64,000 bases of DNA from Deltaproteobacteria bacterium HGW-Deltaproteobacteria-14 (lineage in GTDB: Bacteria; Myxococcota_A; UBA9042; PHBI01), in contig PHBI01000002.1 of assembly GCA_002841945.1 (NCBI GenBank), positions 11,972 through 75,971 of the forward strand, read 5' to 3'. The position numbers and the translations under genes are program-made. Each line of letters opens with the position of its first letter. Within the stretch, counting starts at the first letter, position 1. The notes under the pieces are model-generated. The model was not told where the DNA came from. It worked only from the letters and a program-made list of their open reading frames with translations, and searched no databases. Positions 1 through 64,000 of the stretch are shown in pieces.

Positions 1-347
1 GCGTTCGTCGTGAAGACGGCGAGGGCCTCGCCGGCCGGACCAGTCCAGAGCCGGCGGGGCTTCAGCGCGGTGCCATCGAGGAGTTTCGCGGCCTCCGAGG
101 CACCCAGTGCGCTACCCTTCCGCCAGCCGTCGTGTAAGCCGCAGGCATCGTCGAGGACCACGTCGAGGGCGGCGCCGAGGGCATCAGGGGCGGGCTTGTC
201 GGGGTCGAGGGCCACGAGGGCCGTGCGCAAGCGATCGGCGAGCCCCCACGGGGCCTTCTCTGGGGCCGGCAGCGCGTCGAGCGCCGTCGGGGAGAGCAGG
301 TTTCCCCCATGGCGGAGCGAGGTCCAGGCGTCGTGCAGGCTGGTCAT
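1..347 (-). CDS. hypothetical protein, 5' part of the gene only (gene runs off the window start); 4th gene of the SNF2-STAND-HEPN operon
   Basis: ATG at 347-345 overlaps the TGA stop of the upstream HEPN gene (ATGA overlap). Hand translation of the minus frame gives MTSLHDAWTSLRHGGNLLSPTALDALPAPEKAPWGLADRLRTALVALDPDKPAPDALGAALDVVLDDACGLHDGWRKGSALGASEAAKLLDGTALKPRRLWTGPAGEALAVFTTN... with no stop down to position 1. Not in the ORF track because it has no in-window stop. Confidence 0.4.
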   Translation of the reverse strand, partial: MTSLHDAWTSLRHGGNLLSPTALDALPAPEKAPWGLADRLRTALVALDPDKPAPDALGAALDVVLDDACGLHDGWRKGSALGASEAAKLLDGTALKPRRLWTGPAGEALAVFTTN

Positions 348-1597
348 CGCAGGGCGTCCTCGAGTCGGTCGACGATGGCGAGGGCATTCCAGCCCACAGC
401 CGTTCCGTGTGCAAGGGCGTTACGGACGTAGCGAAGCTCGTGCATGCCATCCTTCGTTGAGCGATCGTCTGGCGACAGACCGATAACCTCGTTGAGAGAC
501 GCGGCGTCCCACTCGTCCAAGGACGCGACGCGCCCCAGCGGTGTGAGCCGATGCTCGACGGCGCTCGAGTCTTGGCGGAGCGTCTCGAGTCGCTTGCTAG
601 GGGTGCTCGGTGGTCGCCACGGTGGCGTCGCTAGCACATGGTCGCGGATGCGTTGCTCCAGGTCCATGCAGCGACCGAGGAGGCGATTGGCGAGTGGTCG
701 GCAACCCGACAACGAACTGAGAAAGCGCTTCTGAGGGTGACTTCGGTCGCGATTAAGCAGGGCTCGGGCGAGCCAGGGGGCCGGACGGTGGGAGCGTGCC
801 TCGGCGCCGGACAGGCCGATACCGAGGCGCAACGAGGGGTTGTAGCGGACTTGGTCGAGGCTCTCTCCCAGTTGCTCCTGCATCTCCTTGGGTAGCCTTG
901 CGAAGAGTGCAGCGGCGTGCTCGTTGAGAGCAGCCTCGAGCACCTGGTCGTCACCGCGCATCAGCGGTGGGAGTGCAGCGCCGACATCGATCGCGCGTTC
1001 GATGTCGCCGCCGGAGTGCCAAGCGACGCGCTCGTGCAGGTAGGCGGACCAGCGGTCGTCGTCGTCGTAGACTGCGGTCGCTTCAGCCGGCCACCCCACA
1101 TCGAGACGACAAGCGTCTCCAGGGGCATCGGGATCGCGGACAACCACCAGAAACGCGATTGCCCCTGGGCTCGGCAGCTTCTGGTGCAGGTCCACGATGA
1201 TGCGAAGCTCGTCTATCCAGGTCGCGAACGTCGCCGGGACTGGACTCGCGATGAGCAATCGTGGACGTGCGCATGTGAGCTTCGCAAGCTGCTCTGCTAG
1301 GTTGCGTTGACTCCCTGCCGGCAACCCGAGCCAGCGCCACAGTGAATCGGCCGCGCCTCCGCTACACAGCTCGGCGTCGAGCTCGTCAACGCGCACATAC
1401 CCGCCATCAGGAGCAGCACGACGGATTTCACCTCGCAGGACATCGATGAAGTCTCCTTCATTTGCTCGTGGTGCCTGGACCACGAGCGGGGCCGCTAGGG
1501 TGTCCCACGGGCCGTCTGTCATCCAGTCGGTGAGGCGTCGCGCCTCGATTAGCCGCCAGGTTCGCGACCAACCCGCCACGTGGACGAGTATGTTCAT
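344..1597 (-). CDS. 417-aa protein with C-terminal HEPN-like domain (putative RNase effector); N-terminal ~330 aa unassigned
   Basis: C-terminus ...DGMHELRYVRNALAHGTAVGWNALAIVDRLEDAL carries an R-x4-H-G motif (RNALAHG), typical of Swt1/Abi-type HEPN domains. Start ATG overlaps the stop of the upstream STAND gene (ATGA at 1594-1597). Confidence 0.55.
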   Translation of the reverse strand: MNILVHVAGWSRTWRLIEARRLTDWMTDGPWDTLAAPLVVQAPRANEGDFIDVLRGEIRRAAPDGGYVRVDELDAELCSGGAADSLWRWLGLPAGSQRNLAEQLAKLTCARPRLLIASPVPATFATWIDELRIIVDLHQKLPSPGAIAFLVVVRDPDAPGDACRLDVGWPAEATAVYDDDDRWSAYLHERVAWHSGGDIERAIDVGAALPPLMRGDDQVLEAALNEHAAALFARLPKEMQEQLGESLDQVRYNPSLRLGIGLSGAEARSHRPAPWLARALLNRDRSHPQKRFLSSLSGCRPLANRLLGRCMDLEQRIRDHVLATPPWRPPSTPSKRLETLRQDSSAVEHRLTPLGRVASLDEWDAASLNEVIGLSPDDRSTKDGMHELRYVRNALAHGTAVGWNALAIVDRLEDALR

Positions 1598-4500
1598 CCG
1601 GCGCTCGGCGGTACGATGCGGAGCACCGGGTCATCGACCCGCAGGGGGGCAACCTCGTCCAGCGGTGAACCGCTACGCGTCGGCGAGCGGGGCAGAAGCC
1701 CCAACGCGAGCAGGACCTGAATCGCGTCCCCATCCTGGGGGCCAAAGCGTCTCGGCCCTGCCTCGATGATATCTGCGCGCAACGCCGCAGCGAGGTCGTC
1801 GCCGAACTCTTCGCTCGCACGCGCCACCATGTGGATGAGCTCTCGCTCTCGCAGAGTGAGGTGTAGCTCGCTTCCCTCGGTGGTGAGCTGTGCGGCGATC
1901 TCGCCGTAGGAGGCTTCGAGTGCTGCGACGAGCCCATTGAGCGCCTCGGCATCGAGCGTTGGCGCTTCAGGGTGGGCGGTCGCTAGGAGTTCATCGAATC
2001 GAGCGACGAGGATCGGGATGCCGGCCGTGCACCGCATAATCGGATCGAGCGGATTCAGGGCCGTGAACTCCGCCGCACGACGTCTACGGAGCCAGGAGTC
2101 GACCTGGCCTTTCGACAGGCGGCCCGTGCGCGCGAGGTCGATCGGGCCCGCCCGCGATTGGAGGCGTTGTGCGCCCCGAGCCAGTTCCGACCCACCGATG
2201 AGCAGCACCGGCTCTGTTCTGGACTCGAGTGTTTCGAGCGCATTGATCGCGGCTTTGCCGGTGAGAACGCGCGTACCGTCGCTGCCGTTAGCGAGACCGA
2301 GTCGGCGTGCGAGACCGTTGTCAGCGTCGACCAAGGGGGGCAGCCAGTGTGACGCAACGGCCGCGCCTCGGACGTCGGCCTCGACTGCTAGGTCGCTCAG
2401 GCAGAAGCGGACGGACTCGAGAACGGACTCGCTGAGCAGCCAGGTGGGTTGCTGAGTTCCCCCGCTCGCACGCAGCCTCTTCAGCGCATCTCGGATGTGT
2501 CGCGCCGGTTCCCGCTGGACAAGGACAGGCAGGTGGTGCGGAAACCGCAGTCGGTACTCATCAGGCCGGTGCGAGGTCTGAACGATCAACGATCGATCGA
2601 CAAGCCCACGGAGCTCTTGCCGGACGAGGTCCGCCCACGCCTCGCCGCCAAGCTCGGTCGGATCAAACCCCTCCACCGCCTGGATGTGAGCGAGGATTCG
2701 TTCCGGGGCGTCGTCGATTGCGGCGCTCGGGACACGGCCCTGAAGCTCCATCAAGAGCCCTGCGAAGATGAGCTTGCCTCTCGGGTGACCTACGAAGTTG
2801 AGCCAGCAGATCTCGTAGATGGCGTTCTGAACCGCGTTGCTAAGGAACACGTCGACCACGTCCTTCGCGGTGACGGTCACTTGCTCGCGGTCCTGCCTTG
2901 GTCGCGTCCGTTCGAGGTGCTCGATCAGTGAGAGCCCGAACCGGATGATCACCGCCGGCTGATAGCCGCATCGGAAGGCGATGTTGTCAGCCTGCTCGCG
3001 GGCGTCGATGCCGAGACGCGCAAGGGGACCCGCGGCCAACTCGACCGCGCCGTCCGCGTCGAGCGGGCCGAGGAGGAGGACATCCCCCTTGTTCTCCCAG
3101 ACGCCGCGGTTCTGGTCCGTCCGAAGGTAGCCACAGAACACGAAGCGAATGCGGGGGAGTCCAGCCTGGTCGCGGATCTCTTCGGCGTGTCGGCTCATCC
3201 ACCAGGAAAGGGACTGCTGGCGTTCCGAGGTGGGCGACTCGATCTGCGCGGCGAAGAAGGTGTCTGCTTCGTCGAGCAGGAGCAGCAGGCTAACGTCTGG
3301 ATGCTCCGCCAGTCGCTGAGGCAGAGTGCTCTTCAGATGCTCGACCGGGTCGCTAGCGTCGAGGCCGTTCTTGACGTCGAGCAGTTCACCGACCGCGCTC
3401 AGGATCGCGCGCGCAACAGCCTGCTCGGTCTCCATGCCGGCGATGGAGCAGAACACGACGCGGAGGTTGTTGCCCGACGGCAAGGTCTTCAGATTCGGGT
3501 TGCCCTCGACGAACCGAAGTAGGGCGGTTTTCCCGAGGCGTCGCCCGGAGAAGATGCGGCTGTACGTTGCACGGGTTGCCAGTGCCTCGGCTTCGGTCTG
3601 GCGACCCACGAACATCTCGAGACGTACGTGTTGCCCCTCGACCACCTCGTACGGGCAGAAGCGACTCCACCGCTGTTGCTCCGCAACGAGCTCGAGGAGT
3701 GCGAGGAGCGGATCCGGGGCCTCACCGCCGACGTTCAGCAGGCGGCACAGGTCGAGGTCATCGATAAGGGCGACCGGGCCCGCGAGTGACGCGGTGGCGA
3801 GGCGATCGTGAATCTGACGACGCTGCTCTTCGTGCAAGCCCGGCACGAGTATGAGTGTGAGTTCCTGGTTGGTCGCTTCGCTCTGAATACGACGCGATAG
3901 GGCCGGCGAGACGCTCGGCAGAGGCGAGACCTTGAGCGACAGGGTCCGGTAGCGCGAGATCTGGGGAAGGAACGTCGGGTTGTTGACGCCCTCGACGAGC
4001 CAGGACTGGACGCTCTCGACGTCGATCTGGGAGTAGTGCGTCTTGTCCCCACGAGGCGTGTAGTTGCGCACGTGGCTCGAACGGCGTAGCGCCCTCGCCT
4101 TGAAGACCAGCTCGACGAACGCTTCGCGCAGTTTCGCGTCGTCCTGGTCCTTGAGGCGGCGACGACGCAGCTTTGATGTCGTGTCGATCCATCGGGACAC
4201 GACGTTCTTGACGTCGTTGTCGAGCTGGACGGGCTCGATGAGCCGATTGAGGGCCTCGAGCGGGTCCGGCCATCGCTTGGCAGCGTCGCGGCGATAGAGC
4301 GTGGCCCGATATCGCCGGGGACCGCTACTGTGGGGCCGCTGGCCGAGCGCTCGGAGGAGTGCGCCGATGTCGCCGGATGCCAGAATTCGGCGTGCTTCAG
4401 CCTGGCTCAGCCCCTCTTCGAGCGCCGCGGCGACCAGACGGTCAGTGAGTTGGCCTGCGCGGCGTCGGAGCTTGTCGCGACAGTGGCAGAGCCAAGCGCG

Positions 4501-6960
4501 ATCGAGTGCGGTCAGATGCGTGTCCAGCGCGTGTTCCGTGAGCGCGACCGCGTCGGCCGCGATGGAGGCTTGTCCATCGGCGAGCTCGGCGAGGCGCAAA
4601 TGCAGTTCCCTCAGCTCTGCCGCGAGTTGCTGGAGCTCATCGTCGGATCTCTGTTGGTGACGTTCGAGTTCGCGGACGATGCTTGGAGAGAGATCGTCGG
4701 ATGTCGGAAGTAGGTCAGGACGATGAGAGGCAAGCCAGTCGTCGAGTTCGCCATCCGCGACGACGACCGGCGGCCCCAACAATCGAGCGGCGGCGCGAAC
4801 TGATTCGCTCACGCGTCGCGCATCGAGCTCCGGGGAGCTCGGAGTGAAGTCGGGCCACGCCTCAACCAGCAGCGGGCGGGCATAGACCGATCCTGCGGTG
4901 AAGACGGGCTCCACGATGTCATGGCGCTCGACGCCGAGGTGGCTGCGCACAAGTCCCACGATCCAGTTGTCGATTGGTGCACCACCCGTGGAGGAGCTGG
5001 CGGCGCCGACGGCGAGGTCACTGAATCGGGGTGCGTTGGCTGCACGCCGAGCCTCGGTCTTCGCACGCGCGTGGGCGTCGCGAGCCGTCAGAACAGCGGA
5101 CGCAAGTACCACCAGTTCTTCGACGCCCTTGTCCATATGGCGACGGTCTTTCAGCTTGGCTCCGCCACGGTCGAAGATCGCACTAGACTCCTCCCGTAGT
5201 CGCGCAAGGGTGCTTCTATCCGAGTCCTCGAGCCGAGATTCCGAGATACGCGACAACGTCGGCGCAGCGCCCCCCATGAAGTTGTCCCATGCACGCCGGC
5301 AGTGCGTGGTCTGCACGGTCCCTCCGGCAGCGCTGAAGAGTCTCTTCAGCGCTTCATGCAACGCGCCTGCGGCCTCGTGCTGTGCCGCCTCGAGCGCCGT
5401 GTCGGACAGGGGGGCAGCAAGCTGCCGCTCCAGAACCGCCGCCGCCGACGAGATCCTCTGGTGAACGAGCCACTCCTCAAGCAGCGCCCTGGTGCCCTCA
5501 TTGAGTCGGAGTTGCGTGCACAACTCCGAGATCGTCTCATCAGCGAGCGGGCAGGAGCTCGTGTCCAGGGCGAGCATTACAGCCGCCAGCCAGGTTCCTG
5601 GATAGGCCGGCTCGGCGGAGCCAGACGCGATGGCGACGCGGATACGGCGAACGAGATCTACCGGCAGCTCAGGGGAGGCGGACGGGCCACGGGCGAAGGC
5701 ACGCGTCCAGTCGAGCAACCAGGCCGGAGCGGCTTCGTCGAGTGCCAACTCGGCTGCGGCGGCACCCATGACATAGGCCGTGGCCCATTCCCCCGCTAGC
5801 AGGGCATGGGACTGGGCATCCACGATGGATTCGTTGAAGTCGTCCTTCGTCCACGGCGCCGGAGCGGCTGTGCCGTCCGGCTCGAGCCAGTAGTTGGCAA
5901 CGAAGTCCCTGCGTGGTGTCGCTTCGACCACCTTGCTCCCGACATCGAGTTGCAGCGGCGGACGGTCATCAGGCCGTTCGGGCGTCTGCTCGGTGCTCGG
6001 GGTTTCGTTCGCCGCAGAAACACCGACGTCCGCCGAGAGGTCGCCTGTGTCGGCTGGCCCAACGCCGGCTTGGTCTCCGTCACCCCTGACGAGCGCTTCG
6101 GGCTGGGACGCGAGGACCCTCGCAGGTTCGGCTGAGCCGCCCAGCGTGAAAGGTCGGGGCGGCTCAGCATCGGGACGGGGGAGCGTCGGCGTCAAGGTGT
6201 CAGGGGGCGCCCCCTCTGACGACGCGTCCTGGATGTTGACTTCGTCTTGAGTCGACGCCGCTGTTGTGTACCCGCCCTCATCTTCGGCAACGTCGGCGTC
6301 AGCTGGTTCGTCTGTTTCCGCTTCACCCGCCTTCGGGCCGGCGGCGGTCCACGCTGGCTCGTCGACAGTCGCCAGGAAATCGACAAGCGCTGGCATCGCA
6401 CCTCCGAGGCCGTCGATCACTCGCTCTTGGGTGCCGTTCTCCAGGGCCCAGAACCACCGGAGCCAAGATTCGCCGGGCCCGTCGGGGCCGTCGAAGCCCG
6501 TGGTGTTCGAGGCCCCCTCGGCCAGGATCCTCTCGAGCTCGGCTGCCGCCATCTCGCGTTGCTCCTCCCATCTCCGCGCGCGCCACCCACCCACGCATCG
6601 CCCACTGCGCAGCTCCGCAGCCAGAAGGCGAATGCGCCGCTCAGGGAGCTCGACCACCAACGCGTCGAGTGCCTCCAGGGCGTCCGTGACGCGGGCCCGC
6701 AGATCGTCCATGTCTACCGGCCAGACCTCGTCTGCGCGGCCGTCGTTGCTGAGCGTCTCGTGGGCGACGTGCAACGCGTCGCGCACGCGACGACCTGAGC
6801 GAAGGACGTCGTCGAGAGCCTGCTCGGCCACCGGCCGCGCGACGTCGGCCGCCCGCTCGAGCTCCGCCACAACAGCTCCGAGGCGTGTCACTCCGTCGAT
6901 GTGGCGGTCGATCGATTCCTTGAGGTGCTCACGCAGCTCAGCTGGTGACTGGGGGACCAT
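1594..6960 (-). CDS. 1788-aa STAND/AAA_16-like P-loop NTPase with ~1000-aa N-terminal extension (includes an acidic/Pro-rich low-complexity segment) and ~400-aa C-terminal region
   Basis: The FVGRQTEAEAL motif sits immediately before Walker A (SGRRLGKTALL), and Walker B is LLLLLDEAD. This is the hallmark of STAND/AAA_16 NTPases. The NTPase core lies at about aa 1040-1400. Residues ~150-400 are Ala/Pro/Glu/Asp/Thr-rich. Stop is 9 nt from the SNF2 gene start. Confidence 0.65.
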   Translation of the reverse strand: MVPQSPAELREHLKESIDRHIDGVTRLGAVVAELERAADVARPVAEQALDDVLRSGRRVRDALHVAHETLSNDGRADEVWPVDMDDLRARVTDALEALDALVVELPERRIRLLAAELRSGRCVGGWRARRWEEQREMAAAELERILAEGASNTTGFDGPDGPGESWLRWFWALENGTQERVIDGLGGAMPALVDFLATVDEPAWTAAGPKAGEAETDEPADADVAEDEGGYTTAASTQDEVNIQDASSEGAPPDTLTPTLPRPDAEPPRPFTLGGSAEPARVLASQPEALVRGDGDQAGVGPADTGDLSADVGVSAANETPSTEQTPERPDDRPPLQLDVGSKVVEATPRRDFVANYWLEPDGTAAPAPWTKDDFNESIVDAQSHALLAGEWATAYVMGAAAAELALDEAAPAWLLDWTRAFARGPSASPELPVDLVRRIRVAIASGSAEPAYPGTWLAAVMLALDTSSCPLADETISELCTQLRLNEGTRALLEEWLVHQRISSAAAVLERQLAAPLSDTALEAAQHEAAGALHEALKRLFSAAGGTVQTTHCRRAWDNFMGGAAPTLSRISESRLEDSDRSTLARLREESSAIFDRGGAKLKDRRHMDKGVEELVVLASAVLTARDAHARAKTEARRAANAPRFSDLAVGAASSSTGGAPIDNWIVGLVRSHLGVERHDIVEPVFTAGSVYARPLLVEAWPDFTPSSPELDARRVSESVRAAARLLGPPVVVADGELDDWLASHRPDLLPTSDDLSPSIVRELERHQQRSDDELQQLAAELRELHLRLAELADGQASIAADAVALTEHALDTHLTALDRAWLCHCRDKLRRRAGQLTDRLVAAALEEGLSQAEARRILASGDIGALLRALGQRPHSSGPRRYRATLYRRDAAKRWPDPLEALNRLIEPVQLDNDVKNVVSRWIDTTSKLRRRRLKDQDDAKLREAFVELVFKARALRRSSHVRNYTPRGDKTHYSQIDVESVQSWLVEGVNNPTFLPQISRYRTLSLKVSPLPSVSPALSRRIQSEATNQELTLILVPGLHEEQRRQIHDRLATASLAGPVALIDDLDLCRLLNVGGEAPDPLLALLELVAEQQRWSRFCPYEVVEGQHVRLEMFVGRQTEAEALATRATYSRIFSGRRLGKTALLRFVEGNPNLKTLPSGNNLRVVFCSIAGMETEQAVARAILSAVGELLDVKNGLDASDPVEHLKSTLPQRLAEHPDVSLLLLLDEADTFFAAQIESPTSERQQSLSWWMSRHAEEIRDQAGLPRIRFVFCGYLRTDQNRGVWENKGDVLLLGPLDADGAVELAAGPLARLGIDAREQADNIAFRCGYQPAVIIRFGLSLIEHLERTRPRQDREQVTVTAKDVVDVFLSNAVQNAIYEICWLNFVGHPRGKLIFAGLLMELQGRVPSAAIDDAPERILAHIQAVEGFDPTELGGEAWADLVRQELRGLVDRSLIVQTSHRPDEYRLRFPHHLPVLVQREPARHIRDALKRLRASGGTQQPTWLLSESVLESVRFCLSDLAVEADVRGAAVASHWLPPLVDADNGLARRLGLANGSDGTRVLTGKAAINALETLESRTEPVLLIGGSELARGAQRLQSRAGPIDLARTGRLSKGQVDSWLRRRRAAEFTALNPLDPIMRCTAGIPILVARFDELLATAHPEAPTLDAEALNGLVAALEASYGEIAAQLTTEGSELHLTLRERELIHMVARASEEFGDDLAAALRADIIEAGPRRFGPQDGDAIQVLLALGLLPRSPTRSGSPLDEVAPLRVDDPVLRIVPPSAG

Positions 6961-6969
6961 TTGCTCTTC

Positions 6970-9900
6970 TCACCGTTCGGGAAGGCGGATCTCAACCGCA
7001 ATCGGATAGACGCGTGCCTCGCCGCGCAAGGCGTAGCGTTTGGGGAGGACCTGCTTCAGGGTGCGTTCGGCCTCGGCGGCGAGTCGCTCCTGCACCTGCT
7101 CGTAGTGGCCTTTCCGCAGGACGAGCTCGGCGTCGAGGTCGGCGAGGCGCTTCTGGACTTCCTGGTCGATATCCACGAAGAGGGCCAGCTGTCGCGCCTT
7201 CTCCCGGAGCTTGTCGGCTTCCTTCGCGATCTTTGCGAGTTGGTTCTCGCCGATCGCGCGCTCGAGCTCTTTCTTTCGTCGGTCGAAGCGCTTGCGCTCG
7301 AGATCTCGGACCGACTTGCCCGACGCCTGAAGGCGCAGCACGAGCGACTCTGTGAGTTCGGCTTGGAGGTTCCGCACGTGGGCCTTCACGGCATCCGCGA
7401 CCTCATCCCAGAGGTCGCGTGCGGCGTCGCGGTCGCCGGGAGCTCTTGGCCCATCCGAGGCTTGTGCAGGGCGATTGGACAGCGCCGCCCCGAGGGTGTC
7501 GCCGCGCACAGGCAGCACAATCGTCCGAACCCAATGGTGACACGGCTCGCGGAGCTCGTTCACCGCGAGCTCCTCGACCGTGAGCAGGACAAGGGCATCC
7601 GCATCGCTGGGAACGTCGCCGCTACGGACCGTCCAGCGCGTCGCCGCGCTCGGCCCGCCGGGGAATCGGTAGCGGGCGAAGGTCGACATGACGCGGTGGT
7701 AGAGCGCGTCGCCGAGGTGCAGCAGGCGCGAGTCGGGCTCAGGGAGGTAGACGGGCCGGCCGTTGCGAGGCTGTACGTAGTGTGCTGGGTCAAAGACGAG
7801 GGCGAGCATCGGTCCAGACGGCCCGCCGGCGCGCAGAGTGTGATCGACCAGTTCCTGCCACAGGGCCGGCACGGGGTGCACCAGGCGCTCGCGGCCCGGA
7901 CCGTCGTTCTCGAGGCGGGGACGGCCCGCTTCGATCGCGAGGGCGGTCTCGAGGGTCTCGCGCAGGCTGGCCGGTGAGAGATCGAGCTCGGTCTTGAGAG
8001 CTTCGAGATGAGCGAGGTCATCGGCGCCGGGCAGCGGTGCGCCGGCCGGCAGGTCATCCGCGACATCGGCGTTCGTTGCGTGAGCGTGGCCGATGACGCG
8101 GTCGAGCCTCTCGTCGCTGACCGCGGCATCCTCGTCCTCAGCGAAGTGGGCGAGGATCGCGTCCGAAAAGATCTCATCGGTGATGACGCGGTCTTCGCGG
8201 GTCTGGCTGCGCTTGCGTAGGACCTTGCCAAGAAAGCGCATCGAGGCGTCGTCGGTGCTGTCGAAGTGGAAGATGAAAACGTCACGCTCCTGACCGTGCC
8301 GATCGAGGCGCCCGTTGCGCTGTTCCATGCGGGCCGGGTTCCAGGGGATGTCCCAGTGCAGCATGTGGCGTGCAGCGCGTTGCAGGTTGAGCCCCTCGCC
8401 AGCGGCGTCGGTGGCGAGGAGGATGCGCGCGGGGCCCCGCGGGTCATTGAAGGCGCGCTTCACGGCATCGCGCTCTACGTCGTTCATGCCGCCGTAGAGC
8501 GTGATGAGCCACGGCCCATCGCCATAGCGGGCGCGAAGGTTGGCGCGTAGGTAGTCAAGGCTTGCCAGATACTCCGTGAAGACGATCAGGCGCTCGTCGT
8601 CCCGCCACCCCGTTGGCGTCCTCAGGGAACCATCGATCAGCGCCTCGAGAGCGCGCAGGCGAGCGTCGGCCTTCACTCGGACAGCGCGGGCGTCGACCTC
8701 AGCCATGTGGGATGCGGGGTCGAGACCCGGCGGAACACGCGTCACGCCGATCGCCGCGACGTGACGGGTCACCTCGGCGATTTCCTCGGCAACCGCTTGC
8801 TTCCATTGGCGCAGCCAGGCTCCCACGGTGCGTTCGGCGTGGCGCTGCCGGCTCTCCCGCTCGGCGTCGTTGTCGCTCTCGTCCGCGTGGGCGTTGCGAG
8901 CGCGCACGACCGTCGCCGCGGTGACGGCGTCATCAGGAGTATCGAGCCCCTCGATGAGCGCGAGCCAACTCTGGCCGAACGGCCACGGACCCGACAGAAG
9001 GCGCTTTTGCAGCACCTCCGTCGCGAAGTTCGCCGCCGTACGGTCTTGGTGGTCGGCACCCCGCAGCGCCTTCTTCAACGCACGTCGGAAGTCGCGCACG
9101 GCGAGGTGAAGCGCGCGTTCGTGGGCGCCGAAGTGAAGCGCGGGCAGCGCCTCGACGTGCCGCTCGGAGAAGCGCGGGGCCTCGCCGATGTCGGTGTAAC
9201 ATGTGTTGATCTCGCTCTTTAGCCGCCGGATGACGGCCTCTCCCACGCGACGACGGTCTTCATCGTCAAGGTCGGACTTGCGTGTGAAGCGCACCGGGTC
9301 GAGCGCCTCTAGGAGACCCGAGAACGAGCGTGTATGGCCGTTGTGAGGGGTTGCGGTGAGGAAGATCCGGTGTTCGAACCAGGGCGTGATGCGCTGGAGC
9401 ATCTTCGACAGGTCGGAGTCCGACCCGAAACTCGCGGGGGCGAGGTTGTGGGCCTCGTCGACGATGAGCAGATCCCAGCGGAGCCGTCCGTCCTCGCCCG
9501 GCTCGCTAGTGCTTCGGAACTGCTCGAGAACGTCGGGCTGCTTCAAGTAGTGGTAGCTCGCGATGATTCGCTCGTGACTGCGCCACGGGTTCGCGTCGAT
9601 GCCGATTTCGCGTTGCAGCTTGAGGGTCTGGGGCCTGTCGACGACCTCGAACGGTAGGGCGAACTTCTCCTGCATCTCGTCGCGCCATTGGGTGCGGAGC
9701 GCGGCGGGGCAGAGAACCAGCACACGCCGGATGCGGCGGCGGAGCATGAGTTCACGGAGGACCATGCCGGCCTGGATGGTCTTGCCGAGGCCGACGGCGT
9801 CGGCCAGCATCAGGGCGACGCGGGGCATCTCGAGGGCTCGGAGCACCGGCACGAGTTGGTACGCTTCCGGGTAGATCGCGCCGTAGAGTGGCGAGGCCAA

Positions 9901-10221
9901 TGGCGGCCTGTCCTCGTCGAGCCCGGAGAACGGGAGAGAGGGGGTCAGCGCCGACCAACGCGACGCGCGCACCATCGCGTCGAACTCGCGCGGTTCCATC
10001 GGCGAAGTGTGCTCGATGCGCGGGAGCGCGGCGGGCTCGAGGACATCAGTTCCGAGCTCGACCTCCCAAAGAACCTGGTCGGTCTCGACGCCGGTGCCGT
10101 CGGTATACTCCACCTCGACCAGGTGGTAGCGGCCCGCCTCCGCAGCGTCGAAGGGCTGGACGCCGGTGATCATCGCCCGGCGGTTCCTAACGACCGCCAT
10201 CATGCCCTCGCGCGGGTTCAT
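6970..10221 (-). CDS. SNF2-family (SF2) helicase/ATPase, 1083 aa, with ~400-aa C-terminal extension
   Basis: Motif I DAVGLGKTIQAG, motif II LIVDEAHNL (DEAH), motif III LTATPHNG, and helicase-C motifs (QRNGRLDRHGQ). Long coiled-coil-like C-terminus. Confidence 0.85.
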   Translation of the reverse strand: MNPREGMMAVVRNRRAMITGVQPFDAAEAGRYHLVEVEYTDGTGVETDQVLWEVELGTDVLEPAALPRIEHTSPMEPREFDAMVRASRWSALTPSLPFSGLDEDRPPLASPLYGAIYPEAYQLVPVLRALEMPRVALMLADAVGLGKTIQAGMVLRELMLRRRIRRVLVLCPAALRTQWRDEMQEKFALPFEVVDRPQTLKLQREIGIDANPWRSHERIIASYHYLKQPDVLEQFRSTSEPGEDGRLRWDLLIVDEAHNLAPASFGSDSDLSKMLQRITPWFEHRIFLTATPHNGHTRSFSGLLEALDPVRFTRKSDLDDEDRRRVGEAVIRRLKSEINTCYTDIGEAPRFSERHVEALPALHFGAHERALHLAVRDFRRALKKALRGADHQDRTAANFATEVLQKRLLSGPWPFGQSWLALIEGLDTPDDAVTAATVVRARNAHADESDNDAERESRQRHAERTVGAWLRQWKQAVAEEIAEVTRHVAAIGVTRVPPGLDPASHMAEVDARAVRVKADARLRALEALIDGSLRTPTGWRDDERLIVFTEYLASLDYLRANLRARYGDGPWLITLYGGMNDVERDAVKRAFNDPRGPARILLATDAAGEGLNLQRAARHMLHWDIPWNPARMEQRNGRLDRHGQERDVFIFHFDSTDDASMRFLGKVLRKRSQTREDRVITDEIFSDAILAHFAEDEDAAVSDERLDRVIGHAHATNADVADDLPAGAPLPGADDLAHLEALKTELDLSPASLRETLETALAIEAGRPRLENDGPGRERLVHPVPALWQELVDHTLRAGGPSGPMLALVFDPAHYVQPRNGRPVYLPEPDSRLLHLGDALYHRVMSTFARYRFPGGPSAATRWTVRSGDVPSDADALVLLTVEELAVNELREPCHHWVRTIVLPVRGDTLGAALSNRPAQASDGPRAPGDRDAARDLWDEVADAVKAHVRNLQAELTESLVLRLQASGKSVRDLERKRFDRRKKELERAIGENQLAKIAKEADKLREKARQLALFVDIDQEVQKRLADLDAELVLRKGHYEQVQERLAAEAERTLKQVLPKRYALRGEARVYPIAVEIRLPER

Positions 10222-10291
10222 TCTCGACCTCCGAGGCCATCGGTACCACGGTGTGCGCCGGTCTTCGCGGCGCCGTCGACTGCCGCCGTTT

Positions 10292-10307
10292 GAGCAACGA
10301 GTTGCTC
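10292..10307. promoter_or_regulatory. perfect 7-bp inverted repeat GAGCAAC-GA-GTTGCTC, ~70-85 bp upstream of the SNF2 operon start; candidate operator
   Basis: Palindrome read directly from the sequence, lying in the 378-bp intergenic region 10222-10598. Confidence 0.25.
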
Positions 10308-10447
10308 TGCGATTCCTCGGGGCTGCACGTCGCGACTCCTTGCCCTGGTCCGGCGGGCACCTTGTTCAGCACACCCCGACTCACTCGCTCCAACGGCTTC
10401 TACAAGCTCGACTACCACGATCCAAAGCAAGCCCTCAAGGGGAGCAC

Positions 10448-10464
10448 GGGGGGGCCATCCCCCC
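10448..10464 (-). terminator. G7-CCAT-C6 GC hairpin ~135 nt downstream of the helicase-cluster last gene; candidate terminator separating two operons
   Basis: gggggggccatcccccc at 10448-10464. No T-run, which is usual for high-GC genomes. Confidence 0.25.
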
Positions 10465-10598
10465 TCGCGAACGCTGGAAGGTGTCATGGGCGAGCGTCGC
10501 CAGGTCGCCGCCGACCGCGGCTTCAGGAGTCACCTGGGGCCGCAGGGCTCGGCCCGCCAATGCACGAGCGTGTCACATCCAGGCGTCGAACCGATAGT

Positions 10599-10985
10599 TC
10601 ATGCGCCACGCCCGAAGATGGTCACGAGTTCGGCGACCGCTGATGCGCTCCCGCGATAGTACTTGTCGAGCTGGGCGATGATGACCCAATGCTTCTTCGC
10701 GGTCGGGAGCGCGAGCCAGTACGTGTACGTCAACTCGCCGAACAGCGTGACCGAGGCGGCTCGGTGCGGCTGAGCCGCTCGGTTGGTAGCGTGGCGCCAG
10801 GCGCGGGTGAGCTCGGCGCTCGGGGCGAAGCGGCCCGGGACGGCGAGCTGGGAGGTCGCGTTCTTGCCGAGGGCGTCCTTGCCGCGAAGCATCAGGCCCT
10901 GCACGACCGCCTCGACGACGGCGTTGGCGTCTATCGGGACACGGACGTTGTTGCCTATGTCGAAGCGGGCGCTCGAGGCGGTCAT
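10599..10985 (-). CDS. 128-aa hypothetical protein, paralogous (C-terminal motif) to the ORF at 17232-17453
   Basis: 20 nt downstream of the helicase stop on the same strand. The C-terminus LTYTYWLALPTAKKHWVIIAQL is 12/20 identical to GYEYWLTVPSAEKDRFIVALLL in the 73-aa ORF. Confidence 0.45.
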   Translation of the reverse strand: MTASSARFDIGNNVRVPIDANAVVEAVVQGLMLRGKDALGKNATSQLAVPGRFAPSAELTRAWRHATNRAAQPHRAASVTLFGELTYTYWLALPTAKKHWVIIAQLDKYYRGSASAVAELVTIFGRGA

Positions 10986-11004
10986 GTAGGGACCATTGAA
11001 CCGT

Positions 11005-13089
11005 TCAGGCGGAGGCGGGCGCGGGGGCGCGGAGCAGGTCGGCGAGGAATGGAGATGGCTCGCCGGTCCACGTGACCGTGAGGTCGTCGCGGGCGCGGGT
11101 CATAGCGACGTAGAGGAGGCGGCGCTCGCGAGCGATGGCGTCGTCGCGGTCCTGGGGGTCGGGCATGAGGAGCGCGCGGCGTGTCGGGAGGCGGTCGGCG
11201 CCGACGCCGTGGACGATCACGGCCTTGAACTCGAGCCCCTTGGCGTTGTGCATGGTGGTCATGCGAACGCCGGGGCGGTCATCGCGGGCGGGCTCGTTGG
11301 GGTCGAGGCGGCACACGTCGTGACCGGCGGCGAGGAGCGCGCTCTGAAGGGCGTTGAGCTCGGCGTGGGTGTGGGCGAATACCCCGATCTCTTCCTCGCT
11401 CGCGTGACCCGCGGCCAAGATGCGTGAGACGGTCTGGCAGGCGACGCGACGTTCCTCGGCGACGTTCGACGCGGGGACGAGGGACGGGTCGGGGCCGGTC
11501 ATGACGCTGCGGGTGCCGTGGCGGTCCTCGGTGCCCTCTTCGAAGTCGTCGACGGTGTGGCCGAGGACCTGCTCGGCGGCGCGGCGGATCTGATGGGTCG
11601 TCCGGTAGTTCACGCGGAGGACGCGGGAGCGGCCGCGGGTCTCGACGCCGAGGCGGACGAGGGAGAAGCCGCCTGGGTAGATGCGCTGGCCGGCGTCGCC
11701 GACGAGCATCAGGTGGCCCGGGTGCGCGGTGGTGAGAGCGACGAGGAGGCGGATGTCGGGGACCGAGAGGTCCTGGACCTCGTCGACGATGACGGCGGTG
11801 TAAGGGGAGTGCTGACCGGTAGCGAGCGCCTCGGCGGCGGCGGTGCTGAGCGTCGGGAAGGTGTATTCGTTGGCGACGCGCATCGCGGCGAGGAAGATGC
11901 TGAAGACCTGCCACAGCGCCTTTCGCTGAGCGGCGCCGAGGCCGGTGCCGCGGCCGATGCGGCGGGCGCTGCGGTACTCGGGCCAGGTGGTGATGCCCTG
12001 GGGCATGATGACGTGGTCGAGCTCGGCCTCGATGAAGTCGAAGGGCCACGGCACGGCGGGGGCGTCGGCGATGGCGCGGTGGAGGCGGGAGCGGACCTCT
12101 GCGTTCGTCGTGAGCAGGGTCGGCCGGCGCGATCCGGCGGCGTCGACGATGTCGTAGGCGATGGCCTTGACGGTGCGGACGACGATGCGCTCGCGGGTCG
12201 TGGCGTCACAGAGGAGGTCGAGGAGGCGTTCGACGCTTCGGCAGAGGGCCTTGGTGAACGACGTCAGGAGCACGCGCTCGCCCGTCTGGGCGAGGTAGTG
12301 GGCACGGTGTACTGCGACGATGGTCTTGCCGGTGCCGGCGCTGCCGCTGACCTTGGAAGGGCCGGAGAAGTCGCGGGCGACCATGTCGCGCTGGTCGGGG
12401 TGGAGGAAGGTGATCCAGGTTTCGAGCGGCGCGGCGAGGGCACGCGCGAGGGCGTCGGCGTCCTCGGGGGCGTAGAAGCGCCGCGAGAGGTCGGGCGCGG
12501 CGGTAACCGGCTGATCCGGGGCGATGGGGGTCGGAGGGACGACCAGATCGCCGAGGCCGAGATTGAAAAGGCGCTCGCTGACGTCGGGGGCGAGCGTGGG
12601 GTCGCAGCAGAGGGTGGCGAGATCGTCTTCGGACCTGACCTCGCGAGCGAGGGGCAGCCACTCGGGCGGGAGACCGAGAGACAGGAGGTAGTCGTCCGAG
12701 TGGGCCGCAAAGCGAGGCGGGTCCTGGGTGACCGTGCGGGTGATGACGCGTTCGCGGACGCGCTCGACCTCTTGGATGTCGACGATCTCGAAGGTGCCGG
12801 TCTGGACGTTGCGGCCGGTGCGGCGGCGCTCGGCCCAGCGGTAGGCGTCATCGTGGTGGTCGACGTGGAGTAGGAGCCAGTGGTCACCGTCCCGGTAGAG
12901 GATGGCGCGGAGATCCTGACTGATTCGGGCCGACCAGACGCCGTCGCCGTGGGGGTTCTGGACGCGGTGGAGCTGAATCCCCGGGTGGGCCGGGTTCTCC
13001 TGGAAACGGGCGATGAAGGCGTTGGCCTGTGCCTGCTCAGTGGCGGCGAGGGTGGCGAGTTGGGCGAAGAGGTCGCGTGAGAGGAGCAT
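11005..13089 (-). CDS. UvrD/PcrA-like SF1 helicase (694 aa) with RelE/ParE-toxin-like N-terminal domain
   Basis: Walker A GSAGTGKT and Walker B VIVDEVQDL. The N-terminal ~90 aa (ENPAHPGIQLHRV...VWSARISQDLRAILYRDGDHWLLLHVDHHDDAY) fits the RelE/ParE pattern (...YRiiYri.d..v.il.v.hR.d.Y). Confidence 0.8.
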   Translation of the reverse strand: MLLSRDLFAQLATLAATEQAQANAFIARFQENPAHPGIQLHRVQNPHGDGVWSARISQDLRAILYRDGDHWLLLHVDHHDDAYRWAERRRTGRNVQTGTFEIVDIQEVERVRERVITRTVTQDPPRFAAHSDDYLLSLGLPPEWLPLAREVRSEDDLATLCCDPTLAPDVSERLFNLGLGDLVVPPTPIAPDQPVTAAPDLSRRFYAPEDADALARALAAPLETWITFLHPDQRDMVARDFSGPSKVSGSAGTGKTIVAVHRAHYLAQTGERVLLTSFTKALCRSVERLLDLLCDATTRERIVVRTVKAIAYDIVDAAGSRRPTLLTTNAEVRSRLHRAIADAPAVPWPFDFIEAELDHVIMPQGITTWPEYRSARRIGRGTGLGAAQRKALWQVFSIFLAAMRVANEYTFPTLSTAAAEALATGQHSPYTAVIVDEVQDLSVPDIRLLVALTTAHPGHLMLVGDAGQRIYPGGFSLVRLGVETRGRSRVLRVNYRTTHQIRRAAEQVLGHTVDDFEEGTEDRHGTRSVMTGPDPSLVPASNVAEERRVACQTVSRILAAGHASEEEIGVFAHTHAELNALQSALLAAGHDVCRLDPNEPARDDRPGVRMTTMHNAKGLEFKAVIVHGVGADRLPTRRALLMPDPQDRDDAIARERRLLYVAMTRARDDLTVTWTGEPSPFLADLLRAPAPASA

Positions 13090-13092
13090 TGC

Positions 13093-13449
13093 TCAGACCT
13101 CGGGAGCGGGGGGAAGGTCGAGCAGTGCCACCAGCTGGTCGAGCGCGTCGGGTGCCGTGGCTCGGAGCGCGATGGCGATGGTGCCATCGGCGTCGGGGCC
13201 GGCGACGGCGGTCGACGCTGCGGGGTCCTCGGCGTCGAAGAGGTGGACCACGCGGGCGCCGGTGGGTGCCCCCAGCCGGTAGACGAAGCCGGCGACGGAG
13301 CGCCTGTAGCCATCGATGAGGTCGTCGCTGTATCGGAAGACGTCCATGTCGCCTCGGCTGGACCGGCTGCGAACCGCGCACCCGTCGGGATTCGGGGGCA
13401 CGATACGCGGGCGGCCGGGGGTTGCCAACCGCGGCAGAGGTTGATGCAC
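13093..13449 (-). CDS. small hypothetical protein (118 aa; alternative start at 13347 gives 84 aa) immediately upstream of the RelE-like helicase
   Basis: ORF on the operon strand with its stop 4 nt before the helicase start. No recognisable motifs. Possible partner or antitoxin-like protein, by position only. Confidence 0.3.
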   Translation of the reverse strand: MHQPLPRLATPGRPRIVPPNPDGCAVRSRSSRGDMDVFRYSDDLIDGYRRSVAGFVYRLGAPTGARVVHLFDAEDPAASTAVAGPDADGTIAIALRATAPDALDQLVALLDLPPAPEV

Positions 13450-13491
13450 GCTCGCCGGCCGGGTGTTCCGGGGACGGGTGGAACCCCGCTG

Positions 13492-16400
13492 TCAGGGCCG
13501 AGACGTCAACTTCCGGATGTGGCGAGCCAGGTGCTTCTCGTAGAGGTCGGCCCGCACTTCGAAGCGGCAGACAGGACAGCGACCGAACCCGCCGGCGCTC
13601 GAGCTTCGGTCGAGCGGGTGGGAGGCGACGATGTGGCGCGCGAGCTGGGCCGTTCCCATTGGGGCGTTGCAGATAGGACACCCGGGGCCCACCGACCGCT
13701 TTGGGGTTGGCGCCCTGCCCTTCTTTGCGTGGCTCTTGGCCGGCGCCGCCGCTTTGACTGTGGGCGCGCGGGCGGGCAGTGCTGATGGCGTGGGGACCGA
13801 CGTTGTTGACTTCGGGGAAGGGATGCTCTCGAGCGGCGCGCCGTCGCCATCGGGCGGGCGGTCGGACTCGGCGACCAGGAGGCAACGATCGATGTCTTGG
13901 ATGATGCGCGTGAGCCTCGCGCCCTCGGTATTCGCGTCCGAACCTTTGCCGGACACCCAGAGCACCGAGCGCGCCCTGGTCATCGCGACATAGAGGTTCG
14001 TGGCGAGGATGCCGCCGGCTTTGTGCACGAACCCGTCGGCGCAGGCGACAGCGACAATCTCGGCGTCGTGCCCTTTGAAGGAGTGGGGTGTCGAGACCAC
14101 GATGGTGTCATCGCTCGAGGTCAGCTGTTCACTGGCCTGGGCGATGATCTTGGCGCCCGCGCGCTTCACCACGGGAGTAAGGGTGGCCTCGATCTTGCCG
14201 CAGTGGGAGAGCCTGTTGGCGATGATCCGTATGTCGCGCGGGCGGACACCCTCGTTGCGAATCCACTTCTCGATCTGCTGGCCGAGCGTCTCCAGCTCGG
14301 CATCCCGGGAACCGAACAGCTCGACCTGAGGCCGAGGCCCGTCGACGTGGCAGAACCTGACCCGCCACCACGGACGCTTGCCGGCGTGACCCTCTACGAC
14401 GAGGCCACGCTCGAGCAGCTCGCGATGGTCCGGGTCTTCACGCGGTGGGAGAAGCCGGTACAGCAGATTGAGCGCAAACTCGGTGATGGGCCGCGTCGAA
14501 CGAAAGCTTTCCTTCATGACCGTGGAGCGGCCTCGCATGTCGATCCCGAGGTCTGACCACTGGGGCGTCCCGCGTCCGTAGATGTTCTGGGCGTTGTCGA
14601 AGAAGATCACCGCTTGCCGCCGGTTGCTAGCCGAGTCGACCGGCTTCACGAGTTGGTGGAGCAAGCGGAGCGTCTCAGGGCCCATGTCTTGGCCTTCGTC
14701 GACGAACACGGCGTCGCACAAGGGCTTTGGTCTGCCGACGTTCGTGAGGTAGCGGGCCGCCTGGGTGTTGTAGTCGAAGGGATCACCCCGATAGTAGACC
14801 CCCGCGGCCTGCATCAAGAGCCCAAGAAGCTCCTTGATGTGAAAGTACGAGACTTGCTTCGTGGCTGGGTCGAGGCCACGCACCCGCAGGGCGTCGCTGA
14901 CCATGCCGTCGAGCAGGCCCTTCAGGGCTGCGTTTCCGTACACGATCCACAGCGCGCCACGCGGCTTCTCTTCGAGCGTCCGCGCGACCCAGGATGCCAT
15001 GACGACCGTCTTCCCGCTGCCCGCGACGCCGCGCACGAGGCGCGGGCCGCCGTCCATCCTCATGTTGCAGAGGCGCTCCTGCTCCGCGCTCAACAGCCTC
15101 AGCATGGAGCCCCGGTCGTCGAGCTGGGCGCCGAGCGTGGTGGGGTCCGACGCGCGGACCTTGGCCGAGGGTTCGTGGGCGACTTTGGCGGGCACGGCCT
15201 CCCAACGCGTTCGAGGGCCGCGGCCGCGGAGAACGCGCGGAGCGATGTGGTCGACGAGGGAAGCGAGGAATGGTTGCTGCATCTCGTCGCGACTCGCGAT
15301 GAGAAGCACGACCTGCTTGGCGCGGCTCAAGCCGACATTGACGAGTCGCATCCACTCGTGCGTGGGCCACGCCGTGCTCGACGCGTGCACCGTGTCGAAG
15401 ATCACGTAGTCGGCCTCGGCACCTTGCTGAGCATGGATCGTTGACGCCCGCCAGTGGTCGCGGGCGACGGGGTGGTTCGCCAGCCACTGACGGATCTCGC
15501 GCCCCTGGGCGACGAACGGCGACACGAAGAGCCCCGGTCCGCGCGCGAGCTTCGGGTGCGCGTCGAACACTTGGCGGAGCACATCGATGGTCATCGGCCG
15601 GTGCCAACTGCCGCCGCGTTCGGGGCGCTGCGCGCGGAAGGCGGCCGGGGACGATGCCTCTTCGTCGAGGACGTACCACAAGGCCCGAGGCTGCGACTTC
15701 AAGAGAGGATCGAGGTCGGCGCCGGCGGCGACCGCTGGGATCGGTGGGGCGTCCTCGAGCCGGCCGTCGTACTGGTAGTTGGACACGAGTTCGCGGATCT
15801 GAGGCGCCATACGCCACTGCGCGGTGAGCATCACCGTCGACGATGTGAGCGTCGTGGGCGTGAGGTGTGCGAGACTGCTCTCTCCAAGCCACCGCATCCT
15901 GCGCGGTACTTCGACGCGCGCCACGCGAGAGATCGGCGCGAGTTGTCGGGGGTCCCCGACAAGGATGACGCGGGTGCCCGCGTGGAGGGCGAGCGCTGCC
16001 GTGGCAGCTCTCGAGACCAACCCAGCCTCGTCGATGATAACCGTCGAGAAAGGCGGCGGGCCCCCCATCACCGGAGACTGTTCAGCGTCGGCGAGGATCT
16101 GTACTGCCTTGAAAGCGGTCGCAATGACGACCTGGTGTCCGGGATCGAAGAGCGCCAGGTCGGCTTCCCGGAGCTGCTTGCGTAGCGCCTCGATTTCTCG
16201 CTTGATCGCGGCGCGCTCCTCTGGTCGCGTTACGCGGTCCAACTCACGGCGCTTCGCGTTCAGCTCGGCGCGGATTGCGGTTTCGCCGCCGTCGAGGAGC
16301 TCCGTCGCGTCCGCGGCGCGGTAGCGCGTGAGGTCGGCACCGGCGCCAATCCGAAGGACCCTCGTGAGATCCGCCTTCTGTGACCTGCGACGCATCGCGC

Positions 16401-17103
16401 CAACGATACTCAGAGCGGCGCCATCGGTAGCCTTGTTCGTCGTGGAGACGACCAGAATGCGCTCGCCGGACCGCGCGGAGGCAGCCGCGACGAGCTCCCC
16501 GAGGCTGTGGGTCTTGCCGGTCCCGGGCGGACCCCAGAGCACGGTCCAGCGGTGCCCCCAAAGCGGCTCGAGCGCAGGCACTCCGAGACGCGATGCTGGA
16601 ACTGAGACAGCCGGGACCGTGCCAGCCGAGAGGCCGAGCGCCGCCCCGATGAGCCCCGCAGGTCCCCGTCCGGCCTGCTGATAGACCTCATGGAGGAACC
16701 GCGTGAACTCGAACGGCTTGACGATGAAGTCGCCGGGCGTCGGCGCGCCCGAACCGTCCTTGAGACCGATGAAGATGTCCCCAGCGTCGGCATCGATTTC
16801 ATAGACCGTCCCGCTCCATGCGTACCGGGACGCCTCGAAGGAGCCGGGACCGGCGATGTCATCGAAGTCCAAGGGGCGAAACGCGAAGCCCCCCTCCCAA
16901 CTCGAGTCGAGCTCGACGCGCCCGACGTGGACGCGGACGATGCTCTGGTCGGTCACGAGCGGGCGATCCACGCGGTGAGCGGCGATTCGAAGGCTCCGGC
17001 TACATACCCGATGTTCCGCGGCGACCGCGTCGCGTGCCTCGGCGAACCAAGTCGGACCAGCTTCGTGTCGGTGCGATGGTCTCCGGCTCGTCGACATCGC
17101 CAT
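13492..17103 (-). CDS. 1203-aa tandem SF1 helicase: Upf1/DNA2-like (AAA_11/AAA_12) core followed by UvrD-like core, with two C-terminal C2H2-like zinc fingers
   Basis: First core: GPPGTGKTH ... VIIDEAGLV ... VILVGDPRQLAPI. Second core: GVAGSGKTVV ... VFVDEGQDMG. C-terminus: CPICNAPMGTAQLARHIVASH and CPVCRFEVRADLYEKHLARH (C-x2-C-x11-H-x3/5-H). Confidence 0.8.
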   Translation of the reverse strand: MAMSTSRRPSHRHEAGPTWFAEARDAVAAEHRVCSRSLRIAAHRVDRPLVTDQSIVRVHVGRVELDSSWEGGFAFRPLDFDDIAGPGSFEASRYAWSGTVYEIDADAGDIFIGLKDGSGAPTPGDFIVKPFEFTRFLHEVYQQAGRGPAGLIGAALGLSAGTVPAVSVPASRLGVPALEPLWGHRWTVLWGPPGTGKTHSLGELVAAASARSGERILVVSTTNKATDGAALSIVGAMRRRSQKADLTRVLRIGAGADLTRYRAADATELLDGGETAIRAELNAKRRELDRVTRPEERAAIKREIEALRKQLREADLALFDPGHQVVIATAFKAVQILADAEQSPVMGGPPPFSTVIIDEAGLVSRAATAALALHAGTRVILVGDPRQLAPISRVARVEVPRRMRWLGESSLAHLTPTTLTSSTVMLTAQWRMAPQIRELVSNYQYDGRLEDAPPIPAVAAGADLDPLLKSQPRALWYVLDEEASSPAAFRAQRPERGGSWHRPMTIDVLRQVFDAHPKLARGPGLFVSPFVAQGREIRQWLANHPVARDHWRASTIHAQQGAEADYVIFDTVHASSTAWPTHEWMRLVNVGLSRAKQVVLLIASRDEMQQPFLASLVDHIAPRVLRGRGPRTRWEAVPAKVAHEPSAKVRASDPTTLGAQLDDRGSMLRLLSAEQERLCNMRMDGGPRLVRGVAGSGKTVVMASWVARTLEEKPRGALWIVYGNAALKGLLDGMVSDALRVRGLDPATKQVSYFHIKELLGLLMQAAGVYYRGDPFDYNTQAARYLTNVGRPKPLCDAVFVDEGQDMGPETLRLLHQLVKPVDSASNRRQAVIFFDNAQNIYGRGTPQWSDLGIDMRGRSTVMKESFRSTRPITEFALNLLYRLLPPREDPDHRELLERGLVVEGHAGKRPWWRVRFCHVDGPRPQVELFGSRDAELETLGQQIEKWIRNEGVRPRDIRIIANRLSHCGKIEATLTPVVKRAGAKIIAQASEQLTSSDDTIVVSTPHSFKGHDAEIVAVACADGFVHKAGGILATNLYVAMTRARSVLWVSGKGSDANTEGARLTRIIQDIDRCLLVAESDRPPDGDGAPLESIPSPKSTTSVPTPSALPARAPTVKAAAPAKSHAKKGRAPTPKRSVGPGCPICNAPMGTAQLARHIVASHPLDRSSSAGGFGRCPVCRFEVRADLYEKHLARHIRKLTSRP

Positions 17104-17231
17104 CGTGCGTCCTTTTCTTCGGCTCTTGGGGTGGTGCTCCCGAGTCAGTGCACAATGCAGGCCGGCACCTGCACCGTCGACATCGTCGAATACACGATTC
17201 GCAGCCCGTCCTCAAGTAGGGGCTCGCGGGT

Positions 17232-17453
17232 TCACAGCAACAGGGCGACGATGAAGCGGTCTTTTTCCGCGCTCGGGACCGTCAGCCAATACTCGTACCC
17301 GGAACCTCCTAACAACCCGTTGGGCGCGGAACTCAACTCCTGGCCGGACAGCGCCACCTCGCCTGACTCGCTAATCTCCAGGTCGACGTACACCGACATC
17401 GGACCTTCGAGACCTTCGAGACCAACCAAAATCGCCCCGTGTGACAATGGCAC
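17232..17453 (-). CDS. 73-aa ORF, paralogue (possibly truncated) of the 128-aa protein at 10599-10985; first ORF of the helicase cluster
   Basis: Shares the YxYWLxxPxAxK..hIVALLL motif. Lies 129 nt upstream of the tandem-helicase start. It is short, so it could be a remnant. Confidence 0.3.
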   Translation of the reverse strand: MPLSHGAILVGLEGLEGPMSVYVDLEISESGEVALSGQELSSAPNGLLGGSGYEYWLTVPSAEKDRFIVALLL

Positions 17454-18034
17454 TCTCCGGTGTCACGCGTCGCCACTTTCGAGGAGCACGCTCGTTCGTT
17501 TTTCTCTTTTTGCGCCGGGATGATGTCCTGTTGATGCCCCGCTGTCACGGGAAGCAGGGACCGGGATCGGTTGATCGACACGCTCATCATGGCCTCTCGA
17601 ATTGGAACAGCCTCCGCGCGAATTGGGCTGCTGGAGAGCGAGCACCGGTGGAGTGCGACCACCGCGGCGAATTCAGATGTTCAGTGCACGACTCGGCGAC
17701 ATGGGGGTGGTAGCAAGATCCGGAGGAGGGTCGTTCGGGCCCCCAGTCCTTCTCTTCGGCCCTGGAGTCCCCGTGCCCCCCAGCGCGCCCCTATGTGGGT
17801 CACGCGAGCCTTGCAGGACAACGCCCCGAAGCATTCGACCTCGTCCCGAACTTGGCGGGTCGCGCTCGGAACGGGGCTGTGCCATGCTGCCATGCAGCAT
17901 GATTCGACGCCGCCACAACTATGCGTCTCGGCCGAGGTTTGGCGTTCCGACCTCGTCAGGCCATCGGGTTGCCCCGCAGTCCGTTGACCGAGGCGTGATC
18001 CTCGTTAGGTGCTATCCTGCGGGAGTAGACGCTC
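17454..18034. promoter_or_regulatory. 581-bp divergent intergenic region (helicase cluster on minus, zorA on plus); relatively AT-richer; presumed divergent promoters
   Basis: No credible ORF. Local GC is lower (e.g. ttcgtttttctctttttgcg). Sits between two divergently oriented operons. Confidence 0.4.
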
Positions 18035-20731
18035 GTGAGTGAAAGCAACCCAAGCGAAGCCACCATCCCAACCGCGGCAGCGCTTCGCCAACCCAGCATG
18101 ACCGGCACAGCGGCCGCGATGATAATCATCATCGTGCTGGTCGGCGTGGTGACCTTCGCATCAGGTCATTCGCTCATCGCGTCGCTTGTTGACGCGATGT
18201 CGAGCCCCGTGACGTGGGTGGTCTTCGCACTCGTGGTTTCGCTCGCGCTGGTGGGCGGGCACCTGCGAGGCCGGGGCCACCTTGCCGCGAAAGGAGTCGT
18301 GACGACCGCGAGGAGGATCGCCCGGCAACACGAACCAGCGGACGCGGACAGAGGGATCCCTCCTATCAAGCTCGATTCATTCGAGAGTGAGATCACCGAG
18401 CCGTATCTCATCGGGGTCTGGAAGGAATTCCGACGGAGTCTCGTGGACCGCGATGGGCGCTACTTCAAGGTCATGGACGCGAGCCGCTTCTTCGAAGACG
18501 ACGGGCTCGCGAGCGCCATCAAAGGGAGCGTGTGGCGGGCCGAGCCCAGCTACTCCTTCATCCACGAGTTGCCGGGCTTCATGGTCGGCCTCGGAATGCT
18601 CGGGACCTTCATTGGTATCGCCGTTGGGCTCGGACAACTCCAAGGGGTTGCGCAGGACGGCCAAGGCTTAGCCGTCGAGGGAGTGCAGAAGATCGCGCAG
18701 CACAGCACAGCCATCGTCGACAAGATTCCAAGCGTGATCGCTGGACTCGCGTCGGCGTTTTGGACGAGCATAATCGGCCTCATCGGGGCATCCCTGATGA
18801 CGTGGTTCAACCACAAGTCGGATAGTGCCCTGGGCAGCGCAATGGCGCTCTTTCGCCTCGAGCTCGACCGGTGCATCCCGCGGTCGAGCCAAGAGTTCTT
18901 CCTACGTCAGCAGACCTCGGCTCTACGAGAGATCAAGGACCTCCACGAGCAGGCGAATGACTTTCTTGGCGAAATGACGAACGATCTCGCAGACGAGATC
19001 GCGCGCGGCACTGGTGAGGTCATCGTCGGGCAGCTCTCCCCGATCCTGCACGGCATCGAGCGGGCCGTCAGAGAACAGATCGAGAACGCGGCTGTGCGCT
19101 CCGAGGACATGCTCCTTGCGCTCGTCGAGGAGCTGAAGGACAAGTTCGTAGCCGGATTGGACAACAGCGTCACCAAGATGGCGGCCCAGAACGAGCAGAT
19201 GACGAGCGCGTTCTCAGCGGTGACGCGCGACCTCGAGACGCACGTCGCAGGTGCGGTCTCCACATTCAGAGAGGGGATCGAGGGCGCCGGCGAGCACATG
19301 AACAAGGTGTTCGGCGAGACCTCGGACGCGTTCGCGGCAAAGCTCGGAGACGCGTCGACGGCGGTCGCCGAGTCACTCGGGGACAGCTCCAAGGCTCTCG
19401 CCAGCACGCTTGGCGTGGCGTCGAGCTCGTTGGCGTCATCGCTGGGCGACACATCTACCGCGTTCGCGAAGACGCTCGGCGAGTCCTCGAACGCCGTTGC
19501 GAACACGCTCGGGACGGCGTCGAGCTCGCTCGCTTCCTCGCTCGGGGACACCTCCAGGGCCTTCGCCAACACGCTCGGCGAATCCTCGAGCGCCGTTGCG
19601 AGCTCACTCGGGACGGCGTCGAAAGCATTGGCATCCTCACTCGAGAGTACGTCGAGCGCCTTCTCCGACAAGCTCAGCGAGGCTTCCGCCAATGTCGCAA
19701 CGTCGCTCGCGAGCGCTGCGACGAGCATGGCAGAGACCCTCGATGGTACAGTTGCCCGCGTCCGCGATGGGGTCTCCGACCTCGGAAGCCAGATGACTGA
19801 CGCGCTCACCGAGGCGACGACGGCAATGCGTCGGGGAATCGAAGGCGCACTGACGCCCCTCGAAGCCACCCTGCATACGCTCTCCGACGTCGTTGGCGCG
19901 CTTGGCGAGCAAGCGAGGATCCACGTCGACCTCCTCGAGCGCCACCAAACCACGGCTACGACCATGGGCGAGGCCGCGGAGAGGATAGCGCCCGCCCTCG
20001 AGTCCATCGTCGGTAGCCACCGCGAGTTGGCGTCGACGGTCCGCTCCCTCGAGCTGTTGTTCGACGAGCTCAGGACCACGCGAGACGCGCTCGCGGTCGT
20101 ACCCGGGGAGATTCGCGCTGGCCTCGGCGCCGCGACCGCGGAGCTGGCTGGAGCCGCGAACTCGCTGGCACCTGTGGCGGCCCAACTCGAGCGCTGGGGC
20201 GCGACCGTAGGCGAGTCACTCGAGGCACTCGAGAAGCAGGCCCAACTCCAACGCGAACAGCTCGAACAGCAGCGCGCAGCGACGAGGGAGCTCGGAGTTG
20301 TCGTCACGTCGTTCACGCCTGCGCTGAAGCAGGTCATTGGCTTCACGCAACAGCTCGAGGAGGTCGTCACGAGTATGGACGACGGGCTGGCCGAGCTCGC
20401 CGCCACACGCGGGACTCTCGAGAAGACGAACCTCGCGATCACGACCGGCCTCCGAACAGCGAGCGCGAACCTCAACGCCACAGCCGCTGGCCTCGGCCCT
20501 CTGACGGTGCAGATGCAGCGTTGGGCTGAAGCCAGCGGGAAGTCCCTCGAGGTGTTCGGCGCTACCATGCATGCGCACCTGCGCGATGCGCTGTCCGCGT
20601 TCGATGGCGCGCTGAGCGAGTCGGTTCGAGGGTTGGCGGAGGCCGGGGAGGAACTCATCGGAGTCGCCGACCGGATCAGCTTGCGGGTCGAGAGCATCGA
20701 GCGTTCAAACCCGCCACCGCGAGCCGCATAG
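18035..20731 (+). CDS. zorA: ZorA (MotA/TolQ/ExbB-like proton-channel subunit with ~600-aa repetitive tail), type I Zorya
   Basis: N-terminal TM helices. MotA/ExbB channel signature LPGFMVGLGMLGTFIGIAVGL. Long C-terminal tail of 11-residue repeats (SLGDTSxAFAxTLGESSxAVA...). Followed by a MotB-like gene. Confidence 0.8.
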   Translation: MSESNPSEATIPTAAALRQPSMTGTAAAMIIIIVLVGVVTFASGHSLIASLVDAMSSPVTWVVFALVVSLALVGGHLRGRGHLAAKGVVTTARRIARQHEPADADRGIPPIKLDSFESEITEPYLIGVWKEFRRSLVDRDGRYFKVMDASRFFEDDGLASAIKGSVWRAEPSYSFIHELPGFMVGLGMLGTFIGIAVGLGQLQGVAQDGQGLAVEGVQKIAQHSTAIVDKIPSVIAGLASAFWTSIIGLIGASLMTWFNHKSDSALGSAMALFRLELDRCIPRSSQEFFLRQQTSALREIKDLHEQANDFLGEMTNDLADEIARGTGEVIVGQLSPILHGIERAVREQIENAAVRSEDMLLALVEELKDKFVAGLDNSVTKMAAQNEQMTSAFSAVTRDLETHVAGAVSTFREGIEGAGEHMNKVFGETSDAFAAKLGDASTAVAESLGDSSKALASTLGVASSSLASSLGDTSTAFAKTLGESSNAVANTLGTASSSLASSLGDTSRAFANTLGESSSAVASSLGTASKALASSLESTSSAFSDKLSEASANVATSLASAATSMAETLDGTVARVRDGVSDLGSQMTDALTEATTAMRRGIEGALTPLEATLHTLSDVVGALGEQARIHVDLLERHQTTATTMGEAAERIAPALESIVGSHRELASTVRSLELLFDELRTTRDALAVVPGEIRAGLGAATAELAGAANSLAPVAAQLERWGATVGESLEALEKQAQLQREQLEQQRAATRELGVVVTSFTPALKQVIGFTQQLEEVVTSMDDGLAELAATRGTLEKTNLAITTGLRTASANLNATAAGLGPLTVQMQRWAEASGKSLEVFGATMHAHLRDALSAFDGALSESVRGLAEAGEELIGVADRISLRVESIERSNPPPRAA

Positions 20732-20742
20732 CGAGGACGTGA

Positions 20743-21882
20743 ATGGGACGCCGGAGAGGTCAGCCCCTGTGGCAGAGCTACGCCGACCTGGCGATGGGGC
20801 TCATGGCGGTGTTCGTTCTGATTCTGGTCATTCTCCTGTGGGACCAGAACAGGCTCACGACCGACTTAGCTCAATCGAAGGAGCGGGCCGAGCAGGCACT
20901 CGAGGATGCGATGAAGCAACGGCAGCTCACGGAAGAGGCGCTTGAGTCCGTGACTCTCGAGAGGGCCGCGCTCGAGTCCGAGCGAGGGACCTTCGCCATT
21001 GAGCTGATGGAGCTGTTCGAAACGACGTACGACCTCGTACTCGCTCAGGATAACGCAGAGAACTGGCTCACTGCGGTCTTCGAGGAGGGCGACTGCCGGT
21101 TACGTATGACTGAGCGAGGTGAGCTGGTCATCGCGACGCCGGACGGCGGACGGGCTGCGGCCAGTCTGTACGAGTCGGGGCAGTTCGTCCTCAGCGTTGA
21201 GGGTCGTCAGGCGCTGCTCACGTGTCGGGACAATTTCCTGAAGCTCGCGCACTGTCTCACCCCCGAGGACAACGTCCCCGAGGCGGTGAGTGAGAGGCGC
21301 AAGCGGCTGTGCCCCGGTGTTGGGGTCCACAGCCTCGACATGGCTGTCCCGGTCTTGCGGGCGGGGATCGAGGCGCTCGTCCTGGAAGGAAACACCGACC
21401 AGATCCCGCTCGGAGGCGGTACCCCGAGCATCCGGGCCGGCGGCTACGGGGTGACTTACCCCACACCCGTGGCGCTGAGCTTCGTCGAGAACGCCTACCT
21501 TGGTGCGGAGCGGGCTCGGCAGGCGCTCGGGAACCTCATCGCGTTGGTCGCAGACGCGAATGAGGACCAGTGGGACGCGCTCGAGGTGATGATGAGCCGC
21601 GTCCGGATCGAGAGTCCGAGTTTCGGCCGCTTCCAGGCCGGTCCCCAAGAATGGCGGGAAGCAGGATGCGAGGGACCCGGGAGTTGCGCGGCGGCGCGGA
21701 ACCTGGCGCTCCGCGTACGGTGGCAGAAGCGTGCCCTCCGCCGGCCGTTCGAGCTCGTCCGTGAGCGGATCTGCGGGTTGCTCGTGACGCCCGACTCCTC
21801 GTTCGCAAAGGGACTCCTGAGCCAAGGACACACCCTCTTAGCCGAGCGCGAGCGCTTCGGCTGCCCGGAGACCGTCCCGTGA
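20743..21882 (+). CDS. zorB: ZorB (MotB-like stator subunit with single TM and periplasmic domain)
   Basis: N-terminal YADLAMGLMAVFVLILVILL has a conserved Asp at the MotB-like TM start. Gene sits 11 nt after zorA. Size 379 aa. Confidence 0.7.
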   Translation: MGRRRGQPLWQSYADLAMGLMAVFVLILVILLWDQNRLTTDLAQSKERAEQALEDAMKQRQLTEEALESVTLERAALESERGTFAIELMELFETTYDLVLAQDNAENWLTAVFEEGDCRLRMTERGELVIATPDGGRAAASLYESGQFVLSVEGRQALLTCRDNFLKLAHCLTPEDNVPEAVSERRKRLCPGVGVHSLDMAVPVLRAGIEALVLEGNTDQIPLGGGTPSIRAGGYGVTYPTPVALSFVENAYLGAERARQALGNLIALVADANEDQWDALEVMMSRVRIESPSFGRFQAGPQEWREAGCEGPGSCAAARNLALRVRWQKRALRRPFELVRERICGLLVTPDSSFAKGLLSQGHTLLAERERFGCPETVP

Positions 21883-23120
21883 CATCGTTGCCACCCATCC
21901 CGACGCTCGCGACGTTCTCGCTACCTCGGCCCGTCGGACTGCGGCGCCTGAACCAGCGTGTTTTCCGGGGAGCCGGCGTGAAACCGCGGCCGTCGCAGCT
22001 CGAGCAGGCGCGCAAGCTGCTTGCCAGCGCGAAAGCAGGCGCACAGGTCGAGGTGACGTCGTCGGTGCTGTGCCGATGTCTCGTGTACATCCTCGGGGAA
22101 CGCCCAGACGACACGGAGCGTGACCTCATCGGGAGGCTCGTTCTCGGTTCACCACACGCGCGAGCCCGAGAACTGCTCGCGCTGTGGGAGAACGTGCCAT
22201 CGCGGCGCGCCGCGATCGCTGTGGCGCTCTCGTCGGCGCTCGACGCTCGCTCACGCCCTTTTGTGATGCCCGACTGGTTGCCCCGCACCGAACCCGAACG
22301 GCGCAGAGCCCTGGTAGCCCCGCATGCGTTCTGCCTTCGAGGGCTCGAGCGTAATCTTGGTTCCATCGACACCGTCGGGGACAGACTCGGCGTCGTCCTG
22401 CACAGCAGACTCGGCCATGAGCTCCTATTGCACGCGTTGGTGCACGGCTCTGACCGGTTCTGGGGGGCCCTTGGGTCCCCACTTGAGCTGCGAGAATGGG
22501 CTCGCCCCCGCGACACCCGAACCCAAGCGGCCATTGCGGACCGCCAACTCGTCGCCATTGGGCGCGGCGTAACCGCACCATACAACCTCCCGGATGACGC
22601 CGAGACCAAGCACCTGACCGAATGGGTCTTCTCGACGCTCCGATCGCCGGACACTCACGCTGCGCGCTGGGACGGCGTGTCCGATCGGGGGCGTGAGGTC
22701 TTCGACTGGCTGCTCATCCGAGATGAGATTGTCAAGATTCTCGCGCTCTTTGAGCAGCAGGCGACGCAGTCGGACCGGGGGGAGTTCTGGAAGAAGCAAG
22801 CGCACCGGATCCGCGACGCACGCTTCGTGGACCTTGATGAGATGGCGGTCTGTCTGATCGTGATTGGGGAGACCCTGGTCGTCGAGTTCGGAGACTACGC
22901 CAACGCGGGGTACGTGTACGGAGTGCCCGCGCATTCACCGTCGGTGAGGCGGCCAGCGAACCTTCCAAATAGGGCGGGGAGCTTCAAGCAGCGTGGATAT
23001 CACCTGAAAATCGGAGCGGTCGTGTACCCGTTCAAGGACCGGATCATCCACGCGGGGGACTGGCAGACGCGGACCGGACAGGCCATCGCACAGTGGGCGG
23101 CAGGGTGGAGCCGGCGGTAG
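21879..23120 (+). CDS. zorC: ZorC candidate (413 aa), by position between zorB and zorD
   Basis: Start overlaps the zorB stop (ATGA). No motif recognised by eye. Assignment is by synteny of type I Zorya (zorABCD). Confidence 0.45.
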   Translation: MTSLPPIPTLATFSLPRPVGLRRLNQRVFRGAGVKPRPSQLEQARKLLASAKAGAQVEVTSSVLCRCLVYILGERPDDTERDLIGRLVLGSPHARARELLALWENVPSRRAAIAVALSSALDARSRPFVMPDWLPRTEPERRRALVAPHAFCLRGLERNLGSIDTVGDRLGVVLHSRLGHELLLHALVHGSDRFWGALGSPLELREWARPRDTRTQAAIADRQLVAIGRGVTAPYNLPDDAETKHLTEWVFSTLRSPDTHAARWDGVSDRGREVFDWLLIRDEIVKILALFEQQATQSDRGEFWKKQAHRIRDARFVDLDEMAVCLIVIGETLVVEFGDYANAGYVYGVPAHSPSVRRPANLPNRAGSFKQRGYHLKIGAVVYPFKDRIIHAGDWQTRTGQAIAQWAAGWSRR

Positions 23121-23133
23121 TTGGCTGCTGAAG

Positions 23134-26100
23134 GTGGAGGATTGCGTGAGTTCCTACGACCAGCGTGGCGTACACCTTGAACTTTCAGGGGTGCCGCTCT
23201 CCACAGTGGCAACCGCGGCGCTGCGTGACGAGGGCTTCATTCCGTGGCGCGTCGCTCTCTCCGTGCTCGACGAAGCGTGCGACCTGAACGAGGTTTCGGC
23301 CCGGCTTTCGGCGCTCGACGGGACGTTCTCCGAGGAAGACCGCTCCGCGCTCGAGGCGCCTCTGGCCCAGCTCATGCCTCCCACAGTGCCCATGACCCTG
23401 TCGGTAGCCGTTCGTGGGGTGGCAGGACGGACTCGCTACGCGCTCTTAGGCGAGTGGGTAGGCCGGGATGGCTACCGAGTTGACCCGCCACCCGAGCGGC
23501 TGTCACCGGGGATCGTCCGGTGGCGGGAGTCCGACTGGCGCATTACCGCATCACAACTGGAGGTACTCGACTCGCTCGACGGCGTCGAGGGGCTGGGAGC
23601 AAATCGAAGCACCGACCTGGCGCACACCGAGCGGGTGACGTCGGCGGTGCTCGGCGGCGATGCCTCGGTAACACTCGGGCCAGGCTTGCGGTCTAGTCGG
23701 TTCGTTCGCGTCGACGCTGTGGCACCGATGTTTGCCCAGGCCGCACCAGGACGATATCGCATGATGCCAACGGTCGAGGGCATCACAAACGAGACGCTGT
23801 GGGGACAACTGCGGCGGAGCCGCGGGGCCGAGCAGGTGGTGTCGTACCGAGACCCAGATGGCGTCGCAACGAGAGTCGTCTTCACGAGTCGCGCGCAGGC
23901 CGCGATTGCAGATGTCCGCCGCGAAGCCGCACAGATGCTCACGCCACGTCGGGTCGCGCAGATCATGACGCGGCCACAAGACATCCTCGGAGAGAACCTC
24001 GACCTCTCCGGCTTGTCGGAGCGGGTGACGGGCTTCGGCCCGGTGGTGCTCGACGTGAGCTTCGAACCAGGCGAACTCGGCGGACGGGACTGGTGGGACT
24101 TCGACACAACTCTCGTGCTCGACGATGGAGTCGACACGTCGCTCGCCCTCGATCTGAGGGACGAGAACGTCGTACGCACCCTGGAGACCGCTATCGCTGC
24201 GGCGGACGCCGACGGCTCGGCCTTTATCCCGTGCCCCAACCGGGACGCGCTCATGCCGCTGACTGCGCTCCTACGCCAGGCAGTGGCCACGGCACGCGAA
24301 CGCCTGGATGGACTCAAGCCGGAACGGGCGGAGCCACAAGGTTTTCAGATCATCTACAACATCGAGGAGCTCGAGTTCGAGCAGTCGGAGGTAACGCCGG
24401 GCGGAACACCTCCGAGGAAGCCGCGGGGGCTGGCGCCAGGGTTCGAACTCCACGACCACCAGTTGGTCGGATTCTCATGGTTGCATGCGCTCGCGACGGC
24501 GCCAGGGGGCTCGCGGGGGGCGTTGCTCGCCGACGACATGGGGCTCGGGAAGACGCTTCAGGTCCTCGCGCTGCTCTCGGACATGCTCGAAGGGGGGCGT
24601 CCCGGCCCCCATCTGGTCGTTGGACCAGTCGCCGTTCTGACCAACTGGATGAGGGAGGCACGGCGGTTCTTCCAGGAACGACTGCCGTGCCTGCAAATCC
24701 AAGGTCAGTTCCTGCGCGGTGCGTCGCCGGCGATGTCCGCATCCGCACTGCAAACCCAGCGCGTCGTCGTCGCGAGCTACGAGACCCTACGCGTCAACGA
24801 GATCGCGTTCGCGAAGGTGAAGTGGGACACCGTCATCCTGGACGAAGCCCAGAAGGCGAAGAACCCAACGACCCAGATCGCTCGCGTCTTGAGGACGCTT
24901 CAAGCGCGCTTCCGGCTCGCCGTGACGGGTACCCCTGTCGAGAACAGCCTACGAGACCTGTGGACTCTGTACGACTGGGCTGTACCCGGTCTGCTTGGGC
25001 CACTCCGACAATTCCGTACCCGCTTCATGAAACCACTCGGCGACGGCGCGGATAGCGTGCAGCGCCGGGTACTCGCCGACGAGCTAACGAGCACGATCAA
25101 GCCGGTCTTCATGCGACGGCTCAAAGAAGACGCGCTCCAGGGGCTACCACCGATCCACCGGCACGACCACGTCGTCCCGCTCTCGCATGAGCAGGAACTC
25201 ATGTACGCCGCCGTCATCCGGTCGGTAGTTGACGGACGCGAGAAGCCCCTGGGGAGCCTCCCGCGGTTGTTCGGGATGTGCGCGCATCCAGACCTGACTC
25301 CGTGGTTCGACGACCTCCGTGCGCTTGCGGCGAGTTCTTTCCCAAAGGGTCAGAAGCTCTTCGAGCTCCTGGATGACGTCGCGGCGCGCGGCGAAAAGGC
25401 GCTTGTCTTCGCGAACCGGAAGGCCGTCCAACGTTGGATCGCGGACGAAGTCGCTCGCCGATACCAGGTTGCACGGCCTTTCGTTATCAATGGTTGCCTC
25501 GATGACTCGGCCGAGCGGTTGAGGCTCGTCGACTTGTTCCAGAGCCGCCCGGGCTTCGGGTGCATCGTCTTGGCTCCGCGTGCGGCCGGCGTTGGCCTCA
25601 ACATCACGGCGGCAAACCACGTCATCCACTACATGCGCGAGTGGAACCCCGCGGTCGAGAACCAGGCGACGGACCGCTGCTACCGCATTGGGCAGGTCCG
25701 CCCAGTCCATGTGCACACGATAACCGCACGTTCGCCGCGCGGCGTGACGGTCGAGGAGCGACTCGCGGAGCTACTCGAGGCCAAGCGCCGGCTGTTCGCC
25801 GACTTCATCGTGCCGCTTGGCGATGTTGAGGTCGCCCAAAGCGACCTGGTCAACACGGAGGGCTGGGACGAGACGACGGTGGACGGCGACGCAGATCTGT
25901 TCACCGACGCGATGTGGCCAGTTTTACGCTCGGTGCTCGAAGCCGACGCATCGATGCGCGCTGAGCCGCCCTGCGAACACCTCGATGGAGGCCGCGTGAT
26001 CGGGCTCGACGACGGGACCCTGTTCGCAGGCACGAAGGTGGTCCGGCTCGTCGATGGGACCCGCAGGGACGCGGACCGCCTCGAAGCGGCGCTCCGCAAG

Positions 26101-26181
26101 AAGGGGGAGTCAGTGGAGGTGGTGGATACGCGACATCCGACACTCGCGGCGCGGGCGCTGGGGCGTGCGCTGACGTGCTGA
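23134..26181 (+). CDS. zorD: ZorD (SNF2-like helicase, 1015 aa, helicase core in C-terminal half)
   Basis: LADDMGLGKTLQVLAL, VILDEAQKAKN, LAVTGTPVENSL and helicase-C motifs. ~430-aa N-terminal extension. Last gene of the zor operon. Confidence 0.7.
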   Translation: MEDCVSSYDQRGVHLELSGVPLSTVATAALRDEGFIPWRVALSVLDEACDLNEVSARLSALDGTFSEEDRSALEAPLAQLMPPTVPMTLSVAVRGVAGRTRYALLGEWVGRDGYRVDPPPERLSPGIVRWRESDWRITASQLEVLDSLDGVEGLGANRSTDLAHTERVTSAVLGGDASVTLGPGLRSSRFVRVDAVAPMFAQAAPGRYRMMPTVEGITNETLWGQLRRSRGAEQVVSYRDPDGVATRVVFTSRAQAAIADVRREAAQMLTPRRVAQIMTRPQDILGENLDLSGLSERVTGFGPVVLDVSFEPGELGGRDWWDFDTTLVLDDGVDTSLALDLRDENVVRTLETAIAAADADGSAFIPCPNRDALMPLTALLRQAVATARERLDGLKPERAEPQGFQIIYNIEELEFEQSEVTPGGTPPRKPRGLAPGFELHDHQLVGFSWLHALATAPGGSRGALLADDMGLGKTLQVLALLSDMLEGGRPGPHLVVGPVAVLTNWMREARRFFQERLPCLQIQGQFLRGASPAMSASALQTQRVVVASYETLRVNEIAFAKVKWDTVILDEAQKAKNPTTQIARVLRTLQARFRLAVTGTPVENSLRDLWTLYDWAVPGLLGPLRQFRTRFMKPLGDGADSVQRRVLADELTSTIKPVFMRRLKEDALQGLPPIHRHDHVVPLSHEQELMYAAVIRSVVDGREKPLGSLPRLFGMCAHPDLTPWFDDLRALAASSFPKGQKLFELLDDVAARGEKALVFANRKAVQRWIADEVARRYQVARPFVINGCLDDSAERLRLVDLFQSRPGFGCIVLAPRAAGVGLNITAANHVIHYMREWNPAVENQATDRCYRIGQVRPVHVHTITARSPRGVTVEERLAELLEAKRRLFADFIVPLGDVEVAQSDLVNTEGWDETTVDGDADLFTDAMWPVLRSVLEADASMRAEPPCEHLDGGRVIGLDDGTLFAGTKVVRLVDGTRRDADRLEAALRKKGESVEVVDTRHPTLAARALGRALTC

Positions 26182-26184
26182 CTG

Positions 26185-26210
26185 CGCCTTGCTTGAATGT
26201 GCAAGGGCGC
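26185..26210 (+). terminator. GC hairpin 4 nt after the zorD stop (gcgccttgc-ttgaatgt-gcaagggcgc)
   Basis: Inverted repeat read from the sequence. Lies in the convergent intergenic region 26182-26399. Confidence 0.3.
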
Positions 26211-26340
26211 CCACCCCTGCCACGCCTCGCATGGCGTCTGGGCCGATAACGGATCGGACGAGGACGGGCAATTTCCGCGGTGGTTCGGGCGGCCGCAGCG
26301 GTGTCGCATCTGTAGGCAGCGCCTACCTGACGGCCCGGCA

Positions 26341-26367
26341 GCCCCGCCCTCGCGAATGGAGCGGGGC
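26341..26367 (-). terminator. GC hairpin (gccccgc - 13 nt loop - gcggggc) 33 nt downstream of the GmrSD-like gene stop
   Basis: Inverted repeat read from the sequence. Confidence 0.25.
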
Positions 26368-26399
26368 TGTCGTGCATCGTCCTCGTCCTCGTCCTTGCC

Positions 26400-28352
26400 T
26401 CACGTGTTGGGGTTCGCGGCCACGGTTCCGTCGACGCGGGGTGGGCGGGGCCAGAGAGCCAGCGCCTCCTCGAAGAGTCGGCGGCCACGGGTCCGAATCG
26501 CTGCCTCGTCCCAGGTCTCGGCGTCCTGGAACCAGGTGTTGATGCGAATGAGGCTTTGCTGGGCGATCTCGGGCCGCTTGGTGGCGTAGGGGCCGTTGCT
26601 CACCGACGAGTTGAGGGCCTGGGTAAGAAGTGTCAGGTTTCCGAACGTGTGGATGACGCGGTTTCGCTGCTCGATCGCCGACTCGTGCCCGTCGACGACC
26701 TCGACCTCAGCCGGCGCGGGCCACGCGGTCTCCCACCTGACCGGCATGACGTGCTCGACCGAGAGTGGGCCAATGTACTGGATGTTCTCCTGCTTCACGC
26801 CGTGGAGCTGTCGGTTCAGCGCTTGGAGGATGAGCGCGACGCGGCTGCTCTGCACTTCGTTGTAGATGGGTCGATCCAGCCAATGGCGCTCAAAGAGGGC
26901 GTCATCCGGCCAGACCATCGCGCTGGAGTGGCCTTCTGCGAGGTAGTCGCTCACGAGGCCGCGGTCGATCTTGTCCGCGGCGTGCAGGCGTCGGAGCAGG
27001 CCGACAAAGACCTTCACGTAGCTCTTGGTGGGGAGGTTGCACACGAAACGGCGTACGAGATACGACTCCAGGTCGCAGAAGATGCCGGGCAGCGCGTCGG
27101 GATCGACACGATCGCCGGCGCTGACCATGAGGAAGAGGAGAATCGGGTACACGCTGCTGATGTCGAGCCCCTTGAGGCGTCGTGCGAACGCGGCCCACGG
27201 GAAATCGTCCTTGGGCTCCACCAGGTTTGCGAACACGTCGCTGTGGGTGCGGATGAACAGGAGCGCATCCTCCGCGTCGCGCTCTTCGGTCCCCTCCCAC
27301 CAGTCTCGGAACGCTCGGTACAGTCGGCCGACGCTGATCTCGTCGTCCATCTGCGACTGGAGATAGTGGTAGATGAAGATGTCCAGCATGGGCTGCTTCG
27401 CACCACCCAGGCGGACACGGCGCTTCCAGAAACGTTCCTCGGCTTTGCTCCCAGGCGTGGTCACTGGGCGCTCGTCGTACTCGCGCCAGAAGGTGTTGTA
27501 GAGTTCCGTCTGGTCCTTGCCTTGGGCCGTCGCTCGCATGAACGCGAAGTTACGGATGAGGTCTGATGGGAGCAGCGGCTCTCCACGCGCGTTCAGCGAC
27601 TCGAAGATCACCTGCGGGTCATCATCGTTCTGGAGCTCGATCTGTACCAGCAGGACATGCCGCCGGAGCGCGTTGTAGAGGGCCTGGGCGCGAGCCGCCA
27701 TCATCGCGTCGATGCCGTCCTCGACGTCGGTAAAGAACCCGTCCATCACGTCGTGGAAGTAGAGATACGCCTCGACAAGCGCGGGCCGCGGATCGGGTTG
27801 CCGTGCGTACTTGCGTCGTTTGAGCGGGAACGCATCCATCGCGGCAGCTGGGGAGCCGGCCGTCATCAGCTTCTCGAAGACGGTGCGATCGGTGTTCGTC
27901 GGCCAGACCTTGAAGACCTCGTGGGCGCCTCCGACGACTCCCTCATTGCGGGTCAGCCGAGCGAGGTCGTTGACGATCGCCTTGAGCGGATCCTGGCCTT
28001 GGTCTTCCGGCCTGGGGGCGTTCGCCAGACAATCGCGGAAGGCCGCCAGCACGATCTGCAAGGTCGTGAGGCGCTGCTGGCCATCGATGACCTCGGCGGC
28101 GTCGATGTGTGAGCCGAACGTCGCGAGCTGCCGGGTGACGATGGCGCCGAGGAAGTGGTTCTGCACGACGCCGTTCTTCTTGCCGGAGCGGCCCTCGTGG
28201 TCGAGGACCGCTCGGGCCCGCTCCACGATGTCGTTCCAGAGCGGCTGCCACTGCTTGTCCTTGGACCACACGTAGGGTCGTTGGAACAACGGCACGCAGT
28301 ACTGGCGCTCCTTGCGGAAGATGTCGAAGATGGCCGTCTTGCTCGTCTCCAT
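26400..28352 (-). CDS. GmrSD/BrxU-like type IV (modification-dependent) restriction enzyme, DUF262 (ParB-like NTPase) + DUF1524 (His-Me finger)
   Basis: N-terminus FDIFRKERQYCVPLFQRPYVW (DUF262 signature). C-terminus ...SVEHVMPVRW... (DUF1524 HNH-like). 650 aa. Confidence 0.8.
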   Translation of the reverse strand: METSKTAIFDIFRKERQYCVPLFQRPYVWSKDKQWQPLWNDIVERARAVLDHEGRSGKKNGVVQNHFLGAIVTRQLATFGSHIDAAEVIDGQQRLTTLQIVLAAFRDCLANAPRPEDQGQDPLKAIVNDLARLTRNEGVVGGAHEVFKVWPTNTDRTVFEKLMTAGSPAAAMDAFPLKRRKYARQPDPRPALVEAYLYFHDVMDGFFTDVEDGIDAMMAARAQALYNALRRHVLLVQIELQNDDDPQVIFESLNARGEPLLPSDLIRNFAFMRATAQGKDQTELYNTFWREYDERPVTTPGSKAEERFWKRRVRLGGAKQPMLDIFIYHYLQSQMDDEISVGRLYRAFRDWWEGTEERDAEDALLFIRTHSDVFANLVEPKDDFPWAAFARRLKGLDISSVYPILLFLMVSAGDRVDPDALPGIFCDLESYLVRRFVCNLPTKSYVKVFVGLLRRLHAADKIDRGLVSDYLAEGHSSAMVWPDDALFERHWLDRPIYNEVQSSRVALILQALNRQLHGVKQENIQYIGPLSVEHVMPVRWETAWPAPAEVEVVDGHESAIEQRNRVIHTFGNLTLLTQALNSSVSNGPYATKRPEIAQQSLIRINTWFQDAETWDEAAIRTRGRRLFEEALALWPRPPRVDGTVAANPNT

Positions 28353-29204
28353 CGTGCCTCCGTGTGCAAGGCACGACAGCTACTATCGCCCGCCGCGACT
28401 GTCCAGCCGACGGGAGCGGTGCGCGTCGTGACGCAGGTGCTGTTGCGCACCGCGGCGACTTGCTGGGCTGCGTCTCTGGCGCCGCTGAGCCTGGGGAGCG
28501 TCAACTCTGGACACGTTCCCTTCGCAGGCGTCCGGTTCAGAGGACGCCTTCTTCAGGTGCCCGGCGACGTGGCAACTGCATGCCTCTTCATCGACTACTC
28601 CCGTGCAGTTGGCGCGGGCCCCGCTGACGATGGTGACCGACGCGCAGCTGCGCTGGCTCGCCAGCGGCTACCCGGTCGAGTTCGTCGGTGCCGGCACCCC
28701 CCACCATCGACCAACCCGGTCGTCACCGGCTTCGACTCGCCGCCCAAGACGGCCCCAGGGCACGCGTGACACGCTGGTTCGCGGTGCCAGTGTGCACGGT
28801 GGTTGCAGTCCACCGGCGTGCACCACGGCCGTCAGCGGCCTTCTCGGCGATGTACTCGCGGAGCGCAGCGACGATGTCCCCGTGACGGTGTCGGTCATCC
28901 GAGATGCGGGTCGAGCCTCCGCCCTACAGAGCGTAGGGCCTTCACTTCGCGACGCGGCTTGCGCGCCGGCGGCGCCACGACCGTCTCCAGCGTCTACGAC
29001 CCCGCGAGCCTCGAGCGCGTTCGGCGACCGCGCCACCCCGGACCCGGTCATGGACCACGAGCGCAGCGACCCAATCCGGGTACCAATTTTGTACCAATCC
29101 CCCACAAAACCACTCGAAAACCAGCCACAGGCCGCGACAAGCCAGGATGCCATATGTGAACGATTCCAGTAATCTACAACACACGGCAACACCTGACAAC
29201 AGGA

Positions 29205-29258
29205 GTCCTGTCCGACTTTTAATCCGATGGTCGGGGGTTCGAGTCCCCCGCGACCCAA
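29205..29258 (+). other. tRNA/tmRNA 3'-end-like fragment (T-arm GGGGG-TTCGAGT-CCCCC + acceptor 3' strand GCGACCCA) without a matching 5' half; putative att-site remnant
   Basis: ggtcgggggttcgagtcccccgcgaccca. No complementary 5' acceptor strand and no valid anticodon stem upstream. Confidence 0.5.
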
Positions 29259-29363
29259 CGACTTCTCCGCTCGCCCGGCGGTCCTCCCCCCCCGCCCGTC
29301 GGCGCCCCGCGCTCTCGCGTGCCTTAGCTTGTCCGGGGGCGCGGCCGCTGGTACCGTCGCGAA

Positions 29364-29567
29364 ATGACTTTGCACGTCGAGACCGAGCTCGAGGACGATG
29401 GGCGTTGGATCGGCGCCGTGCCCGAGCTGCCCGGCGTGCTCGTCTACGCCGACACCCGCGAGGGCGCGGTCAACGCGGCCGTGACGCTGGCGCTCCGCGT
29501 GCTGGCGGACCGGGCCGAGCACGGCGAGGCGGTGACGCTGCCGTTCACGTTGGCCTTGGTCGCTTGA
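29364..29567 (+). CDS. hicB: HicB-family antitoxin (67 aa)
   Basis: MTLHVETELEDDGRWIGAVPELPGVLVYADTREGAVNAAVTLALRV... is a typical HicB/UPF0150 N-terminal fold. Immediately followed by a HicA-like ORF. Confidence 0.65.
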   Translation: MTLHVETELEDDGRWIGAVPELPGVLVYADTREGAVNAAVTLALRVLADRAEHGEAVTLPFTLALVA

Positions 29568-29776
29568 GCGAGTGGCGAGCGACGAAGGCTCGCCGCGTGC
29601 TCGCCGCGTTGCGGCGCATCGGGTGGTCGGAGAAGCGGGCGACCGGCTCGCACCGGGTGCTCGAGCGTGAGGGCTGGCCCAACGTCGTCTTCGCCTTCCA
29701 CGACGGCGAGGAGATCGGCCCCAAGATGCTCGCTCGGCTGGCCCTCGCGACCGGGCTGACCCCGGACGACCTGTAG
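29564..29776 (+). CDS. hicA: HicA-family mRNA-interferase toxin (~70 aa, TTG start overlapping the hicB stop)
   Basis: ...RATKARRVLAALRRIGWSEKRATGSHRVLEREGWPNVVFAFHDGEEIGPKMLARLALATGLTPDDL has the GSH motif and the HicA dsRBD-like pattern. In frame within ORF 29147..29776. Confidence 0.6.
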   Translation: MSEWRATKARRVLAALRRIGWSEKRATGSHRVLEREGWPNVVFAFHDGEEIGPKMLARLALATGLTPDDL

Positions 29777-30074
29777 CGCGCTGGCTTCCGCACCCACGCA
29801 TCGCGGTCGCGCTCGAGCAGATCGGCGCTCGAGTTGATCCAGATTGTGGCTCACGACGACACCATCAGGCGCTTGGTCAGCTCGTCGAGAAGTCGGATGC
29901 CGAGGCTCCCGTTGACTCTCGCTGGGCGTCGCCCAGTGCGGCGAACGCCCGGAGATCTTGCTATCTTGGTCCTCTCTCACGGCACCGACAGCTTGCTGTA
30001 CGCGCCCGCCTGGTAAAGAATCCGTTCCTAGTCCCGCGGCTTAGGAACGGGGCCGTTACCACGCGGAGGACCCC

Positions 30075-31253
30075 GTGAGAGATCGCGAAGCGGGAAGCTA
30101 CGAGATAACGGCGGTGGCCGGTGAGGCGGTGCGGGCGTTCGTGCCCGCCCCGCTGCCCCCTGGGGCGCCGCCGCTCGACCTCGCCGGCACGCTGCTCGCG
30201 CGCGTCCGCACCGCCGAGGAGGCCATCGTCCGCCTCGAGCTCGCCGGCGCGATGGTGCCGTCGTTGGACTGGTTCATCTACGCCTTCGTGCGCAAGGAAG
30301 CCGTCCTGTCCACACAGATCGAGGGGACCCAGACAACCCTGATGGACCTGCTGACCTTCGAAGCCCCGGACACCAGCGACCAGCCCCCGCCCAACGCCGA
30401 CGTCGAGGAGGTCTGCAACTACCTCGAGGCGATGAGGTTCGCCCGCGAGCAGCTGGCCGACCCGCGCGGCCTGCCGCTCTCCATGCGTCTGCTCAACGCC
30501 ACCCACGCCCTGTTGATGCGCGGCGTCCGCGGCGCCCAGAAGCGCCCGGGCGAGGTACGGCAGAGCCAGAACTGGCTCGGCGGGAGCCGCCCGGGGAACG
30601 CGCTCTACGTCCCGCCGCCCCCTCACCTGCTGCCCGCCCTCCTCGGCGACTTCGAACAGTACATCCACGCCGACGATGGCCTCCCGCCGCTCGTCCGCGC
30701 CGGGCTCCTCCACGTCCAGTTCGAGAGCCTCCACCCGTACCTCGACGGCAACGGGCGCCTCGGCCGCCTGCTCGTCGCGCTGCTGCTCGAACACTGGGGC
30801 CTGCTCAGCCAGCCGCTGCTGTACCTCAGCCTGTTCTTCAAGCGTCACCGCCCGACCTATTACCAACGCCTCGACGCCGTGCGCGCCGAGGGCGACTGGG
30901 AGGGCTGGCTCGACTTCTTCCTCGACGGCGTCGCGACGGTCGCTGACGAAGCCGTCGCGAGCGCGCGCGACCTGTTCGCCCTGGTGGCGGACGACCGCCG
31001 CCGGGTCCTCGCGCACGACGGCACGACCGTCGTGGCGGCGCGCCTCTTCGAGCTCCTGCCGCGCCACCCGATCGTCACCAACGCCTGGGCCGTCGCGCAC
31101 CTGGCCACGACGAAGCCGACCGCCGCGCGCGCGATCGAGGCGCTGGTGGGCGCCGCCGTCCTGGTCGAGGTCACCGGCCGCAAGCGCGACCGCAGCTACG
31201 CCTACCGAGCCTACCTCGACCGCCTCCGCGTCGGCACCGAGCTCGACGCCTGA
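30075..31253 (+). CDS. Fic-family protein (class II-like, with N-terminal inhibitory S-x-x-x-E-G motif), 392 aa
   Basis: Fic motif HPYLDGNGRLGR. Upstream STQIEG matches the [S/T]xxxE[G/N] alpha-inh motif. GTG start. Confidence 0.8.
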   Translation: MRDREAGSYEITAVAGEAVRAFVPAPLPPGAPPLDLAGTLLARVRTAEEAIVRLELAGAMVPSLDWFIYAFVRKEAVLSTQIEGTQTTLMDLLTFEAPDTSDQPPPNADVEEVCNYLEAMRFAREQLADPRGLPLSMRLLNATHALLMRGVRGAQKRPGEVRQSQNWLGGSRPGNALYVPPPPHLLPALLGDFEQYIHADDGLPPLVRAGLLHVQFESLHPYLDGNGRLGRLLVALLLEHWGLLSQPLLYLSLFFKRHRPTYYQRLDAVRAEGDWEGWLDFFLDGVATVADEAVASARDLFALVADDRRRVLAHDGTTVVAARLFELLPRHPIVTNAWAVAHLATTKPTAARAIEALVGAAVLVEVTGRKRDRSYAYRAYLDRLRVGTELDA

Positions 31254-31296
31254 CCAGACAGGAGGCCACAGGGCCGCATCGAGGCCCGTCGCGGTG

Positions 31297-31404
31297 GTCT
31301 CCGTCGACACCCGCGAGGGCGCGGTCAGCGCCGCCTTGGCGCTGGCGCTCCACGTGCTGGCGGACCGGGCCGAGCACGGCGAGGCGGTGGCGCTGCCCTG
31401 CTGA
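31297..31404 (+). pseudogene. duplicated fragment of hicB (3' ~100 bp), direct repeat of 29442-29549
   Basis: DNA and translated (...VDTREGAVSAALALALHVLADRAEHGEAVALPC*) similarity to the hicB C-terminus (...YADTREGAVNAAVTLALRVLADRAEHGEAVTLPF), ~85 % nt identity by eye. Confidence 0.5.
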
Positions 31405-31454
31405 GGCGTTTCGGGTCCACCGACGGCAGGCCAGGACGGCCTTGCGCAGGTTCA

Positions 31455-33104
31455 TCACGCGTCGAGGTGGTGCACGGCGGCCGCGGCGAAGGCGTCGTGG
31501 GCGGTCGTCTTGTCGGCGAGGTGCTGCTCCAGCCGGTCGAGCAGGCCCGTCAGCTCATCGACCTTCGCGACGATGCGCTTCTGCTCCGCCATCGGAGGGA
31601 TGCCGACCTGCGCTCCGAGCAGTACCGGCTGGGTCAACTTTCGGCGATTCGTGGTGCCCGAAGTTGCATCAATGAACGGGTAGAACATCAGCATCATGTT
31701 GAGATACTGCGGCGCCACAGCAACGCTCGGTCGCAAGACGTGTGCATGGTTGTTGACCCATGTTCGGCCCTCGATGAGGTAGGAAAATGGCTTGGTTCGC
31801 CCGATGAACGTCTCGTCCTCCACGACCAACACAAGGGGCTCATCGAACAACGCCTCGTCTATCCACCCCACCTGACCGTTGGCCCCATAGTAGGGCACAT
31901 CGCCCGCTCTCTCCGCCCTCTTGGCCTTGCTGACGGGAACACGAAGATGGTCGTAGGAGTAGGCGATGTCGTAGACGCACGCATCGGCCCACTCGACGGG
32001 CGGTTGCCACTCCCGCCGAATCCGCACTCCTGGGTGCTTCGCGAGCCTGATCCGCTTCTGCTGCGCCATTTCCGTGCGCTCGGCCTTCGCCCGCTCCAGC
32101 AGCGCGCTGGCCGGCTCGTCGTTCGGGTCCTGCGGCACCAGCCGACCGCGCACGGCGAGCTGGAGCACGGTCTGCCGCAGCGGGTCCACGTCGGCGGGGG
32201 CGGTGAACAGGTCGTCCATCCGCTCCGCGATGCGGTCCCACGCGACCTCGACCTCATCCGGGGTCTCGGCGTCCCGAAGGGCGGCGAGCGCGGCGTCGCG
32301 CAGTGCCGTGCGGGTGGCCTCGCGGGCGTTCCGGGCGGCCTCCAGCCGGTCGAGCAGGCCCATCAGCTCATCGACGCGGGCGACGATGCGCTTCTGCTCG
32401 GCGAGGGGGGGCACGGGTACCGCGTAGGCCGCCAGGGATCTGCCAGTGAGGTGCTTGATTGTCGCACCCGTGAACAGGTCTGCGAGACGCCCTCCCGACG
32501 AGTCGCACCGCAGGAGGTAGGCCAAGTACCACGACGAGATGCCACAGTAGGGCCGGGCTCGGTGCAGCGCCTTCTGGTAAACCATGCCGGCGACCGACTC
32601 GTCGCAGACCGCAGCACGGCCTGGCTCGCCTCCTTCGCAGATGACCAGGTCGCCGACTGCGAGTGAGCACTCGTCAACCTCACTGTCCTCCAGACGAAGC
32701 TGTTTGAGGTCGTCGAGTACGAACTCGAACCACTGGAGATTGGCGTTCCGAAGGTATGGACGGAGCGGACCCGAGTTCTTTGCCTTGTCGAGCATCTTGC
32801 CCAAGCGAGCATCGGTGATGGTTCCGAATCGTGTCCAAGCCCACCCTTCCGGCACGTCGAACGGAGTCTCGTCCCTCGAAACCCCCGTCGTCGCCTTCGG
32901 GGTTCGGATCTCACCGGCCTTGTGGAGCCGCGCCTTCTCCGCCGCGATGCGCTTGAGCAGCACGCTTGCAGGTTCGTCCTCGGGGTCCTGCGGCACGAGC
33001 TTTCCGCGCACCGCGAGCTGGAGCACCAGTTCCCGCAGTCGCTTCACCCCGTCCGGGGCTTCAGCCAGCGTGTCGAACGCCGCGATCAAGTCCTGCGGCG
33101 TCAT
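31455..33104 (-). CDS. hsdS: Type I R-M specificity subunit HsdS (two TRDs)
   Basis: Two repeats of the conserved ...PPLAEQKRIVA..VDELMGLLD..LE motif. 549 aa. Start overlaps the hsdM stop. Confidence 0.85.
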   Translation of the reverse strand: MTPQDLIAAFDTLAEAPDGVKRLRELVLQLAVRGKLVPQDPEDEPASVLLKRIAAEKARLHKAGEIRTPKATTGVSRDETPFDVPEGWAWTRFGTITDARLGKMLDKAKNSGPLRPYLRNANLQWFEFVLDDLKQLRLEDSEVDECSLAVGDLVICEGGEPGRAAVCDESVAGMVYQKALHRARPYCGISSWYLAYLLRCDSSGGRLADLFTGATIKHLTGRSLAAYAVPVPPLAEQKRIVARVDELMGLLDRLEAARNAREATRTALRDAALAALRDAETPDEVEVAWDRIAERMDDLFTAPADVDPLRQTVLQLAVRGRLVPQDPNDEPASALLERAKAERTEMAQQKRIRLAKHPGVRIRREWQPPVEWADACVYDIAYSYDHLRVPVSKAKRAERAGDVPYYGANGQVGWIDEALFDEPLVLVVEDETFIGRTKPFSYLIEGRTWVNNHAHVLRPSVAVAPQYLNMMLMFYPFIDATSGTTNRRKLTQPVLLGAQVGIPPMAEQKRIVAKVDELTGLLDRLEQHLADKTTAHDAFAAAAVHHLDA

Positions 33105-34638
33105 CCCTGGCCTCCGCCCGCGAGGGCCGCGGCGAGCACCTGGCGCAGCTCCTCACGCAGCGCCGCCGCTGCCGCCCGCTCCTTGTCGAAGCGCGCCAGC
33201 AGGTCGTCGGGGTCCTCGTGATTCGTGCCCGGGGCGTTCGGGTTGGTGATGTCGAGGTTGAAGCCGCGCTCGCGGAGCTGGTCGAGGCTGACCTTCCAGG
33301 CGTTCTCGCTCTCCTGGCGGTCGTTCCACCACGCCTTCTCGGGCGCGAACTCCTCGATGCGCATGGGCTTGGTCTTCGAGTAGCTCTTGTAGCCCGGCGG
33401 GTACGGGTGCTCGTAGTACCAGACCTCGGTGGTCGGGCGGCCCTTCTCGAAGAACAGCACGTTGGTCTTGATGCTCGTGTAGGGCGCGAAGACGCCCTTG
33501 GGCAGCCGGACGATGGTGTGCAGGTCGCACTCGGCCAGCAGGCGCTCCTTGATGCGGGTCTTGACGCCCTCGCCAAACAGCGTCCCGTCCGGCAGCACGA
33601 CGGCGGCCCGGCCGCCGGGCTTGAGCAGCTCGATGATGAGGACGAGGAACAGGTCGGCCGTCTCCCGGGTGCGGAAGTCGGCCGGGAAGTTGTTCTCGAT
33701 GCCGTCCTCCTCCATCCCGCCAAACGGCGGGTTGGTGACCACCACGTCCACGCGGTCGCGCATGGAGATGTCGCGCAGCGGGCGCGACAGGGTGTTGTCG
33801 TGAACCACGCCGACCGGCACGTCGATGCCGTGGACGATCATGTTGGTGACGCACAAGAGGTGCGGCAGCGGCTTCTTCTCGACCCCGCGGACGCTGGCCT
33901 GGAGCTGGGCCTCCTGGTCGGGGGTCCGCACGTCGCGCTTGCGAATGTTCTCGATGGCGCAGGCGAGGAAGCCGCCGGTGCCGCAGGCGGGGTCGAGGAT
34001 GATCTCGCCGAGGCGCGGGTTCACCATGTCCACGGCGAACTGCGTGACCGCGCGCGGGGTGTAGTACTCGCCCGCGTTGCCCGCGCCCTGCAGATCCTTG
34101 AGGACCTTCTCGTAGAGGTCGCCGAAGAGGTGCCGGTTGGTGGCGTCGTTGAAGTCGATGTCGCCCTGCATCTTGTTGATGACCTGCCGCAGCAGGGTGC
34201 CGGACTTCATGTACTGGTAGGCGTCGGCGAACACGCCCTTGACGAGGAGACGGCGGCGGCGGAGAGCCTGCGCGGCCCGCGCCTCCGCGTCGTCGGCCTC
34301 GATCTTGGGGCCGACCTCCATGCCCTTGAGCGCGGAGAACAGGGTGTTGTTGGCGAAGTCGAGCAGCCTGTCCCCGGTGATTCCCTCGGGGTCGGAAGCC
34401 CAGGCGGACCAGCGCAGGTCCTTGGCCGTCTGGGTCTCGCCGCCCTCCTGCCAGGTGACGTTCACCAGGGGGGAGGCGAAGTCCGGCTCCATCAGCGCCA
34501 GCTCTTGCTCGCGGTCGTCCCAGATCTTGAGGAAGAGGAGCCAGACGAGCTGGCCGATGCGCTGGGCGTCGCCGTCGACGCCGACGTCCTTGCGCATGAT
34601 GTCCTGGATGGACTTGACGGTGGTGTTCAGGGACACGG
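33101..34638 (-). CDS. hsdM: Type I R-M N6-adenine DNA methyltransferase HsdM (start probably GTG at 34638 or ATG at 34594, not the ORF-track start at 34798)
   Basis: NPPFG motif IV, DPACGTGGFL motif I, and N-terminal HsdM_N-like QRIGQLVWLLFLKIWDD. The longest ORF would overlap the hsdR 3' end by 61 nt, so an internal start is preferred. Confidence 0.8.
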
Positions 34639-34736
34639 GGTAGGCCTCGGTCAGGGATGGCAGTGGATGGGCGGGGCGACGGGCGGGGCGATGTCGGGGC
34701 GGCGGCGCTCGCCAGCGCCCGAGACAAGGCGGCGCG

Positions 34737-37067
34737 TCAGCCCGTCGGGCGGTACAGCTCGGTCTCCAGCTCGCGCACGGCGGCGCGATAGGCGTCAAGG
34801 GTGCCGAAGCGGTTGACCAGCTGCACGGGCGTTCCCAGCGCGGAGATGGGCTGCACGCGGAGGATGGCGGGGTCCTCGACCGGCGCCAGGCCCTCGTCGG
34901 CGTACTTGTCGAGCAGGGCGTTCAGCACGGCGCGGGCGGGCTCGCCGTACTTCGTGAAGACGTCGCGCTTCTTGACGTTGTCGGCGCGCTCGCGGCGGGT
35001 GAGCGGCGGGCGGCCGTAGACGACGTGGCAGACCAGGTCGAAGGCGTCCAGGTCGCGGCCGACCTGCTCTCGCAGCTCCTCGAACAGGACGCCCTGCTCG
35101 GCCAGCTCGTCGATGACGGCGGCCTTCCGCTCGGCGGCGGTCCAGCGGCGGAGGAAGTCGTCGAGGCTGGCGAACTGCTGCAACACGGTCTGCTTGGTGT
35201 AGTCGACGAGGGACTCGGTGATGAGCTTGCCGTCCTTGCCGTAGTACTGCACGCGCTCGCCCAGGACCTGGACCCGGACCGGGGTGACGACGTAGCGGGT
35301 CGCGCCGTCGGTGGACGGGTCGCCGAGGGGGTCGCCGTCGCCGGGGGTGTCGTCAGGGGGCGTGGGCGGGTCGTAGGGGCCCGGCTCGTAGATGATGACC
35401 GGGTCGCCGTCGAAGCTCGGGTCGGCGAACAGCTCGGTCGCCTTCTTGAAGTCCATGATGGTGAACCAGAGCTTGTCGGCCGCTTCGTGGATGCGGGTGC
35501 CGCGGCCGATGATCTGCTTGAACTCGATCATCGACTCGATCCGCTGGTCGAGGACGATGAGCTTGCAGGTCTTGGCGTCGACGCCAGTTGTCAGGAGCTT
35601 CGAGGTCGTGGCGATGACCGGGTAGCGGTGCTCGGGGTGGATGAAGTTGTCGAGCTGCCCCTTGCCTTCGTCGTTGTCGCCGGTGATGCGGACGATGAAC
35701 CTCGCGGTGTTGGTGGCCTCGTCGGGGCGGCGGAGCGCTACCTCGTTGGCCAGGGCAGAGCGCATGCGCTCGGCGTGGTCGATGTCCTGGCAGAAGACGA
35801 TGGTCTTGCCGTAGGGGTCGGTGGCGCCGAGGTAAGCGACGACCTTCTCGGCGACGCGCTTGGTGCGTTGGTTGAGCACGAGCACGCGGTCCATGTCTTT
35901 TTGGTTGTAGACGCGGTCCTCGATCTCCTGACCGAGGTCGTCTTTCATCCCCTTGGGGGGGCGCCAGCCTTGGAGGTCGACGTCGAGGTCGATGCGGACG
36001 ACCTTGTAGGGGGCGAGGAAGCCATCGTCGATGCCCTGCTTGAGGCTGTACTCGTAGACCGGGTCGCCGAAGTAGCTGAGCGTCGAGACCTCCTTGGTCT
36101 CCTTGGGAGTCGCGGTGAGGCCGAGCTGGATGGCGGGCTCGAAGTAGTCGAGGATCTCGCGCCACGCGCTGTCCTCGCGGGCGCTGCCGCGGTGGCACTC
36201 GTCGATGACGATGAGGTCGAAGAAGTCGGGGCTGAACTGCTTGTAGACGTTCTTCTCCTCCTCGGTCCCGGTGACGGCCTGGTAGAGCGCGAGGTAGACC
36301 TCGTAGGCCGGATCCATGTCGCGGTTTCTGACCTTGGTCATCACCGACCCGAACGGCTTGAAGTCGTTGGTGATGGTCTGGTCGGCCAGGATGTTGCGGT
36401 CGACGAGGTAGAGCACCCGCTTGACGCGCTCGGCCTTCCAGAGGCGCCAGATGATCTGGAAGACGGTGAGGGTCTTGCCCGTGCCGGTGGCCATCACGAG
36501 GAGGATGCGGCGCTGGCCGGCGGCGATGGCCTCGACCGTGCGCTGGACGGCGATGCGCTGGTAGTAGCGCGGCTCCTTGCCGCCGGGGTCGTCGTAGTAC
36601 GGCTGGCGAGCGAGCTTCTCGGTCGCGTCGGTGAGGCCCTTCCACGCACGGTAGCGGGTCCAGAGGTCTTCGGGCGACGGGAACGCGTCGAGCGCGAGCG
36701 AGCGCTCGAGGGGCTGGGAGAGGCCGGTCCTGTCGTGGAACAGGAAACCATCGCCGTTGGACGCGAAGACGAAGGGGACGTCGAGGGTTTCGGCGTACCC
36801 GAGCGCCTGCGCCATGCCACCACCCACGGGGTGGTGGTTGTCCTTGGCCTCGACGACGGCGAGGGGGAGGTTCGCCTGGTAGAAGAGCAAGTAGTCGGCG
36901 CGCTTCTTCTTACCCCGATGGGCGAGCTTTCCACGGACGATGACCCGCCCGGCGGTGAAGGAGAACTCGCGGCGGATCTGCGTGTGCTTGTCCCAGCCGG
37001 CCTGGATGATCGCCGGCGTGATGAAGTTCTGGCAGATCTCGGTCTCGTTCTGGGACTTCTTGCTCAC
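34737..37067 (-). CDS. hsdR: Type I restriction enzyme R subunit HsdR (776 aa)
   Basis: N-terminal PD-(D/E)xK nuclease region (..DYLLFY...AVVEAKD..). SF2 motifs [11 protein letters not shown] and [10 protein letters not shown]. Confidence 0.85.
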
Positions 37068-37186
37068 GCAGGCGGCCTCCCAACGTCGTGCCGCGGTCGC
37101 GACCGCAGCGGCGCGAGCCTCTCACGCCGGTCGCCAAGGTTCAACGTCACCCGGCCCCCCCCCGCGCGACCGCACCCCAGGCCGAT

Positions 37187-37330
37187 CCGGAACGGCATCG
37201 ACCCGATCCCGAACGGCATCGAGCCGATCCCGAACGGTATCGGGCCGATCCCGAACGGCATCGGGCCGATCCCGAACGCTCTCGACCCGATCCCGAACGG
37301 CATCGGGCCGATCCCGAACGCGGGATCAGG
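37187..37330. repeat. 21-bp tandem repeat x ~7 (consensus ccgatcccgaacggcatcggg) between the hypothetical gene and the hsdR upstream region
   Basis: Direct reading gives seven head-to-tail 21-bp units with point variants, starting immediately after the stop of the 37326.. gene. Confidence 0.8.
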
Positions 37331-38090
37331 TCGTTGGGGCTGGTGCGTCGGCGGGCGGAGCCTGGCGGGCTCGGCGCTTCTGGTTCAGCCGCTGGTTGCG
37401 CTCGTAGGCGCTCGCGAAGCGGCGGGCGTCGGCGGTGTTGCGGAAGGCGTAGCGGCCGGCGTCGCGGATGTCGGTCATGGCGTCGTCGAGCGCCGTCCAG
37501 GCGCGGTCGCGCAGCGCCAGGGCGCTCGCCATCGCCTCGTCCGTCCGGTACTCCGCCAGCCCGGCGCGGATGGCGTCGGACAGCTGGCGCAGCTGGGTCA
37601 CCGCCCCCTCGGCGTCGAAGGTCTGGTCCGACGCGAAGCCGGCGAGCTGCTGCTGCACCAGCTCGCCGAGGTCGACCAGGTCCTGCACCAGGTCCGCCAC
37701 GCCCACGCCCTCGACGATGCGGTCGAGCGCCCCCATCACCAGCCGCGCGTCGCGCAGGTTCCAGCGGATGGCCGCGACCACGCTCGCCCGCAGGGCCAGG
37801 CCCTCGTCCTCGAGCGCCCGCTGCTCCTCGGGCTTGCGCGGCGAACGCACCGCCGCCCAGCGCGCCTGCGCCTCCCGCGCCGCCTCGAGACGCTGGCGCG
37901 CCTCACCGAGACGCTCCGCCGGCAGACCGACCGCCGTCAGCTTCGCCGACACCTCGGCCGGCTCGAGCCAGACCAGCGCGTCCAACGCCTCCTGAAAGTA
38001 GATGTGGGCCGGGATGTCCGGCCGCCGCACCTCGGCCGCAGGGATCGCCTCGAGCTCAGCACGCAACGCCTCAAGAACAGTCGCAGACAC
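37326..38090 (-). CDS. alpha-helical hypothetical protein (~254 aa; start GTG at 38090 preceded by GGAGG)
   Basis: The long ORF (to 38576) runs through the 51-bp tandem repeats. The internal GTG with an SD-like GGAGGT 4 nt upstream is the preferred start. No motif recognised. Confidence 0.35.
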   Translation of the reverse strand: MSATVLEALRAELEAIPAAEVRRPDIPAHIYFQEALDALVWLEPAEVSAKLTAVGLPAERLGEARQRLEAAREAQARWAAVRSPRKPEEQRALEDEGLALRASVVAAIRWNLRDARLVMGALDRIVEGVGVADLVQDLVDLGELVQQQLAGFASDQTFDAEGAVTQLRQLSDAIRAGLAEYRTDEAMASALALRDRAWTALDDAMTDIRDAGRYAFRNTADARRFASAYERNQRLNQKRRARQAPPADAPAPTT

Positions 38091-38469
38091 AGGAACCTCC
38101 GGGTGGACAAGGGTTGAGCCTCGACCCTGCAAGACCCCCGCGACACGCGCAACCGCCCCGGCCGACAGCGATTGATCGTCGGGGCCCGGATGGCGCGCTG
38201 CAAAAAGACATCCGCGGCGAGCCGATTCGCGCTCGTCCCCCGTCGCAAGCTGCCGGCCTTCGGCGGGGCGTTTTCGAAGCGCGCAAAGTGCCTTTGCGCC
38301 GCGCAATCGCGCTGGCGACCGGCCGGTGGGCGAGGCCCACGGCCCGCCGTCACGTCCGCGAAGATCGACCGCCGGGTCGCCCAACAGCTCGCCGCGCTGC
38401 CGCTCATTCGCTCGGCACTCGCCGAAGGGCACCTCGGGCTGGTCAATTGCCGAGCTGCTCGCCCGCGAG

Positions 38470-38581
38470 GCCACCGGAGCGCCCGGCGCGGATGGCGGGC
38501 GGGACGCCCACCGTCCGAACGCCACCGGAGCGCCCGGCGGGGGTGGCGGGCGGGACGCCCACCGTCCGAACGCCACCGCGG
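38470..38581. repeat. 51-bp tandem repeat x2.2 (gccaccggagcgcccggcg..gatggcgggcgggacgcccaccgtccgaac)
   Basis: Direct reading. Lies in the non-coding stretch between the giant helicase gene stop (38623) and the hypothetical gene start. Confidence 0.75.
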
Positions 38582-38622
38582 ATCAGCGCCCCCCGAGCGG
38601 CCAGAGACAGCGCGCTGACCGG

Positions 38623-41600
38623 TCAGCTGCCGGGCGAGCTGACGGCTGGCCGAATGGCGTCGCCGACGAGCTCGACGCGCCTGTGGCTGACGAGGTATTC
38701 GATGCCTGCCTCCATGGCCGCGCGGACCTTCTTGCCGGTCGTTCGGTAGCCGAAGAGGCGCGACAGCTCCGTCACCAGCTCGTCGTGGGCGATGGAGCCG
38801 GATTGTGAGACCAGCCACTCGGCCGCGTTGGCGACCTCCTGGGGGGGCAGGTGCTCGGCCGCCCGGCGGGTGTCGTTGTCGGGATGGAGGCGGAAGACGC
38901 GCCACGTCGTCGGGTCGACGTCCGGCGGCCAGAGGAAGTCCCCGCGCGTGACCGGCCGCAGCACCTTCGCGATGCGCATCGCCGCGACCTGGACCTTTTC
39001 GACGCTGCGCTTGGTCGCCTTCAACGCCCCCCAGGACGCCGCGACCCGGCGGGTGGCCTCTTCGATGTGAATGGGCCCCTCGGTCGCCACCACGCTGACG
39101 AGCCGCTCGGCGAGCGCAGGGCCGATTCGCGGGTCGTCCCACAGCTCCCGCTCGCCAAGCGCCGGTGTCTCGGCCTGGCGGTAGTCGATCGCGTGCTCGG
39201 GCAACGTCGGCTCGGCGGAGTCGGCCCCGAGGAGCGCGTCGATGTCGACCCTCGCGGACGCCAAAGCCGGCGCGGTCTCCACGGCGGCGGACTCGCCGTT
39301 GCCACCGCCATTGCCCCCATTGGACGCGCCGACGGTGGTTTGCACCGCCTCTCGGGCTTCGGTCAGGGCCTGCCGCAACCGCACCATCACCCGCTCACGG
39401 TCGTACCACCAGTCGAGCGACCAGATGCGGAACAGGCGCCACCCCAGAGATTCGAGCACCGCCTGGCGGAGGCGGTCACGGTCACGCGCGGAGCGCGCCG
39501 AGTGATAGGTCGCACCGTCGCACTCCACGCCGAGCAAGTAGCTCCCGGGCCGGTCCGGATGCTTCACGCCGAGGTCGATCCTGTAGCCGGCGCAGCCGAC
39601 CTGCAGATCGACCTGGAACCCCTCCGCCCGCAGCCGCTTGCACACGGCCTCCTCGAACGGGCTCTCGAAGTCGGCGCCCGAGTCGAGCGCCACAGCCTCG
39701 TCGATGGCCCGCGGCCCGCGCTTCGCATAGTCGAGGAAGGTCTTCAGGTGGGCGACGCCGACCGCCTTGGTGCGCGCCAGGTCGATCTGGTCGTGCGTCA
39801 GCGTGGAGAAGACGACCAACAGCTCGCGCGCCCGAGTGATTGCGACGTTCAAGCGCCGCTCACCCCCATCGCGGTTGAGCGGGCCGAAGTTCATCGCGAG
39901 CTTCCCGATTCGGTCGGGGCCGTAACAGATGCTGAAGAGCATCACGTCGCGCTCGTCGCCCTGGACGTTCTCCAGGTTCTTGACGAACACCGGCTCGGGC
40001 ACGGCGTCGGTGAAGAAGCGCTCGAGGCGCTCGTTGCGCTGTCGCAGGCCGTCGAGGAGGTCGAGGATGAGCGTCTGCTGCGCCTGGCTGAAGGTCACGA
40101 CGCCGATGCTCTTCTGCGACAACGCCGGGTCGGCGAGGCGGCGCGCGATCTCGGCTACGACCGCCTCAGCCTCGGCCTGGTTGGTGCGAGATTTCCCCTT
40201 GTCGTAGAAGCCCTTCGGAATGTGGCGCCACTTTACGCCGAGTGCTGGCACATCCGAGTCGGCCGCGGGGAAGATGTGCAGGCGGTTCTCGTAGTAGTGG
40301 TGGTTGCTGAACGCGATCAGCGACTCATGGCGGCTGCGGTAGTGCCACTTGAGCGAGTGCGAGACGAACCCGGCGCGGACGCACTCGTCGAGGATGCTCT
40401 CCAGCTCCTCCATGTCGTCGTCGTCGGGAGGGGCGTCGTCGTCGGCCTTCTGGAAGAAGTTGGTCGGCGGGAGCTGCTTGCTGTCTCCGACCACGATCAT
40501 CTGGCGCCCGCGCGCGATGGCTCCGATGGCGTCCCAGGGCGGGATCTGCGAGGCCTCGTCGAAGACGATGGCGTCGAAGAGCGACATGGACGGATCCAGA
40601 TACTGCGCCACCGACAGCGGGCTCATCAGGACACAGGGCTTCAGCTTCATCAGGGTGTGCGGGATACGGGAGAAGAGCTTGCGGATCGGCATGTGGCGGC
40701 GCTGCTTCTTCAGCTCCGTCCGCAGGAGCGCCAGCTCGCCGGGTCCGCTGATCGCCGGCAGGCGCGCAGCGAGGCGCGAGCGGATCTCTTCACGGGCAAC
40801 GGCCTGCATCTCCAGGTCGAGCTTCCGGAAGCGCTCGATGCGCGCGTCCTGTGAAGTGCCGCGGAACTCGCGCAGGGCAGGCACGCCGCTGACGGCCTCG
40901 TCGATCCACCACGTCGCCAGCCCGCGCTCGAAGCTCGGCAGCAGCGACTGGCCGTCGAGTTCACCTTCGGCGTGCGCCGCGAGAAGGCCGGCCACCGCGC
41001 CGTCCGTCGCGGCCCGCTCGACCGCGTCGCGCCACGCACACCAGCTGCGAAGCTCGCGGATGGCGCCGCGCCAGCCCTGAAAATGCGCGGTCGCCAGAGG
41101 AAGATCGGCCAACGTGCTGGTGAACCGGCCGCTGCCCTCGTTCAGCCGCAGGAGCTCCAAGAGCGTGGTTCGCGCAGCGCGGTAGGCGCTCCACGCCTCG
41201 CGATAGCGACGCACCGCCTGACCTCGGGGGCGGCTCGCTGCGAGCAGCTCGCGCTCGTCGGTCACGAGCGCGAGCAATCGCTCGCGTCCCTCCCGCCCGG
41301 CGAGGAGGGCCCCGCCGGCCATGTCATCGCCCAGGTCAAGCGCTACCGTGCGGTAGGCCTCGGCCCAGCGGATCATCGCGTCGATGGCGTCCCAGTCGGT
41401 GTCGAGCCCCTGCCAAAACGGACCGAGGAAGGCCTCGACCGCGTCGGACTGGCGCGCGATGGCCTCGTCCCGCTCCTTCACCGTCACGGCCCGCTCGAGG
41501 TCCTCGTGTGCTTGCAGGTTGGGCGGGACCTTGCCGTCTTTCGCGACCCGCTTGAGCGAACGCCGGGCGCTCCAGAGCATGAAAAACGCGATCAAGAAGA

Positions 41601-44600
41601 ACGTATGGGCCCACTTCCCGAACTTCGCGTTCAGCTCGCCGAGGTCCATCGAGAGCAGCCCCGCAGCGAAGTGCTCGTCGACGCCCGACCAGATGTCGCG
41701 GCGCTCTCGAACCGTCGCCTCGATGCCCTTGGCGCGCTGTCGATCGCTGGACCAGTTCGACGTTTGGAGCATCTCGCGGGGCGGTCCGGGTGAGCCGACC
41801 AGGACGTCTGCGGCGCGGTCGAGGCGGTCGAGCACGGCGTCCGTCAGCGCCGGCAAGGTGAGCCCCAACGCTTGCGCGGCCTCCGGGGCGGCGGCGTTGA
41901 CCGCGCGACCGCTCTCGAGCGCAGCGTCGAGGGCCTCGGTGATGGCGCGCTCGGCGTGCGGCGTCCAGTTGCCGACCGGTACGCCGCGCCAGGGATGGGC
42001 CGACGGGAGGCCGACGTCGCGAGCCGCGACTTCGACGGCTTCGAGTTGCTTGCGAATCTGGTCGACGCGTTGCGAGTTGACACTCCGCGGCGGGTCCAGC
42101 GGCACCGCGATCGCCGGAGCGGCTTCGTGCTTGAGCACGGCCGACGTGGCCTGGAAGACCGAGGCGCCATAGGGGCCAGGGATGTGAAGGGCCTCGGCGA
42201 AGCGATTGAGCGAGGTCCGCAGGCCGCGGAGCTCGTCGGCACGCAGCGCCCACTCGCTCGCGCCCCGCTTGCCGGCGAGCTCGAACGGGGCGGCCAACTG
42301 CCGGATCACCTCGGTCTTGTTCGACTTGTTCGAGTGGAGCTCGAGGCAGAACTCGCCGATGCCCGCGAGCTTCAGGCGCCGATGGACGACCTCGAGGGCG
42401 GCCATCTTCTCGGACACGAAGAGCACGGTCTTGCCATCGCCGACCAGCTGCGCGACGAGGTTGGTGATGGTCTGCGACTTCCCCGTTCCCGGCGGGCCTT
42501 GGAGGACGTAGCTGTTGCCATCCTTGGCAGCGAAGACCGCCGCGAGCTGGGATGAGTCGGCGTCAACGACGCAGAGGTCGTCGTGGACGGGCCGGTCGTC
42601 GTCGATGTTCGCCGCGGAGACGAAGGGGCGGGCGAGCGGGAAGGACGCCCCCTTGCCCTCCATGATGTGCTCGAAGAGCGGGTTCGCCAGCAGCGTCTGG
42701 GTGCGGTCCTCGAGGTCGGTCCACATCAGGTATTTGGAGAAGGAGAACTCGCCGATGGCCGCGGTCGCCTTGACGTCCCAGCGCGGGATGTCCATCACGG
42801 CGCGGCGGAAGCGATTGAGGATCAAAGGAATATCGAGCCCCGATGCGTCCTCGGGCAGCTCGTCGAGGCCGCGCACGTCGACGCCGAAGTCGGTCTCCAA
42901 TTTCTTGAGGAGGGTGACGTTGATGCGCGGGTCGTCGTCGGTGACGCTGACCCGGAATGGCTCGTGGGCCGAGCCTCGGTGGAGCTCGACCGGCAAGAGG
43001 ATCACCGGCGCGAAGCGCTCGGTCTCGGAGTTGTCGGCCTCGAACCAAGAGAGAAAGCCGACGGCGAGGTAGAGGGTGTTGGAGCCGGTCTCCTCGAGGG
43101 CGGTGCGCGAGTCCCGGTAGAGCTTGGTGAGGCGGCTCTGGAGATCGGCGGCGGCCAGGTCGGCGTGGAGACGACGGCGCTCGAGGGCGGCGGCGAGGAA
43201 GGCCCGTGCGGCGTCTTCGTTGACCCGCTGCTCCATCAGCTGGCCGCTGCGGGGACCGAACACCTCGCGCTCGTCGGGGCGAGGGAGCAGCGCGAGCTTC
43301 GACCCGCCGGCGAGGACGTCTTCGAGCGCCCCGACGTCGGCGCTCTTGAGGGGAATGATCGACTTCAGGGTGAAGCGGACGTTGAGCAGGCGGTTGCGCA
43401 ACGAGAGGTCGAGGAGCTTGCCCTTCCAGCGATCCAGCCGCGAGCGGGTGGACTCGACGCTGACGTGGTCGTCCGTCTCCGGGAGGTGGAGCTGCGGGAC
43501 GGTAGACGCGGGGAGCTGCGACGAGGGCTCGAGGACGCGTTCGGCAAACGCTTGCCACCCCGCCTCGGTCCGGCGGAGGGGGAGCGGGCGGATCTTCGCG
43601 ATTCGAGCGCGCTTGACGTCGATGGCGCAGACGAACTTGTCGGTGTCCTCGAGGTAGCGGCGGGCGACGTCGGAGGCGTGCCGGAAGTCGCTCTTCATGG
43701 CCGCCGCCGAGGAGTCGAATACGAGCGCCTCCTCGCCATCGACGCGCTTGCGGACCGCCGTCGGGTCGAAGATCGACGGGTCGGGGAGCGAGAAGTCGTC
43801 GAGCCAGACACCGGGGAACGCGTGGCCCTCGATGACGTTCAGGAACGGGTTCAGTCCGGTCTGCTCGAGGCACGCCGCGAACAGGACCGTGAGGTCGAGG
43901 CAGGTGCCCATCTGGTCAGCCAGGAGCTGGTCCGGGAGGCGGATCTTCTGGCCCTCTTGTTCGAAGCTGGCCGGCGGGTTGACGTAGCTGACCCCGAGCT
44001 CCTGGACGGCGCCGTAGATGGCCGCGCTCATCGCGACGACGCGCTGGCGGCTGCGCTCCTGGTAGCCGCTGAAGGTCGGGTCGCCGACCAGCCGCTCGAG
44101 GTGTCGCCGCGCGACCTTCAATACGGTCGCGATGGCCGGCTGGTTGGGCAGCACGAAGGCGGCGAGGAGCTCCGGGACCGAGCGCAGGCCGCTCCAGTGA
44201 TTGAAGGCGAGGATCTCGAAGTCGAGGGTCGTGGTGCCTGCAGACCGGCCGGCCACGAAGGCCTCCAGTCGGATGCGACCCGACTCGCTCTCGATCTGTG
44301 CGGCGAGCCGATCGGCCGATAGGGCCAGCGGGAGCGAGCGTAGGTTGTAGGTCGCGCCAGCGTCGATCGACGCGATGCGGGTGACCCAGGGCTCGAACAC
44401 CAGCGGGTCCGCGCTCACCCGGACCTCGACGTCCTCGACCCGCGTGTCGGCGAGGTTGTCGATCCTCAGGAGCCGAATGATGGGGACGTCGTTCTGTTGC
44501 AGAGCGAAGTTCACGCGGGGGTCGTAATCGCACTGGAGTCGTAGCTGAGTGGTCACTGCGTCTTCCCCTTGTGTCCGCGGCGGCGCCAAGGCTCGTGTGT

Positions 44601-44709
44601 GCGAACGGTACAGATGAAGATAGCAGCTCGCGGTTCGAGCGAACACCGCCCACGCGGCAGGCCCGTCGTCAGCCTCACCGCGGATGGTGCTCGCCGCGTC
44701 GCACCGCAA
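38623..44709 (-). CDS. 2028-aa multidomain protein: transglutaminase-like Cys/His/Asp core, DUF4011-like motif, Upf1-like SF1B helicase (AAA_11/AAA_12), C-terminal Vsr/DUF559-type endonuclease-like domain
   Basis: TGase-like GTCLDLTVLFAACLEQTGL...GHAFPGVWLDD. DUF4011-like WKGKLLDLSLRNRLLN. Walker A GPPGTGKSQT and Walker B VFDEASQ...VVGDSKQLPPT. C-terminus GVECDGATYHSARSARDRDRLRQAVLESLGWRLFRIWSLDWW. Confidence 0.8.
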   Translation of the reverse strand: MRCDAASTIRGEADDGPAAWAVFARTASCYLHLYRSHTRALAPPRTQGEDAVTTQLRLQCDYDPRVNFALQQNDVPIIRLLRIDNLADTRVEDVEVRVSADPLVFEPWVTRIASIDAGATYNLRSLPLALSADRLAAQIESESGRIRLEAFVAGRSAGTTTLDFEILAFNHWSGLRSVPELLAAFVLPNQPAIATVLKVARRHLERLVGDPTFSGYQERSRQRVVAMSAAIYGAVQELGVSYVNPPASFEQEGQKIRLPDQLLADQMGTCLDLTVLFAACLEQTGLNPFLNVIEGHAFPGVWLDDFSLPDPSIFDPTAVRKRVDGEEALVFDSSAAAMKSDFRHASDVARRYLEDTDKFVCAIDVKRARIAKIRPLPLRRTEAGWQAFAERVLEPSSQLPASTVPQLHLPETDDHVSVESTRSRLDRWKGKLLDLSLRNRLLNVRFTLKSIIPLKSADVGALEDVLAGGSKLALLPRPDEREVFGPRSGQLMEQRVNEDAARAFLAAALERRRLHADLAAADLQSRLTKLYRDSRTALEETGSNTLYLAVGFLSWFEADNSETERFAPVILLPVELHRGSAHEPFRVSVTDDDPRINVTLLKKLETDFGVDVRGLDELPEDASGLDIPLILNRFRRAVMDIPRWDVKATAAIGEFSFSKYLMWTDLEDRTQTLLANPLFEHIMEGKGASFPLARPFVSAANIDDDRPVHDDLCVVDADSSQLAAVFAAKDGNSYVLQGPPGTGKSQTITNLVAQLVGDGKTVLFVSEKMAALEVVHRRLKLAGIGEFCLELHSNKSNKTEVIRQLAAPFELAGKRGASEWALRADELRGLRTSLNRFAEALHIPGPYGASVFQATSAVLKHEAAPAIAVPLDPPRSVNSQRVDQIRKQLEAVEVAARDVGLPSAHPWRGVPVGNWTPHAERAITEALDAALESGRAVNAAAPEAAQALGLTLPALTDAVLDRLDRAADVLVGSPGPPREMLQTSNWSSDRQRAKGIEATVRERRDIWSGVDEHFAAGLLSMDLGELNAKFGKWAHTFFLIAFFMLWSARRSLKRVAKDGKVPPNLQAHEDLERAVTVKERDEAIARQSDAVEAFLGPFWQGLDTDWDAIDAMIRWAEAYRTVALDLGDDMAGGALLAGREGRERLLALVTDERELLAASRPRGQAVRRYREAWSAYRAARTTLLELLRLNEGSGRFTSTLADLPLATAHFQGWRGAIRELRSWCAWRDAVERAATDGAVAGLLAAHAEGELDGQSLLPSFERGLATWWIDEAVSGVPALREFRGTSQDARIERFRKLDLEMQAVAREEIRSRLAARLPAISGPGELALLRTELKKQRRHMPIRKLFSRIPHTLMKLKPCVLMSPLSVAQYLDPSMSLFDAIVFDEASQIPPWDAIGAIARGRQMIVVGDSKQLPPTNFFQKADDDAPPDDDDMEELESILDECVRAGFVSHSLKWHYRSRHESLIAFSNHHYYENRLHIFPAADSDVPALGVKWRHIPKGFYDKGKSRTNQAEAEAVVAEIARRLADPALSQKSIGVVTFSQAQQTLILDLLDGLRQRNERLERFFTDAVPEPVFVKNLENVQGDERDVMLFSICYGPDRIGKLAMNFGPLNRDGGERRLNVAITRARELLVVFSTLTHDQIDLARTKAVGVAHLKTFLDYAKRGPRAIDEAVALDSGADFESPFEEAVCKRLRAEGFQVDLQVGCAGYRIDLGVKHPDRPGSYLLGVECDGATYHSARSARDRDRLRQAVLESLGWRLFRIWSLDWWYDRERVMVRLRQALTEAREAVQTTVGASNGGNGGGNGESAAVETAPALASARVDIDALLGADSAEPTLPEHAIDYRQAETPALGERELWDDPRIGPALAERLVSVVATEGPIHIEEATRRVAASWGALKATKRSVEKVQVAAMRIAKVLRPVTRGDFLWPPDVDPTTWRVFRLHPDNDTRRAAEHLPPQEVANAAEWLVSQSGSIAHDELVTELSRLFGYRTTGKKVRAAMEAGIEYLVSHRRVELVGDAIRPAVSSPGS

Positions 44710-45069
44710 GCCCCAGTGAGGTGGTGGGAACGCGGTCCCCCGAGCCCGACGACGAGCGCCGCACCCTCCAGGTCACCGTCGACCGCTCCAACCTGGTCGG
44801 CCTCTGCGTGACCTGCCACCTCGAGTTGCTCCACCAGCGGCGGCTTCGAGGCGGCGGGACAGCTCAGGCGAGCGGGTGGACGCTGGGGCGCGGCGGGCTC
44901 CTCACGGTCCACGGCCGGACCCGCGCGTGAAGACCAGCTACGCCCGCCACCACCGCGGCCGACGCCGTCGCCATCGTGCGGACCCTCCTCGCCGCACACC
45001 CGTGAACCGGAACACGGATGGACAAGGGGCGGGGCGTCGGCCATCCTCGCGGCGACCGACCGAGGACCG

Positions 45070-45783
45070 ATGACAACCCCCTCCCGCGCAGGCGCCAGCA
45101 CCCTCACCGCACCATCCCCCGAGCCGCCGCGCTCGCGTGGTCGCGCTCAGGCGGAAGGCGTGATCCCCGACCAGGTGCTGGTCGCGCGGCTGCGGGCGGG
45201 CGACGAGGCGGCCTTCACCTGGCTGCTCGACCGCTACCACGGGCCGCTGATGCGCTTGGCGCGGACCTTCGTCGCGAGCGCCGCCGTGGCCGAGGAGGTC
45301 GTGCAGGAGACGTGGCTCGGGCTGCTCAAGGGCCTCGACGGGTTCGAGCAGCGCGCGACGCTCAAGACGTGGCTCTTCCGGGTCCTGGTCAACCGCGCCA
45401 AGACCCGCGGCGTGCGCGAGGCGCGCTCGGTGCCGTGGTCGGCGCTCGGACCCGAGGACGAGGGCGAGCCCGCCGTCGATCCCACCCGGTTCAACGCCCG
45501 CGGGCGCTGGACCAGCCCGCCCCAACCCTGGGAGGACGACACCCCGGAGGCCCTGCTGCTGCGCCGCGAGACCCGCGCGCAGCTCGAGGCCGCGATCGAG
45601 GCGTTGCCGCCGCGACAGCGGACGGTGCTGGTCCTCAGAGACATCGAAGGGGTCGCGCCCGACGAGGTGTGCGGCATGCTGGGGCTCAGCGACGCGAACC
45701 AACGCGTGCTGCTGCATCGCGCCCGCGCGGCGCTGCAGCGCGCCCTGGAGCGCCACCGGGCCGAGGAGGACGAGCGATGCTGA
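45070..45783 (+). CDS. ECF (sigma-70 family group 4) RNA polymerase sigma factor
   Basis: Region 2 (LLDRYHGPLMRLARTFVASAAVAEEVVQETWLGL) and region 4 (VLVLRDIEGVAPDEVCGMLGLSDANQRVLLHRAR) motifs. Confidence 0.8.
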   Translation: MTTPSRAGASTLTAPSPEPPRSRGRAQAEGVIPDQVLVARLRAGDEAAFTWLLDRYHGPLMRLARTFVASAAVAEEVVQETWLGLLKGLDGFEQRATLKTWLFRVLVNRAKTRGVREARSVPWSALGPEDEGEPAVDPTRFNARGRWTSPPQPWEDDTPEALLLRRETRAQLEAAIEALPPRQRTVLVLRDIEGVAPDEVCGMLGLSDANQRVLLHRARAALQRALERHRAEEDERC

Positions 45784-46022
45784 GCTGCCAGGAGCTGACG
45801 GAGCTCGTCACGGCATACCTCGAGGGGCGCCTGGGCCTGCTGGATCGGCTGCGCTTTCGAATGCACATCGGCATGTGCCAACACTGCCGCACGTACCTGC
45901 GCGAGCAAAAGCTGGTCATCGCCGCCGTGGGACACCTCCCCGCCGAACCCATCCCGGACGGGGTGCGCGACGAGCTGCTCGACCGCTTCCGGGACTGGAA
46001 GGGCGAGGACCCCAAGCCCTGA
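45777..46022 (+). CDS. anti-sigma factor, zinc-finger (zf-HC2) type, 81 aa
   Basis: Start overlaps the sigma-factor stop (ATGCTGA). The H-x3-C-x2-C motif (HIGMCQHCRTYL) is typical of ECF anti-sigma N-terminal domains. Confidence 0.6.
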   Translation: MLSCQELTELVTAYLEGRLGLLDRLRFRMHIGMCQHCRTYLREQKLVIAAVGHLPAEPIPDGVRDELLDRFRDWKGEDPKP

Positions 46023-46082
46023 GCGCACCACGAAGGGACGCTGGGCGTGAGGACGCGGGCGCAAAACCGCTGACGCCCGGTG

Positions 46083-48404
46083 CTACGGCAGGACGGGCTC
46101 GAGCGCGCCGCCGTGGTCCTCGAGCAGGAGCAGGTGAAACCCCCGCTTGGTCCCGAGCCGTATGAACCCCTCGTACTTGGTCAGCGAGCTCTGCAGCCCC
46201 AGCACCCACGAGCGGGCCTCCCCGGGCGAGGTGCGCGAGCGGTAGGTCGCGAGGGCCTCCTCCGTGAAGCTCGGCGCGACCAGCAGGGCCGCGCCGACGT
46301 CGCCCGTCTTGAGGCGCGCCGTCTTGGCGGCGATGACGTCCTCTACGAAGGCGTCGAGCGCCTCGGTCGTCCCGCGCGCGACGCGGCGGACGAGGTGCAG
46401 GACCTTGCCGTCCTCGTCGGCGGTGACCGCGTCGAAGAAGTCCCGCTCGGCCGCATGTGGGCGTTGCAGCTCGTGGTAGACCCACGCGCGGCGGGCCAGG
46501 GGTACCCAGCGGACCAGGTACTTCCAGCCGCCCTCGCGCCCGCGCTCCTCGAAGTAGGGGACGGCGTCGTCGAGGAGCCAGCGGAGGACGCGGCATGCCG
46601 GGTCGCCGCCGAGCAGGTGCTGCATCGTCTCCGACCCGCGCTGGCGCACGCCGACGGCCTGCATCACGACCGCCGGGAGGGGCCCCGTCCGGGTGCGCCC
46701 CGACCCCGACCCGGGCGACGTCTCGGCGCGCCGGATCTCCAGGGTGGCGTCGCGCAGCTCGCGACGATAGCTGATGAGCGGGAGCCGGACCTGGTGCTCC
46801 TCGACGCTCGCGGTGGCGTCGCGCTCCTCGACCCAGGTCGTCCAGGGCGCCCGGGGCAGCCCCGCGTCCATCAGCTCGAAGATGATCTCGCCGCGGTGGA
46901 AGATGATCCAGCCCTCGTCTTGGGCCACGCGCAGCCGCAAGACGCCGTCGAAGGCCTCCGCGGCGAGCTTGTCGGCGAGCCGCGGGAGGTGGGTCACGGT
47001 CGCGTCGAGCCCGCCGAGCCGCACCTCGGGAGGGAACAAGAGCGACGCGAGCGCGGGGATCAGCGCCGGAGAACGCTCGGCGGGCCGCAGATAGAGCGTC
47101 GGCGAGGTCATCGTCGCGAGCCCCTCGAGGGCCTCGTCGCCGAGCGCCCCGTCGCGCCCGAACGCGCCGTGGACGAGGCCGTCGCCGATCAGCAGGGTGG
47201 CCTCGCGCAGGACGAGCGCCCCCGAGAACGCGGCCGCGTGGAGGGGGCGATCGAGGAGCCGCTCGAGCAGCGCGTCGATCGGCTGCTCAGGCAGCGGGCG
47301 CGCCTCCCAGCCCGCGACGACTCCCGAGACCCGGCGCTGAGCGTCGCCGCCGAGGGCCTCGACCGGGGAGAGCGCGGCGAGGGTGTCGTCGCCGGGCCGC
47401 ACCGCAGCCGCACCCTGGGCCATGACCGTCCCCGCCGTGGCGGCCGCGTGGGGCGACGCCTCGGGCGCGACGGCGCGGAGCTCGCCAGCCATCTCCCGGG
47501 CCGAGGCGAAGCGAGCGGCGGGGTCCTTGGCGAGCCCGCGCGCGAGGAACCGCTCGAGCGCCGGAGACACCGCGGGGCGCAGCGAACGCGCCAGCGGTGG
47601 GGGCGTGTTGACCACCGCGTGGAGGAGCGTGAGGATCTCCTCGGAGTCGAAGGGCGGCTGCCCGGTCGCCATGACGAAGAGCACGACGGTCAGCGCGTAG
47701 AGGTCGGCGCGCCCGTCGACCGCCCGGCCCGCGAGCTGCTCGGGCGCCGCGAACGCCGGCGTGCCGACGACGAGGCCCGCTTGGGTCTGCACCACGCGGG
47801 AGCGCTGCACGCGGGCGATGCCGAAGTCGGTGATCTTGAGGCGCCCGTCGGCCAACACCATGATGTTGCCCGGCTTGACGTCGCGGTGCACCACGCCCGC
47901 CGCGTGGGCCGCCTCGAGCGCGTCGCACAGCACCAGGCCGCTGGCGATGATCCGCTGCTCCGGCTGCGGTCCCTCGCGCTCGAGGAGGTCCTCGAGCGTC
48001 TCGCCCTCGAGCCACTCCATCGCCATGAACGGGACGCCGCGCTCCACGCCCGCGCCGTAGATGGTCGTGACGGCGGGGTGCGAGATGGCCGCGGCGGCGC
48101 GCGCCTCTTGCACGAAGCGCCGGCTCAGCTCGTCAGCGCCCGACGCGTCGAAGCGACCGAGGAGCTCCGGGCGCACCGTCTTGATCGCGACCGCGCGGTC
48201 GAGCACCGGGTCGCGGCCGCGGTAGACGATGCCCATCGCGCCCTCCCCCACCTGCGCCTCGACGCGATACGGGAAGGTCGGCGTGGGCTCGGGCGGCGGG
48301 AAACCAAGGCTCGGTTCGGGGGGCATGGCGGGCCACTCCGTCAAGGGCGTCGGGGGCGGCGTGCGGTCGGGAGTGAGCGCACACGGGCGTCGCGGCGGGC
48401 GCAC
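46083..48404 (-). CDS. Ser/Thr protein kinase (Hanks-type) with long C-terminal region; true start possibly 48326
   Basis: GEGAMGIVY, AIK, HRDVKPGNIMV, DFGIA and APE motifs. Confidence 0.85.
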   Translation of the reverse strand: MRPPRRPCALTPDRTPPPTPLTEWPAMPPEPSLGFPPPEPTPTFPYRVEAQVGEGAMGIVYRGRDPVLDRAVAIKTVRPELLGRFDASGADELSRRFVQEARAAAAISHPAVTTIYGAGVERGVPFMAMEWLEGETLEDLLEREGPQPEQRIIASGLVLCDALEAAHAAGVVHRDVKPGNIMVLADGRLKITDFGIARVQRSRVVQTQAGLVVGTPAFAAPEQLAGRAVDGRADLYALTVVLFVMATGQPPFDSEEILTLLHAVVNTPPPLARSLRPAVSPALERFLARGLAKDPAARFASAREMAGELRAVAPEASPHAAATAGTVMAQGAAAVRPGDDTLAALSPVEALGGDAQRRVSGVVAGWEARPLPEQPIDALLERLLDRPLHAAAFSGALVLREATLLIGDGLVHGAFGRDGALGDEALEGLATMTSPTLYLRPAERSPALIPALASLLFPPEVRLGGLDATVTHLPRLADKLAAEAFDGVLRLRVAQDEGWIIFHRGEIIFELMDAGLPRAPWTTWVEERDATASVEEHQVRLPLISYRRELRDATLEIRRAETSPGSGSGRTRTGPLPAVVMQAVGVRQRGSETMQHLLGGDPACRVLRWLLDDAVPYFEERGREGGWKYLVRWVPLARRAWVYHELQRPHAAERDFFDAVTADEDGKVLHLVRRVARGTTEALDAFVEDVIAAKTARLKTGDVGAALLVAPSFTEEALATYRSRTSPGEARSWVLGLQSSLTKYEGFIRLGTKRGFHLLLLEDHGGALEPVLP

Positions 48405-48577
48405 AGAGCATGCGCAGCGCGCGCCCGGTTATAGACCGTCGGACACGAGTTCGTTACCGCCTCCGCGGGCCTCGAGGGCCGCGCGCTGCCGGATTCGGTC
48501 GGCGGCCGCCCCCCCGCACCTCGATGGACGTGCGTTCACGGGCCCGCGGGAGGGTGGGCGTCCCGATCGACCCCGGG

Positions 48578-49630
48578 TCAGTCCCCAGAGACGCGCACGG
48601 CGTGGCCGTCGGGATCGAGAAAGACCATCGCCCGCTGACCGAGCGAGCAGGTCTGGCAGCGCCCGACACGACGCGAGACCGGCGTGGCCCCCGAGGCCCT
48701 CAGCGTCGCGATGGTCGCGTCGAGATCGGGCACGTGCACCGTCGTCTCCCAGTAGCCGACCGCCGTCGGCGCCCGCGGCGGGGGTGCCGCACCCGGCCCG
48801 GGCTGCTCGTACTCGAGCAGCTCGACCCCGGGCCCCGACGGCCCGCCGAGGCCGGTGATGCGCACCCGCGCCCCGTCGACGCCGCTGAGCGCCGCTTGCT
48901 CCACGCCCTCGTTGAGGCTCTCGCCGCGCACCTGGAGCCCGATCTCCCCCTCGTAGAACGCGCGGCTCCGCCCCGTGTCCGCCACGGCGATGGCGGTGTG
49001 GTCGACGCCGAGCAGCAGCGGGCCGGCCGTGGCATGCCAGCGCGGGTCGCCCTTGTCGGCTGGATACCAGATCAGCTCGAGCGCCCGCTGGTCCCGATCC
49101 CGAAAGTAGAAGGCCCGTATGCCCGCGGCCGCCGGGTTCGTATCGGGGATGCGCTGCGGACCGCCGACGGAGACCGACGCCACTCCGGCTGGGGTCACCC
49201 GCGTGTGCATCGCGTCCATGTCGCGCACCACCAGCGCGATGTGCTGAAAGTCCAGGTCGTTACTGCGTGCGCCGGTCCTGGCCGGGGCACCGGCGGGCGC
49301 GACGACCTGCAGCAGCGAGAGCCGCTCGGCGCCGAGCCGCAAGGCGCGGACCCGGAGTCGGACGTCGGAGACGCCGAGCAAGGCGTCGACCTCCGCGCCG
49401 GCGACGTCCTCGGTGCCGAGGACCTCGGCGCCCAGCGTGTCGACAAAGAAGCGCGTCGAGGCGTCGAGGTCTGCGACCGTCGTCGCGATCTCGGTGACGA
49501 AGGCCGCGGGCCGGGCGGCCGGCGCCGGTGCCGCCGACGGGTGCTGGGCGGGCGTCGCACAGCCCGCCACGAGCCCCAGGACTAGCGCGAAGAGGGCCGC
49601 GCGGCCCGTCGTCGGGCGGGAGCTGTTCAT
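48578..49630 (-). CDS. VOC (glyoxalase/bleomycin-resistance/dioxygenase) family lipoprotein, two VOC domains
   Basis: Internal start MNSSRP... with signal peptide and lipobox LVAGC. Two glyoxalase-like halves. Confidence 0.6.
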   Translation of the reverse strand: MNSSRPTTGRAALFALVLGLVAGCATPAQHPSAAPAPAARPAAFVTEIATTVADLDASTRFFVDTLGAEVLGTEDVAGAEVDALLGVSDVRLRVRALRLGAERLSLLQVVAPAGAPARTGARSNDLDFQHIALVVRDMDAMHTRVTPAGVASVSVGGPQRIPDTNPAAAGIRAFYFRDRDQRALELIWYPADKGDPRWHATAGPLLLGVDHTAIAVADTGRSRAFYEGEIGLQVRGESLNEGVEQAALSGVDGARVRITGLGGPSGPGVELLEYEQPGPGAAPPPRAPTAVGYWETTVHVPDLDATIATLRASGATPVSRRVGRCQTCSLGQRAMVFLDPDGHAVRVSGD

Positions 49631-51627
49631 GAATCCTCCGGGGTGGGGGCGAGCGTCGTCCAAGCCCGCAGCGTCTCGGCCACAGACCAAGCCTGGGCGG
49701 GGCAACCGCGCGGGAGATGGGGCGGTGCGCCGTCGAAGATCTCGGCGATCGAGCCGACTCCGTGGGCGCCGAGGTGGTCGACGAGCGGCTCGAGCAGCGC
49801 ACGCGCCGCCGCGGCGTCGCCGTAGACCCGGTGATGGGCCAGCGCGTAGGGCCCGAGGAGCCACCCCCACACCGTGCCCTGGTGGTACGCGCCGTCGCGG
49901 GCGAGCGGATCCCCGCCGTAGCGGGGCCGATAGGCCGGGTCGTCCGGCGCCAGGCTACGCAGCCCGTGCGACGTCAGCAGCGCGCGGGCGCAGGCGTCGA
50001 CGACCGCGCGCTGGCGCTCGGGGGCGAAGGCGCTCGCGGCCAAGGACACAGCAAAGATCTGGTTCGGTCGCAGGCTGGCGTCGTCGCCGGCCGGCCCGTC
50101 GAGGACGTCGTAGAGGTGGCCAGCCGCCGCACACCAGAACCGCTCCATGCCGACCTCGACCCGCGCGGCGCGCGCGCGCCAGGGCGCCGCGTCCCGTCCC
50201 AGCTCCGCCGCAAGCTCCGCCAGCGCCACGAGCCCGTTGAACCACAGCGCGTTGATCTCGACGCACTTCCCGGTGCGCGGCGTGACCACCCAGTCGCCCA
50301 CCTTGGCGTCCATCCAGGTGAGCTGCACCCCGGCTTCCCCGGAGCGCAGCAGGCCGTCGTCGGGATCGACCCCGATGCCGAAGCGCGTGCCGGCCTCGTG
50401 CTCGGTGACGATCGCGTCGAGGACCGGCCACAGCTCGCCCGCCAGGGCCAGGTCGCCGGTCGCCGCGACGTAGGCGCGGACGGCCTCGATGAACCACAGC
50501 GTCGCGTCGACCGTGTTGTACTCGGGGGCCCCGCCGGCGTCCGGGAAGCGGTTGGGCAGCATCCCGCGGTCGACGAAGCGCGCGTAGGTGACCAGGACGT
50601 CCCGCATGAGCTCCGGTCGCCCGGCGCTGAGCGCGAGCCCCGGCAGCGCGATCATCGTGTCGCGACCCCAGTCGCCAAACCACGGGTAGCCCGCGATGAC
50701 CGTCGCGCCGCGGTGCCCGGCGACGTCGCGGCGGACGACGAACTGGTCGGCGGCGAGGGCGAGCCGAGCGCCCACGGCGTCCGCCTGCGCGCCCTGGGCC
50801 TGCCCATAGCGGGCGAGGACGTCGGCCTCGTGGCGCGCCGCCCGGGCCAAGGCCGTGGCCGCGTCGACGTCGCCCGCCGCGGCGGAGAGCAGCAGCGTGA
50901 CCTCGTCGCCCACGGCCAGCTCGCCGCTCGCCGTCACCACGTGCAGCGCGTCGTCGCGGCTGTCGAGGCCGCGGTCGCGCTCGCGCCCGAGCGAGAAGCC
51001 TTCGTACCAGGTGTGCGCGGGCGCCAGCGACAGCCCGTCGCCGCTGACCCGCAGCGGTCGCGCGCCGGGGAACGCGGTGACCACGACGTCCGCCCCGCTC
51101 GCGGCCACGTCCATCGACCAGCCGTCGCCGCGGGTCGTCGCGTGGAAGTCGCGGTAGGTCGCGAGCAGCTTCAGGGTGAGGCGAACCGGCGCGGCGGCGC
51201 GGACGAGGCGATAGCGGAGCACCGTGACGTCGCGACCGGGCTCCATCACCACGCGCTTCTCGAGGCACACCGCGCCGATCGCGAAGCGCCACACCGGGAC
51301 CTGCCCCTCGAGCCAGAACGCCTCGGTGTGCGCGAAGCCGCGCGGGCTGACGCTGTCGTCCCACCAGCGCGACGCGTGGAGCGGCGTGTCGACGTCCCCG
51401 ACGGTGAGGCCCTCGTGGACGTCGGTCGCCATGACCGTGCGCCCGAGCGGCGCGTCGAGGGCCGCGACCAGGAGCCCGTGGTAGCGGCGGGTGCGGATCC
51501 CCGCCACCGTGCCGGAGGCGAACCCGCCGGCGCCGTTGGTCACCAGCCACTCGAGGGACTCGGCGCGCCCGAGGTCCGCGCAGTCGTGGCGGCCGAGCCG
51601 GAGGGAGAGCGGGGGCGGCGCGGTCAT
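49627..51627 (-). CDS. glycogen-debranching-enzyme-like amylo-alpha-1,6-glucosidase family protein (~666 aa; internal start MTAPPPL)
   Basis: GYPWFGDWGRDTMIALPGL and (alpha/alpha)6-barrel-like C-terminal half, typical of GDE_N/GDE_C proteins. Confidence 0.65.
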   Translation of the reverse strand: MTAPPPLSLRLGRHDCADLGRAESLEWLVTNGAGGFASGTVAGIRTRRYHGLLVAALDAPLGRTVMATDVHEGLTVGDVDTPLHASRWWDDSVSPRGFAHTEAFWLEGQVPVWRFAIGAVCLEKRVVMEPGRDVTVLRYRLVRAAAPVRLTLKLLATYRDFHATTRGDGWSMDVAASGADVVVTAFPGARPLRVSGDGLSLAPAHTWYEGFSLGRERDRGLDSRDDALHVVTASGELAVGDEVTLLLSAAAGDVDAATALARAARHEADVLARYGQAQGAQADAVGARLALAADQFVVRRDVAGHRGATVIAGYPWFGDWGRDTMIALPGLALSAGRPELMRDVLVTYARFVDRGMLPNRFPDAGGAPEYNTVDATLWFIEAVRAYVAATGDLALAGELWPVLDAIVTEHEAGTRFGIGVDPDDGLLRSGEAGVQLTWMDAKVGDWVVTPRTGKCVEINALWFNGLVALAELAAELGRDAAPWRARAARVEVGMERFWCAAAGHLYDVLDGPAGDDASLRPNQIFAVSLAASAFAPERQRAVVDACARALLTSHGLRSLAPDDPAYRPRYGGDPLARDGAYHQGTVWGWLLGPYALAHHRVYGDAAAARALLEPLVDHLGAHGVGSIAEIFDGAPPHLPRGCPAQAWSVAETLRAWTTLAPTPEDS

Positions 51628-52439
51628 GACAGCCTCACGAGGTCGCTGTGGGCGAACACGCCCGGGACGGCCAGAGCGAGCGGCGGCCGGGCGTAGAGCT
51701 GAGGCGGGACGCCGATGTCCGCGAGGTAGAGCTCGCCGACGAGGCCCAGGTCGAGGCCGGCGCGGAGCCCTCGTTTCGGCAGCGCCAGGGTCATCGTGGC
51801 GGCGGCGCGGAGGACCGGGTCGGCCGCGGCGCCGGTGGTGCTGTCGAGGCCGGACGGGACGTCGAGCGCCAGCACCGGGGCGGGGCTGGCGTTGGCGGCG
51901 CGGATGAGGTCCGCCGCGCGGCCGCGTGGGGCGCCGCGCAGGCTGTAGCCGATGATCCCGTCGAGGATCAGGTCCGGCGCGTCGTCCTCGGGGGGCAGCG
52001 TCGCCGTGTCGCTGGCGTACACCCCCAGCCGCGTGAGGATCCCGAGCTGGTGACGCGGCACCTCGGCGAAGCGCGCGGGCGGGGCCGCGAGCAGGACGCT
52101 GACGCGCGCGCCCCAAGCGGCGAGCCGGCGGGCCGCGACGAGCGCGCCGCCGCCGTTGCCGCCCGGGCCGGCGAGGACCATGACCCGGCGACCGCTGGCG
52201 GAGCCGTCGAGGAAGCGCACGCGGGCGAGGTGGGCGAGGTGGCGGCCGGCGTGCTCCATCATCTGGAGCAGCGCGATGCCGAAGTCGTCGACCATGGCGC
52301 GGTCCACCTCGATCATCTGCGCGACCGTGAGCCACGGCAGGGCGGCGAGGACGTCGGCGGCGCCAGTTGGGATGGTGGGGATGGTGGGGATGGTGGGGAT
52401 GGTGGTCATCGTCGTCATCGCAGGCGCTCCAGGAGGTGA
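51624..52439 (-). CDS. NAD(P)H-hydrate epimerase (YjeF N-terminal domain) with 9-bp repeat-encoded IPT x4 at its N-terminus
   Basis: LTVAQMIEVDRAMVDDFGIALLQMMEHAG...VMVLAGPGGNGGGALVAAR. The start region contains (ACCATCCCC)x4. Confidence 0.65.
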   Translation of the reverse strand, partial: SPPGAPAMTTMTTIPTIPTIPTIPTGAADVLAALPWLTVAQMIEVDRAMVDDFGIALLQMMEHAGRHLAHLARVRFLDGSASGRRVMVLAGPGGNGGGALVAARRLAAWGARVSVLLAAPPARFAEVPRHQLGILTRLGVYASDTATLPPEDDAPDLILDGIIGYSLRGAPRGRAADLIRAANASPAPVLALDVPSGLDSTTGAAADPVLRAAATMTLALPKRGLRAGLDLGLVGELYLADIGVPPQLYARPPLALAVPGVFAHSDLVRLS

Positions 52440-53986
52440 TCGCCGACGCGCAGGGCGTTCGCCATGATGGTGAGCGCGGGGTTCACCGCGGAGCTGCTGG
52501 GGAAGAAGCTCGCGTCGACGACGTAGAGGTTGTCGAGGTCGTGGGCCTTGCAGTGGACGTCGAGCACCGAGGTCGCGGGGTCGTGGCCGAAGCGCAGGGT
52601 GCCGTTCTGGTGGGCGACGCCGGCGAGCGGGATGCGCTGGCCGAGGAAGAGGTTGCGGGCGAAGAAGCCCTGGTGGCAGGCGTCGCCGTGCAGCTCGCAC
52701 TTGCGGCGCGCCTTGAGCAGCGCCTTGAGCTTGGCGATGAGGTGCTTGTGCCCCTCCTCGTTGTTGGGCTGGTAGGAGAGCACGATCTCGCCGTCGGCGT
52801 TGAGGGTGACGCGGTTGTCGGGGTCGGGCAGGTCCTCGCTGGTCAGCCAGAAGTCGAGGGAGTGGCGGGCCATCAGGTCGAGCGTCCAGCCGGGGGCGAT
52901 GGCGGGGGCGCCGCCCTCGAGGGTCACGCCGTCGAGCTTGCCGACAAACGAGATGTGGCCCATCGGGTGAGGCCACTCGGGGGAGCCGAAGTAGAAGTCG
53001 TTGATGCCGAGCGTCTTCTGAAAGACGGTGGGGTTGGCGCACTTCGAGAGCGCCATCAGCACGGTGTTGAGGTGGCCCATGTAGTGGCGGCCGACGAGGT
53101 CGGAGCTGTTGGCGAGGCCGCTCGGGTGGCGGTCGTTCGCCGAGCGGAGCAGCAGCGCCGCCGAGTTGATGGCGCCGCAGGCGACCACGACGAGGTCGGC
53201 CGAGAGCGTCAGCGTCTCGTCCCCGCGGGAGGCGATCACGTGTGTGACGCGGCGGCCCGTGGCGTCGGTGACGAGGCGGTCGACGCGGGCGCCGGTCAGC
53301 AAGGTGACGTTGGCGTAGGCGAGCGCTGGGTCGACGCCGCAGGTCTGCGCGTCGGCCTTGGCGTCGAGCAGGCAGGGGAAGCCGTCGCAGGTGTCGCAGC
53401 GGATGCAGCGGCTCGTGCGGGGCGCGGCCTCGTCGAGCATCACGCCGAGCGGGACCGAGAACGGGCGCACCCCGAGCGCGGTGAGGTCGTCGTGGAGCTC
53501 AAGAATGCGCGGCTCGTGCGAGACCGGGGGGTGGGGATAGGGCGCGGAGCGGGGCGGGTCGGTGGGGTCGACGCCGTGCTGGCCGTGGACGTGGTGGAGC
53601 CGCTCGGCTTCGCTGTAGTAGGGCTCGAGGTCGGCGTAGGCGATGGGCCAGGCGGGGGAGACGCCGCCGGCGTGCTGCACTGCGTCGAAGTCCTCGGCGC
53701 GCATGCGGAAGAGCGCGGCGCCGTAGAACTTGGTGTTGCCGCCGACGTTGTAGTTCGTGTGCGGGTGCAGCGCCTTGCCGGCGCCGTCGCGCCACACCTC
53801 CTTGGTCGCGTAGGCGCCCTCGACGTTGACGGCGCGCGGGTCCCAGTTCGCCTTCTCGCGCGGGACGTAGTCGCCGCGCTCGAGGAGCAGGATGCGCTTG
53901 CCGCTGGGGGCGAGCTTGCGCGCGAGGGTGCCGCCGCCGGCGCCGGTCCCGATGATGATGACGTCGTAGGGGCTGTGCTCAGGCAT
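52415..53986 (-). CDS. GMC-family FAD-dependent oxidoreductase
   Basis: N-terminal YDVIIIGTGAGGGTLARKLA (FAD-binding GxGxxG) and GMC-type C-terminus. Confidence 0.8.
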   Translation of the reverse strand: MPEHSPYDVIIIGTGAGGGTLARKLAPSGKRILLLERGDYVPREKANWDPRAVNVEGAYATKEVWRDGAGKALHPHTNYNVGGNTKFYGAALFRMRAEDFDAVQHAGGVSPAWPIAYADLEPYYSEAERLHHVHGQHGVDPTDPPRSAPYPHPPVSHEPRILELHDDLTALGVRPFSVPLGVMLDEAAPRTSRCIRCDTCDGFPCLLDAKADAQTCGVDPALAYANVTLLTGARVDRLVTDATGRRVTHVIASRGDETLTLSADLVVVACGAINSAALLLRSANDRHPSGLANSSDLVGRHYMGHLNTVLMALSKCANPTVFQKTLGINDFYFGSPEWPHPMGHISFVGKLDGVTLEGGAPAIAPGWTLDLMARHSLDFWLTSEDLPDPDNRVTLNADGEIVLSYQPNNEEGHKHLIAKLKALLKARRKCELHGDACHQGFFARNLFLGQRIPLAGVAHQNGTLRFGHDPATSVLDVHCKAHDLDNLYVVDASFFPSSSAVNPALTIMANALRVGDHLLERLR

Positions 53987-54791
53987 GGGGGGCCTCGTGG
54001 TGGTCGTCGTCGCGCGGGTAGTCGCACGCGAAGATGCAGCGCTCGTGGTTGTCGTGATGGAGCTTGGCGCACAGCACCCGGTGGGTGCCGGGGGCGTGGC
54101 GGTAGACCTCGACGGCGGCGAGCATCCCCAGCGCGGGCGCCGCGAAGTAGATCCAGAGGTCGGTCCACACCCCGCCCACCAGCGCCGAGGCGAAGGAGCG
54201 CGCGGGGTTGAGGCTCATGCCGGACCACGGCGCCTCGAACGTGATGTAGATCACGAGCAGCGCGGCGACGACGAGCCCGGTGTAGCGGTTGATCCGCGGG
54301 CGGTTCGCCACCACCAACACCACCAGCATGAGGACGAACGCGATCGCGACCTCTGCGGCGAACGCGGCGGCGAGGCCGTGCGGCCCGGGGACGGTCGCGA
54401 CGGAGTTGACGTGCGGGTCGGCGAGCGCGCCCGCGAGCGCGAGGCGGGCGAGCCCGAGCCCGGCGAGCCCGCCGGCGAACTGGGCGACGATGTAGAACAG
54501 GGCGTCCCAGCGCGCGACCTTGGCGAGGCGCAGAAAGCTCAGGGTGAAGGCCGGGTTGAAGTGCGCACCGGAGCGCTTGCCCCAGCGCGAGTAGACCAGC
54601 AGCGCCGCCGTGCCGCCCATGGCGAGGCCCATGAGCAGCCGGCGCAGCCAGGGGTCGGGGAGCGCCGCGCGGGCGGGCGACGCGGGGTGCTCGAGCAGCG
54701 TGGCGAAGAGCGCCGCCGAGATCATGAAGATCCCGAGCCCGGCCGCCTCGATCAGATACTCCGGCCAGTGCTGTCGCAGTGCGGTTCGCAT
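53979..54791 (-). CDS. aquaporin / MIP-family channel
   Basis: Two NPA boxes (HFNPAFT and NPARSF), six predicted TM segments. Confidence 0.85.
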   Translation of the reverse strand: MRTALRQHWPEYLIEAAGLGIFMISAALFATLLEHPASPARAALPDPWLRRLLMGLAMGGTAALLVYSRWGKRSGAHFNPAFTLSFLRLAKVARWDALFYIVAQFAGGLAGLGLARLALAGALADPHVNSVATVPGPHGLAAAFAAEVAIAFVLMLVVLVVANRPRINRYTGLVVAALLVIYITFEAPWSGMSLNPARSFASALVGGVWTDLWIYFAAPALGMLAAVEVYRHAPGTHRVLCAKLHHDNHERCIFACDYPRDDDHHEAPHA

Positions 54792-54801
54792 CGCTGTTCG
54801 C

Positions 54802-55908
54802 CTAGAGGTCCGAGACCTGGACGTAGACCTTCACGGCCCGCTTCTCCTCGGTCAGGAGGCGGATCATCTCGGCGTGCCGCTCGAGCCCGTCGACGCGGTG
54901 GGTCAAGAGCCGTTTGAGCCAGCCGGGCCACAGCGCCTCGGCCATGACGAGGTCCTGGACCCCGCGCTCGAAGTCCTGCCGGGCGGCGTTGACGCTGCCG
55001 ACGACCACCTTGTTGCCGAGCACGAACCCCTGCAGGATGTGGTCGGCGTGGACCGCGTCGGCTTGGTGATCGCCGCCGGCGATGCCGGTCAGGACCAGCA
55101 CGCCGTTGTTGCCGAGGCGCTCCATGGCCTCGAAGACGAGGGGGCTGTAGCCGGTCGCCTCGACGATCAGGTCGACGTTGCCCAGCGCCGCCGCGGTGGC
55201 CTTCAGGCTCGCGTCCCGGGCGCTGACGTAGCGCGCACCGAGCGCCTCGGCCAAGGCGCCGTTGAGGTTCGGCAGCCGCTCGCGCGCGAAGGTCACGACC
55301 TCGAGGCCGCGCGCGCGCAGCGCCATGGTCGCGAGCAGGCCGAGGGGCCCCGCCCCGAGCACGATGGCGCGCTGCGGGCGCCACACCCCGAGCCGCCGCT
55401 GGATCTCGTAGGCCTGCCGGATCGCCTTCTCGGCGACGGACGTCGGCTCGAGCAGCACGCCGAGCAGGCCGAGCGAGCGCGGGACCTTCACCGCGAAGTC
55501 GGCGTGGTCGACGACGCGCTCTGTCAAATAGCCGTGGCGCAGCGAGATGCCGCGCTCGAAGTAGACCGCGTCGGTGGTCATGTCCTGGTAGCCGATCTGG
55601 TCGTAGACCGACGTGCCCGGCCGGCGCACGCTGAAGACGACCAGATCGCCCGGGGCGACGTGGTGCACGCGGGGGCCGACCGCCTCGACGACGCCGAGGC
55701 TCTCGTGGCCGAGCACGAGGAAGTCCGAGCCCGGCGGGGCGGCGCCGTACTCGGCGGCGTTGATCTCGCGGTCGGTCGCGTCGACGCCGACCGCGACGAC
55801 GCGCGCGAGGACGCCGTGGCCGTCGGCGACGTCGGCGAGGGAGGGCGGCGGCAGCTCGGCGAGGTGGATGCTCCCGGCGACGCCGGGGTGGACTGCGATG
55901 GCTTTCAT
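54802..55908 (-). CDS. zinc-dependent medium-chain dehydrogenase (glucose/alcohol dehydrogenase-like)
   Basis: GroES-like N-terminus (GHESLGVV) and Rossmann fold (VLGAGPLGL). Confidence 0.7.
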   Translation of the reverse strand: MKAIAVHPGVAGSIHLAELPPPSLADVADGHGVLARVVAVGVDATDREINAAEYGAAPPGSDFLVLGHESLGVVEAVGPRVHHVAPGDLVVFSVRRPGTSVYDQIGYQDMTTDAVYFERGISLRHGYLTERVVDHADFAVKVPRSLGLLGVLLEPTSVAEKAIRQAYEIQRRLGVWRPQRAIVLGAGPLGLLATMALRARGLEVVTFARERLPNLNGALAEALGARYVSARDASLKATAAALGNVDLIVEATGYSPLVFEAMERLGNNGVLVLTGIAGGDHQADAVHADHILQGFVLGNKVVVGSVNAARQDFERGVQDLVMAEALWPGWLKRLLTHRVDGLERHAEMIRLLTEEKRAVKVYVQVSDL

Positions 55909-58658
55909 GAGGGCTCACCTTGGGTCGAAACGGGCGCGGCCGCCTCGGCGAGCAGCGTCGCGACGAGGCCGGTCCAGCCGGTCTGGTGCGAGGCGCCGAC
56001 GCCGCGGCCGCTGTCGCCGTGGAAGTACTCGTAGAAGAGGACGTGGTCGCGGAAGTGCGGGTCGCTCTGGAGCAGCGGGTCGTCCCCGAGGGCGGCCCGG
56101 CGGCCGTCGGCGTCGCGCAGGAAGAGCCGGCACAGGCGCGCGGACAGCGCGGCGGCGATCTCGGCGAGGCTCAGGCGGGTGCCGGAGCCGGTCGGGAACT
56201 CCACGCGGAAGTCGTCGCCGTAGTAGGTGTGGAACTTCCGCAGCGACTCGACGAGCAGGTAGTTGACCGGCATCCAGATCGGGCCGCGCCAGTTCGAGTT
56301 GCCGCCGAACAGGCCGCTGTCCGACTCGCCCGGCTGGTAGCTGACGCTGTGGCTCACGCCGCCGACGTCGAAGCGGTAGGGGTGCTCGGCGTGGTGCTTG
56401 GAGAGCCCGCGCACGCCGTAGTCGGAGAGGAACTCGGCCTCGTCGAGCATGCGGCGCAAGAGCAGCTTCATGCGATGCCCGCGCAGCAGCGAGAGCAGGT
56501 GTCGGCTGCCTTGGCCCGGGACCTCCCAGCGCGACGTCAGCGCCGCGAGCTCGGGGCGGTGCTCGAGAAACCAGTGCATGCGGTCGCGGAAGCCCGGGAC
56601 GCGGTCGAGCAGCTCGGGGCCGATGGTCTCGACGGCCAGGAGCGGGAGCAGCCCCACCAGCGAGCGGATCCTCAGGGGCACCGTCTCGCAGCGCTGCGCC
56701 GCCGGGTCGTCGTAGTGGAGGACGTCGTAGTAGAAGCCGTCCCGCTCGTCCCAGAGGTCAATGCCGTGACCGCCGACGTTCTTCATCGCACCTGCGATAT
56801 AGAGAAAGTGCTCGAAAAACTTGGTCGCGATGTCCTCATAGACGGGGCGATGCTGCGCTAGCTCGAGCGAGATCCGCAGCAGGTTCAGCGCGTACATCGC
56901 CATCCACGAGGTGCCGTCGGCCTGCTCGATGTGGCCGGCGACCGGCAGCGGCGCGCTGCGGTCGAAGACGCCGATGTTGTCGAGGCCGAGGAACCCGCCC
57001 TGGAAGAGGTTCAGGCCGTGGGCGTCCTTGCGGTTGACCCACCAGGTGAAGTTGAGCAGCAGCTTGTGGAGGACCCGCTCGAGGAAGTCGAGGTCGCCGG
57101 CGTCCCCGCGCTGGGCGCGGTCGATCTCGAAGACGCGCCAGGTCGCCCAGGCGTGGACCGGCGGGTTGACGTCGCCAAAGGCCCACTCGTAGGCCGGGAG
57201 CTGGCCGTTGGGGTGCATGTACCACTCGCGCGTGAGCAGCAGCAGCTGGTCTTTGGCGAAGTCGGCGTCGACCTGGGCGAGCGGGAGGCAGTGAAACGCG
57301 AGGTCCCACGCCGCGTACCAGGGGTACTCCCAGGTGTCCGGCATCGAGATGATGTCGGCGTTGTTGAGGTGGCCCCAGCCGTGGTTGCGGCCTTGTTTAC
57401 GCCCCTCGGGGGGCGCGGGCTGGCCGGGGTCGCCGTCGAGCCAGCGCGGGACGTCGAAGTAGTAGTACTGCTTGCTCCACAGCATGCCCGCGAGGGCCTG
57501 CCGCTGAACGCGCCGCTCGTCCGGGTCACGCACGCCGCCATGGACCGCGTCCCAGTAGCCCTCCGCCTCGGCCTCGCGGCGGGCGAAGGTCGCGTCGAAG
57601 TCGGCGAAGGCCCCGGCGCGCCCGGGCCGGGTGAGGCGCACGCGGAGCTCGACCTCGCCGCCAGCGGGCACGACGCGGCGCCAGATGGCGCCGACCTTGG
57701 TCCCGACCTGCGCCGGGTTCACGGCGCCCTCGTCACCGTCGACGATCAAGGCGTGGAGGCCGTCCTTGAAGAAGCCCGCGCCGTCCTGTTCCGTCGCGCC
57801 GTACAGGCGCCGGTGGTGGGTGTCGTTGTCGCAGAAGGCGAGGCGATCGGGCGCGTCGGCGGCGAGCTCGAAGGCTCCGAGCGTCGGGTGGGTGAGCGCG
57901 ACGCGGCCGGCGTCGACCGCGCGCATGCTCGGCCGCTCGGCCCCGTCGCCCCCGTCACCCCACGACCAGGTGTTGCGAAACCACGCCTGGGGCACGACCA
58001 CGACCGGCGCGTCGTCGGGGCCGCGGTTGCAGACGCGAACGCGCATCAGGACGTCCTCGGGGCCGCCCTTGGCGTACTCGATGAAGACGTCGAAGTAGCG
58101 GCCGTCGGCGAAGGCCCCGGTGTCGACGAGCTCGAGCTCCGGATCGGCCTTGCCGCGCGCGCGGTTGCCTGCGACGAGCTGTTCGTACGGGTAGGCCGCC
58201 TGCGGGTACTTGTAGAGCATCCGCATCCAGGCGTGCGAGGGGGTGGCGTCGAGGAAGTAGTAGAGCTCCTTGACGTCCTCGCCGTGGTTGCCCTCCGGGC
58301 CGGTGAGGCCGAAGAGGCGCTCCTTCAGAATCGGGTCGCGGGTGTTCCAGAGGGCCACCCCCAGGCACAGGCGCTGCTGGGCGTCGCTGAAGCCGCCGAG
58401 CCCATCTTCACCCCAGCGGTAGGCGCGGCTGCGGGCGTGGTCGTGGGGGAAGTAGTCCCAGGCGGTGCCGTCGGGGCTGTAGTCCTCGCGCACCGTGCCC
58501 CACTGCCGCTCGCTGAGGTAGGGACCGAACAGGCGCCAGGCGTCGCTGCCGGCCCGCGTCTGGTCCATGCGCGTCCGCTCGGCGGTCGCCACGCCAGCGG
58601 CGCTAGGGTCGCCCGGAGCGTGGTCGGGATCGTTCGGGGCGAGCTCGGGTGCGGGCAT
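55905..58658 (-). CDS. large glycoside hydrolase, GH63/MGH-like (alpha/alpha)6-barrel glucosidase family (917 aa)
   Basis: C-terminal half resembles GH63-type catalytic barrels (..[26 protein letters not shown]..). Assignment is to family level only. Confidence 0.5.
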
Positions 58659-59015
58659 GGGGCGCCTCCGTGACAGCGGTGGGGACGGTCCGGGGCGCTG
58701 CGACCGAGCGCGTGGACATGAACCTGTGTCTTCGTCCCGGCCGAATTGTTACACGCGTCGGTCCGATTGCGCCGACCAGGCCCCCCTCCGACGTCGGTTC
58801 ACGAACGGCCCCGTGGTCCCTACCCGAGCCCGTATTTCTCACCATCTTCCGGCTGCGAGCGGCGGATACCCGGGAGCTGCGCCCCCGCGCCCCGCCACGG
58901 TGGCGTTCTCCCGCCGCCGGCTTGCGGAGTACGCTCGGCACACCTCAGCCGGCTCTGGTCCGAGCACGCCGATATCACCTACGTCTCCTTGCTCTCGCTC
59001 GAAATCTGGTAAGAA

Positions 59016-61772
59016 ATGCGGGCTAGCCGCTTAACCAGGTCGGGAGGGGTATTGACCGCACTGCCGGACATCCGCGCGAGCGAGCGCCGCAACGTGATCG
59101 GCGCCTTCCTCACCCTCTTCGGGGTGCTCGCCGCGCACGTCGTCACCGAGACCGCGCGCGACGCCCTCTTCCTGAGCCGCCTCCCCGCTCAGCAGCTCCC
59201 GTGGGTCTACCTCGCCATCGCGGTCATCGCTGCGCTCGTGGCCCGCCCGCGCGCCGGCGCCCGCGAGGTCGGCCAGGGCGCCCTCGGGAGCTGGCTGCTC
59301 GCGAGCTCCGCCATCACCGTCGGCTTCTGGTTGCTCGCCGCCCCGGACCGCCCCTGGGCCCTGTACCTCCTCTACGCCTGGAGCGGCGTCTTCGGGACGC
59401 TCACCCTCACGTGGTTCTGGCTCCTCCTCGGCGAGCTCTTCACCGTCACCGAGGCGAAGCGCCTCTACGGCGCCATCGGGGCCGGCGCCGTCGTCGGCGC
59501 CGTGGCCGGCGCCGGCCTCGCGAGCCTCCTCGCCCGCGCGTTCCCGGCCGAGCACCTGCTCCTCGCCTCGGCCAGCCTGCTCGCGGTCACCGCCGCCGCC
59601 CCCGCCCTCATCCTCCGCCGCCCGACCGACGCCCCTCCCCGCCGACCGCCGGCTACCGTGCCCGAGGTGCGTCTGTGCGCCCGCACCGTGATCAGGACCC
59701 GCTACATCCGCCGCCTCGCTGGCCTCGTCATCATCTCGACCCTCACGCTGAGCATCGTCGACTACGTCTTCAAGGTCACGGTCGCCGCGGAGGTGCCGCC
59801 CGACGAGCTCGGCGCCTGGTTCGCCACCTTCTACCTCGCCCTCAACGCCCTCGCCCTCGTCGCCCAGGTGCTCGTCACCGGCGCCGTCATGCGCCACCTC
59901 GGCGTCCACCGCGCCCTGCTCTTCCTGCCGCTGCTGCTCCTCGGCGGCGCCGCCGCGGTCTTCATCGTCGGCGGCCTCGTCGGCGCGCTGATCCTGAAGG
60001 GGGCCGACGGGAGCCTCCGTCACTCCCTGCACCGGACCTCGACCGAGCTGCTCTTCCTGCCCATCCCGGAGCGCCTGCGCCGCCACTCCAAGGCCTTCAT
60101 CGACGTCCTCCTCCAGCGCAGCGCCCAGGCCGTCGCCTCGCTGGCCATCTTGCTCGCGGTGGCGGCCGGCGCCAGCACGACCGCCCTGGTCGCGGTCACC
60201 GCAGCCCTCGCCGGGATCTGGCTCGTGGCCGCCGTCTCGCTGCGCCCGCACTACCTCGAGATGTTCCGCGTCAGCCTGCGCCAGGGCAGCATCGACACCA
60301 GCCGGGAGCTGCCCGAGCTCGACATCAGCTCCCTCGAGGCCCTCATGCGCGCCCTCAACCACGACGACGCCGAGGTCATCGCCGCGATGGAGATCCTCGC
60401 CCGCGAAGGCCGCACCGACCTCATCCCCGCGCTCATCCTCCACCACCCCGCCGAGGAGGTCGTGCTGCGCGCCCTCGATCTCTTCGCGAAGGCCGGCCGC
60501 GGTGACTTCGTCCCGGTCGCCGACCGGCTGCTCGCGAGCGACCCGCGGCCCCGGATCCGCGCCGCCGCCATGCGCGCGCGGCACGCCGTCGCGCCCGATC
60601 CGACCCGCCTCCGCGCCTACACCGACGACCGCGACGCCCTCGTGCGCACGACCGCGTGCGCGTCGCTGCTGTCGACCGCCACCCTCGACGGCGCGGAGGC
60701 GCGCATGGCCCTCGACGCCTGCCGGCGGGGCGCGACCGTGGACGAGCACGTCGCGGTCCTCAGCGCCATCGCCCTGCAGCCGCTGCGCGCCTTCGAGGCC
60801 GTCGTGCTCGACCTCGGCGCGCACCCGGAGCGCGCCGTGCAGCTCGCGGCGGCCGACGCGATGGGAGCGGTGGACTCCCCGACCATGCTGCCGGCGCTCG
60901 TGGCCATGCTCGGCGAGCGCGCGCTGCGGCTCCGGGCGCGCGACGCCTTGCTGCGCCATGGCGACGACGCCCTCGCGCACCTCCGCGCCGCCCTCGCCGA
61001 CCTCACCCTGCCAGACGCCGTGCGCGTGCACATCCCCCGGACCATCAGCCGCTTCGGCGGTCAGGCCGCGGTCGACATCCTGACCGCTCGGCTCCGCGAC
61101 GAGCCCACCGAGATCGTGCGCTTCAAGATCCTCCGCGGCCTCGGGCGACTCGTCACCGACGGCGCCCAGCTCAGCGTCGACCGCGCCACCCTCCGCGCCG
61201 CCCTCGATCGCGATCTCGCCGCCGCCTTCACGCTCCTGCACCAGCAGCGCGTGCTCGCGGACGGCCTCGCCGAGGATCCGGCCCGCGCGACGAGCGGCCA
61301 CGAGCTGCTCTCGACCCTGGTGCGCGACAAGCTCGTCCACGCCACCGAGCGCGTCTTCCGGCTGTTCGGTTTGCTGCATCGCAGCGAGGACTTTCAGACG
61401 CTCTACCGCAGCGCCATCGGCGCGTCGCGGGCGCGACGCGCCAACGCGTTCGAGCTGCTCGAGCACGTCGTCGACGCCGACGTCCGCGAACCGCTGCTCG
61501 CCCTGGTGTCCGACGCCCCGCTCGACGTGCGCCTCGCCGCGGGCGGGCCCCTCCTCGGCGCCGTGCCAGAGGGCTACGAGGCGCTGCTCGCCTCGCTCGC
61601 CGCGGGATCGAGCGCGACCCTCGCCGCCCTCGCGGCCTACCACCGCCGCGAGCTCGGTCTCGCCGCTGCCCCGCTGGCGCCCGCTCCCTGGCGCGCCCCG
61701 CGAACGGCGGCGCGAGACGGTGGCGGCGTGCTCGCCTCGCTCTTGGGGCAGGAGCCGGCCCATGTCCGATAG
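59016..61772 (+). CDS. fusion protein: N-terminal ~430-aa polytopic membrane transporter-like domain (MFS/TLC-like) + C-terminal HEAT-repeat domain
   Basis: About 12 hydrophobic segments, then repeated ...AAxALGxIG.. / HEAT-like helical repeats (DAEVIAAMEILAREGRTDLIPALILHHPAEEVVLRALDLFAK). Confidence 0.55.
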   Translation: MRASRLTRSGGVLTALPDIRASERRNVIGAFLTLFGVLAAHVVTETARDALFLSRLPAQQLPWVYLAIAVIAALVARPRAGAREVGQGALGSWLLASSAITVGFWLLAAPDRPWALYLLYAWSGVFGTLTLTWFWLLLGELFTVTEAKRLYGAIGAGAVVGAVAGAGLASLLARAFPAEHLLLASASLLAVTAAAPALILRRPTDAPPRRPPATVPEVRLCARTVIRTRYIRRLAGLVIISTLTLSIVDYVFKVTVAAEVPPDELGAWFATFYLALNALALVAQVLVTGAVMRHLGVHRALLFLPLLLLGGAAAVFIVGGLVGALILKGADGSLRHSLHRTSTELLFLPIPERLRRHSKAFIDVLLQRSAQAVASLAILLAVAAGASTTALVAVTAALAGIWLVAAVSLRPHYLEMFRVSLRQGSIDTSRELPELDISSLEALMRALNHDDAEVIAAMEILAREGRTDLIPALILHHPAEEVVLRALDLFAKAGRGDFVPVADRLLASDPRPRIRAAAMRARHAVAPDPTRLRAYTDDRDALVRTTACASLLSTATLDGAEARMALDACRRGATVDEHVAVLSAIALQPLRAFEAVVLDLGAHPERAVQLAAADAMGAVDSPTMLPALVAMLGERALRLRARDALLRHGDDALAHLRAALADLTLPDAVRVHIPRTISRFGGQAAVDILTARLRDEPTEIVRFKILRGLGRLVTDGAQLSVDRATLRAALDRDLAAAFTLLHQQRVLADGLAEDPARATSGHELLSTLVRDKLVHATERVFRLFGLLHRSEDFQTLYRSAIGASRARRANAFELLEHVVDADVREPLLALVSDAPLDVRLAAGGPLLGAVPEGYEALLASLAAGSSATLAALAAYHRRELGLAAAPLAPAPWRAPRTAARDGGGVLASLLGQEPAHVR

Positions 61773-62712
61773 GGCGCTCGTCACGTCGCTGGAGCGGCTC
61801 CTCGCGCTGCGGCGCAGCGAGCTCTTTCGCGACCTCCCGACCCGCGACCTCGAGGTCCTCGCCGGGCTCCTGCGCGAGGCGGTGTTCCGCGCCGGGGAGG
61901 TGATTCAGCCCGCCGATCAGCCGGCCACGACGCTCCACCTCATCGTCGAGGGCGCGATCGAGCTCGTCCGTGACGAGGTCGTGCGGCGGCGCGTCGAGGC
62001 GCCCTTCGCCCTGGGTTCCCTCGCCGTGTTCGCCGGCCGCGACGGCGGCACACGCGCGACGGCGCTGACGGAGGTCGTCGCCCTGCGGATCCCGGCCGAC
62101 GTCATCGCCGAGGTCGTCGAGGACCACTTCAACGTCCTCGACCAGCTCCTCCGCGCCACCGCGCGGCAGCTCATCAGCGAGGTGCGGCTCCTCACCGGCG
62201 ACCGCGTCGTGCCCGGCCCAGCCGACCGGCCGCCGTGCCGCGTCTTCGAGCGGCCCCTCGATCTCGTCGAGCGGCTCATCTTCCTCCGGCGCATGCCGAT
62301 GTTCGCGCCGGCGAGCCTCGACTCCGTGGCGGAGATCTCGACTCACTTCAGAGAGCTGAGATATCCGGCCGGCCACGAGCTGTGGCGTGAGGGGGAGCGC
62401 CCCGTCGACATCCTCTGCCTCGTCCACGGCGCCGTGCGCGGCACGACGGCGGCCCACCCGGGAGTCGTGCTGTACCGTGATTACGCGATGTTGGGCGCGC
62501 TCTCGGTCCTGGGCCAGGCGCCACACTATCAGCGCTGCGTGACAGACACCCCGGTCGTGGTGCTCGCTGTCGCGGGCGGCCAGATCCTCGACGCCCTCGA
62601 GGACAACTTCGAGATGGCCATGGTCCTGCTCGGTGGCCTCGCCCGCGAGACCTTCGACGTCGAGCGGCGGCTGCACGAGCAGCGGGCGCTTCAGTCCGAC
62701 GCCCAGCCCTAG
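61762..62712 (+). CDS. cyclic-nucleotide-binding (cNMP/CAP-like) domain protein, two cNMP domains
   Basis: Two blocks with the FGE/A-like ...GE..GL.A...R.AT..A pattern. Start overlaps the upstream gene end by 11 nt. Confidence 0.55.
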   Translation: MSDRALVTSLERLLALRRSELFRDLPTRDLEVLAGLLREAVFRAGEVIQPADQPATTLHLIVEGAIELVRDEVVRRRVEAPFALGSLAVFAGRDGGTRATALTEVVALRIPADVIAEVVEDHFNVLDQLLRATARQLISEVRLLTGDRVVPGPADRPPCRVFERPLDLVERLIFLRRMPMFAPASLDSVAEISTHFRELRYPAGHELWREGERPVDILCLVHGAVRGTTAAHPGVVLYRDYAMLGALSVLGQAPHYQRCVTDTPVVVLAVAGGQILDALEDNFEMAMVLLGGLARETFDVERRLHEQRALQSDAQP

Positions 62713-62758
62713 CGGATCCCGACGAGGAAGGCGTCCGCGCCGCGGTGGCCGAGGCGAC

Positions 62759-64000
62759 TCAGCGGTCGGGCGGGTCGTCGGGCGCAGGGGACTCCGGGCG
62801 CTCGAGCCCAACGATGCGGAGCTCCGCCGCACCGTGCTGATAGAGGTGGACCCGCACCGGGGGGCCAGGGCGGAGCGCGTTGGCGTGTACGTCGACGATG
62901 AGATAGCGGGGGCCGTCGCCCGCGACCTCGGGGAGCGTGACGCAGACGGTCGCCGCGGCGGGCGTTCGCGGCGAGAGCGTCACCGGCGCCCGCTGGTCCG
63001 CGACCCAGGCGCGGCCGCTGTAGCTCCGCGCCTCGGTAGCCACCGTGGCGGACGCGACGGCCAGGTCGGTCAGGCACAGCTCCCCGCCCACGACGCGCGG
63101 GTCTGCGAGCGGCGACAGCGCGGTGAGGAAGCGGTCGAGGATCTTCTTGCGCCGGCCCAGGAGCGCGGTGCGCAGCTGCTCGCGGACGGTGTCGTCGTGG
63201 AGCTTGCCGGTCTCGATCAGCGCGTCGATCCGGGTGACGCTGAAGCGCGCGATGATGCGCGCCATCCACGCGGCGTCCCGCTCGGTCATCCGGCTGAAGG
63301 CGGGGTTCGGGTACTCGTTGAACCAGGCGTCGGGGTCGAAGCGCTCGACGTCGTAGTAGCCGAGGACGTCGCCGCCGGGCCCGAACTCCGTGTCGTCCCA
63401 GGGGCGCACGAGGGCCCCGAAGGTGAAGAGGTCGGCGAGGATGTGTTGGGGGTAGAAGAAGTAGCTGTGCCCCCAGCGCCGCGACAGGCTGTCCCACTGC
63501 CAGAGCGAGCCGAAGCAGTCGCCGAAGTCGATGTAGTGGTGCCTGACGAAGCCCCGGCCCTGCGCGGTGGCGATCCACATGTCGAGGGTGTTCTGCTCGC
63601 GCGAGTCGAAGTGGTTCACCCAGGCGGCGAGCACCGCGGCGCCTCGCAGCTCGCGCCGGTCCTCGTGGGCGATGACGTCGTTGCGGTCGTCGTCACGAGT
63701 GGACTCGTAGCGCCAGGGGCCCAGCGGCGTGCCGCTGAGGTAGAGGCTGGCGTTGCCGCGGTAGCGGCCGTCGGAGAGCCTCATCGCGCGGTCGAACGCG
63801 GCCGAGACCATCGCCTCGGTCAGCGGCTCCTTGGTGCCGTCGGACCGCTCGGAGGTCGCACCCGGCTCGATGGTCAGGATCGCGCGGTCGAACTCGACGA
63901 TGCGGTTGCAGGGCACGTGATAGCCGGCGACCCAGTAGATGCGCGACACGACGGCGTCCGCGGCGGTGGCGCGCGGCTGCTGCTCCGCGCCGTCGAACTT
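62759..64000 (-). CDS. hypothetical protein, partial (extends beyond the window end)
   Basis: Long minus-strand ORF with natural-looking composition. No motif recognised. Confidence 0.4.
   Translation of the reverse strand, partial: KFDGAEQQPRATAADAVVSRIYWVAGYHVPCNRIVEFDRAILTIEPGATSERSDGTKEPLTEAMVSAAFDRAMRLSDGRYRGNASLYLSGTPLGPWRYESTRDDDRNDVIAHEDRRELRGAAVLAAWVNHFDSREQNTLDMWIATAQGRGFVRHHYIDFGDCFGSLWQWDSLSRRWGHSYFFYPQHILADLFTFGALVRPWDDTEFGPGGDVLGYYDVERFDPDAWFNEYPNPAFSRMTERDAAWMARIIARFSVTRIDALIETGKLHDDTVREQLRTALLGRRKKILDRFLTALSPLADPRVVGGELCLTDLAVASATVATEARSYSGRAWVADQRAPVTLSPRTPAAATVCVTLPEVAGDGPRYLIVDVHANALRPGPPVRVHLYQHGAAELRIVGLERPESPAPDDPPDR

Follow-up and report, generated by a model that had tools for sequence, protein, structure and literature searches.

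A probable ProA-family anti-phage protein that joins a transglutaminase-like module to a helicase and a Vsr-like nuclease

What does the giant open reading frame (ORF) on the minus strand of the window (the whole 64,000-nucleotide stretch of DNA analysed here) encode, and does its product serve defence or housekeeping repair? A sequence-only reading had proposed a 2028-aa protein. The ORF at 38623..44709 indeed comprises 2028 codons, with TTG at 44709 as merely the earliest possible start, and the GTG at 44556, preceded by the Shine-Dalgarno-like AAGGGGAAG at 44570-44562, is likely the true start. This start lies 51 codons downstream of the one first assumed; residue numbers here count from the GTG and equal the earlier numbering minus 51. 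Gene calls on the public metagenome contig ENA ERZ27239242 k141_67844 and on Logan contigs give the identical 1,977-aa product, and position 1 of the NCBIfam ProA profile aligns at residue 67 of the 2028-codon ORF, in agreement with the GTG start. Family matches at E = 0 and a codon-position GC of 0.70/0.47/0.90 clearly mark the ORF as a genuine gene. Its features are collected in Table 1.

Table 1. Features of the ProA-family gene and its product (window coordinates; residues counted from the GTG start).
Feature	Residues	Window position	Strand	Evidence or remark
ProA-family gene	1,977 aa	38623..44556	-	GTG start, stop codon included
Shine-Dalgarno-like AAGGGGAAG		44562..44570	-	5 nt upstream of GTG start; read from sequence
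N-terminal β-sandwich	1-115	44212..44556	-	AF2 model, pLDDT 91.6, nearly all β-strand
Transglutaminase-like (papain-like Cys-His-Asp) core	117-340	43537..44208	-	AF2, Foldseek, Pfam matches of homologues
Cys (GTCLDL)	219	43900-43902	-	Triad residue of transglutaminase-like core
His (GHAFPGVW)	245	43822-43824	-	Triad residue of transglutaminase-like core
Asp (FDP)	264	43765-43767	-	Triad residue of transglutaminase-like core
DUF4011, containing LLDLSLRNRLLN	380-553	42898..43419	-	Pfam PF13195, E = 5.6e-47, full profile 1-158
Helicase Walker A, GPPGTGKS	687-694	42475..42498	-	13/13 invariant; Pfam AAA_19, AAA_30; PDB IGHMBP2
Segment between helicase motifs I and II	about 745-1290	40687..42324	-	Without Pfam match, poorly conserved
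Helicase motifs II-VI	1323-1584	39805..40590	-	Pfam AAA_11, AAA_12; motifs invariant or nearly so
Helicase motif DEASQ (Walker B)	1333-1337		-	
Helicase motif GDSKQLPP	1357-1364		-	
Helicase motif GGERRLNVAITRAR	1564-1577		-	
Vsr-like REase_MTES_1575	1634-1731	39364..39657	-	Pfam PF18741, E = 3.5e-37; DUF559 weak, E = 0.0026
Nuclease motif RID	1659-1661		-	
Nuclease motif ECDG	1678-1681		-	GVECDGATYH...WRLFRIW within MTES_1575 domain
C-terminal DUF3320 / predicted winged-helix region	DUF3320 1813-1850	38623..39120	-	Pfam PF11784, E = 1.2e-7

The product scores 2113.1 bits against the NCBIfam equivalog NF058533, 'anti-phage protein ProA' (cutoff 1500), with residues 16-1938 aligned to profile positions 1-1902 of 1903. 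This profile spans the β-sandwich and transglutaminase (TGase)-like module, DUF4011, the SF1 helicase, the Vsr-like (MTES_1575) nuclease and DUF3320; the window protein has all of these and shows no architectural difference from ProA. Identity reaches 67% with the nearest representative of clusters formed at 50% identity and 38-46% with the other aligned full-length homologues. The N-terminal module occurs in 4,288 such representatives, usually as the N-terminus of proteins 1,950-2,050 aa long, and most of the 150 best representatives match the window protein in architecture and length. Among the 80 best genome loci, which span Myxococcota/'Deltaproteobacteria', Planctomycetota, Verrucomicrobiota, Bacteroidota, Bacillota and Pseudomonadota, 68 carry the module. 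The TGase extension ahead of DUF4011 had been called unusual; its inclusion in NF058533, its wide distribution and a description of the architecture in 2013 contradict this, and the window protein is unremarkable within a very large family. Our literature search found no primary report behind the NCBIfam name 'ProA', so that the family's putative anti-phage activity rests on the curated label and genomic context. Taken together, the gene probably encodes an intact member of the ProA family, a horizontally mobile, stand-alone, single-polypeptide anti-phage protein akin to Hhe and to the PADLOC candidate PDC-S37.

The N-terminal module comprises two parts, both modelled confidently by AF2 (pLDDT 95.0 for the transglutaminase-like core alone). 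Foldseek searches with the N-terminal model returned alignments of 113-117 columns to TG2, protein 4.2 and factor XIII, together with UNC119 and glycosidase β-sandwich matches; the output gives no query ranges, and judged from alignment length these alignments probably cover the β-sandwich. The isolated core matched 3kd4, PNGase (3esw, 2f4m), 3isr, PeiP (8z4f), Rad4/XPC, TG2, arylamine N-acetyltransferase and menin, with modest scores (E = 4e-3 to 1, TM 0.3-0.4). Nearly all leading fold matches of the module were TGase-fold proteins. In Pfam, the protein's own TGase match is sub-threshold (DUF553, 12.3 bits, E = 0.12, against a cutoff of 20.5), and 28 of 43 homologues matched DUF553 (best E = 4.6e-5) and 12 of 43 Transglut_core (best E = 0.012). 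With the catalytic triad also kept, the predicted TGase-like fold, recognized earlier from the Cys, His and Asp motifs, holds; the β-sandwich ahead of it had been overlooked. Fold and Cys-His-Asp triad are common to TG2/factor XIII, PNGase, 3kd4, 3isr, PeiP and the ProA module, and TG2 and 3kd4 share the order of β-sandwich followed by core. The window protein differs from these enzymes in its sequence (identity just 10-18%, below Pfam thresholds) and in the fusion of the domain to a helicase-nuclease.

Conservation of the triad bears on whether this module is catalytic. In an alignment of 182 cluster representatives at ~40% overall identity, Cys219 is retained in 180, His245 in all 182 and position 264 as Asp or Glu in 168; in the AF2 model, a helix begins at Cys219 and His245 opens the strand that follows, an arrangement shared with active papain-like/TGase enzymes. 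Such near-invariance argues for an active cysteine enzyme (peptidase, isopeptidase or amidase) rather than a scaffold. We regard it as unlikely that the module is instead a non-catalytic DNA- or partner-binding domain, as in Rad4/XPC, leaving all chemistry to helicase and nuclease. Rad4/XPC and menin, both non-enzymatic TGase folds, do appear among the Foldseek matches, but ProA keeps the triad, which is gone from inactive folds such as Rad4. The core machine can nevertheless exist without the module. The PADLOC profile PDC-S37 (PDLC05009; E = 0, 1444.7 bits) aligns over positions 5-1545 of 1550 to residues 369-1969, sharing the DUF4011-helicase-nuclease-DUF3320 body and offering no counterpart for the first ~370 residues; about 10 of the 80 related loci start at this same PDC-S37-like point, with no N-terminal module nearby and the remaining protein kept.

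Beyond the module, the domains follow in the order read initially from the sequence: DUF4011, helicase, then nuclease. The DUF4011 motif noted at that stage falls within the Pfam domain, and all 13 full-length homologues compared share W377, L381, L382, D383, L384 and N388 in this region. The helicase had been assigned as Upf1-like from its Walker A and B motifs, both of which are present, and the assignment to SF1B is supported by intact motifs I, II, III and VI and by the nearest solved relatives in PDB sequence matches (IGHMBP2, Upf1, Sen1 and NAM7), which lie in the Upf1-like group; by analogy with that group, its polarity would be 5'->3'. Walker A and Walker B lie about 640 residues apart. 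The intervening segment has an alignment consensus that is mostly 'x', and tblastn matches to plasmid homologues split into two pieces there. The nuclease carries the Pfam MTES_1575 domain, named after the MTES_1575 giant protein; among 13 sequences R1659, D1680, G1681 and Y1684 are invariant, D1661 is kept in 12 and E1678 in 10. It had been described as a C-terminal Vsr/DUF559-like domain, and its nuclease identity stands; its position does not, as ~245 residues follow, including DUF3320, in a conserved tail that runs to residue 1977 (W1876, R1889, R1898 and E1907 kept). All three enzymatic modules keep intact, conserved catalytic motifs.

Could such a protein be a housekeeping enzyme? The gene sits at the edge of a defence island of lower GC (0.65-0.70, against about 0.75 to its right), where type I R-M, GmrSD, Fic, Zorya-like and DrmD-like genes are its neighbours, bearing out the defence-island context suggested earlier. 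Across the 80 homologue loci we found no conserved partner and no methyltransferase partner gene. The family most often found in the flanks, an ABC ATPase, is present in only 10 of 80, with neither position nor strand constant, and none of the 80 has the window's downstream gene. On plasmids, 479 records were matched by homologues; the matches with the best coverage (7 records, at least 80%) carry the annotation of DUF3320-domain proteins, among them one of 2,221 aa encoded by a conjugative P. aeruginosa plasmid. Disrupted copies also occur: one is cut short beside an rve transposase gene, and another is broken into three ORFs. Because it has no conserved neighbour and has homologues on conjugative plasmids, the ProA gene is probably a mobile single-gene defence and not a housekeeping repair gene. 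A DNA-repair or RNA-surveillance helicase-nuclease, acting in Vsr-type mismatch nicking or Upf1/Sen1-like RNA quality control and adjoining the defence island by chance, is therefore very improbable. Such a role would draw on Vsr being a repair nuclease, on Upf1, Sen1 and IGHMBP2 being RNA/DNA surveillance helicases, and on the JGI label 'very-short-patch-repair endonuclease' given to homologues; moreover, Johnson et al. 2023 report that one DUF4011 gene belongs to the P. aeruginosa core genome, so not every DUF4011 protein is obviously accessory. Against it stand the missing synteny, the scatter of the best-matching loci over many phyla, the conjugative plasmids, the disrupted copies, the lower-GC island and the anti-phage label of the curated family.

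Two described systems indicate how the protein may act. Hhe (Gao et al. 2020) is also a single gene encoding DUF4011, an SF1 helicase and a Vsr-like nuclease; the window gene has this same composition without a conserved partner, and the helicase and nuclease parts of the two proteins align. The score against the Hhe equivalog (NCBIfam NF042953, 877.7 bits) lies far under its cutoff of 2000, with the best-scoring stretch confined to the C-terminal third, and PADLOC PDLC02194 gives 638 bits. In Hhe, the nuclease mutation E1731A abolishes defence (bioRxiv 10.1101/2022.06.16.496414). [quoted passage not shown] The window protein likewise unites these four elements in one polypeptide and has no modification gene. 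At their N-terminus those giants have a further domain, a HEPN (Swt1/Abi2) RNase, whereas the window protein starts at the β-sandwich; a Pfam search of it gave no HEPN/DUF4145 match at E <= 0.1, and 2 of 43 homologues showed DUF4145.

We infer a mechanism of ATP-driven translocation and DNA cleavage in which the TGase-like domain acts as a catalytic sensor or regulator. ProA would act without a modification partner, gripping invading nucleic acid through its wHTH/DUF4011 parts and translocating 5'->3' at the expense of ATP, like Upf1-like SF1B motors; its Vsr-like nuclease would then nick or cut the DNA. In the related Hhe, defence requires this nuclease. Most likely, the TGase-like domain would sense or process a phage protein, or process ProA itself, and thereby license the nuclease; a role as a second effector appears less likely. 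A different outcome, rather unlikely in our view, is that ProA, once infection is sensed, turns its nuclease and perhaps its peptidase on host DNA or proteins and so kills or arrests the cell instead of selectively destroying phage DNA. Abortive infection of this kind would be consistent with the lack of a modification partner to mark self DNA, with the suicidal back-up activities proposed for the HEPN-bearing version (Anantharaman et al. 2013, PMC3710099) and with the weak defence phenotypes reported for Hhe (bioRxiv 10.1101/2022.06.16.496414), but the window protein has no HEPN domain, and a helicase-nuclease with DNA-binding wHTH fits direct targeting of foreign DNA equally well.

A more speculative, and quite improbable, possibility is that the Cys-His-Asp domain is an amidase or isopeptidase that removes something attached to phage DNA, unmasking it for the helicase-nuclease. 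Its target could be a terminal or end-protecting protein joined covalently to the DNA, or a hypermodification that the DNA carries through an amide link. The presence of PNGase, an amidase, among the closest folds, and the dispensability of the module in PDC-S37-like relatives, fit such an accessory counter-counter-defence role. If true, ProA would be a 'strip-then-cut' restriction enzyme, complete in itself and able to overcome the protection of phage DNA.

As a discovery, the gene is of little value: the family is curated as anti-phage, its architecture was described in 2013 and it has thousands of members. ProA does offer an easy single-gene system in which to test the role of a strictly conserved TGase-like triad on a helicase-nuclease. 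Several large genes of the surrounding 45-kb island match known families weakly or not at all, and these may hold more interest than the ProA gene.

The flagged gene, ProA, is a further member of an already catalogued family. Its product matches the NCBIfam equivalog NF058533, 'anti-phage protein ProA', at 2113 bits (cutoff 1500) over positions 1-1902 of a 1903-position profile that takes in the N-terminal module, a beta-sandwich plus transglutaminase (TGase)-like core ahead of DUF4011. Searched exhaustively with HMMER, the N-terminal 348 residues recovered 4,288 representatives of clusters at E <= 1e-3, and 988 of these reach E <= 1e-30. Among the top 150 of the 4,288, most are proteins of 1,900-2,100 aa that carry the module at the very start. 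Scanning 185,579 species genomes with the full-length alignment returned at least 600 matches, and the best 80 loci, which were examined, spanned Myxococcota/'Deltaproteobacteria', Planctomycetota, Verrucomicrobiota, Bacteroidota, Bacillota, Synergistota, Alpha-, Beta- and Gammaproteobacteria, and others. The closest relatives, together with the GC content, hint at a source in Myxococcota. The module is present in 68 of these 80 loci, and ~10 begin at the DUF4011 region with no module nearby. Anantharaman et al. 2013 (PMC3710099) had described giant proteins that combine a transglutaminase-like peptidase with an SF-I helicase, a Vsr-family REase (MTES_1575), two wHTH domains overlapping DUF3320 and an extra N-terminal HEPN. 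The TGase extension, which the sequence-only reading had called unusual, is thus the rule in this large, catalogued family.

Some variation surrounds this architecture. Unlike the MTES_1575-type proteins of 2013, the ProA protein has no HEPN match in Pfam; DUF4145, which we take to be the HEPN family of that HEPN-bearing form, was matched in 2 of 43 N-terminal homologues (Pfam). Some family members (P0062, P0126, P0148 and P0175) have ~190 extra residues before the beta-sandwich, and those of P0062 and P0126 gave no Pfam match at E <= 0.001. The PADLOC candidate PDC-S37 aligns over its whole 1,550-position profile to ProA residues 369-1969 (1444.7 bits), but that profile is without the N-terminal module that the ProA protein has. 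Hhe, a related DUF4011-helicase-nuclease defence protein, is only a partial match (NCBIfam, 877.7 bits vs cutoff 2000; PADLOC, 638 bits).

The minus-strand ORF previously called at 38623-44709 exists, but its TTG is merely the first possible start, and GTG at 44556 is favored. AAGGGGAAG, read from the sequence at 44570-44562, stands before this GTG, and the NCBIfam ProA alignment starts 15 residues past it. This start lies 51 codons inside the earlier one, so residue numbers here are 51 lower than in the sequence-only reading. The resulting 1,977-aa product is identical to that of the gene called on two public assemblies, ENA ERZ27239242 k141_67844 (80 kb) and Logan SRR3546451. Codon-position GC of 0.70/0.47/0.90 in ~70% GC sequence indicates that the ORF is a real gene.

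The DUF4011, helicase and Vsr-like nuclease domains were correctly recognized from sequence, as judged by Pfam, the nearest solved relatives and motif conservation, whereas the DUF3320 tail and a long insertion between helicase motifs I and II had been overlooked. The nearest solved sequences are the Upf1-like SF1 helicases IGHMBP2, Upf1, Sen1 and NAM7. In a full-length alignment of the ProA protein with 12 homologues, Walker A GPPGTGKS (687-694), Walker B DEASQ (1333-1337) and motif III GD..QLPP are invariant, and motif VI GGERRLNVAITRAR is mostly so. The ~640 residues separating motifs I and II are poorly conserved and have no Pfam match. In the nuclease, R1659, D1680, G1681 and Y1684 are invariant, with D1661 kept in 12/13 sequences and E1678 in 10/13.

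Features of the stretch (nucleotide positions) and domains of the ProA protein (residues, numbered from the GTG start)
Feature	Position	Strand	Match or remark
1,791-aa ORF	1594-6969	-	gene-like codon GC; no match in Pfam, NCBIfam or PADLOC
DrmD-like SNF2 helicase	6970-10365		NF038317, 625.7 bits vs cutoff 610
UvrD/GajB-like helicase	11005-13092	-	first in three-gene run 11005-17211
132-aa ORF	13093-13491	-	between the helicase genes of the run; no family matches
1,239-aa protein, two SF1 helicase cores and C-terminal zinc-finger-like match	in 11005-17211	-	MkoA-like, PADLOC 137 bits
Diverged Zorya type I-like operon	18029-26181	+
ZorA-like	in 18029-26181	+	PADLOC 88 bits; under NCBIfam cutoff
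ZorB-like, 379 aa	in 18029-26181	+	weak
451-aa ORF in ZorC position	in 18029-26181	+	no matches
ZorD-like SNF2 protein	in 18029-26181	+	PADLOC 496 bits; NCBIfam 345 bits vs cutoff 1500
GmrSD type IV restriction enzyme	26400-28379	-
Fic/DOC protein with HTH	30045-31253	+
HsdS	31455-33152	-	complete type I R-M operon
HsdM	33101-34921	-	same operon
HsdR	34737-37121	-	same operon
254-aa ORF	37326-38090	-	after 530-nt gap downstream of ProA
ProA gene	38623-44556	-	1,977 aa
ECF sigma factor (207 aa) and small zf-HC2 anti-sigma (81 aa)	45160-46022	+
DUF4011	residues 380-553		Pfam, E = 5.6e-47
AAA_19/AAA_30, around Walker A	residues 670-721		Pfam, E = 6.6e-7 / 6.5e-5
AAA_11	residues 1323-1365		Pfam, E = 1.9e-14
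AAA_12	residues 1387-1584		Pfam, E = 2.9e-18
REase_MTES_1575	residues 1634-1731		Pfam, E = 3.5e-37
DUF559	residues 1675-1730		Pfam, weak, E = 0.0026
DUF3320	residues 1813-1850		Pfam, E = 1.2e-7

The TGase-like assignment of the N-terminal region holds on the combined evidence of predicted fold, homologue matches and triad conservation. In a one-by-one Pfam scan of 43 homologues collected with the first 372 residues, DUF553 ('Transglutaminase-like domain') was matched by 28 (best E = 4.6e-5) and Transglut_core by 12; the ProA protein's own DUF553 match, at residues 201-237 around Cys219, is weak (E = 0.12). An HMM profile built from the 43 sequences found no meaningful match in the PDB, and the fold was therefore examined with AF2, run on that alignment, and Foldseek. 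The model (pLDDT 91.6, pTM 0.87) comprises a beta-sandwich (1-115), an alpha/beta core (~117-340) and a disordered linker. TG2, protein 4.2, factor XIII and the TGase-like putative protease 3kd4 led the PDB matches to the whole model (E ~3e-4), but these short alignments probably cover the beta-sandwich, so the core (residues 117-345) was modeled on its own (pLDDT 95.0). Its top matches, with modest scores (E 4e-3 to 1, TM 0.3-0.4), were 3kd4, yeast and mouse PNGase, 3isr, PeiP, TglA and Rad4/XPC, followed by arylamine N-acetyltransferase, menin, TG2 and axonemal proteins, which we regard as TGase-like. The TGase/papain-like Cys-His-Asp fold class accounts for nearly all of these matches. Cys219 lies at a helix start and His245 at the start of the next strand of the model, the canonical placement. 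Triad conservation was counted in 182 homologues, most of them representatives of 50%-identity clusters: 180 retain Cys219, all 182 retain His245, and 168 have D or E at the position of Asp264. A non-catalytic scaffold role for the module is unlikely in our judgment, as the conserved triad argues against it.

The anticipated defence context is borne out by DrmD-like, GajB-like, MkoA-like, Zorya-like, GmrSD, Fic and type I R-M genes nearby. ProA marks the right-hand end of a lower-GC stretch: GC is 0.65-0.71 at 1-44 kb, where the defence genes lie, and rises to ~0.75 at 46-52 kb, which holds kinase, glyoxalase and glycogen-debranching genes. This step at ~44-46 kb points to a horizontally acquired island whose right border adjoins ProA. 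A search of the 64-kb window for tRNA genes came back empty. The 1,791-aa ORF abuts the DrmD-like gene directly downstream; as a giant protein encoded in a defence operon, it arguably has the better claim to novelty over ProA itself. No known system fits the three-gene run at 11005-17211.

The sequence-only reading had allowed for a housekeeping repair family kept in syntenic position. A synteny check across the 80 best ProA loci found no conserved neighbor; the commonest flanking family, an ABC ATPase, occurs at 10 of them, at varying distance and strand. Plasmid records matched in 479 cases at E <= 1e-20, seven covering at least 80% of the query. One of the matches, a 2,221-aa homologue, belongs to the cargo carried by a conjugative P. 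aeruginosa plasmid of type MOBH; just one putative phage record holds a full-length copy. Disrupted copies also occur. At locus L084 (4253-7794) the copy, P0009, is cut off behind the N-terminal module, and an rve transposase gene lies ~1.2 kb downstream; at L085 (8001-14857) the gene has broken up into three consecutive ORFs (344, 1015 and 922 aa), one of which is P0015. Absence of a conserved neighbor, plasmid carriage and disrupted copies are together typical of a mobile defence determinant that consists of one gene. A housekeeping repair enzyme appears highly improbable given the distribution of homologues, the plasmid carriage and the defence-island context. The short proteins P0009 and P0015 had been considered as free-standing N-terminal modules and were rejected as a truncated copy and a fragment of a split gene, respectively. 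The truncated L084 copy sits in another helicase/SMC-like island. In P. aeruginosa, every isolate reportedly carries a large DUF4011 gene (PA14_RS11765), which flanks core defence hotspot 1 (PMC10250203).

The anti-phage label is a curated NCBIfam name, and ProA lies within a defence island; a literature search for ProA, PDC-S37 and DUF4011/DUF3320 did not find a primary ProA report. All three enzymatic modules (TGase-like, helicase, nuclease) are intact and conserved, and neither a partner gene nor a methyltransferase accompanies ProA. We propose that foreign nucleic acid would be recognized via the wHTH/DUF4011 parts, independently of modification. Upf1-like SF1B helicases translocate 5'->3', and ProA would move in this direction, driven by ATP; the Vsr-like nuclease would cleave DNA. 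The TGase-like domain is probably catalytic, a cysteine enzyme that would gate the nuclease by sensing or processing either a phage protein or ProA itself. Modification-independent recognition was proposed by Anantharaman et al. 2013 (PMC3710099), and the nuclease mutant E1731A abolishes defence by Hhe (bioRxiv 10.1101/2022.06.16.496414). To abortive-infection toxicity, in place of direct restriction by ProA, we assign a minor though appreciable probability.

To the right of ProA lie the ECF sigma/anti-sigma pair, divergent across a ~600-nt intergenic region, a Ser/Thr kinase and glycogen-debranching genes; in Myxococcus xanthus, the ECF sigma/anti-sigma pair DdvS/DdvA is reported to control a defence island (PMC11506125). 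On the other side, the 530-nt gap after the stop codon holds a 51-nt tandem duplication (38470-38571) in perfect register and 96% identical. The downstream ORF (254 or 418 aa), whose 254-aa form is probably helical as judged by eye, has no Pfam, NCBIfam or PADLOC match; a two-gene system with it was considered and rejected, as tblastn found no match in any of the 80 ProA loci and no neighbor recurs. Further on, a 21-nt tandem repeat (~8 copies, 37159-37326) falls largely within a called 79-aa ORF (37064-37303, minus strand), overrunning its start, and in translation gives six MPFGIGS-like heptads directly upstream of hsdR; it may encode a genuine repeat peptide or be a non-coding repeat.
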